Of a DNA stretch of 64,000 nt, positions 1 through 64,000 are shown one piece after another; positions within the stretch are counted from its first letter, which is position 1; each line of letters begins with the position of its first letter. Source of the stretch: Nitrososphaerota archaeon (GTDB lineage Archaea; Thermoproteota; Nitrososphaeria_A; Caldarchaeales; Caldarchaeaceae); the NCBI GenBank assembly GCA_041641305.1, contig JBEPYN010000001.1, forward strand, positions 787,183-851,182, in the 5' to 3' direction. Below the pieces are notes generated by a model. The model searched no databases. It had not been told where the DNA came from and worked only from the letters and a program-made list of their open reading frames with translations. The translations under genes were made by a program, and so were the position numbers.

Positions 1-950
1 GGCGTCAGGAGAACATCACCAGCCAGTATCCCGACGTGGTCGACATGGTGCGGAAAGGTGTTTTGGCCCGTGAAGCGATACTCGAATGTGAAGCTGTTCC
101 CGTAGACCCCGAGACAGGTGAGACACTGCCTTTCCAAGAGCTTATGCACCGCAAGAGAAAGAAGGAGATTGAGAAGGCCGCGGAAGAGTATCCGGTCAAC
201 CTCTATTTCTTCGACCTCCTCTACGTCGACGGCGAAGACCTCACCACCAAGCCTCTTCCCATACGCAGGAAAAAGCTTGAGGGAATTATTGTGGAGAGCG
301 AGAGGATGAGGCTTAGCACAGGTAAAATGGTTGAGACGCCTGAAGAGATTGAGAAGTTTTTCGCCGAAGCCGTCGAAGCAGGCTGTGAGGGGTTGATGAT
401 AAAGTCGGTTGACGAGGACAGTGTTTACAGGGCTGGGGCCCGGGGCTGGCAGTGGATTAAGCTGAAACGGGATTACCGAAGCGAGATGATTGACACCGTC
501 GACCTCGTCGTGGTCGGCGCATTCCATGGACGGGGGAGGAGAAAGGGCCGCTACGGCGCCCTGCTGATGGCTGTCTACAACCCTGAGAAGGATGTGTTCC
601 AGACAGTTTGTAAAGTTGGCTCAGGGTTCAAGGACGTGGACCTCGAGATGTTGACGGAACGTGTTAACAGGCTTCGGCTCGACGCCAAACATCCACGCGT
701 GGAGGCTTTGATGGAGCCGGATGTCTGGGTTCAGCCGAGCCTCGTTCTCGAGATAATCGGTGCAGAGGTAACGCTCAGCCCCGTGCACACATGTGCATGG
801 GATGTGGTTAAGCAGGGCTATGGGCTGGGGATAAGGTTTCCACGCTTCACCGGCAGGGTCCGCGACGACAAGAAGCCCGAGGACGCTACAACAGACAACG
901 AAATCGTGGAGATGTATCGGAGCCAGCTGAAGAAGGTTGAGGCAGAGTGA
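1..950 (+). CDS. lig: ATP-dependent DNA ligase, C-terminal part (5' end outside window)
   Basis: Motifs YFFDLLY, CEGLMIK, WIKLKRDY, DTVDLVVVGA, KVGSGF, RFPRF..RDDK. Confidence 0.97.
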   Translation, partial: RQENITSQYPDVVDMVRKGVLAREAILECEAVPVDPETGETLPFQELMHRKRKKEIEKAAEEYPVNLYFFDLLYVDGEDLTTKPLPIRRKKLEGIIVESERMRLSTGKMVETPEEIEKFFAEAVEAGCEGLMIKSVDEDSVYRAGARGWQWIKLKRDYRSEMIDTVDLVVVGAFHGRGRRKGRYGALLMAVYNPEKDVFQTVCKVGSGFKDVDLEMLTERVNRLRLDAKHPRVEALMEPDVWVQPSLVLEIIGAEVTLSPVHTCAWDVVKQGYGLGIRFPRFTGRVRDDKKPEDATTDNEIVEMYRSQLKKVEAE

Positions 951-960
951 GGTGAGCGAC

Positions 961-1185
961 ATGGTTTTGGACGCGGTTACGCTGCTTATCCTCTTCATGG
1001 TGTTTGTATTGGCTGCGTTTATGCTTCTCGCTGCAGCCGCTGCACAGAGTGAGAAGACAAGGGGAGAAGGGTTCGCATTCATCCTCATCGGGCCCCTGCC
1101 GATCATTCTGCGTGGAAGGCCTTGGATAGCTCTGGCCGTGGGAGCCGCGTTGATAGCCCTTCTTCTAATGGTGATGCTGAGGTGA
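961..1185 (+). CDS. DUF131/TIGR00304-like small membrane protein
   Basis: Two hydrophobic helices flanking GFAFILIGPLPII; GAGGTGA RBS before ATG 961. Confidence 0.75.
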   Translation: MVLDAVTLLILFMVFVLAAFMLLAAAAAQSEKTRGEGFAFILIGPLPIILRGRPWIALAVGAALIALLLMVMLR

Positions 1186-1415
1186 GAGCTTTTCTCATAC
1201 TGGCTTTTCTTCTGTTCGCGGCAGCTCTCATCCTCCCCTTTGCCTTGGTCTATGCGGTTGGTGATGCAGCCCAGTTCAGGGGAATCGGGGTCTTCTTCAT
1301 CGGCCCCATACCCATCTTTCTCGACGTCACGGACCCACGCGGCATCTTCACACTCCTGCTACCCTTTCTACTCATCTTCATCCTGCTTTTTCTCGCCAAG
1401 ACGTTGAAGCGTTAG
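1182..1415 (+). CDS. DUF131-like small membrane protein (paralogue)
   Basis: GVFFIGPIPI motif; GTG 1182 overlaps the upstream TGA. Confidence 0.65.
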   Translation: MRAFLILAFLLFAAALILPFALVYAVGDAAQFRGIGVFFIGPIPIFLDVTDPRGIFTLLLPFLLIFILLFLAKTLKR

Positions 1416-2203
1416 TTTTTTGATTGACGTGGTTTGAATGGTGTGCTTTCTCTCCAGAGGTATTCGAAGTAGTTTTTCGCAAACTTTGCTAAGCCTATGT
1501 GGTCTGACCATATGGCTATCATCGATTCATCGTCTTCGGCGAATACGATTACGACTTCTCTGTTGTCGGAGATTATGCCTCCGCCGAACATCTGCTCTCT
1601 AACCCTGACCTCAGCAACCTCGGCCAAAAGCTTGAGGAGAGATGGGTTGACGCTGTTTGACGCCATGACCTGCACTTTTCCATCACGGGCTCTGACTGAG
1701 AGGATGAGTTTGCGCAGGTTTTCCGCTGTTTCCTTGTTGAGGGTGGGGGCGGCGACAAGCAGCTCTGCCTCACATCGCAGCACCACTTCACGTATCTTCT
1801 CCGCTATGCTTTCGCTTCCTCGCAGTATCCAGATGTCGGGCTTCTCCCGCACACCACGTTTCTCGTAAACGGGCATAAGCTCGCGGACAACCGCCTCCGA
1901 GAGCTGCCTAACGTTTCTCTCGATGTTTTTGACAAGGTTCTCGACCGCTGTGTCAGGCGGCTTCGGGACATAGCGGGCCGGCCTACCCGCCTGAGCCTCT
2001 ATGAAGCCCTTCTCCTCCAGCGAGCCCAGAACCTCGTAGATTTTGGAGTAAGGTATCATCTTGAGGTCGCTTATCTCGCTCGCCGTCATGGGGCCATGTT
2101 CAACCAAGGCTACGTAGGCCCTGATCTCGTAGTCCGTCAATCCAAGCTCTTGGAGAGACCGTCTAACCCTCTCGCTTACGGGGAAAACCTGTTCATCGGA
2201 CAT
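1412..2203 (-). CDS. TrmB-family transcriptional regulator
   Basis: LGLTDYEIRAYVAL..IPYSKIYEVLGSLEEKGFI wHTH plus C-terminal effector domain; likely start ATG 2203. Confidence 0.93.
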   Translation of the reverse strand: MSDEQVFPVSERVRRSLQELGLTDYEIRAYVALVEHGPMTASEISDLKMIPYSKIYEVLGSLEEKGFIEAQAGRPARYVPKPPDTAVENLVKNIERNVRQLSEAVVRELMPVYEKRGVREKPDIWILRGSESIAEKIREVVLRCEAELLVAAPTLNKETAENLRKLILSVRARDGKVQVMASNSVNPSLLKLLAEVAEVRVREQMFGGGIISDNREVVIVFAEDDESMIAIWSDHIGLAKFAKNYFEYLWRESTPFKPRQSKN

Positions 2204-2732
2204 ACCGAGCCTCAGCCGCGAGATATCTTGCAACCGCTTTTGTCAAAGGATAGCCGATGACGAGAATGCTGATAACCGAGCCGCCTAAGACGCCTATCCA
2301 TGAGAAGACTATGCCTGGGACGACCACCCCAAGCACAGGTGTTGGCGGCACACCGATCAAAACGTAGAGGTAGGAGCCTACAATGAATGTTACCAGAAGG
2401 GTTTGGAAAACCGCGACAAACATCCAGGAGCCGCGGAAGACAAAGTTGCGGGCCATTTTCCAGCCGAAATAGGTTGCGACAAGGTTTGTTAAAGTGCCTC
2501 CGAGAAGGTCCACGGGGCCGAATGGGCTGAATAGGTTGGCGATGAAAGTGCCCACGGTGACGCCGACCACGGCGGGCATCCCAAACACCATAGCCAACGG
2601 AAGAAGAGCATCAGAAACTCTCACCTGAATAATCTCGAAGCTAAGCCCCGGCAAAGCTATGACACCCGCGGCATAAAGCCCCGCGAAAACAATAGCCGCC
2701 GCCAAATCCCTCGGCTTCATACTCCACATCAT
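2193..2732 (-). CDS. queT: QueT-family transporter
   Basis: IQVRVSDAL, GVTVGTFIANLFSPFG.VD motifs; hydrophobic. Confidence 0.85.
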   Translation of the reverse strand: MMWSMKPRDLAAAIVFAGLYAAGVIALPGLSFEIIQVRVSDALLPLAMVFGMPAVVGVTVGTFIANLFSPFGPVDLLGGTLTNLVATYFGWKMARNFVFRGSWMFVAVFQTLLVTFIVGSYLYVLIGVPPTPVLGVVVPGIVFSWIGVLGGSVISILVIGYPLTKAVARYLAAEARYVR

Positions 2733-2773
2733 TCGTTACCCTTGGTTAAAATATGTTTATTCCACACAATTTG

Positions 2774-4114
2774 TCATAGTTTGTACCATCTCCCGGAGAC
2801 TTTGACATCCTTCATATTGAACACCCGAACCATCCTGCTCAGCCGACCGTTTTCCTCCTTCAGCATAGTCTCCACAACCCCGTCCACACTATCCATTACA
2901 AGAGCGGTGACATTCTGCGGGAACGCCGAATTGTTGTAGGCTACCCAGAAGCTCACACCAGCGGCCTTCGACTTGGCCACGAGAAGGTTAAGCAGCTTCA
3001 ACCCCGCCTCTACACCATGGTTCTCCATCACAGGTGTTATAGAGTCGAGGATAAACCACTTGCGGGCTGTGGCCAACCTGGACAATACACGTGTGAAGGT
3101 TATGTTGATTTCATTAGGCTCCGGTGCGACATAGTGTTGGCCGTTAGCCGCTGGCGCAAGAGATGTCAATAAAATCAACCTCCCCTCCTTCTCGAATCGG
3201 TCGACATCGCATCCAAGGCCAGCAAGCCTGCTCCGCAGCTCATCCAACGTGTCGTGAAGCGAGAGTATCACAACACCATCCCCCGCAGAAAGACACTGAG
3301 CGGCAAGCCGCGCCAAAAGCGTCGACCTCCCACTCCCCGTCGGGCCGACAACCGCCACAACACTCGGAACACTCAACCCAATTTCTCTGTCGATGCCTTC
3401 CACACCCGTCAAAACAGTTTCACCCTCTGGCCTCGTTCTCAGACCAGATATTCGTGTAACACCATAGACGCCGGCAACTGTTCCAACAAGGCTCATCACC
3501 ATCTCCAGCTCGAAATAGGTCCAGTAAACCCCTCGGCCAAACAACCCGGACAACACACCACCTACAACATACAGAAACAAGGCGCCAACCCCGGCAAATA
3601 AGAGGCCCGCTGCCCAGAGAGGCACCGCGCTCCACATCCCCCAACCAAGCTCAAAACGTCCAACTACACCATAGACATATGAGCAGAACATCCAGAACAT
3701 GAAGCCCGCCACCATCACATGATAAGCAAGAAACATGTCAACCACCGCACCCGACCTGAAAAACACCATAGAAGCAACAAGAGGAACAGCAAAGAGTATC
3801 GACACACTGACCCATGTCAGGCGAAAGTAAACCTTGCCAACAAGGGATAAAACATGGAGAACAAAAGCAAGGGTTACACCCATGATGGCAGAGCCTAAGA
3901 GGCTCGAAACATAGAGGAACACTTCAAAACCAGCGCCCAAAAAATACGTCATCGCGGTAAAAAGATACAGCACAAACCCGAAATAAACAAACCAAGTTAA
4001 GTAAACCAGCAAGCCTCTAACATTAAACAACCTGCGAATAACTCCAACAACAACCAACATGCCAGCCAACACGATGAGTCGCGAAGCAAAAGGAAAAAGA
4101 ACGTCCATAACCAC
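2774..4114 (-). CDS. Multi-pass membrane protein fused to KaiC/RAD55-like RecA-fold ATPase
   Basis: ~7 TM helices, then TGVEGID, Walker A GPTGSGRST, Walker B FILDSIT, DGVVE. Confidence 0.85.
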   Translation of the reverse strand: MVMDVLFPFASRLIVLAGMLVVVGVIRRLFNVRGLLVYLTWFVYFGFVLYLFTAMTYFLGAGFEVFLYVSSLLGSAIMGVTLAFVLHVLSLVGKVYFRLTWVSVSILFAVPLVASMVFFRSGAVVDMFLAYHVMVAGFMFWMFCSYVYGVVGRFELGWGMWSAVPLWAAGLLFAGVGALFLYVVGGVLSGLFGRGVYWTYFELEMVMSLVGTVAGVYGVTRISGLRTRPEGETVLTGVEGIDREIGLSVPSVVAVVGPTGSGRSTLLARLAAQCLSAGDGVVILSLHDTLDELRSRLAGLGCDVDRFEKEGRLILLTSLAPAANGQHYVAPEPNEINITFTRVLSRLATARKWFILDSITPVMENHGVEAGLKLLNLLVAKSKAAGVSFWVAYNNSAFPQNVTALVMDSVDGVVETMLKEENGRLSRMVRVFNMKDVKVSGRWYKL

Positions 4115-4215
4115 TACTCCATTGACCTATCATATATGTCTTGAAAAAGTGTATTACGTCTAAACAGCCGTAAAACAATTCAGCAACACAAAACACCGCT
4201 AAACATCTAAACACC

Positions 4216-4620
4216 GTGCATAGAGCCGAGGCCGAAAAACTGCTCAGCAGGTCCAGAAAATTCGCCGACGCTGCAGACTTCCACTTCTCGAGAGGCGTCT
4301 ACGACCTCGCCGTCTTCAAAATTGAACAAGACCTACAACTTTCTCTAAAAGCCATGCTCCTAAAAAATAGAGTAGACTTCCCATAAACCCATAGCGTAAG
4401 AAAACTATTCATCATCTTGGGCGAGTGTATGGGCAAAGAACAACGATTCACAGAGTTCGCTGAAAAACGTGCGCTCGAGTTCGCAAACCTCGAGGACGCC
4501 TACATATCTTCGTAATCCTTTCCACGAGAGTTCACCAGAGGAGAGGCTGAGAGCCTCGGCAACTTTTTCTCTGAGGTGAGGAAGTTTGTGCTGCAGCATA
4601 TTGGTGAGGGAGGCGCGTAG
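4216..4620 (+). pseudogene. HEPN domain pseudogene
   Basis: Reads VHRAEAEKLLSRS..YDLAVF..DFP*THSVRKL..LEDAYISS*; in-frame TAA at 4384 and 4513; collinear with intact HEPN at 20933. Confidence 0.88.
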
Positions 4621-4890
4621 ACGTCGGGAGATATTCCAAAACCTATCACACTATCTCCAGAAGAGGCCGTGAAACAGCTGGATAACGATGCTAAGCTGTC
4701 TCTTTTCGGCTCAGCGGCCCGCGGAGACCACGTAATCGCAAGGGCGTCGACATCCTCATCATCACAAGGCTCCGCCCAGCACAGGTAATAGCGCATCAAG
4801 GAAACTGGGGTTTGACGAGCCCTTCGATTTTCATGTCGCAATAAGCGGAAATGTACCTGCAAACAGCGGACAAGAAGGTGGAGCTTTAAC
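4586..4890 (+). pseudogene. MNT (minimal nucleotidyltransferase) pseudogene
   Basis: Fragments LVREARRRREIFQNL, LFGSAARGDH, VDILIIT in shifting frames; resembles 21333..21674; boundaries approximate. Confidence 0.75.
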
Positions 4891-4976
4891 CCGAATAGCC
4901 TCCTCCTCTTTCTACCCTTTCACCCGAAGTATCGTGAGGAAACGGTTAAAAGCTCAGCCGAAGCCGAGACGCCGGT

Positions 4977-6671
4977 ATGGCGGTAATCCTCGAAACAACC
5001 AACCTCGAAACCAAACGCAAACTCGTAACAAAGACAAGAAGTATCTGCCCCGAATGCAACAGAATACTCGAAGCAGACGTCGTCGAGGAGGAGGGTAAGA
5101 TAAAGATCTACAAGACATGTCCCAAACACGGCGAGTTCGACGACCTCTACTTCGGCGACGCCGAGATGTACTACCGCTTCGCAAGATGGCTCCACGACGG
5201 AAAAGGCACAGGAAACCCCAACGTCGAGATGCCACGCTGCGCATGCCCAGCCAACTGCGGCCTCTGCAGCAGCCACCTAAGCCACACAGGCCTCTCCAAC
5301 CTCGTCATCACAAACAGATGTGACCTACACTGCTGGTACTGCTTCTTCTACGCCGAAAAAGCAGGATACATCTACGAGCCAACCCTCGACCAGATACGTG
5401 AAATGGTCAAGCAGCTCAAAGCAGAGCGGCCCGTGCCCGGCAACTCTGTCCAGATAACTGGCGGAGAACCATGCCTCAGAGACGACCTGCCCGAAATAAT
5501 CAAAATTCTGAAGGAAGAGGGAGTGGACCACATCCAGCTCAACACAAACGGCATCCGCCTCGCCCATGACTTCGAGTTCTTCAAACGAGTAAAGGAAGCG
5601 GGCGTAAGCAACCTCTACATGAGCTTCGACGGCGTCACACCACGGACAAACCCGAAAAACCACTGGGAAGTGCCCAAGACGCTCGAAAACGCCCGCAAAC
5701 TCGGAGTAGGAGTTGTCCTCGTCCCAACAGTGATCAAATCGGTCAACGACCACGAGCTCGGCGACATCATCCGCTTCGGGTTCCAAAACATCGAGGTCGT
5801 GAGAGCTGTCAACTTCCAGCCCGTAAGCCTCACGGGCAGAATGCCCAAGAAAGAGCGTGAAAAATACCGCATCACAATACCGGACTGCATCCACAGAATA
5901 GAGGAGCAGACAAACGGCGAAATCCCCCGCGAAGCATGGTTCCCCGTACCAGCCTGCACACCCCTAACAAACTTTATCGAAGCACTCACACGCAAAGCAC
6001 AGTACGAGCTAAGCATACACTTCGCATGCGGCGCAGGAACCTACGTCTTCAAAGACCACGACAAACTCGTCCCCATAACAGAATTCGTCGACGTCGAAGG
6101 CCTCATCAAATACCTACAAGACAAAACAGAAGAAATCGAAGCAGGCAAAAACCGCTTCTACATAGCCCTCAAAGTCCTCGCCAACATCAGCAAATACATC
6201 AACACCAAAAAACAACCAACAGGCCTCAACCTCAAACAAATGCTATACAACATCATAGTCAAACACGACTACCACAGCGTAGGCGACTGGCACCGCAGAT
6301 CACTCTTCCTAGGAATGATGCATTTTATGGACCCCTACAACCATGACGAGGAACGATTACGCCGCTGCGACATCCACTACCTAACCCCCGACATGCGAAT
6401 AATCCCGTTCTGCGCCTTCAACGTAATACCACACTGGTACAGGGACAGGATTCAGGCGATGTACGGGATTCCTATCGCTGAGTGGGAGAGGAGGACGGGC
6501 CGTAAGCTCAAGGACGACTTCTACAAGCGCCAGCTACCATCAAAGCAGCAGACGATTCCATTGGCATCCACTAAAACAGCAGGCTTCGGTGGACTCAAAG
6601 AGGTACCTGTCATCCAAGGAGGTTCAGGCAAAGAAGAAAACTGCGGCTCCAGCTGCGGCTGCAGCCACTGA
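4977..6671 (+). CDS. tes: Radical SAM tetraether lipid synthase (Tes/GDGT-MAS, MJ0619 family)
   Basis: N-terminal CPEC..CPKH, CPANCGLC..H, CDLHCWYC radical SAM motif, TGGEP, C-terminal RCDIHY..IIPFC. Confidence 0.88.
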   Translation: MAVILETTNLETKRKLVTKTRSICPECNRILEADVVEEEGKIKIYKTCPKHGEFDDLYFGDAEMYYRFARWLHDGKGTGNPNVEMPRCACPANCGLCSSHLSHTGLSNLVITNRCDLHCWYCFFYAEKAGYIYEPTLDQIREMVKQLKAERPVPGNSVQITGGEPCLRDDLPEIIKILKEEGVDHIQLNTNGIRLAHDFEFFKRVKEAGVSNLYMSFDGVTPRTNPKNHWEVPKTLENARKLGVGVVLVPTVIKSVNDHELGDIIRFGFQNIEVVRAVNFQPVSLTGRMPKKEREKYRITIPDCIHRIEEQTNGEIPREAWFPVPACTPLTNFIEALTRKAQYELSIHFACGAGTYVFKDHDKLVPITEFVDVEGLIKYLQDKTEEIEAGKNRFYIALKVLANISKYINTKKQPTGLNLKQMLYNIIVKHDYHSVGDWHRRSLFLGMMHFMDPYNHDEERLRRCDIHYLTPDMRIIPFCAFNVIPHWYRDRIQAMYGIPIAEWERRTGRKLKDDFYKRQLPSKQQTIPLASTKTAGFGGLKEVPVIQGGSGKEENCGSSCGCSH

Positions 6672-7225
6672 ACACCCGTTTCTTAAATCCGATGATATCT
6701 GGAAGGAGACAATCCTAACTTTTTTCTTTCTTCTGTATGAAGATTTTGACTTGTGTGTCTGTTAACGTCATACTTTTTACTGCGTAATAGTTTCTGCCAC
6801 TTCCCAATGCTATCCTAGTTTTTCCATAGTTATGATATACTCGTAGTGTTTATGTCATCTAACTTGAACTGGACATAAGGTAACCAAGTATACCTACCCT
6901 CCGTAAACTTCACACTTCTTGGATCAAACCTCACGACAGGGCTGCGGTCTTCAAATAGCCGAAAGACCAGCCCCTACTTGATGATGAGCTTCAAAAAACT
7001 TTCTCCAATGCAGGCTTCTCTACAACCAGCAGTGTTTTTGTCATGCCGCCATCAACCACTAAAGCATGGGAATTATTTGGCCGCAGTCGACCTCTTCATA
7101 TAATTGCTAAATGTGTAATGTTCCGATGCTAGCCGATTAGTACAGCATCTTCAGATGAAGAGTTATAAATCTCTTTAACGTACAAATAGAACATGTTTAT
7201 ATATAATTATACATCCCCATAGTTT

Positions 7226-8335
7226 ATGAGAGGTAGCTTTGTACTTGGAATATTGGGCGGGGTTTTCGGCATTTTAGTCGGACTTGTGGTACTGGTCCTC
7301 GCGGGAACCAGTGAAGCTTTATCACCGTGGTTGGGTGAGGATACCAGACGCATAGTAGGGCAGCTATATGTTCAGACATTTGTAGCATTACTAGGTGGCG
7401 TACTAGGAATAATTGGAGGTGCAATAGGTAGAAAAATTGGCGGCGTAATACTGATGCTTGCTTCTCTATTTGTTCTTGTGGGAGGGGGGTTATTCGGAAT
7501 ATTGCCATTTATATTGTTGCTAGTCGGCGGAGTATTAAGTTTCAGAGAGGCCAAACACGAAATCGCCTTATCTAATGCTGAAGGGTACGGGACTGTGGGG
7601 AGGGGCAAGTCGAATACTCACGGATTGAGTTGTCCCCGATGTAGCAGCACTGATATGATTAAGTTGGATGATGAAGTCTACGAGTGCTGGAATTGCGGTT
7701 TACGATTCAAGAACGTTCGAGAACCATCGAGAGGTATATTCAAGTGGATAGCTGTAAGTGTCATGTTCTTTATGTTGGGGGCGATTTTAGGATATGGGGC
7801 TGGAAGCGCTGCTACGACAAAAACTATCACGAATACTGTAACAGTGGACGTCGGCGTTATGAATACTCAAACCATTAGAGATCAGACTCCGGGTGGGGGA
7901 CTGAGAACTGTCGGACTTACTGAGTCTTGTCAGGTAAGTTTTAGTTCCCGTAAATTTGAGTTTTCTATTCTCCAATATATTCGTGGAAAAGAGGCTGACG
8001 ATGAAATACAAAATGCTAATCCTTTTAATCCTAAACCAGAAACAGGTTTTGAATACGTATTGATCAAGATAAGGCTCTCACATTTATCAGTCCAAGGATC
8101 CTCAGATACAATATCGATCGGGCCTTACGATTTTATATTGTATGCAGATGGTGTAGGATACAAAGCAGAAATATTTTTAGTATATCCCGAAGATAAAAAA
8201 ATGTTAGAATTTGTCGATTTATTTCCAGGAGGTAGAGTTGAAGGATGGATCCTGTTTGAAGTGCCAGAAAAAACTTCTCTAATGCTAACTTTCACTCCTC
8301 TTAGTATCAAACCTCAATGTTTTATCAGACTTTAA
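7226..8335 (+). CDS. Low-GC membrane protein: 3 TM, Zn ribbon, TM, DUF4352-like Ig domain
   Basis: Gly-rich TM segments, CPRC..CWNC, Thr-rich linker, NPFNPKPETGFEYVLI..LFPGGRVEGWILFEVP. Confidence 0.75.
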   Translation: MRGSFVLGILGGVFGILVGLVVLVLAGTSEALSPWLGEDTRRIVGQLYVQTFVALLGGVLGIIGGAIGRKIGGVILMLASLFVLVGGGLFGILPFILLLVGGVLSFREAKHEIALSNAEGYGTVGRGKSNTHGLSCPRCSSTDMIKLDDEVYECWNCGLRFKNVREPSRGIFKWIAVSVMFFMLGAILGYGAGSAATTKTITNTVTVDVGVMNTQTIRDQTPGGGLRTVGLTESCQVSFSSRKFEFSILQYIRGKEADDEIQNANPFNPKPETGFEYVLIKIRLSHLSVQGSSDTISIGPYDFILYADGVGYKAEIFLVYPEDKKMLEFVDLFPGGRVEGWILFEVPEKTSLMLTFTPLSIKPQCFIRL

Positions 8336-8522
8336 GTTACAAAGCGATAACATTGAATTCTTACAAAAAATAAGAAGCACTGTCGGTTGTAATCACGTAT
8401 CTTAACGTGATTGGCTAGCACCTCGACCGCTCCGCTCCGGCATCCTCAGGTTCCTTTTGGTCTCCTTCCTGAGGAGATCAAACCATTAGATGATCCAATA
8501 CTCCCCTTGGAAATGGGTCATG

Positions 8523-8790
8523 TCGTTCTGCGGCTTTAACGTCATACCCCACTGGTAACGTGACAGGATTCAGGCATAGTATGGTATACCCATATCGGAA
8601 TGGGAAAAAACGAACCGGCCGTAAGCTCAAGGACGACTTCTACAAGCGCCAACTACCGACGAAACAACAGCCGATCTCCATGGCCTCTACTAAGACGGCC
8701 GGTTTCGGAGGCTTGAGAGAAGTACCCGTCATTCAGGGCGGCTCTGGAAAAGAAGAAAACCACGGGTCAAGCTGCGGCTGCAGCCACTAG
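8523..8790 (+). pseudogene. Diverged duplicate of the tes 3' end
   Basis: Aligns with 6405..6671 (FNVIPHW..GRKLKDDFYKRQLP..SSCGCSH); carries stops and a frameshift. Confidence 0.93.
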
Positions 8791-9287
8791 GTGAATAGTG
8801 AATCTTCCTCGGCCTTTTTGGACATAAGCGGGTATATTTTCGGGCTTCTCAGCTCTCCGTAGAAACCTTCCGCCTAGACCTCTAAGAACTGACTCCATCG
8901 CATCTCGCAGGATTACTTCTCGGTTCCTAAGAGTCCTGTCCATGGTCGTCTTAGGTGTTTGTTCGTTCATGTCGTCGTGGCTGGCGAATAACTGTCGTCA
9001 TTTAGCCTCCCTTCGAGTTCCAAGTATCACCGGACTATCTTGAAGTCGTCCTCGGATGCGTGTAAGAACATCGGCGTTCTTAACTTTTTGGGTGTTAAGC
9101 CTGTGATGACAAATAACATTCAGCTAGCAGAGGGATGTGTTTTAGGCAAGCCTCCTCCTCACTCAAACCGTCAGCAAGCCCCTCACGATAAAGCCTGTTC
9201 AAACTCAACCCTCCACTTATCGCTAATCCGCTTATAAAAAAGGCCCGGTTCAGACCCCTGTACTTCCAGAAAGTTGGAGACACTATC

Positions 9288-9755
9288 TTGGTTTACGCAC
9301 CTCACGTTTTTCCCGGAAGAGACCCCGTCCTAATCCTAATATCCATAGCCATGATACTGTTACACACGCTCACAGGCTACATATACGCCAATCCGAAACT
9401 GATTCTAGAAGCCTTGTTGGCCTACCTATTTGTATCAACGGTGATCGCTATCAGAATTCTGGCGAGTTACCTCTACCTCCGGCCCTACGGACTCTTCCAG
9501 AGCTGGAGGATAAGGGTTATCATGAAAGGTAAACCCCAATTAGAGGCAAAATTCGACGGCGATACATCACTAAAACAAATAATGGATTGGGCGTTGGCGA
9601 AGGTTTTCACCTCAAGCAAAAACAGGGTGACCGAAAACTATTCAATTCATTATGGTGATAAACAGTTAGATCCACAACTGCGGCTTTATCAGACAAAACT
9701 GCCCACAAAGCTAACACTTACGATAAGAAGAAAAAGGAGACTCGCCAAACTCTAG
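9288..9755 (+). CDS. Membrane protein with C-terminal ubiquitin-like (beta-grasp) domain
   Basis: Two TM helices; C-terminal pattern resembles ubiquitin (see findings); start uncertain. Confidence 0.55.
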   Translation: MVYAPHVFPGRDPVLILISIAMILLHTLTGYIYANPKLILEALLAYLFVSTVIAIRILASYLYLRPYGLFQSWRIRVIMKGKPQLEAKFDGDTSLKQIMDWALAKVFTSSKNRVTENYSIHYGDKQLDPQLRLYQTKLPTKLTLTIRRKRRLAKL

Positions 9756-9860
9756 CACAACTAATTCCAACCATCAATACATGTGAAATTTTTGGCATAA
9801 GCAGATATGTCTCTAGGGCTCTCCCTAATTTTATATACCTAGACTTGCTGTCTTACGTGG

Positions 9861-10253
9861 ATGCGTGAAGAGGCTAGGGATTGGTATGATGGGGCTTTGA
9901 ATGATTTAAAGATGGCTGACAGCGCTTTAGAGGCTGGTCTGAATAACTGGGCCATGTTCGCGGCTCATCAAGCCGTTGAGAAAGCTCTAAAAGCCTTGAT
10001 AATAGCTAAACAACGTGAAAGGCCTCCCAAGACCCATGATTTGGTGGAGTTACTGCAACACGCTGGGATTCAGCTGGATAAGCGTATCGAGACAGTGCTT
10101 GCAGAGCTATCACCCTACTACTCAGTCGCCCGCTATCCCAATGCTGGTTTGAGGCGGCCATGGGAAAGAATTAATAGAGAAACAGCGGTTAGGATGGTGG
10201 AAGCCGCTAAGAGCTTGGTGAAGGCCGTTGGAGAGAAGCTTGGAACTGCCTGA
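9861..10253 (+). CDS. HEPN domain protein
   Basis: AHQAVEKALKA, PPKTHDL, ARYP. Confidence 0.93.
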   Translation: MREEARDWYDGALNDLKMADSALEAGLNNWAMFAAHQAVEKALKALIIAKQRERPPKTHDLVELLQHAGIQLDKRIETVLAELSPYYSVARYPNAGLRRPWERINRETAVRMVEAAKSLVKAVGEKLGTA

Positions 10254-10557
10254 GAAAGTCATTAAAGCATTGGAGTGCCTCAGGGCAGAGAAAGATAGCC
10301 TCAAGATAGAGGAGGCTTATTTAGTTGGGAGCTACGCCAGGGGAGACTGGCTTAGAGACAGCGACTTGGACTTGATAATTGTGTCGCCGATTTTCAGAAA
10401 CCTAGACGTAGGTGTGAGGTATAGGGTTGTCAAAGAGGCGATAGGATATGGTGTACCGCTAGAAGCCCTATGCTACACGCCCGAGGAATTCCAAGAAGCT
10501 AAGAATAGAAGCATAGTAGTTCAGGATATGTTGGAGTACGCTGTCAAAGTGATATGA
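10228..10557 (+). CDS. MNT nucleotidyltransferase (HEPN-MNT pair)
   Basis: GSYARGD..SDLDL; YTPEEF. Confidence 0.92.
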   Translation: MERSLELPEKVIKALECLRAEKDSLKIEEAYLVGSYARGDWLRDSDLDLIIVSPIFRNLDVGVRYRVVKEAIGYGVPLEALCYTPEEFQEAKNRSIVVQDMLEYAVKVI

Positions 10558-10976
10558 AAGCCTTGAACCCGCCCCTCTACTACTGACCGCCAAGAGATCA
10601 GTATAGCATTGCCTCGCTAAATTAATGAATAGACGCTATACCGTTTATGCCTCTAACAATGTAAGACGCTGCACCTCTTGCCTGGACAGTCCCCAAGGTT
10701 GTCAGACACGAGGTAGTTGTTCCGAGGCCTAGACAGCGATAAAGGTGGGGTAGGCATTGGAAGCTTATAGATGAAGACATCTGAAGGAGACGGTAAGCTC
10801 AGGAAATCACATTATGGATAACTAACAATAAAATTAGCGAAGTTGCTCCTAATCTCGACACCGCCGTCAGACCTAATACGTTTTTATTGGCTTTGATATC
10901 TCTCCTCCTCACCCAGTCAGGGTTTAACTCTTGTTGACCTGTTATACCTAACGACCTGTTGATCGGTCTCTTGATC

Positions 10977-12512
10977 TTACATTTTATAAATTTGTTCTCT
11001 TAGTCTATTATCAACGATTGCGTTATCCACAACCTCGATAAGTTCGTCCCAATTCTTCAAATTTTCGTGTAGAATAGCCAACATGAACAGCCTTCTGATA
11101 ATTCTTGCTATTGTTCTATCGAAATCTGGGCCTAAGAACCTTTTGGGTTGCATAGCATTTTTAGAAAAGTGCGGTGCGATTTCTTTAATATTTACTTCAG
11201 CGTTAGGAAGGTTATCCCAAAAAAATTTCCCGTCTGTTTTTTCAAAGGGTAAAGAATAAGTTGGTGCATCGGGAAACACCTCTGCACCATGGACTATCTT
11301 GCTCCTTGCTCGATATAATTCTGTCAGAAATTTACGATGATAGATGGCCTGTTTTTCGTCTCCGCTCGCTAGAAGAGCTCCTCTTAGAGCTAATCTATAT
11401 GTTATCTCCTCTCTTTCGCTGTCTTTGGATAGAAGAGTCTCTAGTAGAATGCAGTAGTTTAATATTTCATCCTCAGCATCTCTGGTGGGAACCGATAATC
11501 TCTTACCTATGACCTCTAACTTTCTCTCCAGCCCTTTCACACGCTTTCTCAGAATCTCTATTTGCCTCCAGACATTCATTAGGTCGGTTACATCTACTGT
11601 AATTGTTTTTTTATCAAGTTTGCTTGGAGGATGAATCGTCAGACCGCTGGCCCACTCATACATTTCTTCCTTTAAATAATCACCAAAATCTAGATTAGGC
11701 CATAATATCAGAGAATTTCCCATCTCATGCAACTCACCTGTGGTAACAATCCGCTTTATATCTATTCCTATCACGTTATGAAAAATTATGCGATGGGATG
11801 AATCAGGGAGGGATTCTTCTTTGTTTTCTCGTATCTTATTGTCCCTCAGCCCAACTAAAAAGACAGAAACCATAAAGTGTCCTAATACTTTTCTTATCAT
11901 AGAAAAGACATGCTCTATGTCAACAGAATCTAGAAATTCAGATACTCTAGCTTTGAAATCCTTTATCTCTAGGATATAAAGGGACCTGCCTTTGTCATCT
12001 TTCTGGGAAAAAAGTCTAAGATTATCATTAAGCCACACTGGTTCTTCATGGATCTCGATCTCGACCGAGGATTCTATGTGGATTTTAATAGGGGTGAGCA
12101 TGCATCTCTCATCAAAAAAGGTACAGAGAACGTTCAAAACTTTATCAGGTTTCCCGCTTATCAGTGAATCGTTGATAAAGCTTCTTATAACCTCCACCGC
12201 CAACCAGGGTAACTGGCGCAAATGTGTGGCATTAGATTCTTCCCAATCGTCGGCCTCGACAATTGGCTCGACTTGTTCAAAATATCTTCTGAAGCTCTTG
12301 CAGTTAATGAGCTGCTCTAAGACACGTTGATACTCTGGCAACATTTTCAATGATTCATTGAAAATGGATGCATCGTCGATGTTGAGATTGATATACTTAG
12401 GTAAAAGAAGTTCTCCGGAGACAATCATAGACTTCACCCGCTCGAATAGATATAACATGTCATCACGTAAATCGGAAAACCTCTCGGGCATGATGTTCTT
12501 AATTCGTTGCAA
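10977..12512 (-). CDS. ApeA-like HEPN domain protein (putative defence RNase)
   Basis: LETLL..EITYRLALRGALL..LYRARSKIVHG (RxxxxH); AT-rich. Confidence 0.75.
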   Translation of the reverse strand: MQRIKNIMPERFSDLRDDMLYLFERVKSMIVSGELLLPKYINLNIDDASIFNESLKMLPEYQRVLEQLINCKSFRRYFEQVEPIVEADDWEESNATHLRQLPWLAVEVIRSFINDSLISGKPDKVLNVLCTFFDERCMLTPIKIHIESSVEIEIHEEPVWLNDNLRLFSQKDDKGRSLYILEIKDFKARVSEFLDSVDIEHVFSMIRKVLGHFMVSVFLVGLRDNKIRENKEESLPDSSHRIIFHNVIGIDIKRIVTTGELHEMGNSLILWPNLDFGDYLKEEMYEWASGLTIHPPSKLDKKTITVDVTDLMNVWRQIEILRKRVKGLERKLEVIGKRLSVPTRDAEDEILNYCILLETLLSKDSEREEITYRLALRGALLASGDEKQAIYHRKFLTELYRARSKIVHGAEVFPDAPTYSLPFEKTDGKFFWDNLPNAEVNIKEIAPHFSKNAMQPKRFLGPDFDRTIARIIRRLFMLAILHENLKNWDELIEVVDNAIVDNRLREQIYKM

Positions 12513-12653
12513 CTAGATAAGCCTTTTATTATTCGATCTCGACACTGTCACTTTTTAAAGTTTTCCAGCTTATTACCTTGTGGCTTGATTTTTTCTTTCT
12601 CTATCGGCTCTTGAATCTTTGTCTAGGTGTTTCTCTGTCATGTTATCTTCTTT

Positions 12654-13000
12654 ATGGGTTGTTGGTGGGAGGTGGATGAGCGGCTCATCAGGAGGGGCAT
12701 CCTTGTACCGGGTCTCACGTTCGTCAAGCATTATTGTGCTGGGTTTAGGGAGGTAACTGTGGTAAGAGGGTAGGCCCTTCAAGATACCAGCAGCTATGTT
12801 ATGGTCCATAGCTGTGTGAGGTATGTCTTCTCTGTTAGGTTTAGGCAGCTTAAGGGACTCACCAAATTCCTAGAAGGATGTTCCCTATACTGCCGAGTAT
12901 TCTTAGGTTAGGAGGAGGGAGCATACAACTCGATAAAACTATACAAGTATCTAGAGAAGTAGGGAGATAGGATCCATAGTCAGGCCTAGGAGGAGCGCTA
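12654..13000 (+). mobile_element. Degenerate IS5-like (DDE) transposase remnant
   Basis: WEVDERLIRRGILV, GKRGRPF-like, VRYVFSVRFRQLKGL fragments with frameshifts and stops; right end approximate. Confidence 0.7.
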
Positions 13001-13052
13001 GGACTGATAGAGGGCCTCCATCCAGAAGATCTGTTAGGCATTCATACACCAA

Positions 13053-13724
13053 GTGTTTATGAATAGTCTTATGGTGTTAACCATTTCGACCAAACCGGGT
13101 AATGTTTGCTGGTTAACAAGACTCTCTGGGCTGGGCACCGGGGTTTTCGCTAAAGTGATTGAGCAGCAGCCCTTGGATGGCGGATGGAGAAACCAGTTTT
13201 TCCGTATATCCGCGGACAATAAAGCAGGTGAGATTGAATCTTTTCTCAAAACCGAAAAATCTTTTCATGAGTTGCGGATTATCAAGTCTGGTGACGGCCT
13301 CATCTATGGCACTGCTTTGGTGAAGTGCGGCAAAGCATGCGGGATAGAGGAAGCCGGTCCATGTATACTTAGGAGCGTCAGCACAGGCTCGGATGGTCGT
13401 GTTATCTGGAGCTTAATAGGAACAAGCACAGCGTTACAGAAGTTCATGCGGAGGCTTTCAGAGAGGGGAATTATGTATGAGACGCTAGAGATGCGTGTTG
13501 TGAAACCTAAAGGAGGCCTCACCAGCAGGCAGGAGCTGATGATAAAGGCCGCTCTCGAGCTCGGTTTCTTCGACTATCCCAAGAAGATACATGTAAAGGA
13601 GCTGGCTCAACTCTTCGGCATAACACCTGCCACATTCACAGAGACTATGAGGAAGGCTTTGAAGAAGATTGTTAAGGAACATGTGACGTTAGCCGGCAGC
13701 TTTGATGAGATAAGATTAAGATAA
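13053..13724 (+). CDS. Bat/HTH-10 family transcriptional regulator with Cys cluster (NarO/DmsR-like)
   Basis: LTSRQE..ALELGFFDYPK..ELAQLFGI; C..CxxxCx7C. Confidence 0.9.
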   Translation: MFMNSLMVLTISTKPGNVCWLTRLSGLGTGVFAKVIEQQPLDGGWRNQFFRISADNKAGEIESFLKTEKSFHELRIIKSGDGLIYGTALVKCGKACGIEEAGPCILRSVSTGSDGRVIWSLIGTSTALQKFMRRLSERGIMYETLEMRVVKPKGGLTSRQELMIKAALELGFFDYPKKIHVKELAQLFGITPATFTETMRKALKKIVKEHVTLAGSFDEIRLR

Positions 13725-13757
13725 TGCAACATATCCTAATATTCTCCGCTCAAAAAC

Positions 13758-13771
13758 CCTAACTTTTTAGG
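13758..13771. promoter_or_regulatory. Candidate operator CCTAA-N4-TTAGG upstream of the Mo-enzyme operon
   Basis: Perfect 5-bp inverted repeat ending 40 nt before ATG 13811. Confidence 0.4.
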
Positions 13772-13810
13772 TAGAAAGTCTATTCGGCGCTTAAGCTATT
13801 AAACTCCTGT

Positions 13811-16800
13811 ATGGGCGGTCTGAAACTGAGTAGACGAGATTTCCTAGCACTCGTCCCTTCTTCGGCGCTGTCTGCCGCGGTGTTGGCGGTGCTGCCGGAG
13901 GATATTCTGGCCCTCGAGTATATCGAGCCGATAGACCCCAGAATCAATCCTCTCACAACTTACCCGAATAGGGACTGGGAGAGGGTTTACAGGGACATAT
14001 ACACACCAGATAGTACCTTTCACTATCTCTGTGCACCCAACGACACCCACGGCTGCCTCCTCAGAGCAAGCGTGAAGAACGGGGTCGTGATATATGCCGA
14101 CCCCTCCTTCGGATACGGTAAAGCCACAGACATCTATGGGAACAGAGCATCATCTAGATGGGACCCGCGAGCATGTATAAGCGGCCTCTCGTATGTGAGA
14201 AGGTTCTACTCCGACAGGCGGGTAAAGGGCGCCTATGTGAGGGCCGGGTTTAAGAAATGGGTGGACGCTGGATATCCGCGCGACCCAGCGACAGGTCAAC
14301 CGCCCCATGAATACTTCTCGGGACGTGGCAAGGAGGAGTTTGTGAAGGTTTCCTATGAAGAGGCGTTCAGGATAGTGGCTCAGACTCTGTTAAACATAGT
14401 AACAACCTATAGTGGGGACGAGGGGCAGGCGAGGCTTTTGGCACAAGGATACGACAATGCGATGGTTGAGTCGATGGAGGGAGCTGGCACGAGAACAATC
14501 AAGTTTAGAGGCGGCATGCCCTTCAACGCAGGCATTAGGATAGGCGGGTTCTACCGTTTCGCCAACATGATGGCGTTGCTCGATGCATATGTAAGGGGTG
14601 TGGGTCCGGATGAGGCTAAAGGCTCTCGGGGATGGGATAACTATGCATGGCATACTGACCTGCCGCCCGGCCACCCAATGGTGACGGGTAACAAGACTCT
14701 CGACTTCGACCTCTACACGGCGGAAAACGCCAAGCTGATTATACTCTGGGGCAAGAACTGGATAGCCACAAAGATGCCTGACGGCCACTGGCTCACCGAA
14801 GCGAAGCTGAAGGGAGCAAAAATTGTTACAATTGCGCCTGAATACCAGTCAAGTAGCTCTAAGGCCGACTATGTCATAATCATTAGAGCTGGGACGGACC
14901 AGGCTTTTGCCCTTGGTTTGGCGCATGTCCTGATAAGAGATAGGCTGTATGATGAGAAGTTTGTCAAGTCATTCACCGACCTGCCGCTGTTGGTGAGGAT
15001 GGATAACCTAAAGCTTCTACGAGCTCGTGACGTCATCGAGGGCTACACTCCTTCACGGCTCAGCAACTTCACAACAGTCCTCAAAACAGGGGAATCACCT
15101 CTGCCGCTCATGCTCCAGAAAGACCAATTGATTCCTGAGAAGCTCAGGGCTGAGTGGGATGATTTCATGGTTTGGGATTATAAAACAAGGCAGCCTCGGG
15201 CGGTTACCAGGGACCAAGTTGGAGAATATTTCACGGGCTTGGATGTTGACCCAGCTCTTGAAGGCGAGTTTGAGGTTAAGCTGGTCGACGGCTCAACTGT
15301 GAAGGTTAGGCCGGTCTTCGACTTGGTCAAACAGTATCTGGAAGCTTTTGACCCCTACACGGTCTCGGAGATAACATGGGCTCCCCCAGACTCTGTCGAG
15401 GAGCTGGCCCGCCTTATAGCGTCCAACAAGACTAGAACCCTCTTCGTCGAGGGTATGGGGCCCAACCACTTCTACCACAGCGACCTCAAAGACCGTGGAA
15501 TAATACTTGTGGCAAGTCTCACCAATAACATAGGGCATTTCGGCGGGACCGTAGGCAGCTACGCGGGCAACTACAGAATGGAGCTTCTTAATGGAGCTCT
15601 CCAGTGGTTAGTTGAGGACCCGTTCAACCCTGAGCTAGACCCGTCCAAGCCAGCTCGGCAGAGAAAGTATTGGAAGGAGGAGTCAGCCCATTACTATGCA
15701 TACGATGACAGGCCCCTACGCATAGGTGGAAAGCTTTTCACAGGCAAGACCCACATGCCCTCACCCACCAAAGCAACCTTCTGGGCCAACACCAACTCCA
15801 TACTCGGTAACAGCAAGTGGGCCCATAACATTATGGTCAACACTTTGCCCAAGATTGAGATGATTGTGGTGAACGACTGGCTGTGGACAGCAACCTGCGA
15901 ATACGCTGACGTGGTCTTTGGCGTGGACAGCTGGGCTGAGAGAAAGAAGCCCGACATGTACGGCTCGGTCACAAACCCGTTCCTCCAAGCGTGGCCAAGG
16001 ACACCGCTTCCACGGATATATGATACGAGGGATGACTTGGAGGTTTTGGCCGGTATTGCTGAGAAGCTTTCCGAGCTTACCGGTGATAGACGCTTCAGAG
16101 AATATTGGCACTTTGTCTACGAGGACAAGGTCGAGGTTTACCTGAACAGGGTCTTCCAAGCTGGGAACACAACCAAGGGTTATAGGTTTGAGGAGCTGGA
16201 GGAAAGCTGCAAAAAAGGTACACCCTTCTACATGCTGGTTAGAACAAGTCCACGTATAACGGGGTGGGAGCAGACCAACGAGAGTAGGCCATGGTACACC
16301 AAGACTGGACGGCTAGAGTTCTACCGCGAAGAGGATGAGTTCATCGATTATGGTGAAAACCTCCCCGTATACAGGGAGCCTATAGATAACACACCATACG
16401 AGCCAAACGTCATAGTCTCCAAGCCGCATCCAGCCCTTAAGCCGAAGCTGCCCAGCGACTACGGCATTCCGGTGGGCGACATGTCCACTGAGGTGCGGCA
16501 GGTGAGGAACGTTGTCAAGCCTTGGGAGGAGGTACGTGAAACCAAGCACCCACTCGTTGACATGGGATACGCCCACATCCTCGTCACACCAAAGTACAGA
16601 CACGCATGCCACACCATGGGAGCCAGCACGGACCTAGAGGCCACCTATTTCGGGCCGTTCGGCGACTTCTACCGCCATGATAAGCGGAAGCCGTGGGTGA
16701 GCGAGGGCTACATTGACATAAATCCCATCGTCGCCAAGAAGCTGGGAATCGAGGACGGTGACTATGTTTGGTGTGATGCAGACCCATCTGACAGGCCATT

Positions 16801-17290
16801 CGTTGGATGGACAGACAAGCCCGAGGACTACAAGGTCTTCAGATGGCTTGTTAGGGCTCGCCACTACCCTAACATAGCACCTGGGGTGGCGAGGGCATGG
16901 TTCCACTTTTACGTCGCAACACACGGCTCGGTTGAAGCTCATGAGAAAAGAGCGGACGGCCTTGCCAAAAACCCACGAACCGGATACCAAGCCGCCTACA
17001 GATACGGCAGCCACCAATCCACAACAAGAACCTGGTTGAAGCCCACACTACAGACAGATAGCCTAGTCCGAAAAGAATACTATGGCCAGCTTATCGGAAA
17101 GGGTTTCGCCATAGACGTTCATCAAGTGGTTGGAGCGCCCAAGGAATCTTTCGTCAAGATAACTAGGGCGGAGCCTGGTGGAGAGGACCGGAAGGGCCTA
17201 TGGAGCCCAGCGGCCGCTGGGCTAAGACCTGCATACGCCAGCGACGAGGTGAAGAAGTATCTTGCAGGCCAGTTTGTGGAGGTGATTTAG
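13811..17290 (+). CDS. narG: Tat-exported type II DMSO-reductase-family alpha subunit (nitrate reductase / Nitrospira-type NXR-like)
   Basis: SRRDFL Tat motif; CAPNDTHGC FS0 motif; YAWHTDLPPGHP; GKNWIATKMPD. Confidence 0.9.
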   Translation: MGGLKLSRRDFLALVPSSALSAAVLAVLPEDILALEYIEPIDPRINPLTTYPNRDWERVYRDIYTPDSTFHYLCAPNDTHGCLLRASVKNGVVIYADPSFGYGKATDIYGNRASSRWDPRACISGLSYVRRFYSDRRVKGAYVRAGFKKWVDAGYPRDPATGQPPHEYFSGRGKEEFVKVSYEEAFRIVAQTLLNIVTTYSGDEGQARLLAQGYDNAMVESMEGAGTRTIKFRGGMPFNAGIRIGGFYRFANMMALLDAYVRGVGPDEAKGSRGWDNYAWHTDLPPGHPMVTGNKTLDFDLYTAENAKLIILWGKNWIATKMPDGHWLTEAKLKGAKIVTIAPEYQSSSSKADYVIIIRAGTDQAFALGLAHVLIRDRLYDEKFVKSFTDLPLLVRMDNLKLLRARDVIEGYTPSRLSNFTTVLKTGESPLPLMLQKDQLIPEKLRAEWDDFMVWDYKTRQPRAVTRDQVGEYFTGLDVDPALEGEFEVKLVDGSTVKVRPVFDLVKQYLEAFDPYTVSEITWAPPDSVEELARLIASNKTRTLFVEGMGPNHFYHSDLKDRGIILVASLTNNIGHFGGTVGSYAGNYRMELLNGALQWLVEDPFNPELDPSKPARQRKYWKEESAHYYAYDDRPLRIGGKLFTGKTHMPSPTKATFWANTNSILGNSKWAHNIMVNTLPKIEMIVVNDWLWTATCEYADVVFGVDSWAERKKPDMYGSVTNPFLQAWPRTPLPRIYDTRDDLEVLAGIAEKLSELTGDRRFREYWHFVYEDKVEVYLNRVFQAGNTTKGYRFEELEESCKKGTPFYMLVRTSPRITGWEQTNESRPWYTKTGRLEFYREEDEFIDYGENLPVYREPIDNTPYEPNVIVSKPHPALKPKLPSDYGIPVGDMSTEVRQVRNVVKPWEEVRETKHPLVDMGYAHILVTPKYRHACHTMGASTDLEATYFGPFGDFYRHDKRKPWVSEGYIDINPIVAKKLGIEDGDYVWCDADPSDRPFVGWTDKPEDYKVFRWLVRARHYPNIAPGVARAWFHFYVATHGSVEAHEKRADGLAKNPRTGYQAAYRYGSHQSTTRTWLKPTLQTDSLVRKEYYGQLIGKGFAIDVHQVVGAPKESFVKITRAEPGGEDRKGLWSPAAAGLRPAYASDEVKKYLAGQFVEVI

Positions 17291-17291
17291 G

Positions 17292-18446
17292 ATGCCGAAG
17301 GTATACAACTGGCAGATTGGCCGCGAGATGGACTACTGGTATGAAGGAGCTAGGCCGAGGAGGCAGGCTGCCGCTGTCTTCGACACCAACAAGTGCATCG
17401 CATGCCAGACATGCACGGTAGCGTGCAAGACCACATGGACTTCTGGGAAGGGTCAGGAGTACATGTACTGGAATAACGTGGAGACCAAGCCGTGGGGCTC
17501 CTATCCCTTGGGCTGGGATGTCAAGATACTTGCGGCGCTTGGCCGACAGAGGTGGGAGCGCGAAGGCGATAGATATGTTTACAAAGGTAAGACGTTATTT
17601 GAGGCGGCCAGCCCCAGCGAACGCGTCCTGGGATATCTGCCCAGCGACCTGGACTATGCTTACCCCAACAGGGGCGAGGATGAGACAAACGAGGTCTTGG
17701 TGGAGGAAAAGTTCTATCTAAGGATGCCCCATGACCTCTGGTTCTTCTATCTCCCACGCATATGCAACCACTGCACCTACCCGGCATGCCTAGCATCATG
17801 CCCCCGACTCGCCATCTACAAGAGACCCGAAGACGGCATAGTCCTCGTGGACCAGGCTAGGTGCAGAGGATATAGAGAATGTGTGCAGGCATGCCCCTAC
17901 AAGAAGGTCTTCTACAACCATGTCACACGCATCTCAGAGAAATGTGTCCTCTGCTACCCCGCGGTCGAAAAAGGCCTATGGCCCCGGTGCATGAGGACAT
18001 GCATTGGCAAGATCAGGATGTTCGGCTACCTCAATACACCTGAATACGCGGACCCCGAAAACCCATTGGACTTCCTAGTCCACGTCAAGAAAGTTGGTCT
18101 TCCACTGCTTCCACAGCTTGGGCTCGAGCCCAACATCTACTACATACCTCCCATACACGTGGGCAACATCAATTTCCTGAGGATGCTTTTCGGACCGGGC
18201 GTCGACCAAGCCATTCAAACCTACAAAAAAGCCATCGCAGGTAGGGACATCGAGCTGGTGGCAGCCCTTCTCCTCAACGTGTCAACCGACAGGATAATGA
18301 CAAAGTTCAAGGTAATCGGCTCGAGCGAAGTGGCGGGATACGATGAGAACGGCCACGAGGTTGTGAGAATTCCCATCAAGGAACCTGCTGTGGTGAGGCC
18401 TTTCTATGACGACAGGCTTCAAGTCTATAGGCACAACATCACTTAG
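17292..18446 (+). CDS. narH: Fe-S beta subunit (NarH/NxrB-like)
   Basis: MPKVYNWQIGR start; CIACQTC, CNHCTYPAC, CRGYREC..CP, CVLC..CIG. Confidence 0.92.
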   Translation: MPKVYNWQIGREMDYWYEGARPRRQAAAVFDTNKCIACQTCTVACKTTWTSGKGQEYMYWNNVETKPWGSYPLGWDVKILAALGRQRWEREGDRYVYKGKTLFEAASPSERVLGYLPSDLDYAYPNRGEDETNEVLVEEKFYLRMPHDLWFFYLPRICNHCTYPACLASCPRLAIYKRPEDGIVLVDQARCRGYRECVQACPYKKVFYNHVTRISEKCVLCYPAVEKGLWPRCMRTCIGKIRMFGYLNTPEYADPENPLDFLVHVKKVGLPLLPQLGLEPNIYYIPPIHVGNINFLRMLFGPGVDQAIQTYKKAIAGRDIELVAALLLNVSTDRIMTKFKVIGSSEVAGYDENGHEVVRIPIKEPAVVRPFYDDRLQVYRHNIT

Positions 18447-18448
18447 AG

Positions 18449-19447
18449 GTGGTGAATATGGTGTCGAATAAAAAAGATAGACGCGTGGCCGTGACTCGGA
18501 TGGCCGGTGCAGCGGACCGTTTATTCCTTCCCATAATGGCCGGCGCATCATTGTTCATCGCCCTGACTGCAGCATTCTACAGGCAGATTCAGGAGACCAT
18601 ATCCACGCCCAAGTCAACTGAGACAAAGGGCCCGAGGCCTGATGTAATAGCCCGCCTAGTTGACAAGGTTCCGGTGAGAGACCCTGACTCGCCCACATGG
18701 AGTGAGGTGCCTCTCACTAGGATAAGCTTGGCCGACCAGTCTATAATCAGACCGCTCAAGCTCAGTGTTCCCAAGGATTCTCTTAATGTGCGAGCAGCCC
18801 ACGACGGAGAGTTTATCGGGTTTCTGCTGGAATGGCGCGACAACACAGCTGACACGAGCGCGATTAAGGTTACCGAGTTCAGGGATGCGTGCGCCGTTAT
18901 GCTCACAAGCTATCCTGCGCCGCCGGAGGCACGGTTCATGGGCACACAGACGATGCCGGCCACGATACTCCACTGGAAGGCTGACTGGCAAATAGACGTA
19001 GAGGAAGGTTTCCAAGACCTAGAAAAGGCGTTTCCAAACATATCTGCAGACATGTACCCGCTTCTGAAGGAATCCATAACAGCTGGGAAACCTCCTAAAA
19101 CCGTGGACCTGCCCGACTTCGCAAGGATTAGGCTACCGGGGACATGGGTGGGAAACCCAATATCCCAGCCTAAGAAAGAGGTGCCTGTCGAGAAAATAAT
19201 TGCCAAGGGCCCGGCGACAGTGACGACGTTACCCACGCAGGATGCTGTTGGATGGGGAAGATGGAGAGATGGAGTATGGCGTGTGGTGCTGGCGAAGAAG
19301 ATGAAAGCCTCAGACAAAACTGCTGGCGAGATAGACATAGAGAGGGGAAATACCTATTCTGTGGCTTTCACAGTCTGGTTCGGAGACCAAGGCGACAGAG
19401 GAGCTAGGAAAAACCCAAGCATGCTCCACACACTGTACATAGAGTAG
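18449..19447 (+). CDS. Heme-b gamma subunit (EbdC/NxrC-like)
   Basis: N-terminal TM; LLEWRD, FRDACAV, HWKADWQ, W.DG.WRVV, RGARK. Confidence 0.85.
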   Translation: MVNMVSNKKDRRVAVTRMAGAADRLFLPIMAGASLFIALTAAFYRQIQETISTPKSTETKGPRPDVIARLVDKVPVRDPDSPTWSEVPLTRISLADQSIIRPLKLSVPKDSLNVRAAHDGEFIGFLLEWRDNTADTSAIKVTEFRDACAVMLTSYPAPPEARFMGTQTMPATILHWKADWQIDVEEGFQDLEKAFPNISADMYPLLKESITAGKPPKTVDLPDFARIRLPGTWVGNPISQPKKEVPVEKIIAKGPATVTTLPTQDAVGWGRWRDGVWRVVLAKKMKASDKTAGEIDIERGNTYSVAFTVWFGDQGDRGARKNPSMLHTLYIE

Positions 19448-19455
19448 TACCTGGT

Positions 19456-20064
19456 TTGAGCACCCTAGAGAATTACGAGTCAAAACTGCTGGCCACAGCA
19501 GCCATATACAGCCTCCTCTCATCCAGCTTCACATCAGACCCAAAAACCATCCAGAAATCCGTCAACTCCCTCAAAAAAATTTTCGATAGACTTGGGATGA
19601 ACGCGGAATCAAACCTAGCGGACAACGTGATAAACATCATCCAGTCAGATGAGAATGCATCCTCGGAGTATGTGCGTCTGTTTGAGATGGGTGTCGCACC
19701 ACCATGCGAGACCGCATACACATGCGTTGAAAACATGGAGAACAGGACCTACGAGCTGGCGGACATAGCGGGCTTCTACAGAGCCTTCAACGTGAAGCAG
19801 GCTACCGGTACACCGGACCACATAAGAGCTGAGCTAGAGTTTATGGCCCTGCTAATGGTGAAGGAGCTGCTGGCCCATGAAAGCTCTAACGCAGAAGCCT
19901 CTGAAACATGCCGCGAGGCAAGACGAAAGTTCTACGTCGAGCATCTCTCCCGCTGGGTAGGTGAATGGACAAAAAAGGTGAAGGAAAACGCCCGAAAACC
20001 GCTCTACATCAACCTCACCGAACTCATCTCCAGAATTATATCAAAACATGAATTGGTGATGTGA
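19456..20064 (+). CDS. TorD/DmsD-family maturation chaperone
   Basis: PPCETAY, GFYRAF, PDHIRAELEFM, HLSRW. Confidence 0.9.
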   Translation: MSTLENYESKLLATAAIYSLLSSSFTSDPKTIQKSVNSLKKIFDRLGMNAESNLADNVINIIQSDENASSEYVRLFEMGVAPPCETAYTCVENMENRTYELADIAGFYRAFNVKQATGTPDHIRAELEFMALLMVKELLAHESSNAEASETCREARRKFYVEHLSRWVGEWTKKVKENARKPLYINLTELISRIISKHELVM

Positions 20065-20187
20065 AACAGGCTAAGCAACTGCTTAGAATCTTCAAGAATG
20101 TGGTGGAAGGATTTCTGTTAAACCTTTACACCAGCCATAAAGCTCGTTGAAAATATTAATTTATTCGCATATGTTGTTGCAATTATA

Positions 20188-20850
20188 ATGAAAAGGGTGG
20201 CCCTCAGTTGGAGTGGTGGAAAAGATTCGGCGATGGCTTACTACACTTTAGCGGCTCAAGAAGACGCGCTTATAGAATTTCTCATCACAAAGTTTAATGA
20301 GTTAAACAACAGGGTTAGCATGCATGGTGTCAGGCTTGACCTTATAGAGATGCAGGCAGAGAAACTCGGAGCCAGACTCCTAACGATCCCCTTACCTCCT
20401 AACTGCAGCAATGAAACATACTCCGAGAGAATGAAGACATCTCTCAAAAACCTTGCTGCGGAGGGCATAGACACAATTGTTTTCGGTGATATTTTTCTCG
20501 AAGACGTGCGCCGCTACAGGGAGGAGAACCTTGTATCCATAGGCTTCCGCGGAATGTTTCCACTATGGGGCAAAGATACAATGGAGCTGGCCCGAACATT
20601 TATAAAACTTGGCTTCAGAGCGGTCATATGTTGCGTCGACCTTCAGCAAGCTCCCTCATGGCTCATAGGCCGCGAATACAGCTGGGGCCTACTCGAGAAC
20701 CTACCTAAAGAAGTGGACCCATGCGGCGAGAGAGGAGAATTCCACACTTTTGTATATGATGGGCCTATTTTCAAGACACCGATTCAAATCAAGAAAGGCG
20801 AAATGGTCCTGCGGGAGGGGAGATTTCTCTTTCTGGACCTAATTTTATGA
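20188..20850 (+). CDS. PP-loop ATPase, diphthine-ammonia ligase/MJ0570 (DUF71) family
   Basis: SWSGGKDS; DPCGERGEFHTFVYDGP. Confidence 0.9.
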   Translation: MKRVALSWSGGKDSAMAYYTLAAQEDALIEFLITKFNELNNRVSMHGVRLDLIEMQAEKLGARLLTIPLPPNCSNETYSERMKTSLKNLAAEGIDTIVFGDIFLEDVRRYREENLVSIGFRGMFPLWGKDTMELARTFIKLGFRAVICCVDLQQAPSWLIGREYSWGLLENLPKEVDPCGERGEFHTFVYDGPIFKTPIQIKKGEMVLREGRFLFLDLIL

Positions 20851-20932
20851 CAGACGTTAGAGAGATGGAACACTGTTTATAGCCGAGGGGTATGCTTTTG
20901 TTGTTGACTGGGTATAAACTAGGCTTAAATAT

Positions 20933-21358
20933 ATGTTGGGCCATAAGTGGGCTGAGGGCTTCGTTGTGACAAGGCACGAGGATGTTGAACGCTTGTTAGA
21001 GAGGTCGATGTGGTTTTTTGAAACAGCCCTCATGCAGGCTGGCCGTGGGTTTTACGACCTCGCAGTCTTCAGCCTGGAGCAGTCTCTCCAACTATATCTG
21101 AAGTCATGTCTTCTGCGGCTCGGCGTAGACTATCCGAGAACACACAGCGTGAGAAAGCTCTTGGAAATTATCCGCGACATAACTGGGGATAGAGATGTTG
21201 AGGAGATTCTATCGAGATATGCTGTCGAGCTAGGCTCGCTGGAAGACGCATACATAACTTCACGATACGTTGCTAGAACCTATACAGCCGGAGAGGTTGA
21301 GAGGTTGAAAAACACCGTGGAGGAAATTAGGAATGTCGTCGGCAGAATTCTTGGTTAA
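20933..21358 (+). CDS. HEPN domain protein
   Basis: YDLAVFSLEQSLQLYLK, YPRTHS, LEDAYITSRY; true start may be GTG 20966. Confidence 0.92.
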   Translation: MLGHKWAEGFVVTRHEDVERLLERSMWFFETALMQAGRGFYDLAVFSLEQSLQLYLKSCLLRLGVDYPRTHSVRKLLEIIRDITGDRDVEEILSRYAVELGSLEDAYITSRYVARTYTAGEVERLKNTVEEIRNVVGRILG

Positions 21359-21674
21359 GGAGGCTAAACGCAGGGCGGAGGTGTTCGGAAACCTGCAGCA
21401 ATACTTAGAGAAGCTGGCGGCCATCGTCGCGAAACTCGACCCCAATGCAGAGGTTTACCTTTTCGGCAGCGTTGCTGAGAATAAACACCTACTTTCAAGC
21501 GATATAGATATACTTGTTGTGACAGGAAAAAAGCCGGGCGAGGTTCTCGCTGAGCTTTGGCGCGAAGGTATAGGAGACCCGTTTGAGATTCATGTGGTGA
21601 CAGACGATGTTGTAGAGGTTTACAGAAGGAGATCCACGCTTGTCAAGATCAACCAGCCGACGCAGAGAAAATAA
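21333..21674 (+). CDS. MNT nucleotidyltransferase
   Basis: VYLFGSVA..SDIDILV; PFEIH. Confidence 0.92.
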   Translation: MSSAEFLVKEAKRRAEVFGNLQQYLEKLAAIVAKLDPNAEVYLFGSVAENKHLLSSDIDILVVTGKKPGEVLAELWREGIGDPFEIHVVTDDVVEVYRRRSTLVKINQPTQRK

Positions 21675-22309
21675 GCTTAGCCAAATCTAGGTATACCTCA
21701 CCACCAAAAAGCATCGTGACTTTTTCATGGCAGCTTCTATTTTTCGGGTGACAGTGAGTGACCCATCCAAGGCGTTGTAAAGGTTCAGTAATAGCTTACC
21801 ACACTAGCGGCCATCTATACAAATTCGTAAAACTTATCACAGTATACACGATGTCGGGCTCGTCCCTATAGAAATGTAAGCTGTTTAGGTAAAACGAATG
21901 CAATGCCACAGCAGCGCTTCTCTGGCCATTGTCGTTCCTAGCCTCTGCGACAACATTTCTCGGCTTTATTGGAGCAGCTCTTGCATAACTCTGGTGGTCG
22001 CTGGAGTTGTGGGAGTTTTTCCGATGGGAACAGGGGTTTTGGGAGTCATAGAGATATGAGTGATCACGCTGGCGTCTCTCATCATACCCACGGGGGATAG
22101 GGTACTATATGATATGGGGTGCTTCCATTGTGTAGCCGGGGGCCTCATTCTGGCATGGCAAACCTAAGCAGCTGCCTGCCATGAATAAGAGTTAGCTCGA
22201 TAAGACCTCTAAGGCCTTTCCCGTGGTGCAATAAACACTCCCCACACAGTAGCTCTCTACTCAACACATATTTAATAATTCAAAGAAAAATCCTTTTGGC
22301 CTAGGTCAC

Positions 22310-22602
22310 TTTATCATGCTGTGTGTAAAGCTTTGCTAGCAAAACGTTGTTTTGAAGCTGGATGTTGCCTTTCATGTTCTATACCATAATTGATCTGCTT
22401 GATGGCGTACTGTACGGACACTAACGTTCCTCTCGGGTATCCATCATCTCGACCCCAGTATGGTTATCCTGTACGGCCTGCCCCTCTTACCGTCGTTGTT
22501 CTCCCTAATCTCATCAGGATAAAGCCTTATGAACCCCAGATCTAGTATGAGGATGCCCCTCCTGATGAGTCTCTCATCAACCCTCCCCCAGTAGGATGTC
22601 AT
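22310..22602 (-). mobile_element. Truncated IS transposase remnant, same family as 12654
   Basis: MTSYWGRVDERLIRRGILILDL..NDGKRGRPY then stop; left boundary approximate. Confidence 0.7.
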
Positions 22603-22635
22603 TGAAAAGGAGAAGTAAAGGTAGGCCTTACCCTT

Positions 22636-23470
22636 GAACTCGTCTCTAAATTATTTAAGCGCTCTTAGGTTTATGTCTCCTCAGCATGGAGTTCAGGGAG
22701 CTCAGTGATATCTCGTGGGAGTTGATTAGGCCGCTTCTCCCTCATAAGCCCAGGGTCGATAGGCCTAGGGCTGATGACAGATGCGTTATAAACGGCATAC
22801 TCTATGTCGTCACTACTGGGTGCCGATGGATGGACATGCCTGCTGAATATGGTTCTCATAAGACGGCTTGGAGGAGGCTTAGGCTTTGGCAGGAGCTGGG
22901 CGTCTGGGACAGGATATTGAGGGCCCTTGCATCGTCTAGGAGGGCTAATAGGGTCGCAGTGGACAGCACCACCGTCGAGGCTAAAAAGTGGGAGAGCTGG
23001 TAGGGTACGACGGCTTCAGGGGGAGGAAGGCTCTAAAATACATGTCTGCGTCGACGGAGACTCCATGCCGCTAAGTATAGCCATAGGGCCTAGAAACGAG
23101 CACGACTTTAAGAGGCTCACGGAGCTGGTCAGCTGGCTAGACGCGAAGCCCAGAGAGCCATACGCCGATACGGCGTACGATACCGAGGGGATAAGGAGTG
23201 ACCTCTCCTCGATGGACATAGAGCCTAACATACCTGTCAACCCAAGGAACGGCAGGAGACCAAGACACTACAACGTGGAGCTCTACAGGAGGGTGAGGAG
23301 CGCAGTAGAGAGGTTCTTCGCGTTGATCAAGAGCTTCAGGAGGCTCGCGATAAGATACGAGAGGCTGGTTGAGATGTTCAGCGCATTCATGAAGGTAGAA
23401 TGCATAATAATCTACATCCGGAGGAGGAAATTGAAATGAGTTCATGGAAACGGAATTTGGAGACGAGTTC
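22636..23470 (+). mobile_element. IS5-family insertion sequence (two-ORF, IS427/IS1031-like)
   Basis: 17-bp terminal inverted repeats GAACTCGTCTC(T/C)AAATT at 22636-22652 and 23454-23470; ORFA 22686..23003 (TGCRW.DMP.EYG), ORFB to 23439 (KIHVCVD, AD.AYD, VERFF..RYE); junction at AAAAAG. Confidence 0.92.
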
Positions 23471-23936
23471 GGTTATGATGGATAATTCGGAAAAACGGAT
23501 TGATGTGGTTGCATTTTTAACCTATAAGGGTAGCGAGCTCAGGCTCTGGATTGCCGTAACGGAGAGGATGGATGTTGGATGCGTTATTGAGGCCAAGATA
23601 TATCATAAGATGGATGAGAGCGCGGAGGCAGATGAATAACTATCGTATCTCTCTCAAAGAATCGACGAGGAATTATCTAGAGCTTAAACGAAGCCCGCCT
23701 GAGCAGGTAGAATCCCTCAGACTCTTGGAGAGCAGTATGTCACCGTATTCTGCACTGTGGCCCTATCACTGCAGTTACTCACTGTTGTCTCGAGAAAGGA
23801 TTGTAATCTTCCGCCCAATTTTTAACTGACTACATGGACAGGATTTCATACTATCCCTTTGCTGAGCTGTGGTCAAAGCATGTTGTAGAGGAACTATGGA
23901 AGCGTGTCTATTGGAAAATTTTTCAAAATGCGTGCT

Positions 23937-24437
23937 TCACCATAGAATGTCGGGCGCGTTTGTTGTTTGCAAAACCTTCACTTTGCCTGCCTGAGAAGCA
24001 TTTGACACCTTCTCCCTGTCTATTTGCCATTTCTCCCGTGGTCCGGGATTCTTCCTGCTATGAGGAATAAACCAGCCGTCATCGATTATGTCACTTGGTA
24101 TTAAGTAAATTTTAACCCAAAAATTCCTCAAATCATTTTTAAAGTTGAAAAAGACCCACGCAATCCATAATTTCATACCTCTTTTCTCGGACTCCTCCAT
24201 ACATTTCTTAAATTTTTTCCACTGTGGGGGAAAGTCTCTCAAGCCAGAATTGTAATGTTTTCTGGTGACTACCATTACAAGGGCTGGGCCTCCCAAGAGC
24301 TTATTCTCGTCCAATACGACCAGGTCGTAGGTAAGGTTAGCTCTGCTTACGTTCAACACTATAGTCTCCCCAACCGATGACAGTAGACCCGCAACCAATG
24401 ATTCTCCAAATTCAGCCACCAATCCTGGTGGTACCAT
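23937..24437 (-). CDS. Hypothetical protein, possibly PD-(D/E)XK-like nuclease
   Basis: 166-codon AT-rich ORF; GE..YDLVV pattern only weakly suggestive. Confidence 0.4.
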   Translation of the reverse strand: MVPPGLVAEFGESLVAGLLSSVGETIVLNVSRANLTYDLVVLDENKLLGGPALVMVVTRKHYNSGLRDFPPQWKKFKKCMEESEKRGMKLWIAWVFFNFKNDLRNFWVKIYLIPSDIIDDGWFIPHSRKNPGPREKWQIDREKVSNASQAGKVKVLQTTNAPDILW

Positions 24438-24852
24438 TCACCGTAGCCCTCACGGTTCATCCTAGCACACATGATATATATGTTCTTAATGAAGTGCTGA
24501 CATTATCTTCCTACGTATCTCGACCCTGGGCATGAATGGGTTGAGGTCGTGAAATGAAGCTCCCCAGCGTTTTTCTCCCCGCACTCTCGGCGGCGAGCGT
24601 CTTCGACACCCTTATCACTGGCCTCTCCCTACAGATCAGCTCCACTGGGCCTCTAGCCTTGTTAAAAACGTGCCTTGCCCGCTTCACTCATCCTGAAAGC
24701 GCTCTCTCGGTTCGGAGTCCATGTGAGGAGATGTTCGCCGACCGCTCAGCAGTGTTCCTCTGATGACCGAGTTGAAGGTATTCTACTGAAGCGTTGTGCA
24801 TCGGTCCATCTCGTCCTGCTGTGATGCACTCCACTCTCCTTTGACGCCTATG

Positions 24853-25530
24853 TCAAGAGTGTTGCGGCTTGTCGGCCTCGGCCTCGCTTATCCTCCATCC
24901 TGGGTGATGTCTTCTCGCCCATTTCTCGGAGACCATGCCGTGTGTTAGGATGGCGCGGAGGGTCTCCCAGTTCAAGGGATTTATAGCCAGCATGAAGTGG
25001 CCCGCAAGAGGTATTGCTGTCATTATGAAGCCTATGTCGTGTATCAGGAGTAACACGGCCTTATACCGGACCCCAAGTATGTCGAATACCATGAGTATTC
25101 CCGAGATGCCGAGTAGGAGGACGCCGAAGTGGACCAGCAGGAGGAATAGTTTCTCGATGGGGTGGTGGAAGCCTATCAAGGGGTATTTCTTTGTGATGCC
25201 GAGCCACCTGGCCATCACGGTGAATGCATCCCTTATCTCCCTCCAGCTGGGCCACCACCACTCCTCACCCCTCGCCTGGATAGCTCTCGCAATTATCAGG
25301 GGTATGGCGGGGGCTAGGAGAATTATCGTGACGTAGTAGTGCAGAGTCTCCCTAACCTCTTCGCCGCCCAGTACGTTGTAGATAAACCCGAATAGCTTTC
25401 CATCAAAGACAGGCAGCCCCGTTATGAAGCCTATGGTCACGCCTAAGAGGAGAAGCCAGTGAGTGGCTCTCGCAAGCTTGCTCCACCTCCTAACCATCTT
25501 CTCACTCCTCATGTTTTTCCCTCCTTCCAC
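24853..25530 (-). CDS. Di-heme cytochrome b membrane subunit (PhsC/FdnI-like)
   Basis: THW, LHY, IHD, GHF His ligands; W...HHP.W C-terminus. Confidence 0.85.
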   Translation of the reverse strand: MEGGKNMRSEKMVRRWSKLARATHWLLLLGVTIGFITGLPVFDGKLFGFIYNVLGGEEVRETLHYYVTIILLAPAIPLIIARAIQARGEEWWWPSWREIRDAFTVMARWLGITKKYPLIGFHHPIEKLFLLLVHFGVLLLGISGILMVFDILGVRYKAVLLLIHDIGFIMTAIPLAGHFMLAINPLNWETLRAILTHGMVSEKWARRHHPGWRISEAEADKPQHS

Positions 25531-26293
25531 GGATTATGTGAATTATGCCAAGTATCACTGCAGCGGCCATCGCGGCCTCGGTTAAGGGCTTAACCACTAA
25601 ATCCTTCAACCAACTCCATTGCTGGAAGCTTGCTCCCTGGTCTCCGCCCCTGCTCGGATACCTAACCATCTCGTATGCGCCTCTCCTAGGAGCGTAGAAG
25701 AGCTTGGGCCTGGTTCCAAACTCGTCCCTGGGTGGAACCGCTAAGCCGTCTGCAACGAGCTTGTAGACAGGGTCGTCAGGATTGTCTAGGTCGCCGAACA
25801 TTCTGGCCCCGAATGCGCATTCCTCTACACATGCAGGAACCCAGAGTCCCTCACCATTCTTCCTATGGTAGCAGAAGGTGCACTTGTCGGGGACCCCTAT
25901 CTTGAGGGCGTGCTCATGCTGGATGTTTCCATCAAACTCGTCCATTAGCCTCGTCCTAACACCGTAAGGACATGCATCAATACACAGCCCGCATCTGATG
26001 CATTTGCTGGAGTCGAGTAGGACCACTCCCTCAGCCGATACGTATGAGGCCCCTGTTGGACACGCATTTACACACGGCGGGTTCTCGCAGTGAAGACACT
26101 GGATGAAGACTCTTTTCTCACCCGCTGCTGTGCTTACGTGATAAGGCCGCGTTCGGGCATATTTTACAGGCTCATCAGGGAGTAGGAATGTTCCGTCCGC
26201 TCTCCTCCTCGCCGTGTTCTCGACTATGCATGCGATCACGCATGCATAGCATCCGACGCATTTGTTGAGGTCTATAACCATGGCGGGCCTCAT
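25502..26293 (-). CDS. 4Fe-4S dicluster subunit (PhsB/PsrB-like)
   Basis: CVGCYAC..C, CLHCENPPC..CP, CIRCGLC..CPY, KCTFC. Confidence 0.92.
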   Translation of the reverse strand: MRPAMVIDLNKCVGCYACVIACIVENTARRRADGTFLLPDEPVKYARTRPYHVSTAAGEKRVFIQCLHCENPPCVNACPTGASYVSAEGVVLLDSSKCIRCGLCIDACPYGVRTRLMDEFDGNIQHEHALKIGVPDKCTFCYHRKNGEGLWVPACVEECAFGARMFGDLDNPDDPVYKLVADGLAVPPRDEFGTRPKLFYAPRRGAYEMVRYPSRGGDQGASFQQWSWLKDLVVKPLTEAAMAAAVILGIIHIIRGRREKHEE

Positions 26294-28745
26294 GCGCTCA
26301 CCCTCCTCACCTTTACCCTGAAATCATATAATGCGGCAGTCCCTGTTCCCGGCAATATGATGAACGGTGATAGATAGTTTGTGTTTATCCCATGCTTTGG
26401 CATGTATGTGAACTTCACCTTTCCGCTCTCATGGGGACCTGGGTTGAACCCGTGTATACCTGCTATAACCTCCCTGCTTATTTTATTGGTTAATCTAACC
26501 CTTACCATGAGTGATTTCCCGGATTCGGGATGAAGTACTTCTACTTCGTCACCGTCTCTTATGCCGAGCCTCGCTGCTCTCTCAATATGCATGAACACCT
26601 TATCCTTGCCTTCGTACTTGATGGGTTCGATGAGTAGCTTTGTGTCACGTGCCCATGTGTTAACCGCTGAGAGGTTGTGCATATAATCCACCGGGATAAA
26701 TTCGTCATCTGCCAGTCCTCCACCCATCCATCCGGGGGGAACCCATGTAGGGAGAGGGTTCAGGATGCTCTGCTTCCCGATATGGTCTCCAAACATCTCC
26801 AATGCCTTTAGGTTGATGAGCTCTATCTCACCTGTAAGGGTTGTTAAGGAGCCTTTGGAGGTTAAGGGGCTGTAATCAGGCTCACTATATTTTGCCAGAG
26901 TCCCATGCTTTCTCAATATCTCATAGTCTATCCCGAGTTTTTCACATTGACTCCTCCATACATCCTCAGGTCGAAGGATTATTTCGATATCCCCGCTCTT
27001 CTCAGGCATTAGCCTCCTAACAAGCTGGTATATGATCCACGCATGGCTCCTAGCATCGACGTCCGCGGGCGGGTCAACGGCCTTTGACATTAGGCTGACC
27101 TGCCCTATATGGGTTTTAGACACTCCATATAGGGAGGCGTTGTCAAACTCGAAGAAGAATGGGACGGGTAGTATCAAGTCCGCATACTTACATGTCTCAT
27201 TCCACATTACGTCGAGAACCATCACGAATTCCAGCTTGTTTAGCGCTTTTACGACTGTCCGGTCGTCTGGGACATGGGATACGAGGTTCTGTAAAGATAT
27301 GATGGCGGCCTTGATGGGATACGGTTTCTCCTCCAAGATGCTCTTGATGGCAAGCATCGAGTAGGACTTGGTGGAGGCCAATGGGTAGCCGTTCTTCCTC
27401 CAATACCCGATTACGCTCCCGACCTGTTTAGGCTCTGCCTTGAACGGCGCAGGTATCGAGAGCTTCCTCGGCCACGCCACCCCACCCTTTCTCCCCACGC
27501 ACCTAGAAGAACATTCACCAATGCAATAACCCTCCAAAGCATGGGGTCGTTAACGAACCTGACAGCCTTGTATCCATTGTATATGAATGCTCTTGGAGCA
27601 TAAGTGTATAGGTTTTCAGCAACCCATCTGATATCGCCTGGGTTGACGCCGCTCACCTCACCAGCCCACTCGAACGTATATGGTTCTAAAGCATTCTTCA
27701 GTATTGCCAATGCTGTGGCTGTCTTCCGCCCCTCATACTCTCCCACGAATTCTAAGGACGGCTTAACCGCCTCGCTCTTCCACCTGAACTCTTTCAAAAC
27801 TTCATCATAAACAAGGTAATCCATCCCACCGTCTTCCTTCTTTCTTGTGGCTGTCGGCTTAAGTGTCCCGGGGTCGAAGAGCATGGGGGCGTTGGTGAAC
27901 CTCCGCAGATAATCGGCGTCATAGCGTTTTCCAACAAGTATCTCCCTAGCTATTGCGAGGGAGACCGCTAAATCGGTTCCAGGCCTGACGAGAAAGTACC
28001 TCTCAGCGGCCTCGCAGATATCACTATACCTAATCTCGAAGACCGCCACCCTAAGCCCTTTTGAGACCCCTGAGGATAGGACCTTGGCCCAAGGAGCTGC
28101 CACTATGCCGCCGTAAGGATTCCTGGCCATGAACACGGCGAACTGCGCCCTCTCAAAGTCGTGGTAGATGCCTCCGGGCCCCACATGCGTCCCGAAGAGA
28201 AACCATCTCCCAGCATCAGCAGACATGTGACAAGTGTCAGCATAGTCGGTCACGTTCGGCGTCCCCAGAAGATATGCAAACGAATCCATTACGCCTTTCT
28301 CGCATCCCTGATGGGAGAAAACAATCATCTGCTCAGGCTTATTGAGATACTTTCTCAGGTTCTCGGCCGCGTAATCCAGAGCCTCATCCCACCCAATTTC
28401 CCTGAACTCCCCAGAACCTCTCTCGCCAACCCTGACCATCGGCCTCCTAATTCTGTCAGGGTGATTCCAGACATCAGCCAACGCCCTAGGTCTACCGCAG
28501 GCGGCAAAATACCTCTCATACTTAGGGTCGAAATTGTGAACCACTTGGTGCAGAGTCTTTCCATCAATAACGCGAATCTTGACCGGGCAGCCCTGACCAC
28601 AGATTATACAAGTAGAATACTTCCACTCCCCTTCTACGGGAGAAGCGGCTGGAAACCACTTTCCCGCACTAACATTATTCAGCACAACAAATGAAAGCGG
28701 AGACAATCCGACGACTTTGAGGAAGCCGCGTCTACCAAGGGACAT
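26290..28745 (-). pseudogene. Molybdopterin oxidoreductase catalytic subunit (PhsA/PsrA-like), split by a single frameshift
   Basis: Tat GRRGFL, CIICGQGC..C, DTCH; ORFs 27411..28745 and 26290..27537 join if one G is added at 27493-27496. Confidence 0.85.
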
Positions 28746-29624
28746 CGTCTCTCAATTAAAAATCCTCTTGTGCATGATTTCAGTCTTGCTGTTCAAATGA
28801 TTATAGTAGACTGCAGATGCATAACATTGTTGACGGCTGCTGGAATTGAACCAAGACCCCAGATTTCATATGTAGCAGAGTTTTCTTACCAATTGTAGTG
28901 TTCGCAGCCTTACAGACTGGCTCGGCTACCTTAATCGTATTCTTCCCACTACTTGAATCTCCCAAAACCAGCGACAACATATGACATCACTAATATTTTC
29001 CAACACTGTGCTAGCCTTAGCAGCTCTATCGGAGGTTTTCCAGAAACACGCAACAGCCGAATCTGAGGTCTCTGCAATACATTTGAAAAGAGGCTTGATG
29101 TATTGAATAGATTTGACCCACCTCATCGTGTCCAATTTTTAGATCCACGCATTGTGGGCGCTGTCGCAAAGGTCACCATACGCCTACTTGGCCCAGCAAT
29201 TGGGACAGAACACGTGAACAGGAGAAATATTACAAAGGTTTTTGGAAATTGTGGTGAGGCCCTCAACTGCGTAACATGTTTGAAGCTGAGGAATATGGAT
29301 GCGAACGCGATATACCCTATGTCGACCATGGAGGGGCTCGTTAGAGTAATGGAGGAAGCAGATTGAACAATTGTATTCGGATGGGAACAGCAAGCGTGGG
29401 CTTTAGGCAGTTGCAACAAGTTTGGACGAGGAACAAGCGGCGGCGGAAAAAAGCCTGTCAAAATGAGGCTCTGGCTATGGCCTCCTGTGCTACGCCGCTT
29501 AGAGAGCTACCGTTAATATGGTGTAAAAAGACGTGAAAGATAAGAACAAACATGTTCCTAAGATAGAAACTCTTTAGGCATTGGGCGCTGATGTGATGTA
29601 GTGGGGGGTTTAATTATACATGGG

Positions 29625-30146
29625 TTAGTGTTTTCGTGTCTGTATGTAGGTTCCGAGGGCCGCTAAAGCCGCTGTAATCGCGAATGCTGTGATGAGCGGT
29701 AGCCTCAGTGTTGTGAGTGCTTGGATGAGGAGTAGGCTTCCCAGCAGAACTGTTGCTAGTGCTAAGATTTTTTCGGACAAAAGCACACCGATGACGAACA
29801 ACACTATGCCGACCACTGCCGCGATGGCGAAGCCTGCGAGACCCGATGCTAGACTGTATCCGAGAATGCCCAAGGCTAATCCGATGCCGAGTCTGAGTGC
29901 GAAGATTGCCAACAACCCACCTAAAACGAAACACGCTATCGCTGCAACAATCGATAGACCTGCCAGGTAAGGGGTGAGAAGAGCCAAGGCAAGGAATGCC
30001 GCAGCCAAGCCGCCGGCGATGAATACAAGAGCTTTCGCAACCTTCTTGCCGACGAAAATCAGGGCAAGCGCCACAACAAACAGCACAGCAACCGGTAGAA
30101 GCGAGGCCGATGGCGGAAGAAACGTGGACAACAAATCCAGACTCAT
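29625..30146 (-). CDS. Multi-pass membrane protein (DUF4203-like)
   Basis: Almost entirely hydrophobic, ~6-7 TM. Confidence 0.8.
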   Translation of the reverse strand: MSLDLLSTFLPPSASLLPVAVLFVVALALIFVGKKVAKALVFIAGGLAAAFLALALLTPYLAGLSIVAAIACFVLGGLLAIFALRLGIGLALGILGYSLASGLAGFAIAAVVGIVLFVIGVLLSEKILALATVLLGSLLLIQALTTLRLPLITAFAITAALAALGTYIQTRKH

Positions 30147-30202
30147 GAACAGAGACCACTATGACATCTACCTATGCTATATTAACTTGTAAGGGCTGTT
30201 CA

Positions 30203-30520
30203 TTATTTTTTCTTGGCGACGGCGTATGCCCCCAGGGCTGCGATGAGTATTAGCAGTAGACCTATTGCGATGAGCGGGTTGATTGTCGCGGGGATCGTGA
30301 GGCTTGCTCCGATGACGAGTGCGACTCCTCCCCAGAGTATGTAGTATAGCTGTTTTCCCGAGACTGTGGCGTATGCGATTGTGTATATTCCGAATGCTGC
30401 GAGGACGATGCCGACAGCTGCCAAGGGCTGGATGGTGACTACGCCCGTGCCCGAGAGAATCAGTACCGCTCCGGCGGCGGCGAGAAGCGTGATTAACGCG
30501 CCTGAGCTGTATCTTGTCAC
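30203..30520 (-). CDS. 4-TM membrane protein
   Basis: GTG 30520 overlaps the SPFH-gene stop; hydrophobic helices. Confidence 0.75.
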   Translation of the reverse strand: MTRYSSGALITLLAAAGAVLILSGTGVVTIQPLAAVGIVLAAFGIYTIAYATVSGKQLYYILWGGVALVIGASLTIPATINPLIAIGLLLILIAALGAYAVAKKK

Positions 30521-31554
30521 TGTATTTTCGCACCGCATTCGGGGCAGAATTTTGAGCCCTGCGGCACCTCGTGGCCGTTGGGGCATCTGGTCGACTGGGT
30601 GAGCGGTGCTCCACATTCGGGGCAGAACTTGGAGCCTACAGGTGCATCGTGTCCGTTGGGGCACTTGACCGTCGCTTGCTGCGGCTGGGGTGCAAGGGGT
30701 TTTCCGCAGTTGCCGCAGAACTTGACGCCCTGCTGGTTCTGGTAGCCGCAGTGTGGACATGCTACGAGAATGGTTTGAGGCTGCTGAGCAGGCTGCTGGA
30801 AGAGAGGCGGTATCACAGCTATACCTGCGCCCACAGCCGCCCCCGGACTCTGGGAGAGGGACTCGGCTGTTTTCTGCACAGTCTGCATCCTGAGAACCTC
30901 CGCAGCCGAAACACCTTGCCTCAAATAGAATATCCTATCCCTCCAATCCGGCGTCGTGTCGAGGCCCTCGAACTTGACATCTATCAGCTCGAGGCCTATT
31001 CTCTTGAAGGCTGTTCCGACCGCGTTTCTCGCGATGAAGCTTGTCTCGTCAAGCCTTCCGTAAACATCGGTTATGCTGTGCTGGCTGAGCTCATCTATGA
31101 GAGACTCGTTGAAGTAGGCGCGTAGATATTCTTGGAGCTGCTCCGTCGAGTATGCGCCTTGAGACCCAACAACTTCCTGGACGAAGAGGTTGGGCTCCGA
31201 AACCCTGAACCAGAAGCTTCCGAAGAACTTGAGCGGGGCCAGCTCCTTTGTCTGACCCTGTGCACCAAACTTGCCCTGGAACTGCTTGAGCGAGACAAAA
31301 ATCACGGCTGCTTTGAACGGGACCCTGTCATAGCCCGTAACAGCTGCGAGAATTTTTCCGAGCAGCGGCAAGTTAGCCGTAGTGATGACATGCCGCCCAG
31401 CCCTAAAGACGTCGTATGCTTTTCCATCTCGTAGGAAAACCGCGGCCTGAGGCTCCTCAACTACCAGTGCACTGCCCCACTCTATCTCATTTATCGGATA
31501 CCTCCAGACGATGTCTCCCTCTCTTGCACCCACCCATTGGATGACCTTCGGCAT
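30517..31554 (-). CDS. SPFH (YdjI-like) domain protein with C-terminal zinc ribbons
   Basis: IVWRYP..GSALVVEEPQAAVFLRDG..GRH..TT.N.P; CPHC..CGNC, two CPNGH..FCPECG. Confidence 0.9.
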   Translation of the reverse strand: MPKVIQWVGAREGDIVWRYPINEIEWGSALVVEEPQAAVFLRDGKAYDVFRAGRHVITTANLPLLGKILAAVTGYDRVPFKAAVIFVSLKQFQGKFGAQGQTKELAPLKFFGSFWFRVSEPNLFVQEVVGSQGAYSTEQLQEYLRAYFNESLIDELSQHSITDVYGRLDETSFIARNAVGTAFKRIGLELIDVKFEGLDTTPDWRDRIFYLRQGVSAAEVLRMQTVQKTAESLSQSPGAAVGAGIAVIPPLFQQPAQQPQTILVACPHCGYQNQQGVKFCGNCGKPLAPQPQQATVKCPNGHDAPVGSKFCPECGAPLTQSTRCPNGHEVPQGSKFCPECGAKIQ

Positions 31555-32090
31555 CAGCCGCTCACCTCAGCCAAGCCCCGCAACATCATCATCCTCTCGT
31601 CTATCAACTTATCGATTTCGGCCACAGCTGCGCGGAGCGTGTCCAGCTTCTGCCTCCATTCCTCAGACCCGGCGTTCGCCGCCATGAGCTCCGAGGCCAG
31701 CTTCTTCACTCTCTCAGCTCTCTCAATCATGGAGAGGTCATGCTCGATCACTGCGTCGAGCTTGTCCTCCCTCACTTTGACTGCGTCGAAGAGCCCTGCG
31801 TAGCCAGCCACAGCCTTATCTATCCTCTGCGTGACCCTGTCAATCTCGGCTCTGAGGTTTTCGAAGGCAAACTTGGCGTCGGAGTCGTAGGCGAGTTTCC
31901 TGACAACGGAGGGATTCATCGGAGCGTTGAGAATGTCTCTCGATTCCGCGAGTAGGGAGCTTACCTTTCTTCTGACGAGAATGTCTGTCTCTCTCCTCAG
32001 CTCCTTCTCCTTATAGCCCCTGTATCCCGGAATGTAGCCTGCGACACGTTCAAGCAGTCCCATCTCCCTCTTGACACGGTCCACCGACAA
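31554..32090 (-). CDS. Conserved alpha-helical protein
   Basis: IPGYRGYKEKELRRETD..GY.GLFDAVKV; coupled in operon. Confidence 0.75.
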   Translation of the reverse strand: MSVDRVKREMGLLERVAGYIPGYRGYKEKELRRETDILVRRKVSSLLAESRDILNAPMNPSVVRKLAYDSDAKFAFENLRAEIDRVTQRIDKAVAGYAGLFDAVKVREDKLDAVIEHDLSMIERAERVKKLASELMAANAGSEEWRQKLDTLRAAVAEIDKLIDERMMMLRGLAEVSG

Positions 32091-32093
32091 ATC

Positions 32094-33116
32094 TTAAACA
32101 CCCAACCTTGCTCCTTCTCGTGAGAGCTCGCCTAAAATTCTTTTGCCGACCTCGACACCGCTCCTCGCCTCGACCGCCTCGGCGGCCCGCGTGGGCTTCA
32201 CACCTCTCCAAAGGTATACAAGAGCTGCTCCAACGAAGCCGAGAAACGCTGTCGCAGAGGAGAGGAATGAAAAGGGCCAGAGAAGCGCGGCCGCGGCGAT
32301 GCCGGCGACAAAGTGGATGACCCCCACGCCGGTGTATCCGGCCTTCTCAAGTATGTCAGGCGGATAGGTTGCCTCTATGATTCTCGAGGACGAGGCGTCG
32401 ACAAGGGCCCTATACCTCTTACCCTTAAACTCGTAAACAACTTCCCACACAGGTATGTAGACCAGAGCAAGGTCCGAGACATCTATCTCATCATTCCGCG
32501 TCTTGACCTCCACCACCTCTCTTCTAATCAGCTTAGTCAGCTCGGTAGACATCATCCGCTTAATCGCCGCCTCGGCCTCGCTCCTCGGAACCACGGCCCC
32601 ATGGAGAATTCCACCCTTCTGCTTCACATATTCGTGGCTGAAGTAGATCCTCTTCCGCGAGATGGCCGTGACACCCTCTATTCCCAGCTCCGCCGATGCA
32701 GGCACAGCCACTTCCATGAACTTTTCAAAAGACCCGCTTTCCTCCCTCAAAACGATCTTCATCTTTCTATACCCTGTGCCATAAGGTGCCGAGAACGCCG
32801 CATCCTCGCCCAAGCCTGTGAAAGTGGTTTTCGCCCTCACCGTGGCTGTCCAGAACGGTATGAAGTGGAGCTTGACATCGCGTAGGTTGATGTGGAACGG
32901 GAGCGACTCCTCATAACCCGTCTGCTTCTTCACCCAGAGCATGAAATTCTCCACAGCCGCGCTGCTGTCATAGTACACTGGAAAAATGTATCTCTTCTCC
33001 TCCCTAAAAGTCATGAAAGATGTTCCGCAGTAGCTGCACGTTACCGCAGCATCATCCTCCCCGACGCTGTGAGGCGAACCGCATCGAGGACACTGGTAAA
33101 CAACGCTCGCCATCAC
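32094..33116 (-). CDS. Zn-ribbon membrane protein (YdjG-like)
   Basis: CPRCG..CSYCG, FIPFW, LVYIPVW, C-terminal TM pair. Confidence 0.8.
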   Translation of the reverse strand: MMASVVYQCPRCGSPHSVGEDDAAVTCSYCGTSFMTFREEKRYIFPVYYDSSAAVENFMLWVKKQTGYEESLPFHINLRDVKLHFIPFWTATVRAKTTFTGLGEDAAFSAPYGTGYRKMKIVLREESGSFEKFMEVAVPASAELGIEGVTAISRKRIYFSHEYVKQKGGILHGAVVPRSEAEAAIKRMMSTELTKLIRREVVEVKTRNDEIDVSDLALVYIPVWEVVYEFKGKRYRALVDASSSRIIEATYPPDILEKAGYTGVGVIHFVAGIAAAALLWPFSFLSSATAFLGFVGAALVYLWRGVKPTRAAEAVEARSGVEVGKRILGELSREGARLGV

Positions 33117-34102
33117 AGACCACCCAACACCCGAATATCCCCTTCGCCAGCCGACTTCATCACCTTCTGCTCCTGCGTCGCAGTATATGCACCATAGGCC
33201 CCGGCCGCGACAGCGAGCAGCGGAGGGCCGACGATTACAGCCAACCTCGCCTCATCCGGTAGCCACTCGATAAAGACCGCCTGCTGCAAAACTACCGCGG
33301 CCAGAGACAGCGTAAGCACAGCCGCCACGGCTGCTACGGCACGGGCCACTCTACCCCATCTTGTAACAGGCATCTCCGCGACAAGAGGCCTCACAGCCCC
33401 TTTCACACCATCCATGCAAACCCTGTAAGATTTGCCGCCAGACTCATACCGCGCCTCAACCACAGGATATAGAATGAGCTTCGGCGACCTGACAACTGCT
33501 TCCGTGTAGCAGTCGAAAACCTTCGTCGCCATTTCCTCAACCCTTCGTCTATGCTCCTCGGCCACACGGCTCTTAGCGGCCTCCATCGCCTCCCAGTCCT
33601 CCAGCTCCGACCCAATCACTGTCCAGCCCCTAGCCCTCTCGGCATCCAATGGCTTAGCAGCCTCAAGCCTAGAGAGGAGAATGGATTTGACCTGGCCCAA
33701 GCCAAAGAGCCCCTCGAACCTTCGTCCATAGACAGCCACCGCCAACCGCTCCCCTATCACACCCTTCACCGGCCTATACTCTGTGTATGATGACTTGTTT
33801 CTGTAAATTTTCTTCTCCAAGTAGCCGTTATACCGTGTCACCGCCTCGACCTCCACCACCCAGAAAGGAACAAATAGATACTTCACATCTCTCAGCACCC
33901 CACCTCCAGCCCGCTCCCTGACAAACCTCTCCAAAACACTTCGAACAACACCGCCATCCTCACACTCCATCATAAACGGCTCCAACCTACCGCCAGAGAG
34001 CAAGACAGCCGCGCCACAGTATCCACATACCAGAACAACCGTGTCCGGCGAAAGCTCAACAGGAGCCCCACAGTTAGGGCACCAGCTACCCTCCTGACCC
34101 AA
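33113..34102 (-). CDS. Zn-ribbon membrane protein (YdjG-like paralogue)
   Basis: CPNCG..CGYCG, FVPFW, LILYPV, C-terminal TM pair. Confidence 0.8.
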   Translation of the reverse strand: MGQEGSWCPNCGAPVELSPDTVVLVCGYCGAAVLLSGGRLEPFMMECEDGGVVRSVLERFVRERAGGGVLRDVKYLFVPFWVVEVEAVTRYNGYLEKKIYRNKSSYTEYRPVKGVIGERLAVAVYGRRFEGLFGLGQVKSILLSRLEAAKPLDAERARGWTVIGSELEDWEAMEAAKSRVAEEHRRRVEEMATKVFDCYTEAVVRSPKLILYPVVEARYESGGKSYRVCMDGVKGAVRPLVAEMPVTRWGRVARAVAAVAAVLTLSLAAVVLQQAVFIEWLPDEARLAVIVGPPLLAVAAGAYGAYTATQEQKVMKSAGEGDIRVLGGL

Positions 34103-34275
34103 AACACACCAACCCCAGACAGCTCCATAAACGGCGCAGAAAACAATTACTTAAACATTCCAAACCGTGAACAAGTCGACAACATCATCACCAACTCACA
34201 CCAGCCCCTCAAAAAACCGGATACCAACCGTAACCTTTTTCACCATCGCTATTTTGAATAACACCTGGGACAGTC

Positions 34276-35028
34276 TTGGTCACCGACCTGAAAAGGGAGC
34301 TGCTGAGGCTTCTGGAGGAGGATGAGGAGTTCAGATACGCCGTGGCCGGCAGGATAGGCATACTGGAGATACTCAAGCGTCTTGATAGGCTGGAGGAGGG
34401 CCAGAACAAGCTTTGGGAAAGCAGTGAAAAGATATGGACCGAGGTTAAGAAACTGAGAGAAGAGCGAGAGAAACTATGGGAGAGTCAGAATAAGCTATGG
34501 GAAGAAGTCAGAAGCTTGAGGGAGGGGCAGGAGAAGCTGTGGGAGGGACAGAACAAGCTATGGGGGGAGCTCAAAGAGTTGAAGAGGGCGCATCAGGAGT
34601 TGAGCAAAAGGGTTTCAGCTGGTTTTGCGGAGCTGGGGTCTGCTTTGGGGGTGACCTACGAGATGCATGCATCAGCATACATACAGATTCTTCTTGAGGA
34701 GCTTGGATATCCCGGTGCCAGAGTTTCGCGGGGATGGGTTGTGAAGGATGGTGAGGTCCTGGAGATAGACATCTTCTGCGACGACCCCTTGGTAGTGGGT
34801 GAAGTGACAACAAGGCTAAGGGATGAGATGGAGATGGATAGGGAGATAAACAAGCTGTTGGAGAGAGTTGAGGCGGTCTCTTCAAAATACGGCAAGAAAC
34901 CCTTCCTTGTAATATTGTCGGTGGGTGTTGTTTCGGAGAACTTGGTGGAGAGGCTGAGGGAGGAGACCGCGAAACACGGGATCAAGCTAATCCTAGGCAG
35001 AGAGATAGAAGAGGCTTTGAGCGCTTAA
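34276..35028 (+). CDS. Archaeal coiled-coil repeat protein with PD-(D/E)XK-like C-terminal domain
   Basis: LLEEDEEFRYAVAG, heptad repeats EGQNKLW, EIDI..VGEVT. Confidence 0.85.
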   Translation: MVTDLKRELLRLLEEDEEFRYAVAGRIGILEILKRLDRLEEGQNKLWESSEKIWTEVKKLREEREKLWESQNKLWEEVRSLREGQEKLWEGQNKLWGELKELKRAHQELSKRVSAGFAELGSALGVTYEMHASAYIQILLEELGYPGARVSRGWVVKDGEVLEIDIFCDDPLVVGEVTTRLRDEMEMDREINKLLERVEAVSSKYGKKPFLVILSVGVVSENLVERLREETAKHGIKLILGREIEEALSA

Positions 35029-35190
35029 CACAGTTGACCGGGGAAATAATACCTATACTTGTTTGATCATCGATGATTCACGTTCGGTAATCTTTGATTC
35101 GGAGTCCGACCCTTTATTTCTTGCCGCGAGGGGTTCGAATTGGGTTAGGTTCCTGATTGCAGCGGTTTGAGAATGAATGTGGAGGGTTTT

Positions 35191-36612
35191 TCATTCTACG
35201 CAGCAGCTCATCTTCTCTACTGGTCTGAGGAAGGCTTGTGCACTCAGTTTCAGGGCTTCTGCGTATGTGGGGAATACGTGTATGGTGTTGACTATGTCTA
35301 TGAGTGTTTTGCCGTATTTGATGTAGAGCGCTGCTTCGGTTATGTATTCGGATGCGTTGGGTGAGACGATGTGCATCCCAAGCACTCTGCCGCTGTCGGG
35401 GGCTATCACCAGCTTTGCTAGGCCTCGTCCACTTGTCATCCTAGCCTTGGCCACGTTTTCCAGCGACACAACTCTGCATGAGCATGCGCCGAACCTCTTC
35501 ACAACCTCCTGCTCGGTCAAGCCCACCGAGGCCACCTGCGGCTCGGTGAACACCACCAAGGGAACAGCACTGTAATCCATAGTGGCCGAGCCTTCTTCAA
35601 CGATGTTCGAGGCCGCCACCATGCCCTCGCGGGCGGACAGTGTCTCAAGCATGAGGGGCTTAGCTACACAGTCACCAGCTGCGTAGATGTTTGGTGAACT
35701 GGTGTGCATCATCTCATCCACTTTTATGAAGCCTCGTTTGTCTACGGCTACGCCGCATTTCTCCAGCCCGATTCCATCTGTGTTCGGTTTACGCCCTGTC
35801 GCTACCAGTATGGCGTCTGTCTCTAGGGTTTGTCTGCCCTCGTTGGTCACTATCTCGGCGTGGATGTGGTCTCCGTGTCTCGAGAATCCCACAACACGGG
35901 CCTTCGTGATAATCCTCATCCCCTCATCAGCCAGTATGTTGGCCAGTGTTGTGGATATCTCGGGCTCCATGTTGGGCAGAATCCTGTCGAGAACCTCGGC
36001 CAGCGTCACCTGGCTGCCCAGCCTCTGCATGGCCTGGCCTATCTCAAGTCCGACGGCGCCCCCACCAATCAGCAGCATGCTCTCGGGAAGGGTTTTCATG
36101 TCCCATATTGTGTCGGTTGTGTAGTAGCCTGTCTCCTCCAACCCGGGTATCTTTGGTATGGCTGGTCGTGAACCTGTTGCTATGAGAGACTTCTCGAACA
36201 TTATCTCATGCACTCCGTTGCTTGTCTCCACGGCGATTGAGCGGGGTGAGGTGAATATGCCGCGCCAATCTACAAGCTCCACGTTAGGGTAATGTTTCAA
36301 GACATCAACATACTTCTCGCCGCGCATCGTGGCTACGAACCGGTGGAGAGAATCCATCAATTTGCCGAAGTCGAGGTCCGCGCCCTTGGGAGTAACTCCT
36401 TCGAACAGAACCGTGCGGCTGCTGTGATAGTGTTTGGCGGCCTCTATCAAGTATTTGGATGGGACACATCCCACGTTGACGCATGTTCCTCCCAGTTTTC
36501 CAGCGGAAACCATCAAAATACTTAATCTATTCTCGGTTAGCTCGCTGGCTTTGATTGCTGCGCTGAAGGCGGCGGCGCCGCCACCAACTATAATCAAGTC
36601 GTACTTATTCAT
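35191..36612 (-). CDS. merA: Mercuric reductase (no NmerA domain)
   Basis: GGGAAA, GGTCVNVGCVPSK, C-terminal vicinal MSCCVE. Confidence 0.93.
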   Translation of the reverse strand: MNKYDLIIVGGGAAAFSAAIKASELTENRLSILMVSAGKLGGTCVNVGCVPSKYLIEAAKHYHSSRTVLFEGVTPKGADLDFGKLMDSLHRFVATMRGEKYVDVLKHYPNVELVDWRGIFTSPRSIAVETSNGVHEIMFEKSLIATGSRPAIPKIPGLEETGYYTTDTIWDMKTLPESMLLIGGGAVGLEIGQAMQRLGSQVTLAEVLDRILPNMEPEISTTLANILADEGMRIITKARVVGFSRHGDHIHAEIVTNEGRQTLETDAILVATGRKPNTDGIGLEKCGVAVDKRGFIKVDEMMHTSSPNIYAAGDCVAKPLMLETLSAREGMVAASNIVEEGSATMDYSAVPLVVFTEPQVASVGLTEQEVVKRFGACSCRVVSLENVAKARMTSGRGLAKLVIAPDSGRVLGMHIVSPNASEYITEAALYIKYGKTLIDIVNTIHVFPTYAEALKLSAQAFLRPVEKMSCCVE

Positions 36613-36704
36613 GCAATTGACACCGGCTTCATTTTTCTCCTCTTCTCGGACTCTTCCACACTCTTCACCACATCATCTACTCCAGTACAGCAACACTCGC
36701 ACAT
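36609..36704 (-). CDS. Cys-rich micro-protein MCECCCTGVDDVVKSVEESEKRRKMKPVSIA
   Basis: 31 aa; its TGA overlaps the merA ATG (ATGA). Confidence 0.55.
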   Translation of the reverse strand: MCECCCTGVDDVVKSVEESEKRRKMKPVSIA

Positions 36705-36827
36705 CAACAGCAACTACCTAACTGCAGCATAAAAGAAAAGCAGTTTCTACACAGATAGTAACTAGGGCAGAGAATAGTTTAGAAAAATCCTCCGGAAGGT
36801 AGAAACTGGTAGCTAGGCTGCTGATGG

Positions 36828-37229
36828 TTAGATTTTCTCTATTTTCTTACCTTTTTCTATCAGTGTGCAGGAGCAGTGAGCCGTTACAGTGCCTTTCTGT
36901 TTCAGCGCCCACCGAAGTAACGGGATGATAGCCGCCCTGAGTTGCGCGCCTTCTCTTGTGAGAGTGTATTCAACTCTTGGAGGGATTTCGGCATATGTCT
37001 CCCTTTGTACCAGATTGTGTTTCACCAGTTCCTTTAATGTATCCGCAAGTATTTTTGGACTGATAACCTGCAGCTCCTTCATTAACTCGTTGAAACGAAT
37101 TCTTCCATGGTTTCCTATTTCATTCACTACCAGGAGAGACCATTTTTTACCGATTAAGTCAATCACACCTTCTATTGGGCAAAGGCATATAACGCGTCCC
37201 GTAGCTTTGACGCCTTCTTTGATGGTCAC
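36828..37229 (-). CDS. HxlR-family wHTH regulator with terminal CxC motifs
   Basis: CLCPI..IGKKWSL..RFNEL..ISPK.L..EIPPRVEYTLT..HCSC; start estimated. Confidence 0.9.
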   Translation of the reverse strand: MTIKEGVKATGRVICLCPIEGVIDLIGKKWSLLVVNEIGNHGRIRFNELMKELQVISPKILADTLKELVKHNLVQRETYAEIPPRVEYTLTREGAQLRAAIIPLLRWALKQKGTVTAHCSCTLIEKGKKIEKI

Positions 37230-37729
37230 GGTGTTTGATAGACTTGAAAAAGATAAATACATTTATTGTCAATGAGCAGAGACCAGCTAATTGGGCTTGG
37301 GTAATATAGCTTACTGGGCAGCAAGAACCAGAGGAAGGGGGTTTACGCTTTTTGGCAAAAGGGTAAGGTACTTTTCTTTTCTCCAAAAGCATCCTTCCAA
37401 CAGATAATAGTTCTTGCAAGACATTATGATGTTGGCGGCGATCAAATTATACTGTTGAATTGTCATCGAAACAAAGCATAAATTGAATCAGGATCATACA
37501 AACGGATGCATTTACAATCAGTCGTTAGCTTTCACTAACTGCGGATGTCTCGATACTCCCCGACTTGAAACATAGAGTGTCTTGAAGCCTCCTAGTTTGT
37601 AAATAGAGAAGACCGTCGTGGCAATTGATAGTGCTGTAAATAGAGTGCGGTCCACATGCCGAAAAAGATTGAAAATGCTAAGTATAACATCGAGTTGAGC
37701 GGCTTTTTTGCTGGAGATCAAGAAACCAG

Positions 37730-37987
37730 ATGCTTCTCGCCATGAGGCTCGCCTTCGCGTTAGCGCTTCTCCCCGAGGCCAAGGGCCAGAAACCCGAGTT
37801 CGTCTTCCTCGACGAGCCGCTGGGAAGCTCCGACGAAGTAAGAAGGTCAGGCATCATCGAATACATATCCCTAGACCTCGCGAAAAAATTCAGCCAAATA
37901 TTCATCATAAGCCACGTAGGCGGCCTCGAAGAACACGTAAACCACATCATAAGACTACATGAGGGAAAAGTGGTGGAAACAGTTTAG
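37730..37987 (+). pseudogene. Orphan C-terminal fragment of Rad50/SMC-type ABC ATPase
   Basis: LAMRLAFA, Walker B FVFLDEP.GS.D, H-loop FIISH; no N-terminal part. Confidence 0.8.
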
Positions 37988-38736
37988 CACAGGCCTCGCA
38001 ACACATCCCTTATCTGATGAATTTTCTCAGGATCGGGCAAATCTTTTACAAAAATTTTCTCAACTCCATCTCGCTTCTCCGCTGCGGCCAGGTTATCCAC
38101 AATCAGAAGGGGACGTAAGAGCTTGAGTGTGCGGCGGTAGAATGTATGGCCTGTCTGGAGGTTCAGGAGTTTAGCTGATATGTGTTCTAGTGTCTTTCTG
38201 ACTTCGGGCAGGGTTATTTCAAGAGGCGGATCACTCACTAGGACTTCGCCTAATCCATTTTCTTTAGCTATTTGGCGAAAGGCCTCTACAAACTCTGCAG
38301 AAAACATGGCTTTCTCAGGCGCGCGAAACTTTTTCCATGTCGTAAAGTCGTCTAAGAGACTCGGGCCCTTCATAGCCATGTGATGCCATCCAATAGCCAG
38401 TAAGCACTCATACCGCCAAACAGTTTCTTTGATAGATTTATGCGCCGCAGAGGCTGAGAAGTATTCGTGTTTTGGAAAACTGAGTTTCTCGGGCGCGTTC
38501 CTCTGGTATTCATGCGCCGCCTTGCCATAGTCGTGGAAAATCACCGCCGTCTTCAACGCCTTCACAGCCTCAGCCTCATCTATTCCAAAGCAGTGGGCCA
38601 CGTGGGCAGCGTAGCCTCTGTCGATAAAGTGGCTGTCCAAAAACCGGAGACAGGTGATGAGATGTTCCTCTAGTGTTTCATGACGAGATGCCATAGGCTT
38701 CATTTCTATATTCTTCCTCCGAAATCCTGAAACCAA
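37984..38736 (-). CDS. cas3'': Cas3'' HD nuclease
   Basis: ETLEEH, FHDYGKA, HEYFS, WHH, VDNLAA. Confidence 0.93.
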   Translation of the reverse strand: MVSGFRRKNIEMKPMASRHETLEEHLITCLRFLDSHFIDRGYAAHVAHCFGIDEAEAVKALKTAVIFHDYGKAAHEYQRNAPEKLSFPKHEYFSASAAHKSIKETVWRYECLLAIGWHHMAMKGPSLLDDFTTWKKFRAPEKAMFSAEFVEAFRQIAKENGLGEVLVSDPPLEITLPEVRKTLEHISAKLLNLQTGHTFYRRTLKLLRPLLIVDNLAAAEKRDGVEKIFVKDLPDPEKIHQIRDVLRGLC

Positions 38737-40297
38737 CTATGTCCTTGCAGAGCATGAACAGTGAGGGGGACGGGACTCTGTTTACATCTTTGGCTCTGAG
38801 ACTTTTATCTTCAGTAAGGCCTTCTTTTTTCTGAATGATGGCTGTTGCTTGAGGAAACTTGTTTGCAAGGTGTTGGAGGTCTGTTGTGAAAGAGTTCTCT
38901 TTTTCTAATTTGTCTATGTCGTTGGCTACGTAAACGGTTGTCACAGTGTCCCTGATTAGGTTGTGGGCTTGATGTGGTGTGGACACGGGGTTAATCATCT
39001 GGTTTAGAAGAGTGTTGTTGGTGAGAAAGACTTGGTCGCCATGCACCATGTCAACAAGCTGGCTGTAGCCTATTCCTCTTTCCGGTGATGGAACACGCCA
39101 GCTTACACCGCCGTCATTCAAAGCATTTCTCAAAACTTCGTATGTTTTCTCCACCGTTTCTTCGCTGTAGGGAGCCGGTTCAGCCTTCACCACCACAATC
39201 ATACCCTCCTGCTCGTTGTCATATCGCGCAACCCTTCCCGCACGCTGCACAAGCGAACTAGCGGGAGCAAGCTCGGTTATCATCAACTCGGAGGAAATGT
39301 TAACACCCGCTTCCACAACCTGAGTCGAAACCACTACCCATTTTTTCCCGTTTTTGAGATTGTCCAAAACATTTTGACGGTCTTTCTTAGTGAGGCGTCC
39401 GTGGAGAAGTACTGCATCAGCATCGGAGAGAAGCCTGTAAAGGTGTTTAGCTTTTTCCACGGTGTTGGCCATTATGAGAACCCTATCCCATTCAGCGTCA
39501 CGCAGCCTATCCCTAACAACATCTTCCAGCGAACCTTCTTCAAGATAGGTTTCGATTTTTTTGCTTTTCATAATGTTTTCAAAGTCTTTGTCGAACATGT
39601 TTTCGCCATAAATCATTTCACGGTATTCCACCCCGAATACGCTGGCTGCTTCCCTAGCCAAGTTCCTCAGACTTTTTGACACGGTGGCGCTCATCATTGT
39701 CAAGAAACCTCCGTGACAGGCTAGCGCATAGAGAATAGAAGGTAACGTGCTGTCGTTTTCGTCAATCATAAGCTGTGGCTCGTCGAGAAATACTGCTGCT
39801 TCGAAGATTGCGCCGCGGCTTATCTCGAAGTGGCCGTATGTCCGCCAGCCGCCGTTCAGCAGAGCGCTGCAAAACATGTTTTTGATTTCATGTGGCGGCG
39901 TCTTCATCATATGGAGCTTGAAGGTTTCGTATGTTACGAAGACAATGTCCTTGTTGAGGAATGGGGACCCTGGTGCCCCCATCATCTGCTCTGCAACGAC
40001 TTCCGTCGGGTTTGTGATTCCTATTCTCTGAAGATTTTTAACCGTTGATTTGTAGGCGTCGTCTATTATGCTTCGGAGAGGCAGGACGTGAATAGACCTA
40101 AGATATTCCCGTGGTTCGATGATGGATTTTAACCCGCATGTGATAGAGAGGGCTGTTTTGCCGTAGCCAGTGGGTAGCTGAACCACGTTAAACCCCGGCC
40201 CCAGCTTCTCCAACACATGTTCAATCAAGGGCCTTTTTGCGGAATAGAAGCCCTTATCCACCAGAGTTCTGTATATTTTCGACTCAGGACAATGCAT
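38678..40297 (-). CDS. cas3': Cas3' helicase
   Basis: PTGYGKT, DEPQ, MSAT, STQVVEAGVNI, QRAGRVAR. Confidence 0.95.
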   Translation of the reverse strand: MHCPESKIYRTLVDKGFYSAKRPLIEHVLEKLGPGFNVVQLPTGYGKTALSITCGLKSIIEPREYLRSIHVLPLRSIIDDAYKSTVKNLQRIGITNPTEVVAEQMMGAPGSPFLNKDIVFVTYETFKLHMMKTPPHEIKNMFCSALLNGGWRTYGHFEISRGAIFEAAVFLDEPQLMIDENDSTLPSILYALACHGGFLTMMSATVSKSLRNLAREAASVFGVEYREMIYGENMFDKDFENIMKSKKIETYLEEGSLEDVVRDRLRDAEWDRVLIMANTVEKAKHLYRLLSDADAVLLHGRLTKKDRQNVLDNLKNGKKWVVVSTQVVEAGVNISSELMITELAPASSLVQRAGRVARYDNEQEGMIVVVKAEPAPYSEETVEKTYEVLRNALNDGGVSWRVPSPERGIGYSQLVDMVHGDQVFLTNNTLLNQMINPVSTPHQAHNLIRDTVTTVYVANDIDKLEKENSFTTDLQHLANKFPQATAIIQKKEGLTEDKSLRAKDVNRVPSPSLFMLCKDIVGFRISEEEYRNEAYGISS

Positions 40298-41465
40298 CGT
40301 AAATCTCCCGCAGCACTTCAGTCCTTCTGAAGGGACTGTTCTCGGGGCTGCTTCTCGCCAGCAGGTATACAGTTTCGTCTGCGGGCTTTACCTTGGCAGC
40401 GGCCGCGTAAAGAGCTCTACTTAGCCGGTCACAGAGAGCTGCGTCTCCAAACCTGCTTGAACAATAGTTGCTTTGTCTCCTTACCTGAGTAATCGTGCAT
40501 CTTAGAAAATCTTTGATATTTTTACTCACGGGGTCCGACAACCTCTCCACAAAAGACGCTAAGAATGAAAAATCGATTGAAAGTCTCTCGAGGAGGGAAA
40601 AGCTTTGACCTGTGTACATTATGCGGTAGAAAACATAGGGAGGTGCCTCCCGGATTGAGAGGTGTGCGGGCTTTATGCTAGCCAGCTCGAGGGCTAGCAA
40701 AAGAGAATATGCGTGGGGGAGTTCGGGAGTTACTCGGACCTTGTAGGGCAGCATCATCAGCGCCTGAAAAGCCGTGTAGTTGCCCAAAGACTGTGTGAGC
40801 TGCTGCACATAGTTCACCCAGCTATAATCTACGGTGGCTTTTGCGATGACTTTCTCGGGTATGGTTGAAAGTATTATCTCGCCGTCGGCGAAACCGGAGT
40901 AGCAGACACCGAATCCCGCCAGCACGAGCGCCACCCATCTCTCATCCATCTTAATGTCCAGCTGTGCACGAAAATCACCGAACCGTTTTCCGTATTTGTA
41001 TTTCTCAATTTTGAGAGGCTGAAAACCGGAAAAAGCTGACTTGGGCTCGCCTAAGGTGATGGTTTTTGGGGAGTAGTTGATTTTGTCCAGACTCTCGAGC
41101 CATTTGTCGGGGTTTTTCTGAAGGTCTTTGATAGCCCATGAACAAAGAGTGTCAACATATTCTACATATGTGTCGTTGACCTTGAGGTTAAGCCTCCTCA
41201 TTATTTTAGCCATGACCTGCCTGTCATTAAAGTGGGGTTTTATCGGGGGTAACTCATTTTTATTCACTAGCAACTGTTGTGCATTATGGAAAACTTGGGC
41301 CAGCGAGCCTATGGCTCCAGCTCCAGAGACCACCGCCTCGTCCTCGTAAATATCAAGTGTTGTTCCCCCCTGAGAGGGTATGGAAGCCAGGGGAGAAAGC
41401 GCTGATAACACCAGTTCGCGGGCCAGCGTGCCGTGTGGAAGGAGCTTGATGTTGATTTTCACCAT
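40284..41465 (-). CDS. cas8a: Type I-A large subunit Cas8a (Csa4-like)
   Basis: Position between cas5 and cas3; size; no strong motif. Confidence 0.7.
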   Translation of the reverse strand: MVKINIKLLPHGTLARELVLSALSPLASIPSQGGTTLDIYEDEAVVSGAGAIGSLAQVFHNAQQLLVNKNELPPIKPHFNDRQVMAKIMRRLNLKVNDTYVEYVDTLCSWAIKDLQKNPDKWLESLDKINYSPKTITLGEPKSAFSGFQPLKIEKYKYGKRFGDFRAQLDIKMDERWVALVLAGFGVCYSGFADGEIILSTIPEKVIAKATVDYSWVNYVQQLTQSLGNYTAFQALMMLPYKVRVTPELPHAYSLLLALELASIKPAHLSIREAPPYVFYRIMYTGQSFSLLERLSIDFSFLASFVERLSDPVSKNIKDFLRCTITQVRRQSNYCSSRFGDAALCDRLSRALYAAAAKVKPADETVYLLARSSPENSPFRRTEVLREIYDALS

Positions 41466-42217
41466 GGGATGAGCTCCTCGTCGCCGACTCTGTAAACTAT
41501 TCCATCCATGAGGCTGACATGCAGCGGCGAAACTCTCTTTTTCTCATCGTCATAGGGAACAATCAGGTTTACCGTGGGTTTACCGAGGTATTCGCCGATA
41601 GATGTGTTTCGCCAATCGACCACATTTGCGACCAAATAGCTTCCTTTCACCGATGACTGCATGTAAGAGGGGAAATAATACACTGTTTGTGCAGTTTTCT
41701 GATTTAGCACAGCAACGTCACCAATCGTCACTTTGTCCACGGAAACTATGCTCTCCCTCGCCCCAAGCCTCGTAATCGACCACGCTGCCTCGAGCAACAT
41801 CTCTTCCCAGCCTACACCGAAAAACTTTCGGGCATCCTGCTCCTCAAACAGGTAAACAATTTTTACACGGTCATCTGCAGAGCTGATCCCACGGTAGACC
41901 TTGCTCACTGCTGCCGCATCAGTCCTTATCTGTTTTTCGTCAACGTCGTATGAAACAATTTTGCTCAAGTCGTTGTACTCGATTAATGGAAGATTTTGAG
42001 ATAGGTATATTCCTTTGAACAGTGTTCTGATTTTTTCGGCTGAGCTGTTTGAATCACTGTTCTCAGCCCAGTTGTTTTTTAGTGCGATTGGCTGTGCAAG
42101 GGCGCCGATTAAGGTTGTTGGGGGTATTGTTTTGAGGGCGGGGCGGCTTTTGGTGAAGGCGTGGTAGTTGATGTAGAGGCCCCAGTGAGGCGTTGCCTCG
42201 ACTTTGAGAAATTTCAT
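41459..42217 (-). CDS. cas5: Type I-A Cas5
   Basis: PPTTLIGALA; AAWSITRLGARESIVSV. Confidence 0.93.
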   Translation of the reverse strand: MKFLKVEATPHWGLYINYHAFTKSRPALKTIPPTTLIGALAQPIALKNNWAENSDSNSSAEKIRTLFKGIYLSQNLPLIEYNDLSKIVSYDVDEKQIRTDAAAVSKVYRGISSADDRVKIVYLFEEQDARKFFGVGWEEMLLEAAWSITRLGARESIVSVDKVTIGDVAVLNQKTAQTVYYFPSYMQSSVKGSYLVANVVDWRNTSIGEYLGKPTVNLIVPYDDEKKRVSPLHVSLMDGIVYRVGDEELIPW

Positions 42218-43308
42218 GTTCTGCCCGCTAGAATTTCCTCGAGAACAAGGGTGAACAATTGCTCGACAGAGTCCGCCTTCATCACGCCGTCGGGAACCGG
42301 TTTCTCCTTGCTGTAGGCAAAGATTTTCATCTCCTCTTTTTTGCCGAATCTCTGCAGCATCTCCTTCATGGAATCTGCTCGTTTAACAGTATTCTCAACA
42401 AAGTCGGGAAACTGAGGCGGGCTGATGACGAAAGGCCTCTGACGTGAAACAACGGCCCCGAGGCTCAGCACATCCTCTATTGGGAGGAAACGGCTTCTCT
42501 TGGCCCCGAAGCTGTGGCCTGTGAAGAGCCGCGCCGCTGCCAGTAGAGCAATCTTCATCCTATCCAGACGGTCTGTGACGGCATCCTCAACCTTGACCAT
42601 GCTTGTCCTCCCAATAGAATCGAGGTTGATGTTGAAGGTGAAGCCGTAGACTGCGGAGGCGAGCTCTACATAGTAGATGGCCTGTCCCTGCCTCTCTTTC
42701 ACAGTTTTCGCTTGATTCTTCTCTTCACCCCCCTCCTGCGACTCCTCCTGTTTCACCGTCTCGCTTGCAACATACCTGACGTGAAACTGACTCTCCATAG
42801 CCGTCGAATCGAGAGCGTCGAATACAGGAACAGCGTATCCTATCTGGAAACATGAGGTCCGTTTAACGGGAACTCCTTCAGCTATCAAGAAGCCGCCAAT
42901 GTCGGCGACGACGCTCAGCTTGATCGCCGTCTTTTCAACAAGGTGCTTCTGCTCAACCGTTTTCTCTTCTTTTTTTCCGCCTTTTGTTTTGATGATTGAG
43001 GATAGTTCATCGGGCATGTGTTTGAGGTCGCCGAATTTTATGAATTCACCTCTCTTCGACCATTCGTCGAGAGGTGCTTTTTCACCATAGAGGTTGATGG
43101 CCTCTTCTACTATTGCTTGTTGGTAGGCGTGTCCGAGGCTTTCGCCGCTTATGGCAGGTACGTACAGTAGTTTAAAGCCATCCGGTGTCGGGACAACAAT
43201 GGGGGCTTTCCTGTGTTTGGAGAGGTTGCCGATGCTCTCAACCATGTTAAGGGCCTCTACGTTGCATAAAAACCGGACACCCATCGAGAGAAACATCTCA
43301 TTCCTCAC
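42214..43308 (-). CDS. cas7: Cas7/Csa2
   Basis: EALNMVESIGN..HR, VPAISGES, DIGGFL, VKRTS, GAKRSRFLP. Confidence 0.95.
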   Translation of the reverse strand: MRNEMFLSMGVRFLCNVEALNMVESIGNLSKHRKAPIVVPTPDGFKLLYVPAISGESLGHAYQQAIVEEAINLYGEKAPLDEWSKRGEFIKFGDLKHMPDELSSIIKTKGGKKEEKTVEQKHLVEKTAIKLSVVADIGGFLIAEGVPVKRTSCFQIGYAVPVFDALDSTAMESQFHVRYVASETVKQEESQEGGEEKNQAKTVKERQGQAIYYVELASAVYGFTFNINLDSIGRTSMVKVEDAVTDRLDRMKIALLAAARLFTGHSFGAKRSRFLPIEDVLSLGAVVSRQRPFVISPPQFPDFVENTVKRADSMKEMLQRFGKKEEMKIFAYSKEKPVPDGVMKADSVEQLFTLVLEEILAGRT

Positions 43309-43633
43309 CTCTTTTTTCGGGAAATGCGAGCGCCAATGCTGCTAGAACCTTGGCTGCGCTTAGGTCTTCCTTGATCAGTTCGACGACCTTTCTCACATGG
43401 GCTTCGGAGGGGATGTGGACTTTTTCACCGGCGTCTGCTGCGCTTCTAGCTTCTCTCAAAGCCTCCATAACAGCTACCTCGGCGATTCTGTGGTTAAAGG
43501 CGTTGGCCAACCGATCTACGTATCCATACTTGCTTTCTATCACGAAGTAGCGAAAGGTTCGGGCCACATCCATCAACGAACTCCATTCTTCATCCGAGAA
43601 ACGCGAATCCTTTGCCAAAACCTCTGTTGGCAC
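43298..43633 (-). CDS. csa5: Small subunit Csa5 (Cas11)
   Basis: YGYVDRLANA..EALR; precedes cas7. Confidence 0.85.
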   Translation of the reverse strand: MPTEVLAKDSRFSDEEWSSLMDVARTFRYFVIESKYGYVDRLANAFNHRIAEVAVMEALREARSAADAGEKVHIPSEAHVRKVVELIKEDLSAAKVLAALALAFPEKRGEE

Positions 43634-43674
43634 GCGTAGAAGTGTTATTGGAGGAAAATAAGCTTTTCTGTTAT

Positions 43675-43689
43675 TTGAGAAATTTTCAA
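43675..43689. promoter_or_regulatory. Imperfect palindrome TTGAGAAATTTTCAA between divergent csa5 and csa3 (candidate Csa3 site)
   Basis: 6 of 7 pairs Watson-Crick; lies in the divergent intergenic region. Confidence 0.4.
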
Positions 43690-43729
43690 GAAAATGAAAA
43701 ACTTTAAGGCTGACTGAAAACCTCTACAA

Positions 43730-44410
43730 TTGATGAGAAAAACGATAATGGTGACACTTGGTTACACTGAATGGCCTGTTGTGTCGTCGCTGGTTAAGCA
43801 TGGGCTTGAGCCGGGGGACCGAATCATCACAATTGTTCCATCAAAAAGTGATGCAAGGTCGAGCGCGGCTATGCAGGAGATTCGCAATTTTTTGTCCAAG
43901 TTTTCGCCGGGTGTCGCGTTGGAGGTTTTGACCGTGGATGTGATGAAGTTTGAACAGGCTGTGGCCGCGGTTCTGAAACGCTTATTCAATGAGAAGAGAG
44001 AGGGCCGGAACGTTATCGTCAACTTAAGCGGCGGCATGAGGATATTGATTCTCGAGACCTACACAGCTCTCGTGTTGTCGGGGGCCGGTGCCGCAGTCTC
44101 CGAGATAATCACGGAGGATAAGCAGGAACTTGTGCTGCCAAGCCTCTCCACTGTAGACCTCTTCAGTCTGTTGAAAAAGTCTGATGTCAGGATACTTGAG
44201 GCTGCTAAGAACTCCGAAAGCGTTGTGGCCCTTGCGAAAACTGCGCGTCTTCCTCTTGCTACAGCCTATAGGCGTGTGGTTGCGTTGGAGAGGATTGGGC
44301 TTTTGACGACCGTTAAACGCAATAGAGTGAGGACGGTTTCACTGACGGCTTTGGGCCGTGTTGTTCTCGAAGTTTTTCCTGAGAGACGGGAGGGTGTGGT
44401 GAGTTGGTGA
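43730..44410 (+). CDS. csa3: CARF-wHTH regulator Csa3
   Basis: TLG..NLSGGMRIL CARF motifs plus C-terminal HTH. Confidence 0.92.
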   Translation: MMRKTIMVTLGYTEWPVVSSLVKHGLEPGDRIITIVPSKSDARSSAAMQEIRNFLSKFSPGVALEVLTVDVMKFEQAVAAVLKRLFNEKREGRNVIVNLSGGMRILILETYTALVLSGAGAAVSEIITEDKQELVLPSLSTVDLFSLLKKSDVRILEAAKNSESVVALAKTARLPLATAYRRVVALERIGLLTTVKRNRVRTVSLTALGRVVLEVFPERREGVVSW

Positions 44411-45285
44411 CGGGGTATGTTCTGAGGCTTGTGTCTGCACAGCCTATTCCGATGGATTTTTTCTCGGGTTTCGCGGTCAGAGGCCTGTTCTTCAAGTTTC
44501 TGAAAAGGTTTGACAGCGTGTTGGCTGATGAGGTTCATGACGCGAGGGCTCTGAGTCCCTACAGCGTCTCGCCTGTTGAGACGTTGGCGGGTCGTGGAAT
44601 TTTCTACGGTGTTGTTCAGCCCGGCTTTGTTTTTCAGATGAGGATGAATGCGTTGAACGGTGTGGTGAACGATGCTTTGATGAAGAGTTTGCTCTCGGTT
44701 GATGCGTCGCGTCTGGAGCTGAATGGTGTGGAGGTTTGGCTGAGGGAGATTGCTGTGAAGAATTGGGAGCCTCTGGAGAGGGTTGATGTCTATGAGGGGT
44801 TGAGGTTCTCTGTTCGGTTCAGGTCTCCGACTTTTTTCCGGAGCACTCAGAAAGGCCCTACTTTTTTGATGAGGCTTTTGCAGAGAAGGCTCAGAAGGCC
44901 TGTTAGGCCTGTTTACCGATACATGATTCTGCCTGATCCTTACTTGTTTTTCCGCACTCTTGCAAGGCTGTATAGACAGTTTGGGGAGCCGAGTTTTCCA
45001 TACAAGTCGTATAGTGAGTGGCTTCTGGAGGGTGGCGTGGCCCTGGAGACATACAGCGGGCTGAGGGTCTCGAAAGTCTATGATGACCGTGGCAGATGGT
45101 CCCGTGGCTTTGTGGGCCACGCGGTGTTCACTGTTCCACGTAATCTTTTTGATAGACGTATGGCGAAAATCACGGTTAATTTATTGGAGTTTGCGAGGTT
45201 CAGCAACGTTGGGGGGAATAGGACAGCGGGTTTCGGTGTAGTCGATTACCGTGTTTATCCGCCTAAGGAGGGTGATGATAAGTGA
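44404..45285 (+). CDS. cas6: Cas6 endoribonuclease
   Basis: PYSVSP, FRSPTFF, Gly-rich loop VGGNRTAGFG. Confidence 0.93.
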   Translation: MVTGYVLRLVSAQPIPMDFFSGFAVRGLFFKFLKRFDSVLADEVHDARALSPYSVSPVETLAGRGIFYGVVQPGFVFQMRMNALNGVVNDALMKSLLSVDASRLELNGVEVWLREIAVKNWEPLERVDVYEGLRFSVRFRSPTFFRSTQKGPTFLMRLLQRRLRRPVRPVYRYMILPDPYLFFRTLARLYRQFGEPSFPYKSYSEWLLEGGVALETYSGLRVSKVYDDRGRWSRGFVGHAVFTVPRNLFDRRMAKITVNLLEFARFSNVGGNRTAGFGVVDYRVYPPKEGDDK

Positions 45286-46244
45286 GTGAGCTTGTGATAG
45301 ATAGACCTGGGACGTATCTTGGGGTGAGGAAGGGGTTGTTTGTTGTCAGGACAAGGGACGGTGGGTGTTCCGAGTTTTCGCCTGTGGAGCTTTCGCATAT
45401 TTCTATTAGGTGTAGGGGTGTGGGTGTTTCGGTTGATGCTTTGAGGCTCGCGTGCAGGTTTGGTATTGAGGTTTCTGTTTATGCGCGTGGGCGGCCTGTT
45501 GGGAAGCTTGTTGGCACGTTTCTAGGAGGTGGTGCTGTGACGAAGCGTGCTCAGCTGGAGGCTTGGGGGACTGAGAGAGGGTTGGCTGTCGCAAGGGAGA
45601 TTGTCCACGCTAAGCTCCATAATCAGAGGCTTGTGGTTAGGCAGAGGGCTAAGGAGTATCTTGCCAAAGGCCATGCTGCTGGCCAGATGTTGATGAAGCT
45701 GGAGCAGGAGATTGGTGATTGCATGAACCAATTGGCTAATGCCGGGGATGTTGATTCTGTTCGGGCTTATGAGGCGCGTGGCGCCGCGAGCTACTGGAAA
45801 GCGGTGTCTCTGCTTCTTCCGGATGAGCTTGGGTTTACTGGGCGGGTTACATGGTCTCCGCAGGATCCTTTCAACAAGGGTTTGAACATTGGCTACGGTG
45901 TTCTGAGGTCGCGGGTTTGGTCTGCTGTGATAGGTGCTAACCTCGACCCTTTCATAGGTTTTCTGCATCAGCCGCGTGGCAGGCACATGTGTCTTGTTAG
46001 TGACTTGATGGAGGAGTTTCGGCCTGGTGTTGTTGACCGTCCGTTGATTGGCTTGGCTGTTGAGAAGCCTGCTTCGCTGCTGGATGAGCGGTTGCTTGAG
46101 AAGAGTGTGGTTACGGTGGTGGCTCAGGCTTTTGCGCGGGGTGATAGGTTGTTTGAGCGTGCTGTTGTGGAGCAGGCTAGGCGGCTGGCATCTTTTCTCC
46201 GTGGGGAGGTGGATAGGTATGTGGGGTTTAGGATGAGGTGGTGA
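45282..46244 (+). CDS. cas1: Cas1
   Basis: EARGA..YW, DPFN..LN.GY, LDPFIGFLH, DLMEEFRP. Confidence 0.96.
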   Translation: MSELVIDRPGTYLGVRKGLFVVRTRDGGCSEFSPVELSHISIRCRGVGVSVDALRLACRFGIEVSVYARGRPVGKLVGTFLGGGAVTKRAQLEAWGTERGLAVAREIVHAKLHNQRLVVRQRAKEYLAKGHAAGQMLMKLEQEIGDCMNQLANAGDVDSVRAYEARGAASYWKAVSLLLPDELGFTGRVTWSPQDPFNKGLNIGYGVLRSRVWSAVIGANLDPFIGFLHQPRGRHMCLVSDLMEEFRPGVVDRPLIGLAVEKPASLLDERLLEKSVVTVVAQAFARGDRLFERAVVEQARRLASFLRGEVDRYVGFRMRW

Positions 46245-46247
46245 ACG

Positions 46248-46547
46248 GTGTCTACGAAGCCTACACATATTCTCGTGATTTATGATGTGTCGGATGATTC
46301 GCGGCGTATGGAGCTTGCGGCTGCTTTGAAGAGGCTTGGGTTGACACGTGTTCAGCGCAGCGCCTTTGTGGGGCCCTGCACGGTTGCTTTGATAAGTGAT
46401 GTGAAGAATGTTTCCCGCCGCATCATCGATTTTTCGACGGATAATGTGCAGATTTATCCTTTGACGCCTGCTTCTTACCGGTTGAGGATTGTTGTTGGGC
46501 GGGAGTTTCGGGAGGAGGGTGATGTTGCGGGTGGGTATGTGGTTTGA
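46248..46547 (+). CDS. cas2: Cas2
   Basis: VIYDVSDD..RVQRSAF. Confidence 0.95.
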   Translation: MSTKPTHILVIYDVSDDSRRMELAAALKRLGLTRVQRSAFVGPCTVALISDVKNVSRRIIDFSTDNVQIYPLTPASYRLRIVVGREFREEGDVAGGYVV

Positions 46548-47140
46548 GTGAGGAGGCGGGTCTTTTTCCTGTTGGGTTTGTGAAGAATTTCTATTTTTGT
46601 CAGCAGATTCCTTACATCAATCTTGTGTTGCATGTTTTTGAGCCTGAGACGGAGAGTATGGTTTATGGACGGGAGCGGCATCTGCGTTTTCATGCGCAGT
46701 ATCTTCCGCGTGGGATTAGGGCTGTGGATGTTGAGACGGATGTGCAGCTTGTTGGGTATCGTCTTGGGTTGTCGGGTGTTTTGGATGCTTTGGTTCACGC
46801 TGTTTTCGGTGAGCTTGTTCCATGTGAGTTGAAGGTTTCGGGCCTTGGCGGGGATGGGCCGCCGTTGAAGGATTTGGTTCAGTTGACCGCTTATGGGATG
46901 CTTGTTGAGGAGGTTTATGGAAAGACTGTGAAGAGGGGTGTGCTTTACTACGCCGAGGATGGTGGCAAGCATGTTGTTTATTTCAGTGATTCGTTGAGGG
47001 GGCTTGTGCGGAGGGCTGTTGAGGCGATGAGGCGGATGGTTGATTCTGAGAGGCCGCCCAAGGGTAGGAGCTTGGATAAATGCGCTGGATGCTGGTATAG
47101 CAGGGTTTGCTGGGGCGGGCCGGTTCACAAACTGCCTTGA
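46544..47140 (+). CDS. cas4: Cas4
   Basis: FC, G...H, GVLD..ELK, QLTAY, CAGCWYSRVC. Confidence 0.94.
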   Translation: MSEEAGLFPVGFVKNFYFCQQIPYINLVLHVFEPETESMVYGRERHLRFHAQYLPRGIRAVDVETDVQLVGYRLGLSGVLDALVHAVFGELVPCELKVSGLGGDGPPLKDLVQLTAYGMLVEEVYGKTVKRGVLYYAEDGGKHVVYFSDSLRGLVRRAVEAMRRMVDSERPPKGRSLDKCAGCWYSRVCWGGPVHKLP

Positions 47141-47336
47141 GGCCTGCGGAGGCTTATGCTTTTCGGCGGAAATAGATATATGTTAGGGGTTTTGTAGCGT
47201 CTTTCGTGAATTGTTTATAAGTTTTTAGGGGGGATTTGGTGGGATAAACCTAAATAGAACCCCTAAACAATTATAGACCGAAAACAAGCGGCGACAAAAT
47301 GCCGCAAAGATTCGAAAATTCAAGAAAAAACACACA
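47141..47336 (+). promoter_or_regulatory. CRISPR leader
   Basis: AT-rich non-coding region with TTTATAA box and TTTAGGGG/CCCCTAAA inverted repeat; degenerate repeats lie at the opposite end of the array. Confidence 0.85.
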
Positions 47337-50091
47337 CTGATCCCGCAAGAGGGAATTGAAAGCTACATCAAATACTGGCCATACAGGCATCCATACAGCC
47401 ATCCCCTGATCCCGCAAGAGGGAATTGAAAGAACACAACTAAGCCGACAAGCACATACCACAACTTAATCCCCGGCGCCTGATCCCGCAAGAGGGAATTG
47501 AAAGTGATAACTTTTGACATTGTAACGTTGAATTTTCCCATCACTACGGAGCTGATCCCGCAAGAGGGAATTGAAAGAAATTCTGCCCACGCTGTAAGCA
47601 ATATATCGCCTAAACCCTCTGATCCCGCAAGAGGGAATTGAAAGATAGTAGTTTGAATAAGATAGCAGAGAAGATATTTATAGAGTGCTGATCCCGCAAG
47701 AGGGAATTGAAAGACTATTGATACGACTGTTGACAGCGTAATAAGCGAGGCTGATCCCGCAAGAGGGAATTGAAAGACCACCACAATCAGCCAATTCTTC
47801 TTCAGCCATTCAACCCAATCTGATCCCGCAAGAGGGAATTGAAAGTTCCGGCACAGGACTATAATTCGCAGTAATAGTAGCAATTTCCCTGATCCCGCAA
47901 GAGGGAATTGAAAGTCCGAAGTCTCCAAGTGGCTAAACTATGTTCCAGTGCTCCAACTGATCCCGCAAGAGGGAATTGAAAGTCGATGGATAGCAGCTTA
48001 TTCGCCACCTTTGTTATACGTATGTCCACTGATCCCGCAAGAGGGAATTGAAAGACTATAACCATAAATGGGATAGACATAAACGTAGGCGTCTATCAAC
48101 TGATCCCGCAAGAGGGAATTGAAAGATCTACTAGGTTTTGTAGCTCTGATGGTAGTTCCGGTATTGCCTGATCCCGCAAGAGGGAATTGAAAGCAACCTA
48201 GTCTCAACCTGATGGCCTCAACCTAGTCTCAACCTGACTGATCCCGCAAGAGGGAATTGAAAGAGCGACCCCATACATATGCTTCTCCGCGAAATAGGTA
48301 AAGAAGTCCTCTGATCCCGCAAGAGGGAATTGAAAGCTTGTTATGTGTTGTTAGGTTAATATATTTAAGAGGGGTGAGAAAAAAACTGATCCCGCAAGAG
48401 GGAATTGAAAGTTATACAGCAGTGTCAGGGCCGTATCTACGTATGGCGTCTTCTGGGACGGGTCCCAGGGGCTCTGATCCCGCAAGAGGGAATTGAAAGT
48501 TATACAGCAGAGTAGATAACAACTATATCAAATACTGGCCATACACTGATCCCGCAAGAGGGAATTGAAAGTGTATCCGCCCAGACTGGGTGGCAGTATG
48601 TCCTGGGTCAGCCCCCTGATCCCGCAAGAGGGAATTGAAAGACTAAAACGGCCTGGGCCAGGTTGTCATATATTCTAAGTAGGGTCTGATCCCGCAAGAG
48701 GGAATTGAAAGCATTCATCACTGCAGACCTGGGCCCAAGAACCATCTTTATCCCTGATCCCGCAAGAGGGAATTGAAAGAGTTCACCCGTCCGTCCTCTA
48801 CGTTCGGTCGTCCTATCAGCTGATCCCGCAAGAGGGAATTGAAAGTAAAAGATGAGGGCGATTACTTGCCTGTGTTCAGGCATTTCTGATCCCGCAAGAG
48901 GGAATTGAAAGCTTTTTTGTAGCTCTTGTTCCAGCTGTTCTCTGGTTATATACCTGATCCCGCAAGAGGGAATTGAAAGAAGAATTACGTGCACTCAGCA
49001 AAGTCAGCTATGTAGCAGATGAGGACTGATCCCGCAAGAGGGAATTGAAAGTGACATAGCCGCAGGTGTTGCAACGTTTGCATATGAAAAACTGATCCCG
49101 CAAGAGGGAATTGAAAGGGCGCGCATACATACATACGTATGCCCATCCGACCGACCCAATCATCTGATCCCGCAAGAGGGAATTGAAAGTATATCCTCGG
49201 GAATGCCTACAGCCACCTCAATTAAGTTCACTGATCCCGCAAGAGGGAATTGAAAGTATGTTGTCCGGACGGGCTACGGGACAGCGTTTTATCAAACACT
49301 GATCCCGCAAGAGGGAATTGAAAGTATAACATTAAGAGACGTTTTCCCGAGTTTCCGTTGGATGTCTGATCCCGCAAGAGGGAATTGAAAGAATGTTGTC
49401 AATATAGTCGCCCATGCCAATCCAATACCTACTGATCCCGCAAGAGGGAATTGAAAGAACGCTTTGATTTTGGAAGACGTGCCTATACAGGCTCGGAACA
49501 CTGATCCCGCAAGAGGGAATTGAAAGGAGCCTCATCCACAATCAGAAGCGTAGCCGAATAGCCTACAAGCCCCTCTGATCCTGCAAGAGGGAATTGAAAG
49601 TGGGTTTGGTGAAGTGGCATGAGTAAATCGCCGGCCGAAGACGGTTTTAAGCAGCCTAAAGGGGTGGGAATCGTTAAGATTACCGAGGAAGATGTTCGTG
49701 TGGCTGAGCCAGCGGAGTATCCTGCCTTGGTTGGCATGAGCTTCTTCTACAGAGGTAGGCTTCTGATGGTTTCTGACTACGGCTATGTAGAGTCTAAAGG
49801 GGAGTTCGACGCTGCGGTGGAGTGGGCGAAACACCACTATAGGTTTTTGGTTGACCGACATAATAAGCGGGCGGGAGTTTCTAAACCTGCTGAGATACTA
49901 TGGTTAGAGGGGGAGAAAGATATCTGATCCCGCAAGAGGGAATTGAAAGTCGCGTGGATAGAAAAAGCAACGCCTGAGGAGATTGAGGCGAGGCTCTGAT
50001 CCCGCAAGAGGGATTTGAAAGGCTGGTGGCTAGACGGATGGCGATGAACTCCTGTCGGAGCCCCACTGATCTCGCGAGAGGGGACTGTATG
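47337..50091 (+). CRISPR. CRISPR array, 26-nt repeat CTGATCCCGCAAGAGGGAATTGAAAG, 36 repeats / 35 spacers
   Basis: Counted by eye; spacers mostly ~39-49 nt, one 62 nt, one 323 nt; variant repeats at 49575 and 49996, degenerate terminal repeat at 50066. Confidence 0.98.
49619..49927 (+). CDS. 102-aa ORF embedded in the CRISPR array
   Basis: GGTGA RBS at 49608, ATG 49619, stop supplied by the TGA of the next repeat. Confidence 0.55.
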   Translation: MSKSPAEDGFKQPKGVGIVKITEEDVRVAEPAEYPALVGMSFFYRGRLLMVSDYGYVESKGEFDAAVEWAKHHYRFLVDRHNKRAGVSKPAEILWLEGEKDI

Positions 50092-50106
50092 TGGGGTTGT
50101 CTGGGT

Positions 50107-51522
50107 TTAGAAGAGTTCTTGTAGGGTGTATTGTCTTGGGTCTGTTATTTTTCCCGTCAACGCTGTGGCCGCTGCGACGAGTGGGCTTGCGAGATGTGTG
50201 CGGCCTCCGACGCCTTGTCTGTTCTCGAAGTTGCGGTTGCTTGTCGAGAGACATCTCTCGCCAGGTCTCAGCCTATCTTCGTTCATCGCGATGCACATGC
50301 TGCATCCGCTGTTCCGCCACTCAAACCCAGCCTCCAAAAATATCCTATGCAGACCCATGCGCTCCGCCCTCCGCTTCGTCAACTGCGAACCAGGCACAAC
50401 AAGAACCCTCACACCATAAGCCTTTCTCCTACCCTTCACAAGCCTCGCCACATCAATCAAATCACTCAGCCGAGCGTTGGTGCATGAGCCGATAAACACC
50501 GTATCCACCCTGATGTCGGAAACCTTCATCCCAGGCTCAAGACCCATATACTGAAGAGCCCGCTCAACCGCTTTTCTATCGGCGGGGTCGTCAAAGTCAT
50601 CGGGAGAGGGCACGTTCTCCGTCACACCCACCGTCATGGCGGGGTTCGTTCCCCACGTCACCTGCGGCTCAATACGAGACACATCAAACGTGTGAACCGT
50701 GTCATATTTTGCGCCAGGGTCAGTCTTCAGCGTCCGCCAATACTCAACAGCCTCATCCCATTCACGGCCTTTCGGGCTATAGGGCGCGTCCTTGAGAAAG
50801 TTGAAAACTTTTTCATCGGGTTCTATGATGGCTGTCCGTGCACCGCCCTCGATGGACATGTTTGTCAACGTCATCCTCTCTTCGACGCCGATGTTCTTGA
50901 CGTAGTCGCCTGTGAACTCGACGACGTGTCCAATGCATCCACCCGTGCCAAGGGTTCTGATGATGTAGAGGATGACGTCCTTGGCTGTTACGCCTTCTCC
51001 ATCCTTCCCCGTGAGCCTGATGTTCATCTGCTTCGGCTTCTTGAGCCAGAGCGTCTGCGTCGCGAGAACATGCTCTCCCTCGCTTGTTCCAATACCGAAA
51101 GCAAGCGCTCCAAAAGCCCCATGCGTCGATGTGTGGCTGTCTCCGCAGACAAGCGTTATGCCTGGAATAGTGAGGCCCAGCTCAGGCCCGATCACGTGGA
51201 CGATGCCCTGAAAAGGGCTGAAGTAGTCGAACAAAGTAATGCCGAATTCTCTTGCGTTGCGGCTGAGGGCCTGCATCTGCGCAGCCGACATAGGCTCTCT
51301 GACGGGCTCGAGCCTATCACCTGTCGGAACGTTGTGGTCCATCACCGCGAAAGTCAGGTCAGGCCTACGCACTCTACGGCCCGCGGCCCTCAACCCCTCG
51401 AAGGCAAGCGGCGAAGTAACCTCATGCGTCAGATGCCTATCGATGTAGAGCAGCGTCTGCCCATCCTCCCTCTCCGCAAGAGCATGACTGTTCCAAATCT
51501 TCTCAAACACCGTGTAGCCCAT
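50107..51522 (-). CDS. leuC: 3-isopropylmalate dehydratase large subunit
   Basis: HEVTSP, DHNVPT, CGDSHTSTHGAFG, IGSCTN, CSMC, STSNRNF. Confidence 0.97.
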   Translation of the reverse strand: MGYTVFEKIWNSHALAEREDGQTLLYIDRHLTHEVTSPLAFEGLRAAGRRVRRPDLTFAVMDHNVPTGDRLEPVREPMSAAQMQALSRNAREFGITLFDYFSPFQGIVHVIGPELGLTIPGITLVCGDSHTSTHGAFGALAFGIGTSEGEHVLATQTLWLKKPKQMNIRLTGKDGEGVTAKDVILYIIRTLGTGGCIGHVVEFTGDYVKNIGVEERMTLTNMSIEGGARTAIIEPDEKVFNFLKDAPYSPKGREWDEAVEYWRTLKTDPGAKYDTVHTFDVSRIEPQVTWGTNPAMTVGVTENVPSPDDFDDPADRKAVERALQYMGLEPGMKVSDIRVDTVFIGSCTNARLSDLIDVARLVKGRRKAYGVRVLVVPGSQLTKRRAERMGLHRIFLEAGFEWRNSGCSMCIAMNEDRLRPGERCLSTSNRNFENRQGVGGRTHLASPLVAAATALTGKITDPRQYTLQELF

Positions 51523-51567
51523 CTCTACCCGAAACAGGGGAAAAACCTGTGTAAAAAAGGTTAGCCG

Positions 51568-52377
51568 TCACAGCCGTTGCCACATAAGCCTGACAACCAT
51601 CAAATCCTGAGCCGGGACCTCGACACGCCACACGATCTCCGCACCGTTTCGCGCAGTAAACTCAACAACCCCGCCAAGCCTCCGCAGCACATACTCGTAG
51701 ACACCTGAGGCGGTCACCGCGTCTTCGCCGCTTCTACGGGGCGTGGCCCAGTAAAACCTCTCCAGCACACGCTCAGGCTCCTCCATCGGCTTCTCCTCAA
51801 TTTCCCGCAGCGCTTCGCGGAGCACGGGCCTTGGGAGAGGATAGCTGTCAAGAGCCTCGACGACACGTTTCTTCTTCTCAGGCTCCAGACGGGTCTTCTC
51901 AACCATGGCAAGCGTCGTCGCCGGAACCATGCGCCCCAACGGGCCCAGCCTCGCCGCACGCCGCAAAGTGTAGAACCATGACTTGGAGACCCCTAGAAAC
52001 CTGCAAACCTCCTCAACACTTGGAAAAACCTCCTCCGCGACAAGCCGCTCAACATAGAGAACCAGCTCCGACTCCGTCAAATCATCTTGGCTAAAGTGAA
52101 TGGCGAGAGAAAGCCGTGGAGCATCTTCTCCGCCATCTATTATGCAGGGGACTTTCTCGAGCCCGGCTTCAACGGCTGCCGCGAGCCGTCTGCTCCCATC
52201 CAAAACCTCGTAACAATCATCCACCGGGTGGACGAGCAGGGGCTCCATGACGCCGTTTCTCCTGATGCTTTCGACGAGGATTCTGTGGCGGTCGGGGTCG
52301 TGGACCATGCGTGGGTTGTAGCGGCTTTTCCGAAGACGCCATGTCTCGACGTAGACTATATCGGGCACGGTCTTCAC
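51568..52377 (-). CDS. ParB/Srx N-terminal domain protein with HTH
   Basis: YNPR..LVESIRRNGVMEPLLV..YEVLDGSRRLAA. Confidence 0.88.
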   Translation of the reverse strand: MKTVPDIVYVETWRLRKSRYNPRMVHDPDRHRILVESIRRNGVMEPLLVHPVDDCYEVLDGSRRLAAAVEAGLEKVPCIIDGGEDAPRLSLAIHFSQDDLTESELVLYVERLVAEEVFPSVEEVCRFLGVSKSWFYTLRRAARLGPLGRMVPATTLAMVEKTRLEPEKKKRVVEALDSYPLPRPVLREALREIEEKPMEEPERVLERFYWATPRRSGEDAVTASGVYEYVLRRLGGVVEFTARNGAEIVWRVEVPAQDLMVVRLMWQRL

Positions 52378-52655
52378 CTTCTACGGTAGATGAGGAGGGG
52401 CTTGGATGGGTCGGCGACCTCAAGCGTCCACCATGGCGTGGCAAATGTCTGCGAGGCGGCGAACCGTTGAATCGCAAGTGTTAGGATGGATTTTCCACGC
52501 CTGTTCTCCCTGTTGAGCAGCATCCTCAGCTCACCTCTGCCAACAACCATTTCCTTCAACCCCTTCTCCTCAGCCACTTTCTCCAACGCCTCACCCACAC
52601 GGAGAATCGTCTCCAAAGCCTTTGTCTTCGAAAACATCTTAGGCATCAAACCCAC
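52374..52655 (-). CDS. Hypothetical protein
   Basis: Overlaps neighbouring starts and stops in operon fashion. Confidence 0.6.
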   Translation of the reverse strand: MGLMPKMFSKTKALETILRVGEALEKVAEEKGLKEMVVGRGELRMLLNRENRRGKSILTLAIQRFAASQTFATPWWTLEVADPSKPLLIYRRR

Positions 52656-52806
52656 CTCTCATAACCTCTCGAAGAAGCAGACGAAGATAAACCGAAACAG
52701 GTATACCATGTTTATCAGCTCCCGCGCAAAGCCAGCGATAGATGTCGGGTGGAAGCCTCAGCGTCATCCGCTTAACCTCATCCCCGAGAGCATTTTTACG
52801 CGGCAC
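52639..52806 (-). CDS. Ribbon-helix-helix DNA-binding protein
   Basis: MTLRLPPDIYRWL..A.KHGIPVSVYLRLLL; start estimated at GTG 52806. Confidence 0.75.
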   Translation of the reverse strand: MPRKNALGDEVKRMTLRLPPDIYRWLCAGADKHGIPVSVYLRLLLREVMRGGFDA

Positions 52807-52929
52807 CTCCGAGACACCTCTTACATTCAGCAGCTGCACGAAAAAGGTGCTCTATCCGCACTTTCGGACACCTCACATCGATATATGCAGGCATCATGGA
52901 GAGAACCCGAGGGTGGAGGGATAAAAAAG

Positions 52930-53433
52930 ATGGGGGAAACTGAGTCAACAACGGCTCATAGAAGAGTCTCGTATGAGTCTTCAACCAAGCATGGGAAAAC
53001 ATATTGTACGGTGAAGATTCCCGCGGCTCTCGCAGAGGCTATCGACAGTTATTTGATGGAGCATGAGGCTCAGGTTCGTGGGCTTAAGAGTAGGGCGGAT
53101 GTTGTTGTGCGTGTTTTGACGGAGTTTTTGGAGGAGCAGGGGCGGCTGAGGCCCTTGGTTAAGCGGAGGCTTGAGCACGTCAACGTCTATGAGTCGTTTG
53201 TTCTCGTGCGGGACAATCTGTTGAATGTTTCTGTCGAGGTCGCGGTGCAGCCTCCTCGGCTCTTCTGCCGCTACTGCGTGAGCGGGGAATGTGTCCACGT
53301 ATCGTTTGCGGCCTCGATACCTGATGTGAGGCGGAGGTTCGCTGAGCTGGGTTTCAGGGCCCCTGAAACTGGTGAGGATGTGGGCGGCTATGTGGTGTTT
53401 TTCGACGGCGTCGCATATCCCTATACTGAGTGA
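52930..53433 (+). CDS. RHH regulator with C-terminal Zn-finger (CxxCx4CxH)
   Basis: TVKIPAALAEAID..SRADVV; CRYCVSGECVH; ATG 52930 follows a G-rich RBS. Confidence 0.75.
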   Translation: MGETESTTAHRRVSYESSTKHGKTYCTVKIPAALAEAIDSYLMEHEAQVRGLKSRADVVVRVLTEFLEEQGRLRPLVKRRLEHVNVYESFVLVRDNLLNVSVEVAVQPPRLFCRYCVSGECVHVSFAASIPDVRRRFAELGFRAPETGEDVGGYVVFFDGVAYPYTE

Positions 53434-53460
53434 TTTAATCATGGATGATTCTGTGGTGGT

Positions 53461-54909
53461 GTGGCTGTTTTCCGTGTTCCCGTTGTCTTCGCCGACTATG
53501 TTGAGGACCGTGGCCTTGGCTTCGCTGGGTTAAGGACGCGGGTTACACGGGTTTTCGGCGGTGTTGTGAAGCGTTCTCGGCGTGTGGGCGAGGTTGCTTC
53601 GTTGATGGGTCTTGGGCTTGAGGATGTTGTGATGCCTGTTTTCCTCGAGGCCGTGGTCGAGGTGGAGAAAGGTGACGTGGTATATGTCACGGGCGAGAGC
53701 GGCGGCGGAAAATCTCTGCTGCTACGCCACCTCGCCGACGAGATGAGCCGCCTGGACGAATTCGCACCCGTAGCATGTTCGTGGAAAATCTTGGATAATG
53801 TTCCACGCAGCAGGCCTTTGATAGACTGTGTGGGAAAGGATGTCCATGAGGCTGTGGAGATTTTGTCGGCCGCGGGTCTCAGCGATGTCTACACTTGGTT
53901 GAGGTCTTTTGACGAGTTGAGCGATGGGCAGAGGATGAGGTTCATTTTTGCGAAGGCTCTTGACGCGGGTGCCAAGACGGTTGTTCTTGACGAGTTTTGC
54001 TCGGCCCTTGACAGAGAGACCGCTAAGGCTACGGCTTACACGATGCAGAAGCTCGCCCGCCGCCGAGGCATCACATTCATCGCAGCGACGGCTGTGGATG
54101 ATTTGTGCGAGGACCTTAACCCCAGCCTCCTCATAGTTAAACACATGGGGCCTCATCTCGTCGTGAAACGCCTCGACCCCGTGCCCCGGCCCTGCAGCCT
54201 TCTCGAGAAGATTGTTGTGGAGGAGGGGTCTGTGGAGGATTGGCGTCTCCTCTCTTTTCTCCATTACCGTAGCCATCGAGTAGCCGCGCCTGTGAAGATT
54301 TTCCGCGCGGTCTTGAATGGCAGGGTTGTCGGAGTGGTTGTGTATTCTAAGCCGTATCTCCAAGCTTCTGGGTTTGCGCGGTTTTTCAAGCATGAGTGGT
54401 ATCGACGCTGGAGGATGAGCCATGTTCTCCGCATTCAGAGGGTTGTCGTGCATCCGAGCTTCAGGGGAATAGGTGTGGCACGAAAACTCTTGACAGAGTC
54501 TCTGCCGCGTCTCGGCGTCCCGTTTGTTGAGATACTCAGCGCGATGGAGAAGCTGATACCGTTTACACGAGGCATCATGACAAGGTGGACGGTTGTAGAG
54601 CCGAGCAAAGAGAAAAAGGCCCTGCTCGAGGAGTTTCGGCGAAGATTCGGCATAGACGTGATGAGGTATGGTGTGGCGGATGTTCTCCACTATGCGGAGA
54701 AGAGGGGCCTTCTCAGAGGGATGAGAAGCTGGCTGCTCGCCAACCGCCACAGATACTGTGACACATCTCTGGGACAAGTGGATGTGGCTAAGTTGCTGCG
54801 GACACTCAAGTCATCATGTGCGACAAAAGTTTATGGACTGTGGATAAATCCTGAGAAAAAATTTGGAAAAATTGTGGAGGAGGCTATGGCTGCTCAACGA
54901 GATCTCTGA
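53461..54909 (+). CDS. ABC-type ATPase fused to GNAT acetyltransferase
   Basis: GESGGGKS, LSDGQ, VVLDEF; HYR; RVVVHPSFRGIGVA. Confidence 0.88.
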   Translation: MAVFRVPVVFADYVEDRGLGFAGLRTRVTRVFGGVVKRSRRVGEVASLMGLGLEDVVMPVFLEAVVEVEKGDVVYVTGESGGGKSLLLRHLADEMSRLDEFAPVACSWKILDNVPRSRPLIDCVGKDVHEAVEILSAAGLSDVYTWLRSFDELSDGQRMRFIFAKALDAGAKTVVLDEFCSALDRETAKATAYTMQKLARRRGITFIAATAVDDLCEDLNPSLLIVKHMGPHLVVKRLDPVPRPCSLLEKIVVEEGSVEDWRLLSFLHYRSHRVAAPVKIFRAVLNGRVVGVVVYSKPYLQASGFARFFKHEWYRRWRMSHVLRIQRVVVHPSFRGIGVARKLLTESLPRLGVPFVEILSAMEKLIPFTRGIMTRWTVVEPSKEKKALLEEFRRRFGIDVMRYGVADVLHYAEKRGLLRGMRSWLLANRHRYCDTSLGQVDVAKLLRTLKSSCATKVYGLWINPEKKFGKIVEEAMAAQRDL

Positions 54910-55369
54910 GGAGTGTGGAGAGGTCTTTCTCCTCGGTTGATGAGCCGATTTTCTCGAGGGCGATGATGATGTCTTTTGTTTTGGATATGACTTCGAGCCG
55001 TGCTTTGGCGAGTGTGAGGATGTCGCGTGCAGAGGCTCCGCTGCTCATCTTCTCCTCGGTAACCGTCTCAAGCTCCCGGTGAATTCTCAGCAGGCTTTTC
55101 AACAGCTTCTCCAGCATCTCTGCAGCGGTCTCCGGCGTCTCCTCAGCCGCCGCACCCATCAGCCTATACATCGAAGCCGTTTTTCTCGCTGTGGCGAGAC
55201 GTTTCAGGGTTTTCCCCATTCTGTGTATGATGATTGTTGACATGAGGGCTGCGGCTGCTGCGACAAGTGCGAGATATGAGCCGACGTCGATGTAGCCGAG
55301 TAGGAAGAGAATTGTTGAGACTATGGTGAGCGTTTTTGCGATGTAGTCGAGTGTTTCGGCTGTGTTCAT
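54884..55369 (-). CDS. Hypothetical protein, 2 TM plus helical C-terminus
   Basis: ATG 55369 overlaps the upstream stop (ATGA). Confidence 0.65.
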   Translation of the reverse strand: MNTAETLDYIAKTLTIVSTILFLLGYIDVGSYLALVAAAAALMSTIIIHRMGKTLKRLATARKTASMYRLMGAAAEETPETAAEMLEKLLKSLLRIHRELETVTEEKMSSGASARDILTLAKARLEVISKTKDIIIALEKIGSSTEEKDLSTLLRDLVEQP

Positions 55370-55785
55370 GTCCGCAGGGCCTCGAGTGTGCTGATTACGT
55401 AGGTGATGTAGGAGCTGAGGCCGAGGAGTGTGGCGGCTGTTGCGGCGGCGTTGTTGGATTTGCTGACTGCGAGCGATTCGGCGATGATGCGTATGAGGAG
55501 GTAGGTGTTGGCTGCGAAGAGCAGGATTGTCTGGAAGGTGTCGAGGATGTTGGCGATGTTTATGGCTGTTGAGATGAAGGATGCGGCTGTCTGGACGCCG
55601 AGGGTGAGGTATGTGGCGCGTGTCTCCGTCCATCCTGCTTTTCTATAATGGATGGGTGTCAGGCCCGTGGCTACGATGAAGGTGGTCGCCGAGGCGATTA
55701 GAAGAAGCAGCTTCATGGAAGTGGTTGTGTGTAGAGCTGTGGCGAAGAGTAGTGTGGCCGCCGCTGCGAATAAGAGCTTTCTCAT
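55366..55785 (-). CDS. Multi-TM membrane protein
   Basis: Hydrophobic; coupled to the portal stop. Confidence 0.7.
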   Translation of the reverse strand: MRKLLFAAAATLLFATALHTTTSMKLLLLIASATTFIVATGLTPIHYRKAGWTETRATYLTLGVQTAASFISTAINIANILDTFQTILLFAANTYLLIRIIAESLAVSKSNNAAATAATLLGLSSYITYVISTLEALRT

Positions 55786-56849
55786 GGCTTTTCGCCACCT
55801 GTTGTGCCGAGGCCCATGGCTCGCCGCGCCTCCTCAACCGTCTCTATACCAGCTCTCACACGCTCCACGTGTATCGATGTCTCCTGCTCCGGGTTTATCC
55901 ACTCAACCAGCCTAAACGAGAAGCCGTCCACACCTATGACCCGTTTAAGCGCAAGCGTCACAGAGGCGCCGAAAATTTTCTGCAGGGACTTGATGTATTG
56001 GGCGAAGGTTGTCATCTGGTTTCGGCTTGTCTCGAGGTTGAGGCCTTGGACCACGCCGTAGACGATGGGTGGCACGCGGAGGACGGCGAGGATGCGTTGC
56101 CGGAATTCTTCAAGCAGTTCGACGACGCGGAGGTCTTCGACTGGCTGGCTCAGGGTCTTGACATCGATGTCACCCATCAGAAGAAGGTTGTCTCCGGGAC
56201 GCGCCGACTCGAGAACAGCCTTCAGCCTGTTAAATGTTGTTTCGTCGCCGTGCTTCAGCACAATCACCTTCGACAACACACCTTTCCGCATGAAGACCTG
56301 GAAGAGGAAGAGCTCGGCTTCGCGTTTCGCCAAGAGAATGCGGGCCAGCGAGGCGAGCTTTGGTGTGCCGTAGGTTCTGTCGGCGAGAGGATGCAGAACA
56401 ACGTGGACAACCTCGTCGGGCGAGAACCTCACCAAACGCGTGGTCTGCTGAACATATCCTTTCACAACACCATACTCATCCCTGACAACCTGCATAGTCC
56501 ATGGAGCGATAACCCGTGGAAAATCCGAGACACACTCGATGTAGGATTCGTCGAAGATCAGCGTGGTCAGGATAAGGTTGCGGAGAAAGAAGAAGAAATC
56601 ATCTTCACGCGCCTGCAGCCACTCCTCAACGGTTTTTCTCGCGTTCTCCTCGCCGACAACATACCAGCCATTAGCCGTCACGGCGTCCACCACCGCGTCG
56701 AGACAAGCCCTGACATCTGTGTCACCCTCCGCAAGCTCAAGCAGCTTCAGCTGGTCAAGCGGCTTAGGCTCACCAAGTCTTCCGTAGAAGCTCGGCATAG
56801 TCGAGGCAAGGGCCTTTGGTCGGGAGAGGATTTTTCTGAAGAAGGCCAT
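55782..56849 (-). CDS. Phage portal protein (HK97-like)
   Basis: VRACLD.V, PWTMQVVRDEYG..GYVQ, FSPDEVVH, YGTPKL, ILAVLRVPP..G, TVEEARR.MG; start ATG 56849. Confidence 0.88.
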   Translation of the reverse strand: MAFFRKILSRPKALASTMPSFYGRLGEPKPLDQLKLLELAEGDTDVRACLDAVVDAVTANGWYVVGEENARKTVEEWLQAREDDFFFFLRNLILTTLIFDESYIECVSDFPRVIAPWTMQVVRDEYGVVKGYVQQTTRLVRFSPDEVVHVVLHPLADRTYGTPKLASLARILLAKREAELFLFQVFMRKGVLSKVIVLKHGDETTFNRLKAVLESARPGDNLLLMGDIDVKTLSQPVEDLRVVELLEEFRQRILAVLRVPPIVYGVVQGLNLETSRNQMTTFAQYIKSLQKIFGASVTLALKRVIGVDGFSFRLVEWINPEQETSIHVERVRAGIETVEEARRAMGLGTTGGEKP

Positions 56850-56871
56850 GGCGGAGACCGGGCCTTGTTTT

Positions 56872-56894
56872 CTTAATTCTCTCAGAGAATTAAG
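56872..56894. promoter_or_regulatory. Perfect palindrome CTTAATTCTCT-C-AGAGAATTAAG, candidate bidirectional promoter
   Basis: 11-bp arms; centre is 34 nt from each divergent ATG. Confidence 0.75.
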
Positions 56895-56916
56895 CCGAGA
56901 GTGCTTGGCTGTTGGC

Positions 56917-57168
56917 ATGGAGCTGGTCTACGCCTTCGCAGGCATCCTGCTCTACATTCTCAGCGGCTACCTGAAGAGCGCCGAGACATTCGACCCTTTG
57001 AAAGCTCTACGCACAGCTGTTGTCGGCGTGGCGGCTGTTGTGGCGAACATGGTTCTGGGTGTTGAGCTGCCCGCCCCCGAGCTCGAGACCCTGCTCACGG
57101 CGGGGGAGGTGACGTTCGTCGAGAACTTGGCGAAAACGCTGTGGAGAAGAGTGTTTTCAACGCTTTAG
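56917..57168 (+). CDS. Small membrane protein, holin-like
   Basis: Two TM helices, GYLK..E.FD..K, basic C-terminus. Confidence 0.55.
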   Translation: MELVYAFAGILLYILSGYLKSAETFDPLKALRTAVVGVAAVVANMVLGVELPAPELETLLTAGEVTFVENLAKTLWRRVFSTL

Positions 57169-57800
57169 CTCCGTGGCTCTGCTTGGATGCCGTGCGATGG
57201 ATAACATGCATAGAGGTTAGGCCCTGTCTCGAGAAAGCCCTTGACGACGAGGTTTTCGCAGGCTATCTGGAGGGCATAGCGGCAACACCTGACATAGACC
57301 TCGAGGGAGACGTCTTCTCGGAGGAGGTCTTCAAAGCCAACGCGGCCAACCTCATCGGCAAACCCATCCTACTCCAGCATGGCCGCAGCCAATCAGTCGG
57401 CGAACAACCCGTCGGACAAATCATCGACGCCAAGCACGTGCCCGGCAAAGGCCTCTGGATAAAGGCGGGCATCTACAAAGCTTTTGGAGACGTTTGGAGA
57501 ATGGTGAAAAACGGTTTTCTACGGTTTCTCAGCATAGGTGGATACGTGAAACGGGTCAGGTTCCGCGACAAAATCCGCGAAATCGAGGAAGCCGAGATAA
57601 CCGAGGTCTCTTTGACAGACCGAGCCGCAAACCCGAGGGCCCAGGTCATAACAGTTTTCTCGAAAAGCTGGGTTACATCGCCGAAATCCATCGTCTCGGG
57701 AAACGAGGCCATAGCCAAGCCGGCTGTGCAGGAGCTTGACACACCCTATTTCCGAAAATACTGGAGCAGGCTAAGTTCTCACCGAATTAAGCAGGAGTAG
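57141..57800 (+). CDS. HK97-type prohead protease
   Basis: GIAAT..D..GD, PILLQH, PVG, LSIGG, EITEVSL..AANP; true start may be 57192. Confidence 0.9.
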   Translation: MEKSVFNALAPWLCLDAVRWITCIEVRPCLEKALDDEVFAGYLEGIAATPDIDLEGDVFSEEVFKANAANLIGKPILLQHGRSQSVGEQPVGQIIDAKHVPGKGLWIKAGIYKAFGDVWRMVKNGFLRFLSIGGYVKRVRFRDKIREIEEAEITEVSLTDRAANPRAQVITVFSKSWVTSPKSIVSGNEAIAKPAVQELDTPYFRKYWSRLSSHRIKQE

Positions 57801-57804
57801 CGCC

Positions 57805-58767
57805 GTGTATGGTGCCATGAATTTTAGGGAAGCGCAGCAGGAATACCTCAGGTTCGGCAAAGCGCTGCTAAGCGGAGACAGCAACTTTCCAGAAATACCT
57901 CCAGCTGTTGCAAGCGATGTCTTCGACACCTTCATCGAGGAAAGCATAGCCGCCAAGATTTTCCGCTTCATCACCATGGGCTCCGACATCGTCAAGTTCT
58001 ACGTCAAGGGAGCTGCTCTCAATGTCTATGCGCCCACGGAGGCTTCGCCGGTTCCTGAGACGAAACTGACCTTTGAGCCGCCTGTTGTTCTCGAGGCACG
58101 TGAGGTGCGTGCGGTGAGCAGGATATCCGATGTAGCGGAGGAGGAGAGCGTGGTCGACCTCGTGGCTATGACGGTTGAGGACATGGCCCGCAGCATCGCC
58201 GACGCAGTTGATAAGAACGTTTTCCGAGGCATAGGCGACGGCTCAGACGTCTACAACCTGTTCACAGGTCTCCAGAGAAGCCACACCATAACAGGCAGCC
58301 AGACACAGACCCTCGACATCGGAAAAGCACCACTCACCGTTGAACACATCAACAAAGCCGTCGCAGCCCTCGAAGAACTCGGATACAGAGACGACCTAGT
58401 CATGATAATCCATCCAAAGACAGCCCTCCACCTCCGCAACGACCTCGCCTCAAAAGGCCTCGAAACAATAAGCGGAGACATCCTTCGGACAGGAGAGGTC
58501 AACGCAATCTTCGGTCTCAAAAAAGTCTACGTCACCACACATCTCGAGAAACGCAGCTACAGCGGCAGCGACGGGACCAAGGTAAGCGACGTAATAATCT
58601 GCAGCTCACGCGACGCCGGTGTAGGAGGATACAGGAGAACGCTGCGCATCGAGCGGGACAGAGATGTCGAAGCAGGGTTGACGAAGGTAGCTGCCAGCAT
58701 AAGGTTTGCATGGCGTATAACGAAGACCGACGCCATCTTCCTCATACAAAACGCCCTAGCCGAGTAA
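57805..58767 (+). CDS. HK97-fold major capsid protein
   Basis: IPP.V, E..P.PE..L.F, S..S, D...F.G.G, IIHP.T...L, IFG; follows the protease; alternative start 57817. Confidence 0.85.
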   Translation: MYGAMNFREAQQEYLRFGKALLSGDSNFPEIPPAVASDVFDTFIEESIAAKIFRFITMGSDIVKFYVKGAALNVYAPTEASPVPETKLTFEPPVVLEAREVRAVSRISDVAEEESVVDLVAMTVEDMARSIADAVDKNVFRGIGDGSDVYNLFTGLQRSHTITGSQTQTLDIGKAPLTVEHINKAVAALEELGYRDDLVMIIHPKTALHLRNDLASKGLETISGDILRTGEVNAIFGLKKVYVTTHLEKRSYSGSDGTKVSDVIICSSRDAGVGGYRRTLRIERDRDVEAGLTKVAASIRFAWRITKTDAIFLIQNALAE

Positions 58768-58803
58768 TCTGACCCCTATAACCCCACACCATTTTTCCCA
58801 ACC

Positions 58804-59625
58804 ATGCGCTATGTCTCGGTGAAAGATGTCCGTCTCTACAACGGCTGGCTACCCATCGAGGAAAGGAAACAGCCACTCAAGAAAATCGGGGAAACAGTGT
58901 TCCAAACTCCGCATGCGCCTCTCGTCGACGCCGACTGGGACGGCTCCGTCTACGACGATGTCCTGGTTTATCTCGACGGCGAACAGGTGGAGCCAGAGTC
59001 CATAGACCCGTCCACTGGCCTGGTCTCGATTAATCCACCGCCGTCGGAGAGCTCCACGGTTGAGGCGGATTATTTCTGGCACCCCATCGGGGACGAGGAT
59101 ATCATCCTCGCTGTGGAGGCTGCAGAGGGATTGGTTGAGGCCCTGACAGGTGTGGTGTATGTTCCGCATCAACGTGTTGAGAGACGGAGAATAGAGCGTA
59201 ACGGCTTGGTCACGTTGAGCGAACCCGTCATCGCCATACAGTCTGTCAAGCTCTACGACGGTTTCGGAAACTTTCTCGGAGAAGCTGAGGCGACGGTTGT
59301 TGACAAAGGTGCCGGTGTTTTGAAGATTCGTGTTGTCTCGCAGGAGCCTAGGCCTCCATGGTATCTGCCCAGCTATGTGGAGGCCGAGGTTGAATACGTC
59401 GGTGGACATGAGACGGTGCCCGCGACTGTTAAGCAAGCTGTTCTCGCCCTCTCCAGCCACAACCTGTTGACGCGTTTTCAGCAGAGGCTTTCTCTGGCCC
59501 CGGATTATGGTGGAGGTGTTTCGGCTGTGTTTGTCGCCGAGGACTTGGAGAAGAGGCTGCGTTTTCTCAGGAGCGAGGTGGAGAAGACGGTTAACAGTTT
59601 GCCGAGGAGGGTTGAGAAGGCTTGA
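58804..59625 (+). CDS. Head-tail adaptor-like protein with inserted beta domain
   Basis: YVSVKDVR, AE..VE..TG, VEY.GG...VP..VKQAV; follows the capsid gene. Confidence 0.65.
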   Translation: MRYVSVKDVRLYNGWLPIEERKQPLKKIGETVFQTPHAPLVDADWDGSVYDDVLVYLDGEQVEPESIDPSTGLVSINPPPSESSTVEADYFWHPIGDEDIILAVEAAEGLVEALTGVVYVPHQRVERRRIERNGLVTLSEPVIAIQSVKLYDGFGNFLGEAEATVVDKGAGVLKIRVVSQEPRPPWYLPSYVEAEVEYVGGHETVPATVKQAVLALSSHNLLTRFQQRLSLAPDYGGGVSAVFVAEDLEKRLRFLRSEVEKTVNSLPRRVEKA

Positions 59626-59990
59626 CATGGTTGACAAGTCTCGTGGAGCAGCTGGCCGAAACAATACGTCTCGGAGTAGGTGTTCCCGTATACGTTGGCT
59701 GGAGACCTGTCACAGCGCTTCCCATGGCCACGCTCCAGATAAGAAACTGCGAGATAACCCCGCTCGACCTCTCAGCAAACACCCACCTCATCACCGCCGA
59801 CGTCCAAATCGATTTCTGGCACAGCTCAGCGAAAGCATGCGACGAAACAGTAGAGAAAACCCTCGCAGCCCTCGAGCAGTCCCGCGACAGCCTCGGCATC
59901 TTTTTCCTCGGCGTGGAAGGCTTGGCCGACGTCGGCGACGAGAAAGCCTTCAGGAAAATGCTTCTCCTCAGGCTGAAGACGGTGAAGTAG
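59622..59990 (+). CDS. Tail completion/terminator-like protein
   Basis: VPVY..P, VQIDFW; size and position. Confidence 0.55.
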   Translation: MTWLTSLVEQLAETIRLGVGVPVYVGWRPVTALPMATLQIRNCEITPLDLSANTHLITADVQIDFWHSSAKACDETVEKTLAALEQSRDSLGIFFLGVEGLADVGDEKAFRKMLLLRLKTVK

Positions 59991-60302
59991 ATGTGCATAT
60001 TCCGGATAAGCCGCGGCAGAAAATACTACTGTGGAAAACGTTATCCTCTTCCCTGTTCGCCGAATGTCTGCCCCTTCGGCGACGTGCTGTGGCAGGGGCT
60101 TGTCAACCGGGACTACAAGCCGAGCCGCTACTGGGTGATGCCTTCGATGACGCATGTCGATTCGGCGGAGGAGGCGTGGCAAAGCCTCTCATCTGGAGAG
60201 GCGCTCTATGTCGTGAAGGAGATTGTCTACAGAGTTGGTGAAGGGGTTGGGACACGGGTTCGAAAAGGCTCTGAGCTTGGTGAAGTTTCCCGAGGTGGCT
60301 GA
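59991..60302 (+). CDS. Hypothetical Cys-containing protein
   Basis: C..C..CxxxxC N-terminus; abuts the upstream stop. Confidence 0.55.
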   Translation: MCIFRISRGRKYYCGKRYPLPCSPNVCPFGDVLWQGLVNRDYKPSRYWVMPSMTHVDSAEEAWQSLSSGEALYVVKEIVYRVGEGVGTRVRKGSELGEVSRGG

Positions 60303-61146
60303 CGAGTTCACGGGAGCGGGTGTGAGGGTGGTGTTCATCGACAGCGGCTGCAGCCCAGACCATCCCCTCAAAGACTGTGTAAACCTCACCGAAACCTCAC
60401 GCATCGACACCGAGTCGCACGGCGCATATGTCCACGCTGTTCTCGCAACCATGCTCCCCGACGCCGAGTTCTACCTCATCAAGGTCCCCGACCCGCTCAC
60501 CGACAACCTCCTGATAACAGCCCTCAGCGAAGCCAGCAGACTCTGCCCACACGTCATCAACCTCTCGATAACAAGCGAGATCCCCAGCGACGGCACAGAC
60601 CCCGCATCAACCTACGTAAACCACGTGGCGCGTAGAAGTGTTGTGGCCGTTGCTGCGGGAAACGGTGGGCCGAAGATGATGAGCATCGGCCCTCCCGCCG
60701 TTGCCGAGAACGCTTTGACGGTTGGCGCGGTTGATACACGTGGAAGGCTGTGGAAACGCTCGAGCAGGGGCCCCACACTTGACGGCCGCTGGAAACCCGA
60801 GATAGTGGCTCCGACAGGCTACAAGCCACCCAACTCAGGTGAAGAGGTCTGGGGCACAAGCTTCGCAGCACCCATAGCCGCGGCCATCGCAGCCCATCTC
60901 AACAAAAGACTCAACAACCCATACACAGCAACCCGGATAATGATGCTGACAGCCACGTCGGTGAACCTCATCCAAACACCTACGACAACGCTCACAGGCC
61001 TCCGCAAAGCAGCGCTGATAAGAAAACTCGTCGCAACATGGCCCAGAATATATGATCCGAGAAATCTGGCGGGAATGGGGCTGGTTGACGCCGCGGCAGC
61101 GGCCAATCTCATGAAGCAGCTCGCCCAAGCCTTCTCAACGCTATAA
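60223..61146 (+). CDS. S8 subtilisin-like serine protease
   Basis: FIDSG (Asp), SHG (His), AAGN, SSRGPT.DGR.KP, GTSFAAP (Ser). Confidence 0.92.
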   Translation: MSTELVKGLGHGFEKALSLVKFPEVADEFTGAGVRVVFIDSGCSPDHPLKDCVNLTETSRIDTESHGAYVHAVLATMLPDAEFYLIKVPDPLTDNLLITALSEASRLCPHVINLSITSEIPSDGTDPASTYVNHVARRSVVAVAAGNGGPKMMSIGPPAVAENALTVGAVDTRGRLWKRSSRGPTLDGRWKPEIVAPTGYKPPNSGEEVWGTSFAAPIAAAIAAHLNKRLNNPYTATRIMMLTATSVNLIQTPTTTLTGLRKAALIRKLVATWPRIYDPRNLAGMGLVDAAAAANLMKQLAQAFSTL

Positions 61147-61159
61147 AACCTCAGGAGAC

Positions 61160-62059
61160 ATGGATGCCATGGTTTTCCGTAAACTCGTAACATACGGCGA
61201 AGAAACCACCTACGGCCAAACACCTGCAGATGTTTCGCGGTGGATTGGAGGCGTCACATCCTTCAGCGGAGGTGTGGAGCCAGTAAGCGAGGAAGTCCCA
61301 ACACTCTCGGGCGCCAGAGTTTTCCAAACACTTGTCCACGGCCTCGACGTCTCACCAGGCATAGAATTCTACATCCAGAACCCGCGGATACTCAAGTACG
61401 CGTTCGGCAAAGTCACGGACACAGGCGCTTCACCGCCCTACACACATCTCCTCGAGATAAAGGAGGATTATGAGCTGGCGTCCATCACGTTGGTGGAGCA
61501 CCGCCTCGGAGCAGGGGGCCACGGCTACGTCTACAACGGATGCCGCGTCGACAAACTCACGCTCAGCTGGGAAGAGGACAGCTTTCTAAAAGCATCGATG
61601 GACCTCAGAGCCACAAAAGTCACCAAGACAACAACCCTGCCCACACCACAGGAGGAGATAAAGAGCTTCTACAGCTCCTCATCAAAAACCGTTGAGATAA
61701 ACGGTGTCGAGATAGGCTACGTTGTCTCAGGCTCTGTCACGCTCTCAAACAACACCTTCGCCTTTCCACGCCTCGGCGACTTCCATCAGAAACATGTGGC
61801 GGGAAACGCGCAGCTCGAAGCAGAGCTTGAGCTCTACTATCTCGACAGCAGCATCGTCGACCTGATGATTGGCAAGACAAGGTTTGACGTGAAGGTTAGG
61901 TTCAGCAGAGGCTCTGACGACTATCTCGAGGTTAGGCTTGAAGACTGTGTCTGCGGCGTTGAGGCGGTGTTGGAGGCGGAGGGTGAGATGATGCAGACGG
62001 TTTCGCTCAAGCCATCCAACATGAGCATCCTCGTGGCAGACGACGTGGAGGCCTACTGA
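61160..62059 (+). CDS. Tail tube protein
   Basis: YGEETTYG.TP, PYTH, SIT, YNGCRVDKLTL pattern of tail-tube proteins. Confidence 0.8.
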   Translation: MDAMVFRKLVTYGEETTYGQTPADVSRWIGGVTSFSGGVEPVSEEVPTLSGARVFQTLVHGLDVSPGIEFYIQNPRILKYAFGKVTDTGASPPYTHLLEIKEDYELASITLVEHRLGAGGHGYVYNGCRVDKLTLSWEEDSFLKASMDLRATKVTKTTTLPTPQEEIKSFYSSSSKTVEINGVEIGYVVSGSVTLSNNTFAFPRLGDFHQKHVAGNAQLEAELELYYLDSSIVDLMIGKTRFDVKVRFSRGSDDYLEVRLEDCVCGVEAVLEAEGEMMQTVSLKPSNMSILVADDVEAY

Positions 62060-62063
62060 GAAG

Positions 62064-62420
62064 ATGTCGACACCTGTTCCGCCGCCCGATGAGCTGAAGA
62101 GAAAAACCTCGCCAGCCGAGCTTTTCAAGAAGTTTGAGGAGGTTGAGGTCTTTGGCCACAGGTTCAGGATAAGGCGGATGACGCTTGCAGAGGAGCTGGA
62201 ATGGTACGGCGAGAGGGAGAAGATGCTTGCCGAGAACGGTTCTTCGCAGGCGGAGAAGTTGGCGAAGGTTTGGGAGAAGCTGCTGCAACGGGTTGTCGAG
62301 AGCCCGCGTCTCGAACGCTATGTTGACGAGCTGCCCACACCCGTGCTGGCCCGCCTCATACAAGCCATCACAGAGCTCCACCTCTGGAACATGGATTTTC
62401 GCAGCTCACCGCAGGCCTGA
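62064..62420 (+). CDS. Tail assembly chaperone (gpG-like)
   Basis: Follows tail tube; FRIRRMT; ends just after slippery GGATTTT. Confidence 0.75.
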   Translation: MSTPVPPPDELKRKTSPAELFKKFEEVEVFGHRFRIRRMTLAEELEWYGEREKMLAENGSSQAEKLAKVWEKLLQRVVESPRLERYVDELPTPVLARLIQAITELHLWNMDFRSSPQA

Positions 62421-62572
62421 GACTAAACCATGCATACACCTATTTTCTCCTCGCCGAGAAATACGGCTGGACACACAGCCAAATCCTTAACCTCACAAGA
62501 ACAGAGGCCCTCTACTACCTATTAGCACCTGTCGCCTATGAGAAGGAGAGGAGAAGGAGGAGGATAAAGTGA
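62399..62572 (+). CDS. -1 frameshift extension (gpT-like)
   Basis: Open -1 frame with no ATG: SQLTAGL..LAEKYGWTHSQILNLTRTEALYYL..; its stop overlaps the next GTG. Confidence 0.7.
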   Translation, partial: SQLTAGLRLNHAYTYFLLAEKYGWTHSQILNLTRTEALYYLLAPVAYEKERRRRRIK

Positions 62573-62886
62573 TTAGGGTTTTGGGGGTTGAGAGGGCTTT
62601 GCGCGGTTTGGCGAAATTCGGCGAAGACGCTGTGAAGCATGTGGAGAAAATGTTGGCCGCAGCTGCTGTGGAATGCATGGAGAGGGCGAGGGAGAGCGCG
62701 CCTGTGAGAACCGGCCGGCTGCGTGAAAGCATCACGGTCTCGAGACATGGTAGGCTGGCCTACGTCGTCGAAGCCTCAGCCCCCTACGCAGGCTACGTCG
62801 AGTTCGGGACATCGCGGCAGCGTCCACGCCGCTACATGCAGACAGCCCTCCTCCAAACACTCCAAACCCTCCGCAGACAGCTATAA
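62569..62886 (+). CDS. HK97 gp10-like tail/neck protein
   Basis: APVRTGRLRESI, YAGYVEFGT, PRRYM. Confidence 0.88.
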   Translation: MIRVLGVERALRGLAKFGEDAVKHVEKMLAAAAVECMERARESAPVRTGRLRESITVSRHGRLAYVVEASAPYAGYVEFGTSRQRPRRYMQTALLQTLQTLRRQL

Positions 62887-62927
62887 CCCCAACCAAGATA
62901 TATCAAACGCCGTGAAAAAGACTACCC

Positions 62928-63467
62928 ATGCGCGTAAGCCCCGTCACCATCCTCGCAGTCTTCATCATAGGATTTTTCGCCGGATACCTCGTCTTCAACA
63001 GCACCGCTCCACAGCCCCTAACAACCACAAAAACAGTAACAACAGCAACCACAATCCGCGAAACATCCACAACAACAATCACGTCAAGCCACAGGGTTGG
63101 CGGAAAACCTGTCGACCTCGTGGCAACCGTTTACAGAATAGTCGACGGCGACACCTTCGACGCCTTTCCATCTGGGCGTGTGAGGCTCGCGGACATCAAC
63201 ACACCAGAGAGAAACGAGCCCGGCTACAACGAGGCGAAGGAGGCGCTGCGCAGCCTCGTAGAAGGCAAACAAGTCTTCCTCGACGTGGATAACGTAAACG
63301 TGATGGACAGCTACCAGAGACTCGTGGCAGTTGTCTACGTGCAGCACAACAGCACACATGTTCTCAACGTCAACCTCTGGCTCGTCACAAACGGCTACGC
63401 AGCCTTCCGTGACTTCAACAACGAGTTCAACCCAGCGACATGGAGCCTCTACACACCGTTTAGCTGA
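62928..63467 (+). CDS. Membrane-anchored thermonuclease (SNase-like)
   Basis: TM plus Thr-rich linker; VDGDT, VRLADINTPE, D.Y.RLVA, LV.NGYA. Confidence 0.9.
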   Translation: MRVSPVTILAVFIIGFFAGYLVFNSTAPQPLTTTKTVTTATTIRETSTTTITSSHRVGGKPVDLVATVYRIVDGDTFDAFPSGRVRLADINTPERNEPGYNEAKEALRSLVEGKQVFLDVDNVNVMDSYQRLVAVVYVQHNSTHVLNVNLWLVTNGYAAFRDFNNEFNPATWSLYTPFS

Positions 63468-63728
63468 TCACCTGTGGAGAAGCCAGCCGAGAAGCACTCC
63501 GTCGAGAAACTCGGCCACCCTCCTCCGCTTCTTAGCTTTTTTCACAACCTCTTCCCTGCTTTCCTCACGTGAAACCTCGTAGCCGAGGATTTTCGGACGC
63601 AGAATGCTGAACTGTGTCTGGCACTCGAGGCACTCGAAGCTCTGCGGAATACCTGCCTCCACTTTTGCGGGGATTAGGTTTGTTCCCCTGCATATTGGGC
63701 ATGCGACGGTTATCTTGACCTCTTTCAC
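63468..63728 (-). CDS. Small Zn-ribbon protein
   Basis: CPIC..CLEC; hydrophobic C-terminus. Confidence 0.6.
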   Translation of the reverse strand: MKEVKITVACPICRGTNLIPAKVEAGIPQSFECLECQTQFSILRPKILGYEVSREESREEVVKKAKKRRRVAEFLDGVLLGWLLHR

Positions 63729-63797
63729 GGGGTTTGTTCCGATGCTTTGGAAATAAGCTTTGCGCGTCGACTGTTTCTCAACCTGATAACAGTATTG

Positions 63798-64000
63798 ATG
63801 AAGTGGGCCTCTGTGCCGCTTCCCAATTTTTCTGTGAAGGTTTTGCTTGAGGCCGAGGATAATTTGGCGAAGACGCTTGCGTATGCACGGGCTCAGTTGG
63901 AGAGTTTGGGTGACGTGGGTGTGCGCGAGGCTGGGAGGCTTGGGTCTGCTTTCGACGTTCTCGGCTCGGCGTTGAGCAGGGCGTTTGGCATAGCTTTCTA
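63798..64000 (+). CDS. Probable tape measure protein N-terminus (runs off window)
   Basis: Open frame ..FSVKVLLEAEDNLAKTL..GRLGSAF..; Ala/Gly-rich helical pattern and position. Confidence 0.5.
   Translation, partial: MKWASVPLPNFSVKVLLEAEDNLAKTLAYARAQLESLGDVGVREAGRLGSAFDVLGSALSRAFGIAF

Follow-up and report, generated by a model that had tools for sequence, protein, structure and literature searches.

Gene-sized inserts in the spacer slots of CRISPR arrays have seldom been reported, and we found two archaeal precedents in the literature. The first, SiL-E1, is a pseudo-spacer of ~2 kb with five ORFs that lies between identical repeats in CRISPR_2 of Sulfolobus islandicus LAL14/1, and its source was traced to pING1-like conjugative plasmids (82% identity) (Jaubert et al. 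2013, PMC3718332). Its authors left the mechanism open and considered both a fault in protospacer processing and recombination with spacers already present (PMC3718332). The second is an 899-bp fragment of a pNOB8-like plasmid, found between two repeats of CRISPR locus F in S. solfataricus P2 (Garrett et al. 2015, PMC4390879). Oversized inserts of this kind bear on how strictly the Cas1-Cas2/Cas4 machinery measures its prespacers, as well as on how CRISPR integrases are linked in evolution to casposases. The latter are Cas1-family enzymes that insert kilobase-scale DNA with target-site duplication. Mini-arrays of the CreTA/CreR type regulate toxin or cas genes, and they combine degenerate repeats with a short pseudo-spacer that partly matches a promoter in the same genome.

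Here, we analyzed a 64,000-nt stretch of archaeal DNA (the window) whose CRISPR array holds a spacer of 323 nt. This insert is probably an oversized pseudo-spacer, i.e., an over-long Cas1-Cas2 capture of mobile-element DNA, with an unsampled virus or plasmid as the probable source and any translation as a by-product.

The window contains a complete type I-A CRISPR-Cas locus (Table 1). Its assignment to type I-A follows from the presence of csa5, cas7/csa2, cas5a, cas8a, cas3', cas3'', cas6, cas1, cas2, cas4, and csa3 and from the repeat end ATTGAAAG, with the NCBIfam matches of several interference genes (cas3'' HD, csx9, and csa5) lying under the curated cut-off. On the adaptation side, the Pfam families Csa3_N, CRISPR_Cas6, Cas_Cas1 (4e-57), CRISPR_Cas2, and Cas_Cas4 were identified, and cas6, which spans 44404-45285, lies directly upstream of the array together with cas1, cas2, and cas4. 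Each of the three arrays in this genome is preceded by the conserved final ~140 nt of the leader, in which a TATA-like box, TTTATAAG, is found; this box also accompanies the two further arrays, which have an identical repeat and leaders that are 85 to 87% identical. The repeat, CTGATCCCGCAAGAGGGAATTGAAAG, occurs in 36 copies and ends in the usual archaeal 8-nt crRNA handle. From this repeat end, and from the degeneracy of the final two repeats, which marks the trailer end, we conclude that the array reads along the plus strand, beginning at its leader. One element was sampled repeatedly by the array, as shown by the overlap in sequence between spacers 1 and 18. Among the 35 spacers, 34 are 37 to 62 nt long, the exception being spacer 33; an earlier reading made from the letters of the window (the sequence-only reading) had placed it, at 323 nt, between two full repeats, and this was confirmed when all 36 repeats were mapped.

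Table 1. Features of the CRISPR-Cas locus and of the oversized spacer, in window coordinates
Feature	Coordinates	Strand	Basis
Type I-A interference genes: cas3'' (HD), cas3' helicase, cas8a2/csx9-like, cas5a, cas7/csa2, csa5	37984..43633	-	NCBIfam, ORF coordinates
csa3 - cas6 - cas1 - cas2 - cas4 (regulator, crRNA endonuclease, adaptation module), directly 5' of array	43730..47140	+	Pfam
Leader, 196 nt	47141..47336	+	Similarity to the two other leaders of this genome
CRISPR array: 36 repeats of 26 nt, 35 spacers	47337..50091	+	Repeat mapping
Antisense open frame, 109 aa, not a gene	49532..49861	-	Codon score, inter-assembly differences
Repeat 33, C>T at position 8	49575..49600	+	Array alignment
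Oversized (pseudo-)spacer 33, 323 nt, putative foreign protein-coding DNA	49601..49923	+	Array register, codon usage
GGTGA, Shine-Dalgarno-like motif, 6 nt ahead of ATG	49608..49612	+	Host start-site statistics
102-codon ORF (P0001; 102 aa, 11.6 kDa, pI 5.9), stop supplied by repeat 34	49619..49927	+	ORF list, codon score
Repeat 34, perfect copy; bases 2-4 (TGA) terminate the ORF	49924..49949	+	Array alignment
Aconitase-family gene, bounds the array trailer	50107..51522	-	Pfam Aconitase, 1e-170

Spacer 33 is ~7.5 times the normal length of 43 nt. Its borders are exact repeat borders, with full repeats on either side in register with the array, and counted from the trailer end it ranks third, which makes it the third-oldest spacer retained. 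With the insert set aside, spacers range from 35 to 62 nt in this genome's three arrays, and none exceeds 62 nt in the counterparts of the present array in the other assemblies. In five genomes of the same genus (10 arrays), 0 of 297 spacers exceeded 59 nt and none was gene-bearing, as would be expected if the insert arose by accident. In all, this is one event in ~420 spacers. As judged from the 35 to 62-nt range, length control by the adaptation machinery is loose.

In three other public assemblies (L005, L006, and L007), this slot is occupied by the same 323 nt without a single difference, with the same junctions and encoding exactly the same protein; in each, the insert is third from the trailer end and is followed by the same two spacers and then by the aconitase-family gene. 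Since four independent assemblies share these junctions, misassembly, which the sequence-only reading had named as a possible refutation, is excluded. In L005 to L007, the insert is flanked by a perfect canonical repeat on each side, and the repeat with the C>T substitution, which preserves the stem as a G-U pair, is separated from it by a 45-nt spacer and a canonical repeat. The window's genome has therefore lost that unit, and as the C>T repeat abuts the insert only in this genome, the variant is unrelated to the insert. The substitution that had been listed in support of a gene is thus real, but its position next to the insert is coincidental.

In two of the other assemblies, the flanks were identical to those in the window, whereas in L006, identity was only ~95% across cas1-cas4, the leader, and the gene of the aconitase family. 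Compared to L006, the window showed zero mismatches between positions 49501 and 50250 (~750 nt), the lost unit aside, and divergence resumed beyond. This tract is recently shared or recombined; along with the insert, it takes in three spacers, the degenerate repeats, the trailer, and the initial ~140 nt of the aconitase-family gene. Because it also covers non-coding DNA, the perfect identity of the insert is no evidence of selection on the ORF. The four copies are 100% identical, as are the neighboring non-coding parts, and gave no sign of purifying selection; in four copies without variation, selection (dN/dS) is not measurable.

It could be argued that the 323 nt represent something other than a spacer, namely a misassembly, five spacers with four decayed repeats, an internal leader at the fusion point of two arrays, or a small transposable element. 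The length itself invites this idea, as 323 nt is close to four repeats plus five average spacers (4 × 26 + 5 × 43.8), and a similar register was noted for the 899-bp case by Garrett et al. (PMC4390879). However, the best local score of the repeat against the insert was 6, below the shuffle mean of 7.8, and a single coding frame runs across the entire insert, ruling out five spacers with decayed repeats. Similarity to the leader was within chance (score of 13 compared to a shuffle 95th percentile of 15), ruling out an internal leader. No terminal inverted repeats were found in the 323 nt and no second copy was found in this genome, and the insert is therefore neither a MITE nor an IS element. 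With the junctions identical in four independent assemblies as well, we consider it extremely improbable that the insert is anything other than a spacer. A structured RNA was likewise ruled out (fold z-score of -0.39 compared to shuffles, and no Rfam match).

The sequence-only reading had described an ORF that begins with ATG after a GGTGA motif and stays open to the TGA of the next repeat, and we found this ORF as described (P0001; Table 1). Its ribosome-binding site is plausible. The 16S rRNA of the host ends in ...GGATCACCTCC, and GGTGA was found ahead of 5.5% of host gene starts compared to 1.6% in the background (3.5-fold), most commonly at a spacing of 6 to 7 nt, so that the 6-nt spacing in the insert is the one preferred by the host. 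Two codons ahead of the ATG, the TGA of this motif provides an in-frame stop, and the ORF can therefore not start farther upstream. Together with this TGA, the first nine bases of the insert (TGG GTT TGG) may be the tail of a gene that lay just upstream in a compact operon.

Scored against the codon usage of 787 long ORFs from this genome, the ORF reached 0.252 bits/codon, equal to the host median (host genes: mean 0.254, SD 0.11) and far above the scores of the insert's other five frames. None of 5000 random open frames with matched composition (mean -0.107, SD 0.083) reached this score. The GC content at codon positions 1, 2, and 3 was 0.59, 0.37, and 0.54, compared to 0.58, 0.41, and 0.60 for the host, and the gene callers behind the public collection had annotated the ORF as a gene. 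A start codon, a ribosome-binding site, an open frame, and host-like codon usage are thus all present, and we conclude that the insert is genuine coding DNA, in which what may be the last codons of one gene are followed by an intergenic ribosome-binding site and by 102 codons from the start of a second gene. As the C-terminus is dictated by the repeat, the protein may be truncated. The antisense open frame was rejected as a gene; its score of -0.09 is typical for the back strand of real genes, it ends in the neighboring repeat/spacer, and it measures 109 or 96 aa depending on the assembly.

No homologue of the 102-aa protein was found in a word-index search of 5.8 billion proteins, and no true one in an exhaustive HMMER search of 1.84 billion representative proteins. 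The HMMER search spans all lengths, which argues against a known longer parent protein. Its lone match (P0002, E = 2e-5) was an artefact of nine near-identical tandem repeats contributing ~3 bits each, and it was not returned by BLASTP. No relative of the protein was detected in phage records, IMG/VR, metagenome contigs, or species-representative genome contigs, nor among 75 genomes (species representatives) of the class; weak tblastn matches in the class genomes and genome contigs were noise. Pfam, PHROGs, NCBIfam, PADLOC, and PDB gave nothing significant, including no match to an Acr, Aca, or defence family (Acr families being poorly covered there), and nothing was found in the ESM Atlas.

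At the DNA level, the 323 nt were absent from 40 relatives, and 400 genomes of the phylum gave only chance-level 20-mers; these matches were noise, the best ones sitting in ordinary genes and not in arrays. Phage records, IMG/VR, metagenome contigs, and genome contigs yielded no source element for the insert. Among the spacers in all arrays of this genome, L005, and L006, none matched the insert, and there was no credible self-target. Judged by its sequence features, an ORFan with host-like translation signals would most likely be the gene of a virus or plasmid of this host that has yet to be sampled. The host-like codon usage would also fit DNA from the chromosome of a related archaeon.

We favor an over-long capture because the borders are those expected from integration with repeat duplication, the machinery is encoded adjacent to the array, and its length control is loose. 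Here, Cas1-Cas2(-Cas4) would have integrated a prespacer left untrimmed (normal length ~43 bp) at the then leader-proximal repeat, and duplication of the repeat on integration would account for the intact repeats that border the insert exactly on either side. The position as third-oldest remaining spacer places the capture early, and the unit would since have been inherited and exchanged among strains within the conserved trailer end. A rare gene-sized Cas1 integration had been the second option of the sequence-only reading, and it is the one we prefer: the borders are exact, there is no decayed repeat, leader, or inverted repeat, and the insert is unique in the genome. The two published cases, both from crenarchaeal type I-A hosts, speak for this reading and were interpreted alike, with recombination as a second option for SiL-E1. 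We know of no demonstration that Cas1-Cas2 integrates a 323-bp prespacer in vivo.

The same arrangement could have been reached by recombination, one of the two scenarios put forward by Jaubert et al. for SiL-E1 (PMC3718332). Two ordinary spacers matching one mobile element at sites a few hundred bases apart would then have served for a double crossover or gene conversion that replaced spacer-repeat-spacer with element DNA. The array does recombine, as one unit is deleted in this genome compared to the other assemblies and the ~750-nt mismatch-free tract is common with a lineage that is ~95% identical elsewhere, and the overlapping spacers 1 and 18 show repeated acquisition from one element. 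On the other hand, no array in the four assemblies or in the same-genus genomes has spacers equal to the ends of the insert, and the exchange needs two prior spacers in the right order and orientation, with arms of only ~40 bp. We regard this route as rather unlikely.

Under the favored reading, the leader promoter would drive transcription of the insert as part of the pre-crRNA. In repeats ending in AUUGAAAG, Cas6 cuts 8 nt before the repeat end. Cutting of both flanking repeats would give a 349-nt RNA (8-nt handle, 323 nt, and 18 nt), and 3' trimming of this RNA could yield an ordinary crRNA whose guide is the first ~40 nt. The ORF is sense to the leader-driven transcript, in agreement with the earlier reading and with the array being read on the plus strand. 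As the fragment starts 18 nt ahead of the gene start, the array RNA carries the ribosome-binding site, the ATG, 102 codons, and the repeat-supplied stop, and the ORF would, as had been proposed, keep its stop after the predicted Cas6 cut, since bases 2 to 4 of repeat 34 lie before the cut site. The 349-nt RNA would hold a complete cistron, which makes some translation plausible; from the sequence, translation from the array transcript is possible, and in our view any such translation would be a by-product. A hairpin followed by a T5 run lies inside the ORF (49821-49849, with the T5 run at 49845-49849) and may end part of the transcription.

A random fragment would start 18 nt before a gene start and in sense orientation with a chance that we estimate at a few percent. 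Given this coincidence, a non-random origin or selection on expression is conceivable, and the intact, correctly oriented start is the sole hint toward a functional protein expressed from the array. Such a protein, translated from the pre-crRNA or the 349-nt RNA, could block a virus, regulate the system, or act as a toxin or anti-CRISPR, and this idea can be combined with either origin, integration or recombination. The Shine-Dalgarno motif at the optimal host spacing, the ATG, the host-like codons, the sense orientation, and the stop retained after the predicted cut all speak for it, as does the calling of the ORF by the gene callers of the public collection. The unit was also kept in all four assemblies, while a neighboring unit was lost in one. 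However, the copies are identical within a recombination tract that covers non-coding DNA, and trailer-end spacers are usually the conserved ones, so that retention is uninformative. Without a homologue, there is no family and no conservation signal, the C-terminus is dictated by the repeat, none of the 297 spacers of relatives is gene-bearing, and the hairpin with its T5 run could stop part of the transcription. Structural models were of low confidence, with the single-sequence AlphaFold2 model (pLDDT of 49.6) too poor for a fold search and the ESM Atlas model (0.64) giving no fold match. We consider a functional gene borne by the array quite unlikely.

In a more specific form of this idea, the array would be an expression platform. 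The 349-nt RNA would be a small mRNA that has the 8-nt handle, GGUGA within a 26-nt leader, 102 codons, and a stop encoded by the repeat, and a captured N-terminal part of a viral protein would protect the host at the protein level. The protein would be made whenever the array is transcribed, and protection might be achieved, e.g., by poisoning virus assembly or excluding the source virus. We find this form very unlikely. The expression of a functional protein, as proposed in the sequence-only reading, has so far gained no support from the search of 1.84 billion proteins, the four invariant copies, or the repeat-set C-terminus, and we place it between quite and very unlikely.

If the expression-platform reading were true, it would amount to a second, protein-based layer of CRISPR memory, and CRISPR arrays would gain a new function if the ORF proved to be both translated and useful; as the evidence now stands, the insert is a curiosity. 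The insert nevertheless provides a natural test of whether ribosomes use pre-crRNA or Cas6-processed RNA, and of whether a working crRNA can be made from a very long spacer.

Compared with known systems, the insert shares with CreTA/CreR the notion of a repeat-flanked sequence serving a non-immune role, which underlies the interpretation in the sequence-only reading. A CreTA or other regulatory mini-array was rejected, since the repeats here are canonical, the insert is protein-coding, and it has no other match in the genome. Casposons are a conceptual precedent for long Cas1-mediated insertion, but the insert has neither casposon genes nor terminal inverted repeats, and the duplicated target is the CRISPR repeat itself. 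Ordinary type I-A acquisition (Cas1-Cas2-Cas4, leader-proximal, with repeat duplication) is matched in architecture, in the exact repeat borders, and in the array-consistent orientation, while the length, ~7.5 times the normal 43 nt, shows no evident ruler or trimming. The locus F fragment is likewise an oversized insert between two repeats in a type I-A host, with a size near whole repeat-spacer units; it differs in partially matching a plasmid and in that no gene start with a ribosome-binding site along array transcription was described for it. As with SiL-E1, long gene-bearing DNA occupies a crenarchaeal-type spacer slot between identical repeats, with no unaccounted bases, with ordinary units after it, and singular in its lineage. 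Unlike SiL-E1, the insert is 323 nt long, holds one ORF that starts just inside the border, has no source among the collections searched, and is common to several strains. What this locus adds to the two precedents is an example from outside Sulfolobales, in a thermophile-type archaeon, that is old, present in several strains, and equipped with an intact translation start in sense orientation.

When the array was compared with those of the three other public assemblies holding the identical 323-nt insert in the same slot (L005, L006, and L007), one unit was found in all three and was absent from the window. This unit, consisting of a 45-nt spacer starting TTTCAGGAAGG and a canonical repeat, sits between the repeat with the C>T variant and the long insert. 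Furthermore, two units of the L007 array are absent from L005, and the leader-side spacers of the window and L006 are completely different. The array units are under active turnover in the population.

We also observed that the window and L006 have no mismatches across 49501-50250, a tract that runs from the trailer end of the array through the trailer into the 3' end of the neighboring gene. Elsewhere, L006 is approximately 95% identical to the window on both sides of this tract, i.e., in the cas genes and leader upstream and in the aconitase-family gene from about 50400 downstream. The old array end looks as if it recently recombined or was transferred between diverged lineages.

Within the window's array, spacers 1 and 18 share a 23-nt overlap with one mismatch, while spacers 17 and 18 have their first 11 nt in common (TTATACAGCAG) and diverge thereafter. 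This pattern suggests that spacers were acquired repeatedly, or by priming, from one and the same region of related elements. A direct duplication lies within spacer 14, in which CAACCTAGTCTCAACCTGA is present twice; the source of this spacer was probably a repetitive target. Among the spacers of this genome's arrays, including spacer 32, no credible match to its own chromosome was found.

Positions of spacers, the missing unit, and the second array
Feature	Position	Strand	Remark
Spacer 1	47363-47405
Spacer 14	48194-48237
Spacer 17	48412-48473		62 nt, second longest in array
Spacer 18	48500-48545
Spacer 32	49527-49574
Region compared for the missing unit	window 49575-49600 (repeat with the C>T variant); L005 881-977; L006 3886-3982; L007 428-524		
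Second CRISPR array	contig C1 of the same genome, 256220-259612 (reverse-strand coordinates)	minus	49 repeats

A search with the 102-residue ORF product of the insert gave a match (E = 2e-5) to P0002, a 2624-residue protein of the representative library. P0002 matches no Pfam family and contains at least nine tandem repeats of 107 residues that are nearly identical to one another. The match between the ORF product and P0002 was rejected, since the misleading E value arose from the summing of scores of about 3 bits.

The second array of the same genome has a leader 87% identical to that of the window. Its repeats 1 to 37 carry a variant at a G (CCCGTAAG in place of CCCGCAAG) and those after them are canonical; this repeat variant has spread from the leader end.

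Follow-up and report, generated by a model that had tools for sequence, protein, structure and literature searches.

A 19.1-kb cluster carrying a full tailed-virus set of head, tail, and DNA-packaging genes occupies one chromosomal spot in Caldarchaeum species, between leuC and a gene for a host aldo-keto reductase (AKR). Every congener examined has it at this same locus, its synonymous divergence from the closest relative equals that of the flanking host genes with a dN/dS of ~0.1, and its 17 core genes are intact in three families of the order, with independent deletion derivatives in relatives. These observations are new. The element itself is already known: to judge from its sequence, it matches CalSub-Pro, of which it is the orthologue in this Caldarchaeum, and a possible origin as a gene transfer agent (GTA) has been proposed before (PMC6563490). 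Domestication as a GTA- or PBSX-like particle fits the evidence better than a live provirus and is favoured here, not proven.

Borders and gene content

The window (the whole 64,000-nt stretch analysed) comes from a 99.3%-complete genome of Ca. Caldarchaeum (Aigarchaeota/Caldarchaeales), which agrees with the probable TACK thermophile of an earlier sequence-only reading. The window ends with contig C1; C2, the contig that follows, carries the rest of the element. Since the last 127 nt of the window are the first 127 nt of C2, and a 55.5-kb contig from a public run also bridges the junction, the remainder can be read beyond the window (L001 coordinates below). The left border is a ParB_N + HTH gene and the right border is the host AKR gene (L001:7063-7953). 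That reading had placed leuC 45 nt from the left edge with no tRNA; both are correct, and the whole window is free of tRNA genes. The large terminase (TerL), which it had noted as not in view, lies past the window, where the order is tape measure, 621-aa tail protein, variable 224-aa protein, S74-type fibre protein, TerL, and host genes.

By its predicted products, the element is a siphovirus-type morphogenesis and packaging cluster, in which an HK97-fold capsid, a portal plus TerL, and a long-tail set make up a Caudoviricetes-type head-tail module. The left part holds regulators. On the minus strand, the 269-aa ParB_N + HTH protein (51568-52377; Pfam PF02195, 2e-14; PHROG ParB-like matches; dN/dS 0.10) is encoded at this edge of the element in each of the three families, and upstream of it are two small minus-strand ORFs (52374-52839) of 93 aa (52374-52655) and 66 aa (52639-52839), with dN/dS of 0.12 and 0.21, respectively, against the orthologous region. 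The 66-aa ORF is weakly RHH/CopG-like (Pfam CopG_antitoxin 0.0065, below cut-off). Divergent from ParB, sliding dN/dS supports a plus-strand RHH protein of ~150 aa with a CxxC..CxH zinc motif (52981-53433, start approximate); residues C96, C99, C104, and H106 are invariant in its alignment, and one orthologue matches RHH_1 at 6.6e-5. The same analysis rejects the 5′ part of the longer ORF at 52486-53433 as coding in this frame. ParB and RHH regulators encoded by the element itself, in place of signs of host control, speak against domestication. The adjacent 482-aa ABC-type ATPase fused to a GNAT acetyltransferase (53461-54909, plus strand; Pfam ABC_tran and Acetyltransf_1; phrog_11143, 8e-30) is kept in all three families; its look-alike Atlas clusters are mostly Uroviricota, and it is a phage-typical accessory gene.

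The portal gene (55782-56849, minus strand, start ATG at 56849; PF04860, 7.6e-17, 61.9 bits vs. cut-off 39.1; dN/dS 0.09), which also gives a weak Portal_Mu match of 26 bits, is followed at its 3′ side by two small minus-strand proteins supported by sliding dN/dS (54884-55785; 139 aa at 55366-55785 and ~165 aa at 54884-55381), each with predicted hydrophobic segments and with conservation limited to family f1. The portal is divergent from the protease/capsid operon, and the 67-nt intergenic region (56850-56916) contains a perfect 11-1-11 palindrome (56872-56894) and is presumed to act as a shared promoter/operator.

The plus-strand operon begins with an 83-aa protein with hydrophobic segments (56917-57168; orthologues in f1 and g5), followed by the S78 prohead serine protease (57141-57800; PF04586, 9e-7, 29.6 bits vs. 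cut-off 21; dN/dS 0.11) and the HK97-type major capsid protein (57805-58767; PF05065, 2.5e-14, 53.8 bits vs. cut-off 24.2; dN/dS 0.04). The capsid profile matches solved capsid proteins at 1e-7 to 2e-5; an AlphaFold model built from 12 sequences (pLDDT 54.5) was too poor for a fold search. Downstream are a 273-aa head-tail adaptor candidate (58804-59625; phrog_442, 8e-8; dN/dS 0.11) and two small genes (59622-60302; 122 aa at 59622-59990 and 103 aa at 59991-60302; dN/dS 0.16 each) with orthologues in all families, whose position suggests a connector role. These two are the real genes at this place, and the 244-aa ORF at 59507-60241 is spurious (dN/dS 1.59). An S8 subtilisin-like serine protease (60223-61146; PF00082, 9e-28) is kept in every relative.

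The tail genes, on the same strand, encode the tube protein (61160-62059; PF18906, 4.6e-36, 125 bits; dN/dS 0.09), tail assembly chaperone G with its GT form (62064-62568, G at 62064-62420; phrog_344, weak at 0.0015), an HK97-gp10-like component (62569-62886; PF04883, 8e-15), a staphylococcal-nuclease-like (SNase) protein confined to the genus among the relatives examined (62928-63467; PF00565, 1e-11), and the tape measure (PF10145, 103 bits), which has 84 N-terminal codons in the window (63747-64000) and its remainder at L001:246-2231. The GT form is a −1 frameshift extension from GGATTTT near 62393; in the closest relative, the slippery site is kept and the −1 frame is open and conserved (dN/dS 0.27, vs. 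at least 1.0 for the other frames). Tube, G/GT chaperone, and tape measure form a long, non-contractile tail set, and no sheath protein was found. Beyond are the 621-aa tail protein (t621, L001:2228-4093), the 224-aa protein (t224, L001:4090-4764), the fibre protein (t184, L001:4768-5322), and TerL (L001:5490-6809; Terminase_6N 64.5 bits, Terminase_6C 36.5 bits, phrog_2 1e-51). Of 12 orthologues of t184, 4 carry a fibre chaperone domain of Peptidase_S74 type, on which ground t184 was rejected as a small terminase, and none is recognised elsewhere in the element; nor is a toxin or lysis gene, just small membrane proteins.

All Pfam assignments of portal, S78 protease, capsid, tube, gp10-like component, S8 subtilase, and SNase lie above curated cut-offs, so the sequence-only reading named the first five correctly; its adaptor and tail chaperone are seen only as weak PHROG matches. 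Its description of the genes as all apparently intact is not quite true, because the tape measure of this assembly has a premature in-frame TAA exactly at the contig junction (L001:126-128). The position is Tyr in orthologues and TAC in runs from three other studies; the TAA is strain-specific. Composition, which had been called host-like, is not fully so: element GC is 55.5%, at the 98th percentile of a genome with 51.9 ± 1.7, and the tetranucleotide distance lies at the 96th percentile.

Descent, selection, and loss

Synteny next to leuC, which the sequence-only reading had proposed to check, was followed across related genomes and places all congeners examined at one locus. leuC is the left flank in L007, L010, and the deletion derivatives G004, G005, and G006, while AKR is the right flank in L013, L014, L015, L017, L021, G005, G006, G007, and G012, the last from a second genus, and is followed by ABC genes wherever the contig extends far enough. 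Each genus examined has a fixed locus; deeper in the order, the clusters lie at different loci and their modules form mosaics. Relative to the Ca. C. subterraneum metagenome-assembled genome (MAG; Tsub), dS is mostly 0.38-0.66 for the element and 0.47-0.71 for the flanks. Flank and element trees both pair the window with Tsub, QQ1912_79 with G004, and QQ1709_146 with G006, and the path between window and Tsub is 0.11 in both. Real element genes have dN/dS of 0.04-0.26, or ~0.1 over roughly 6000 codons at a dS of ~0.5. The 17 core genes run uninterrupted in genomes of the three families, whose capsids are 41-57% identical to that of the window. Within genus and family, the cluster therefore shows the vertical inheritance, fixed locus, and purifying selection, without virus-like mobility, that characterise GTAs, and it appears to have entered the chromosome before the genus diversified and probably before the family did.

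The capsid family has 35 members, and all named ones come from Caldarchaeum, Nitrososphaerota, "Thaumarchaeota", or HR01 archaeon MAGs; many members lie on contigs that measure tens to hundreds of kb (maximum 648 kb). In relatives, the cluster also behaves like chromosomal DNA in that it holds insertions of ordinary genes of the cell (Zn-ADH, SCP2, a TPP enzyme, and an archaeal ATPase).

Loss is recurrent. Independent deletions occur in 4 of 11 congeners (G004, G005, G006, and G007) and in one species of another family (G049), and TerL is fragmented in G005 and G007. Absences of intact copies are deletions at the same locus rather than empty sites, and an intact copy is dispensable. In the head-deleted G004, tail genes have a dN/dS of 0.25 vs. 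0.16 for the flanks, at very little divergence.

Horizontal exchange at depth is evident as well. Elements g5/L051 combine a g13-like capsid and terminase with an f1-like tube, S8 protease, or portal. The tree of the 621-aa tail protein (t621) is scrambled, and identity of t621 among the other congeners is 35-46%. For the 224-aa protein, the closest relative alone has a t224 orthologue, all others carrying a replacement. Between G006 and QQ1709_146, element dS is ~1 while leuC dS is 0.14, which indicates that alleles move by recombination. In the arrangements of f1, g7, and g13 alike, ParB has its 3′ end at the edge of the element. Compared with g13, where the order is terminase-portal, the portal block has the opposite orientation. 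Searches of IMG/VR gave no match with the capsid alone and, with the alignment, two contigs holding relatives in rearranged order, without integrase in the scanned stretches. Among INPHARED phages there is one weak capsid match (27% identity), and alphaproteobacterial TerL matches (L024-L026) reach 32-37%, the L026 copy looking split. Dispensable intact copies, the tape measure TAA, atypical composition, horizontal exchange at depth, the movement of alleles, and the lack of a recognised small terminase are all observations on the side against domestication.

Mobility and mode of action

None of four recombinase families (PF00589, PF16795, PF00239, and PF00665) has a match anywhere in the genome. 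The two borders share no direct or inverted repeat of at least 10 nt, with 9-mers at chance level, and no element ORF has a replication domain in Pfam, PHROGs, or NCBIfam, which leaves room for a novel replication protein. The integrase or transposase with att sites and the replication module of an excision-competent provirus are consequently missing, and so is the DDE transposase (MuA/rve) of a Mu-like prophage, with no rve match in the genome; the weak Portal_Mu match is the sole link to Mu. The statement that integrase, att, and replication genes are lacking, first made for the left edge, extends to both edges and the entire element. The sequence-only reading had also held that the GTA idea would fail if such genes lay downstream and presence were patchy; downstream there is a terminase and no integrase, att, or MCM, while intact copies are indeed patchy, by way of same-locus deletions. 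Beside the G048 relative, an integrase and an AAA_25 helicase are read as a neighbouring element because they are absent at that edge in G049; the G046 contig ends short of the edge compared between G048 and G049. A 15-nt repeat at the G048 edge was treated as chance. Three CRISPR arrays of the genome that have the same repeat hold 87 spacers, none of which matches the element or its relatives as DNA or peptide; a "terminase-like" spacer (49527-49574) has no more in common with this TerL than a generic Walker-B pattern.

Since selection has kept the particle-building set intact, the element most likely acts as a domesticated particle system. We would put at about an even chance that the cluster is a GTA-like system of this kind, vertically inherited at leuC-AKR and packaging host DNA. 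In such a system, the palindromic intergenic region would drive expression of both divergent operons in the cell, and the heads then assembled would be filled by the terminase. As the element has no way to produce replicated copies of itself, the DNA packaged would be chromosomal and would need no excision beforehand. Tailed particles would then be released and would deliver or inject chromosomal DNA, GTA-fashion; we infer particle production, the nature of the packaged DNA, and its transfer alike.

A still-active temperate virus that always returns to the same site, with integration and replication functions that are unrecognised or borrowed from the host (perhaps acting through ParB-HTH, RHH-Zn, or ABC-GNAT), would account for the mosaic head and tail modules, the incongruent or replaced tail-tip genes, and the allele replacement within the genus, as well as for the atypical GC and tetranucleotide make-up, the ParB 3′ end at the edge in f1, g7, and g13, the two IMG/VR contigs, and the phage-typical ABC-GNAT gene. 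We consider it unlikely: the genome has none of the four recombinase families and no att, element and flanks show the same dS to the closest relative and identical branch lengths, every genus examined has a fixed locus, otherwise intact relatives carry cellular genes inside the cluster, the portal block is inverted vs. g13, and 0 of 87 spacers match. Of the two readings offered originally, the domesticated GTA-like one thus fits better, given the fixed locus, co-divergence, and purifying selection, and the "new lineage" one fails, the element being CalSub-Pro.

The evidence for domestication serves equally a killer particle of the PBSX-like, defective-phage kind, which would act against competitors as a weapon or lysis device and would package random host DNA as a by-product with no productive transfer. 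Fast turnover of receptor-binding genes (t224 and t621) and the conserved S8 protease and SNase in the tail module are in its favour, but sequence gives nothing that separates killing from transfer and no toxin or lysis gene is recognised, and we hold this reading for rather improbable. Lower still stands an inert, decaying remnant without current function: the deletions in G004, G005, G006, G007, and G049, the fragmented TerL of G005 and G007, and the premature TAA point that way, whereas dN/dS over those ~6000 codons, the 17 genes intact in three families, the conserved frameshift site, and the absence of the TAA from near-identical strains of three other studies all speak against it.

A domesticated system could, more ambitiously, be a working GTA of a TACK archaeon, ancestral at least to the Caldarchaeum family, that moves chromosomal DNA between hot-spring cells, with the similar fixed clusters of two other Caldarchaeales families as its kin; this is a tentative proposal that we lean somewhat against. 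Known GTAs, to our knowledge, come from bacteria and a few euryarchaea, and for TACK archaea there is just a published suspicion. If true, this would be the first GTA outside those groups and could explain the allele shuffling at this locus, and particles carrying host DNA would provide a mechanism for horizontal exchange in hot-spring archaeal populations. The locus makes the suspicion testable, offering exact borders, a 17-gene core, vertical descent with purifying selection, and natural deletion mutants among sister species.

Relation to known systems

RcGTA of Alphaproteobacteria is likewise a 15-20 kb head-tail cluster that lacks integrase and replication genes, is fixed, vertically inherited, and under purifying selection, and is often lost or truncated. 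GC higher than that of the host genome has also been reported for GTA genes. Beyond HK97-type folds common to both, the archaeal element has no sequence kinship with RcGTA, and it differs in having its terminase gene at the far end and its portal gene inverted; it further has its own ParB and RHH regulators, S8 protease, nuclease, and ABC-GNAT, and has no recognised small terminase. GTAs reportedly received a functional definition from Lang et al. in 2012, under which particles, produced under control of the host, carry random host DNA in pieces smaller than the encoding cluster and pass it to recipient cells. PBSX is a chromosomally fixed, integrase-less head-tail cluster of Bacillus, and, like the element, it is non-excising and conserved among related species; both would package host DNA. 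It differs in its contractile tail and its known lysis and regulatory genes, and the two share no homology.

CalSub-Pro of Ca. Caldiarchaeum subterraneum, for which a GTA-like nature was raised (Krupovic et al. 2019, Environ Microbiol, PMC6563490), is from the same host genus and has an HK97 capsid with an S78 protease just upstream, portal, tail, tape measure, extra serine protease, and TerL; neither copy has att sites or replication genes. That paper gave approximate borders and no cross-species test, and the identity is set here by the described content and by identity to the MAG rather than by the paper's own coordinates. Capsid and TerL are 96-97% and 90% identical, respectively, to those of congeneric genomes, including the Ca. 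C. subterraneum MAG. What sets the window copy apart is its tape measure TAA and its origin in a different strain or species, with ~87% identity to the named MAG at the nucleotide level. The thaumarchaeal Nvie-Pro1 and NCAV2-Pro1 are also chromosomal head-tail clusters of TACK lineages without att or replication genes, but are highly divergent, derive from different viruses (PMC6563490), and have the protease fused to the capsid protein.

"Prophage regions" in Caldarchaeales MAGs, for which terminase, portal, capsid, prohead protease, subtilisin, staphylococcal nuclease, and ParB are listed too, have been read as Mu-like with auxiliary metabolic genes (Balbay et al. 2023, PMC10547907). Here, by contrast, the ABC transporter genes are conserved host flank outside the element, and there is no transposase or integrase. 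The locus thereby corrects published readings that take the neighbouring ABC transporter genes for virus-borne auxiliaries and the elements for Mu-like prophages.

Extent and gene content of the element

The window is the final 64 kb of contig C1 in a 1.66-Mb genome of four contigs (G000, 99.3% complete). Its cluster of head-tail virus genes continues in L001, the first 20 kb of the next contig (C2), since (i) C1 ends with the same 127 nt with which C2 begins and (ii) a 55.5-kb contig from a public run bridges the join without difference. Window positions equal L001 positions plus 63873, and the element is 19.1 kb long. Overlaps of 127 nt also link the C1 start to the C3 start (reverse complement) and the C3 end to C4 (reverse complement), and these ends would probably allow all four contigs to be joined into a chain.

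Gene order was assigned with Pfam, PHROGs and NCBIfam. To the right of leuC, the left flank (50107-51522, minus strand), lie a ParB_N-HTH protein (51568-52377, minus), an RHH/zinc protein, an ABC-ATPase/GNAT fusion and, on the minus strand, two small membrane proteins and the portal, which starts at 56849. A perfect 11-1-11 palindrome separates this start from that of the first plus-strand gene (56917), which encodes a small protein and is followed by the S78 protease, HK97 capsid, adaptor, two small genes in connector position, S8 subtilase, tail tube, chaperone, gp10-like protein and SNase nuclease. Past the C1/C2 junction are the tape measure, a 621-aa tail protein, a variable 224-aa protein, a 184-aa protein, 4 of whose 12 orthologues have a Peptidase_S74-type fibre chaperone domain, and the large terminase (TerL; L001:5490-6809). 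Host genes for an aldo-keto reductase (AKR), an ABC-2 transporter and PadR lie to the right. The three small portal-side proteins (54884-55785 and 56917-57168) each have predicted hydrophobic segments and gave no match in the family searches; egress or exclusion is a possible role.

Open reading frames were checked by per-frame dN/dS against orthologous DNA of the closest relative. A 244-aa frame at 59507-60241 is spurious (dN/dS 1.6) and is replaced by 122-aa and 103-aa genes, and coding in a 315-aa frame is limited to its final ~140-150 codons. At the chaperone end, the -1 frame is open downstream of GGATTTT and conserved (dN/dS 0.27), with values of 1.0 or more in the other two frames. The comparison supports a predicted G/GT frameshift.

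Read through from 63747, the tape measure spans 785 codons. It is interrupted by an in-frame TAA at L001:126-128, exactly where the C1/C2 overlap stops, so the sequence-only reading that all structural genes are apparently intact does not hold for this gene in this assembly. Its orthologues (770-947 aa) are uninterrupted and have Tyr at this position. The probable source run has A at the deciding base, whereas near-identical strains in three runs of other studies have C (TAC), which makes the stop a strain-level change; it may be polymorphic within the source sample.

Descent and distribution in the Caldarchaeales

All cluster-bearing Caldarchaeum genomes share identical gene order and flanks in gene-by-gene tblastn comparisons. 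Against the Ca. C. subterraneum MAG, dS is mostly 0.38-0.66 for element genes and 0.47-0.71 for flank genes, and element dN/dS is 0.04-0.26. All supported pairs are common to the concatenated flank tree and the element tree, and the path from the window to its nearest relative is 0.11 in both. The right flank also matches that of G012, a genome of a second genus. A capsid search gave no match in six congeners, and the locus, inspected in four of them, holds a different deletion derivative in each: G005 retains ParB, an RHH fragment, SNase and the TerL tail; G004 has lost ParB through adaptor; G006 has lost portal through chaperone; and G007 keeps only broken TerL pieces. TerL is also absent from the congeners G003 and G008.

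Within the order, 16 of 74 other genomes carry the capsid type at ≥43% identity, and the terminase type is present at ≥44% identity in 9 of 11 congeners and six further genera. Intact copies of 17 genes, ParB, RHH-Zn and ABC-GNAT among them, occur in genomes from three families. Arrangements vary: genus g13 has protease-capsid ... TerL-portal ... RHH-ParB, genomes of family f1 and genus g7 have an inverted portal block, and on one IMG/VR contig the portal is transcribed divergently from TerL-protease-capsid. Flanks are common to species within g7 and within g13 and differ between the groups.

In a collection of 5.8 billion proteins, 35 capsid relatives form one tight family whose named members all come from Caldarchaeum, Nitrososphaerota, "Thaumarchaeota" or HR01 archaeon MAGs, many on contigs tens or hundreds of kb long, the longest 648 kb. 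In three relatives (L008:9003-12092, L011:5034-6131, L032:1158-4415), cellular genes lie between gp10 and SNase. They encode a Zn alcohol dehydrogenase, SCP2 proteins, a TPP enzyme and an archaeal ATPase_2, which has an MCM_C-type winged helix and may be the "Mcm" of the literature. Another terminase type, distantly related (25-36% identity), occurs in all seven members of genus g6 and in several further genera (g8, g11, g12, g14, g15), accompanied by weak capsid matches (24-33%) in g11, g12 and g15. It may represent another fixed head-tail element lineage of the order.

Mobility genes, CRISPR arrays and signs of exchange

The lack of an integrase noted from the sequence at the visible edge is borne out genome-wide. 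Neither tyrosine, SSV-type or serine recombinases nor an rve transposase were found anywhere in G000, where PF00589 (Phage_integrase), PF16795, PF00239 and PF00665 have zero matches; the absence of PF00589 means that no XerA-like recombinase was seen either. No repeats were found at the element borders and no tRNA in the 64-kb window. In G048, a g13 genome, an SSV-type integrase (PF16795) and a 612-aa AAA_25 protein (L047:11612-14721) lie 4-6 kb past the protease end of the relative. This pair is not at the corresponding G049 edge and is therefore probably a separate neighbouring mobile element; the G046 contig stops short.

Immediately to the left of leuC (47337-49950) is a CRISPR array of ~36 repeats (CTGATCCCGCAAGAGGGAATTGAAAG), and two further G000 arrays carry the identical repeat. 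None of the 87 spacers in total matches the element or its relatives.

Several features run counter to the domestication reading and point to exchange. Gene trees reveal deep mosaicism: in the g5/L051 elements the capsid and terminase are g13-like and the tube, S8 or portal f1-like; the tree of the 621-aa tail protein is scrambled; and the 224-aa protein has an orthologue in the closest relative only. Element dS between G006 and QQ1709_146 is ~1, with a leuC dS of 0.14. A comparison of two sister species (L032/L033 against L010/L017) gives an element dS of ~1, 0.14-0.28 for the adjacent leuC and AKR, and 0.83 for another flank gene, unequal values that make the region a mosaic of recombined segments. 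Nor is the composition fully host-like, as had been thought: element GC lies at the 98th and tetranucleotide make-up at the 96th percentile of the genome. Together, the frequent deletions, mosaicism and atypical composition show that lineages have exchanged material in the past and that the cluster is not strictly required.

Interpretation and published descriptions

A domesticated particle system, GTA-like (gene transfer agent) or PBSX-like (defective-phage particle), is favoured by three features in combination: the cluster descends vertically at one fixed site, it has no recognisable gene for mobility or replication, and its complete gene set for building and filling particles is under strong purifying selection. 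The same three features weigh against a live temperate virus and against a dead provirus remnant.

The capsid and terminase relatives are found in MAGs named Candidatus Caldarchaeum. The ABC-2/DrrA-type transporter genes adjoining the element (L001:7950-9817) are a conserved host flank in all congeners, deletion carriers included, and prophage-prediction tools may draw such genes into "prophage regions" as auxiliary genes. No later paper pursuing the GTA-like proposal for CalSub-Pro was found in the literature searched. CalSub-Pro was described in Ca. Caldiarchaeum subterraneum by Krupovic et al. 2019 (PMC6563490), with content matching the element and with borders, att sites and replication genes reported missing; the same authors stated that loci of this kind may have been domesticated as GTA-like elements. 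In Balbay et al. 2023, matching gene kinds appear as "Mu-like prophage regions" with auxiliary genes. Given these two descriptions, neither the element nor the GTA-like idea is new, and the proposed new provirus lineage is instead the published CalSub-Pro.
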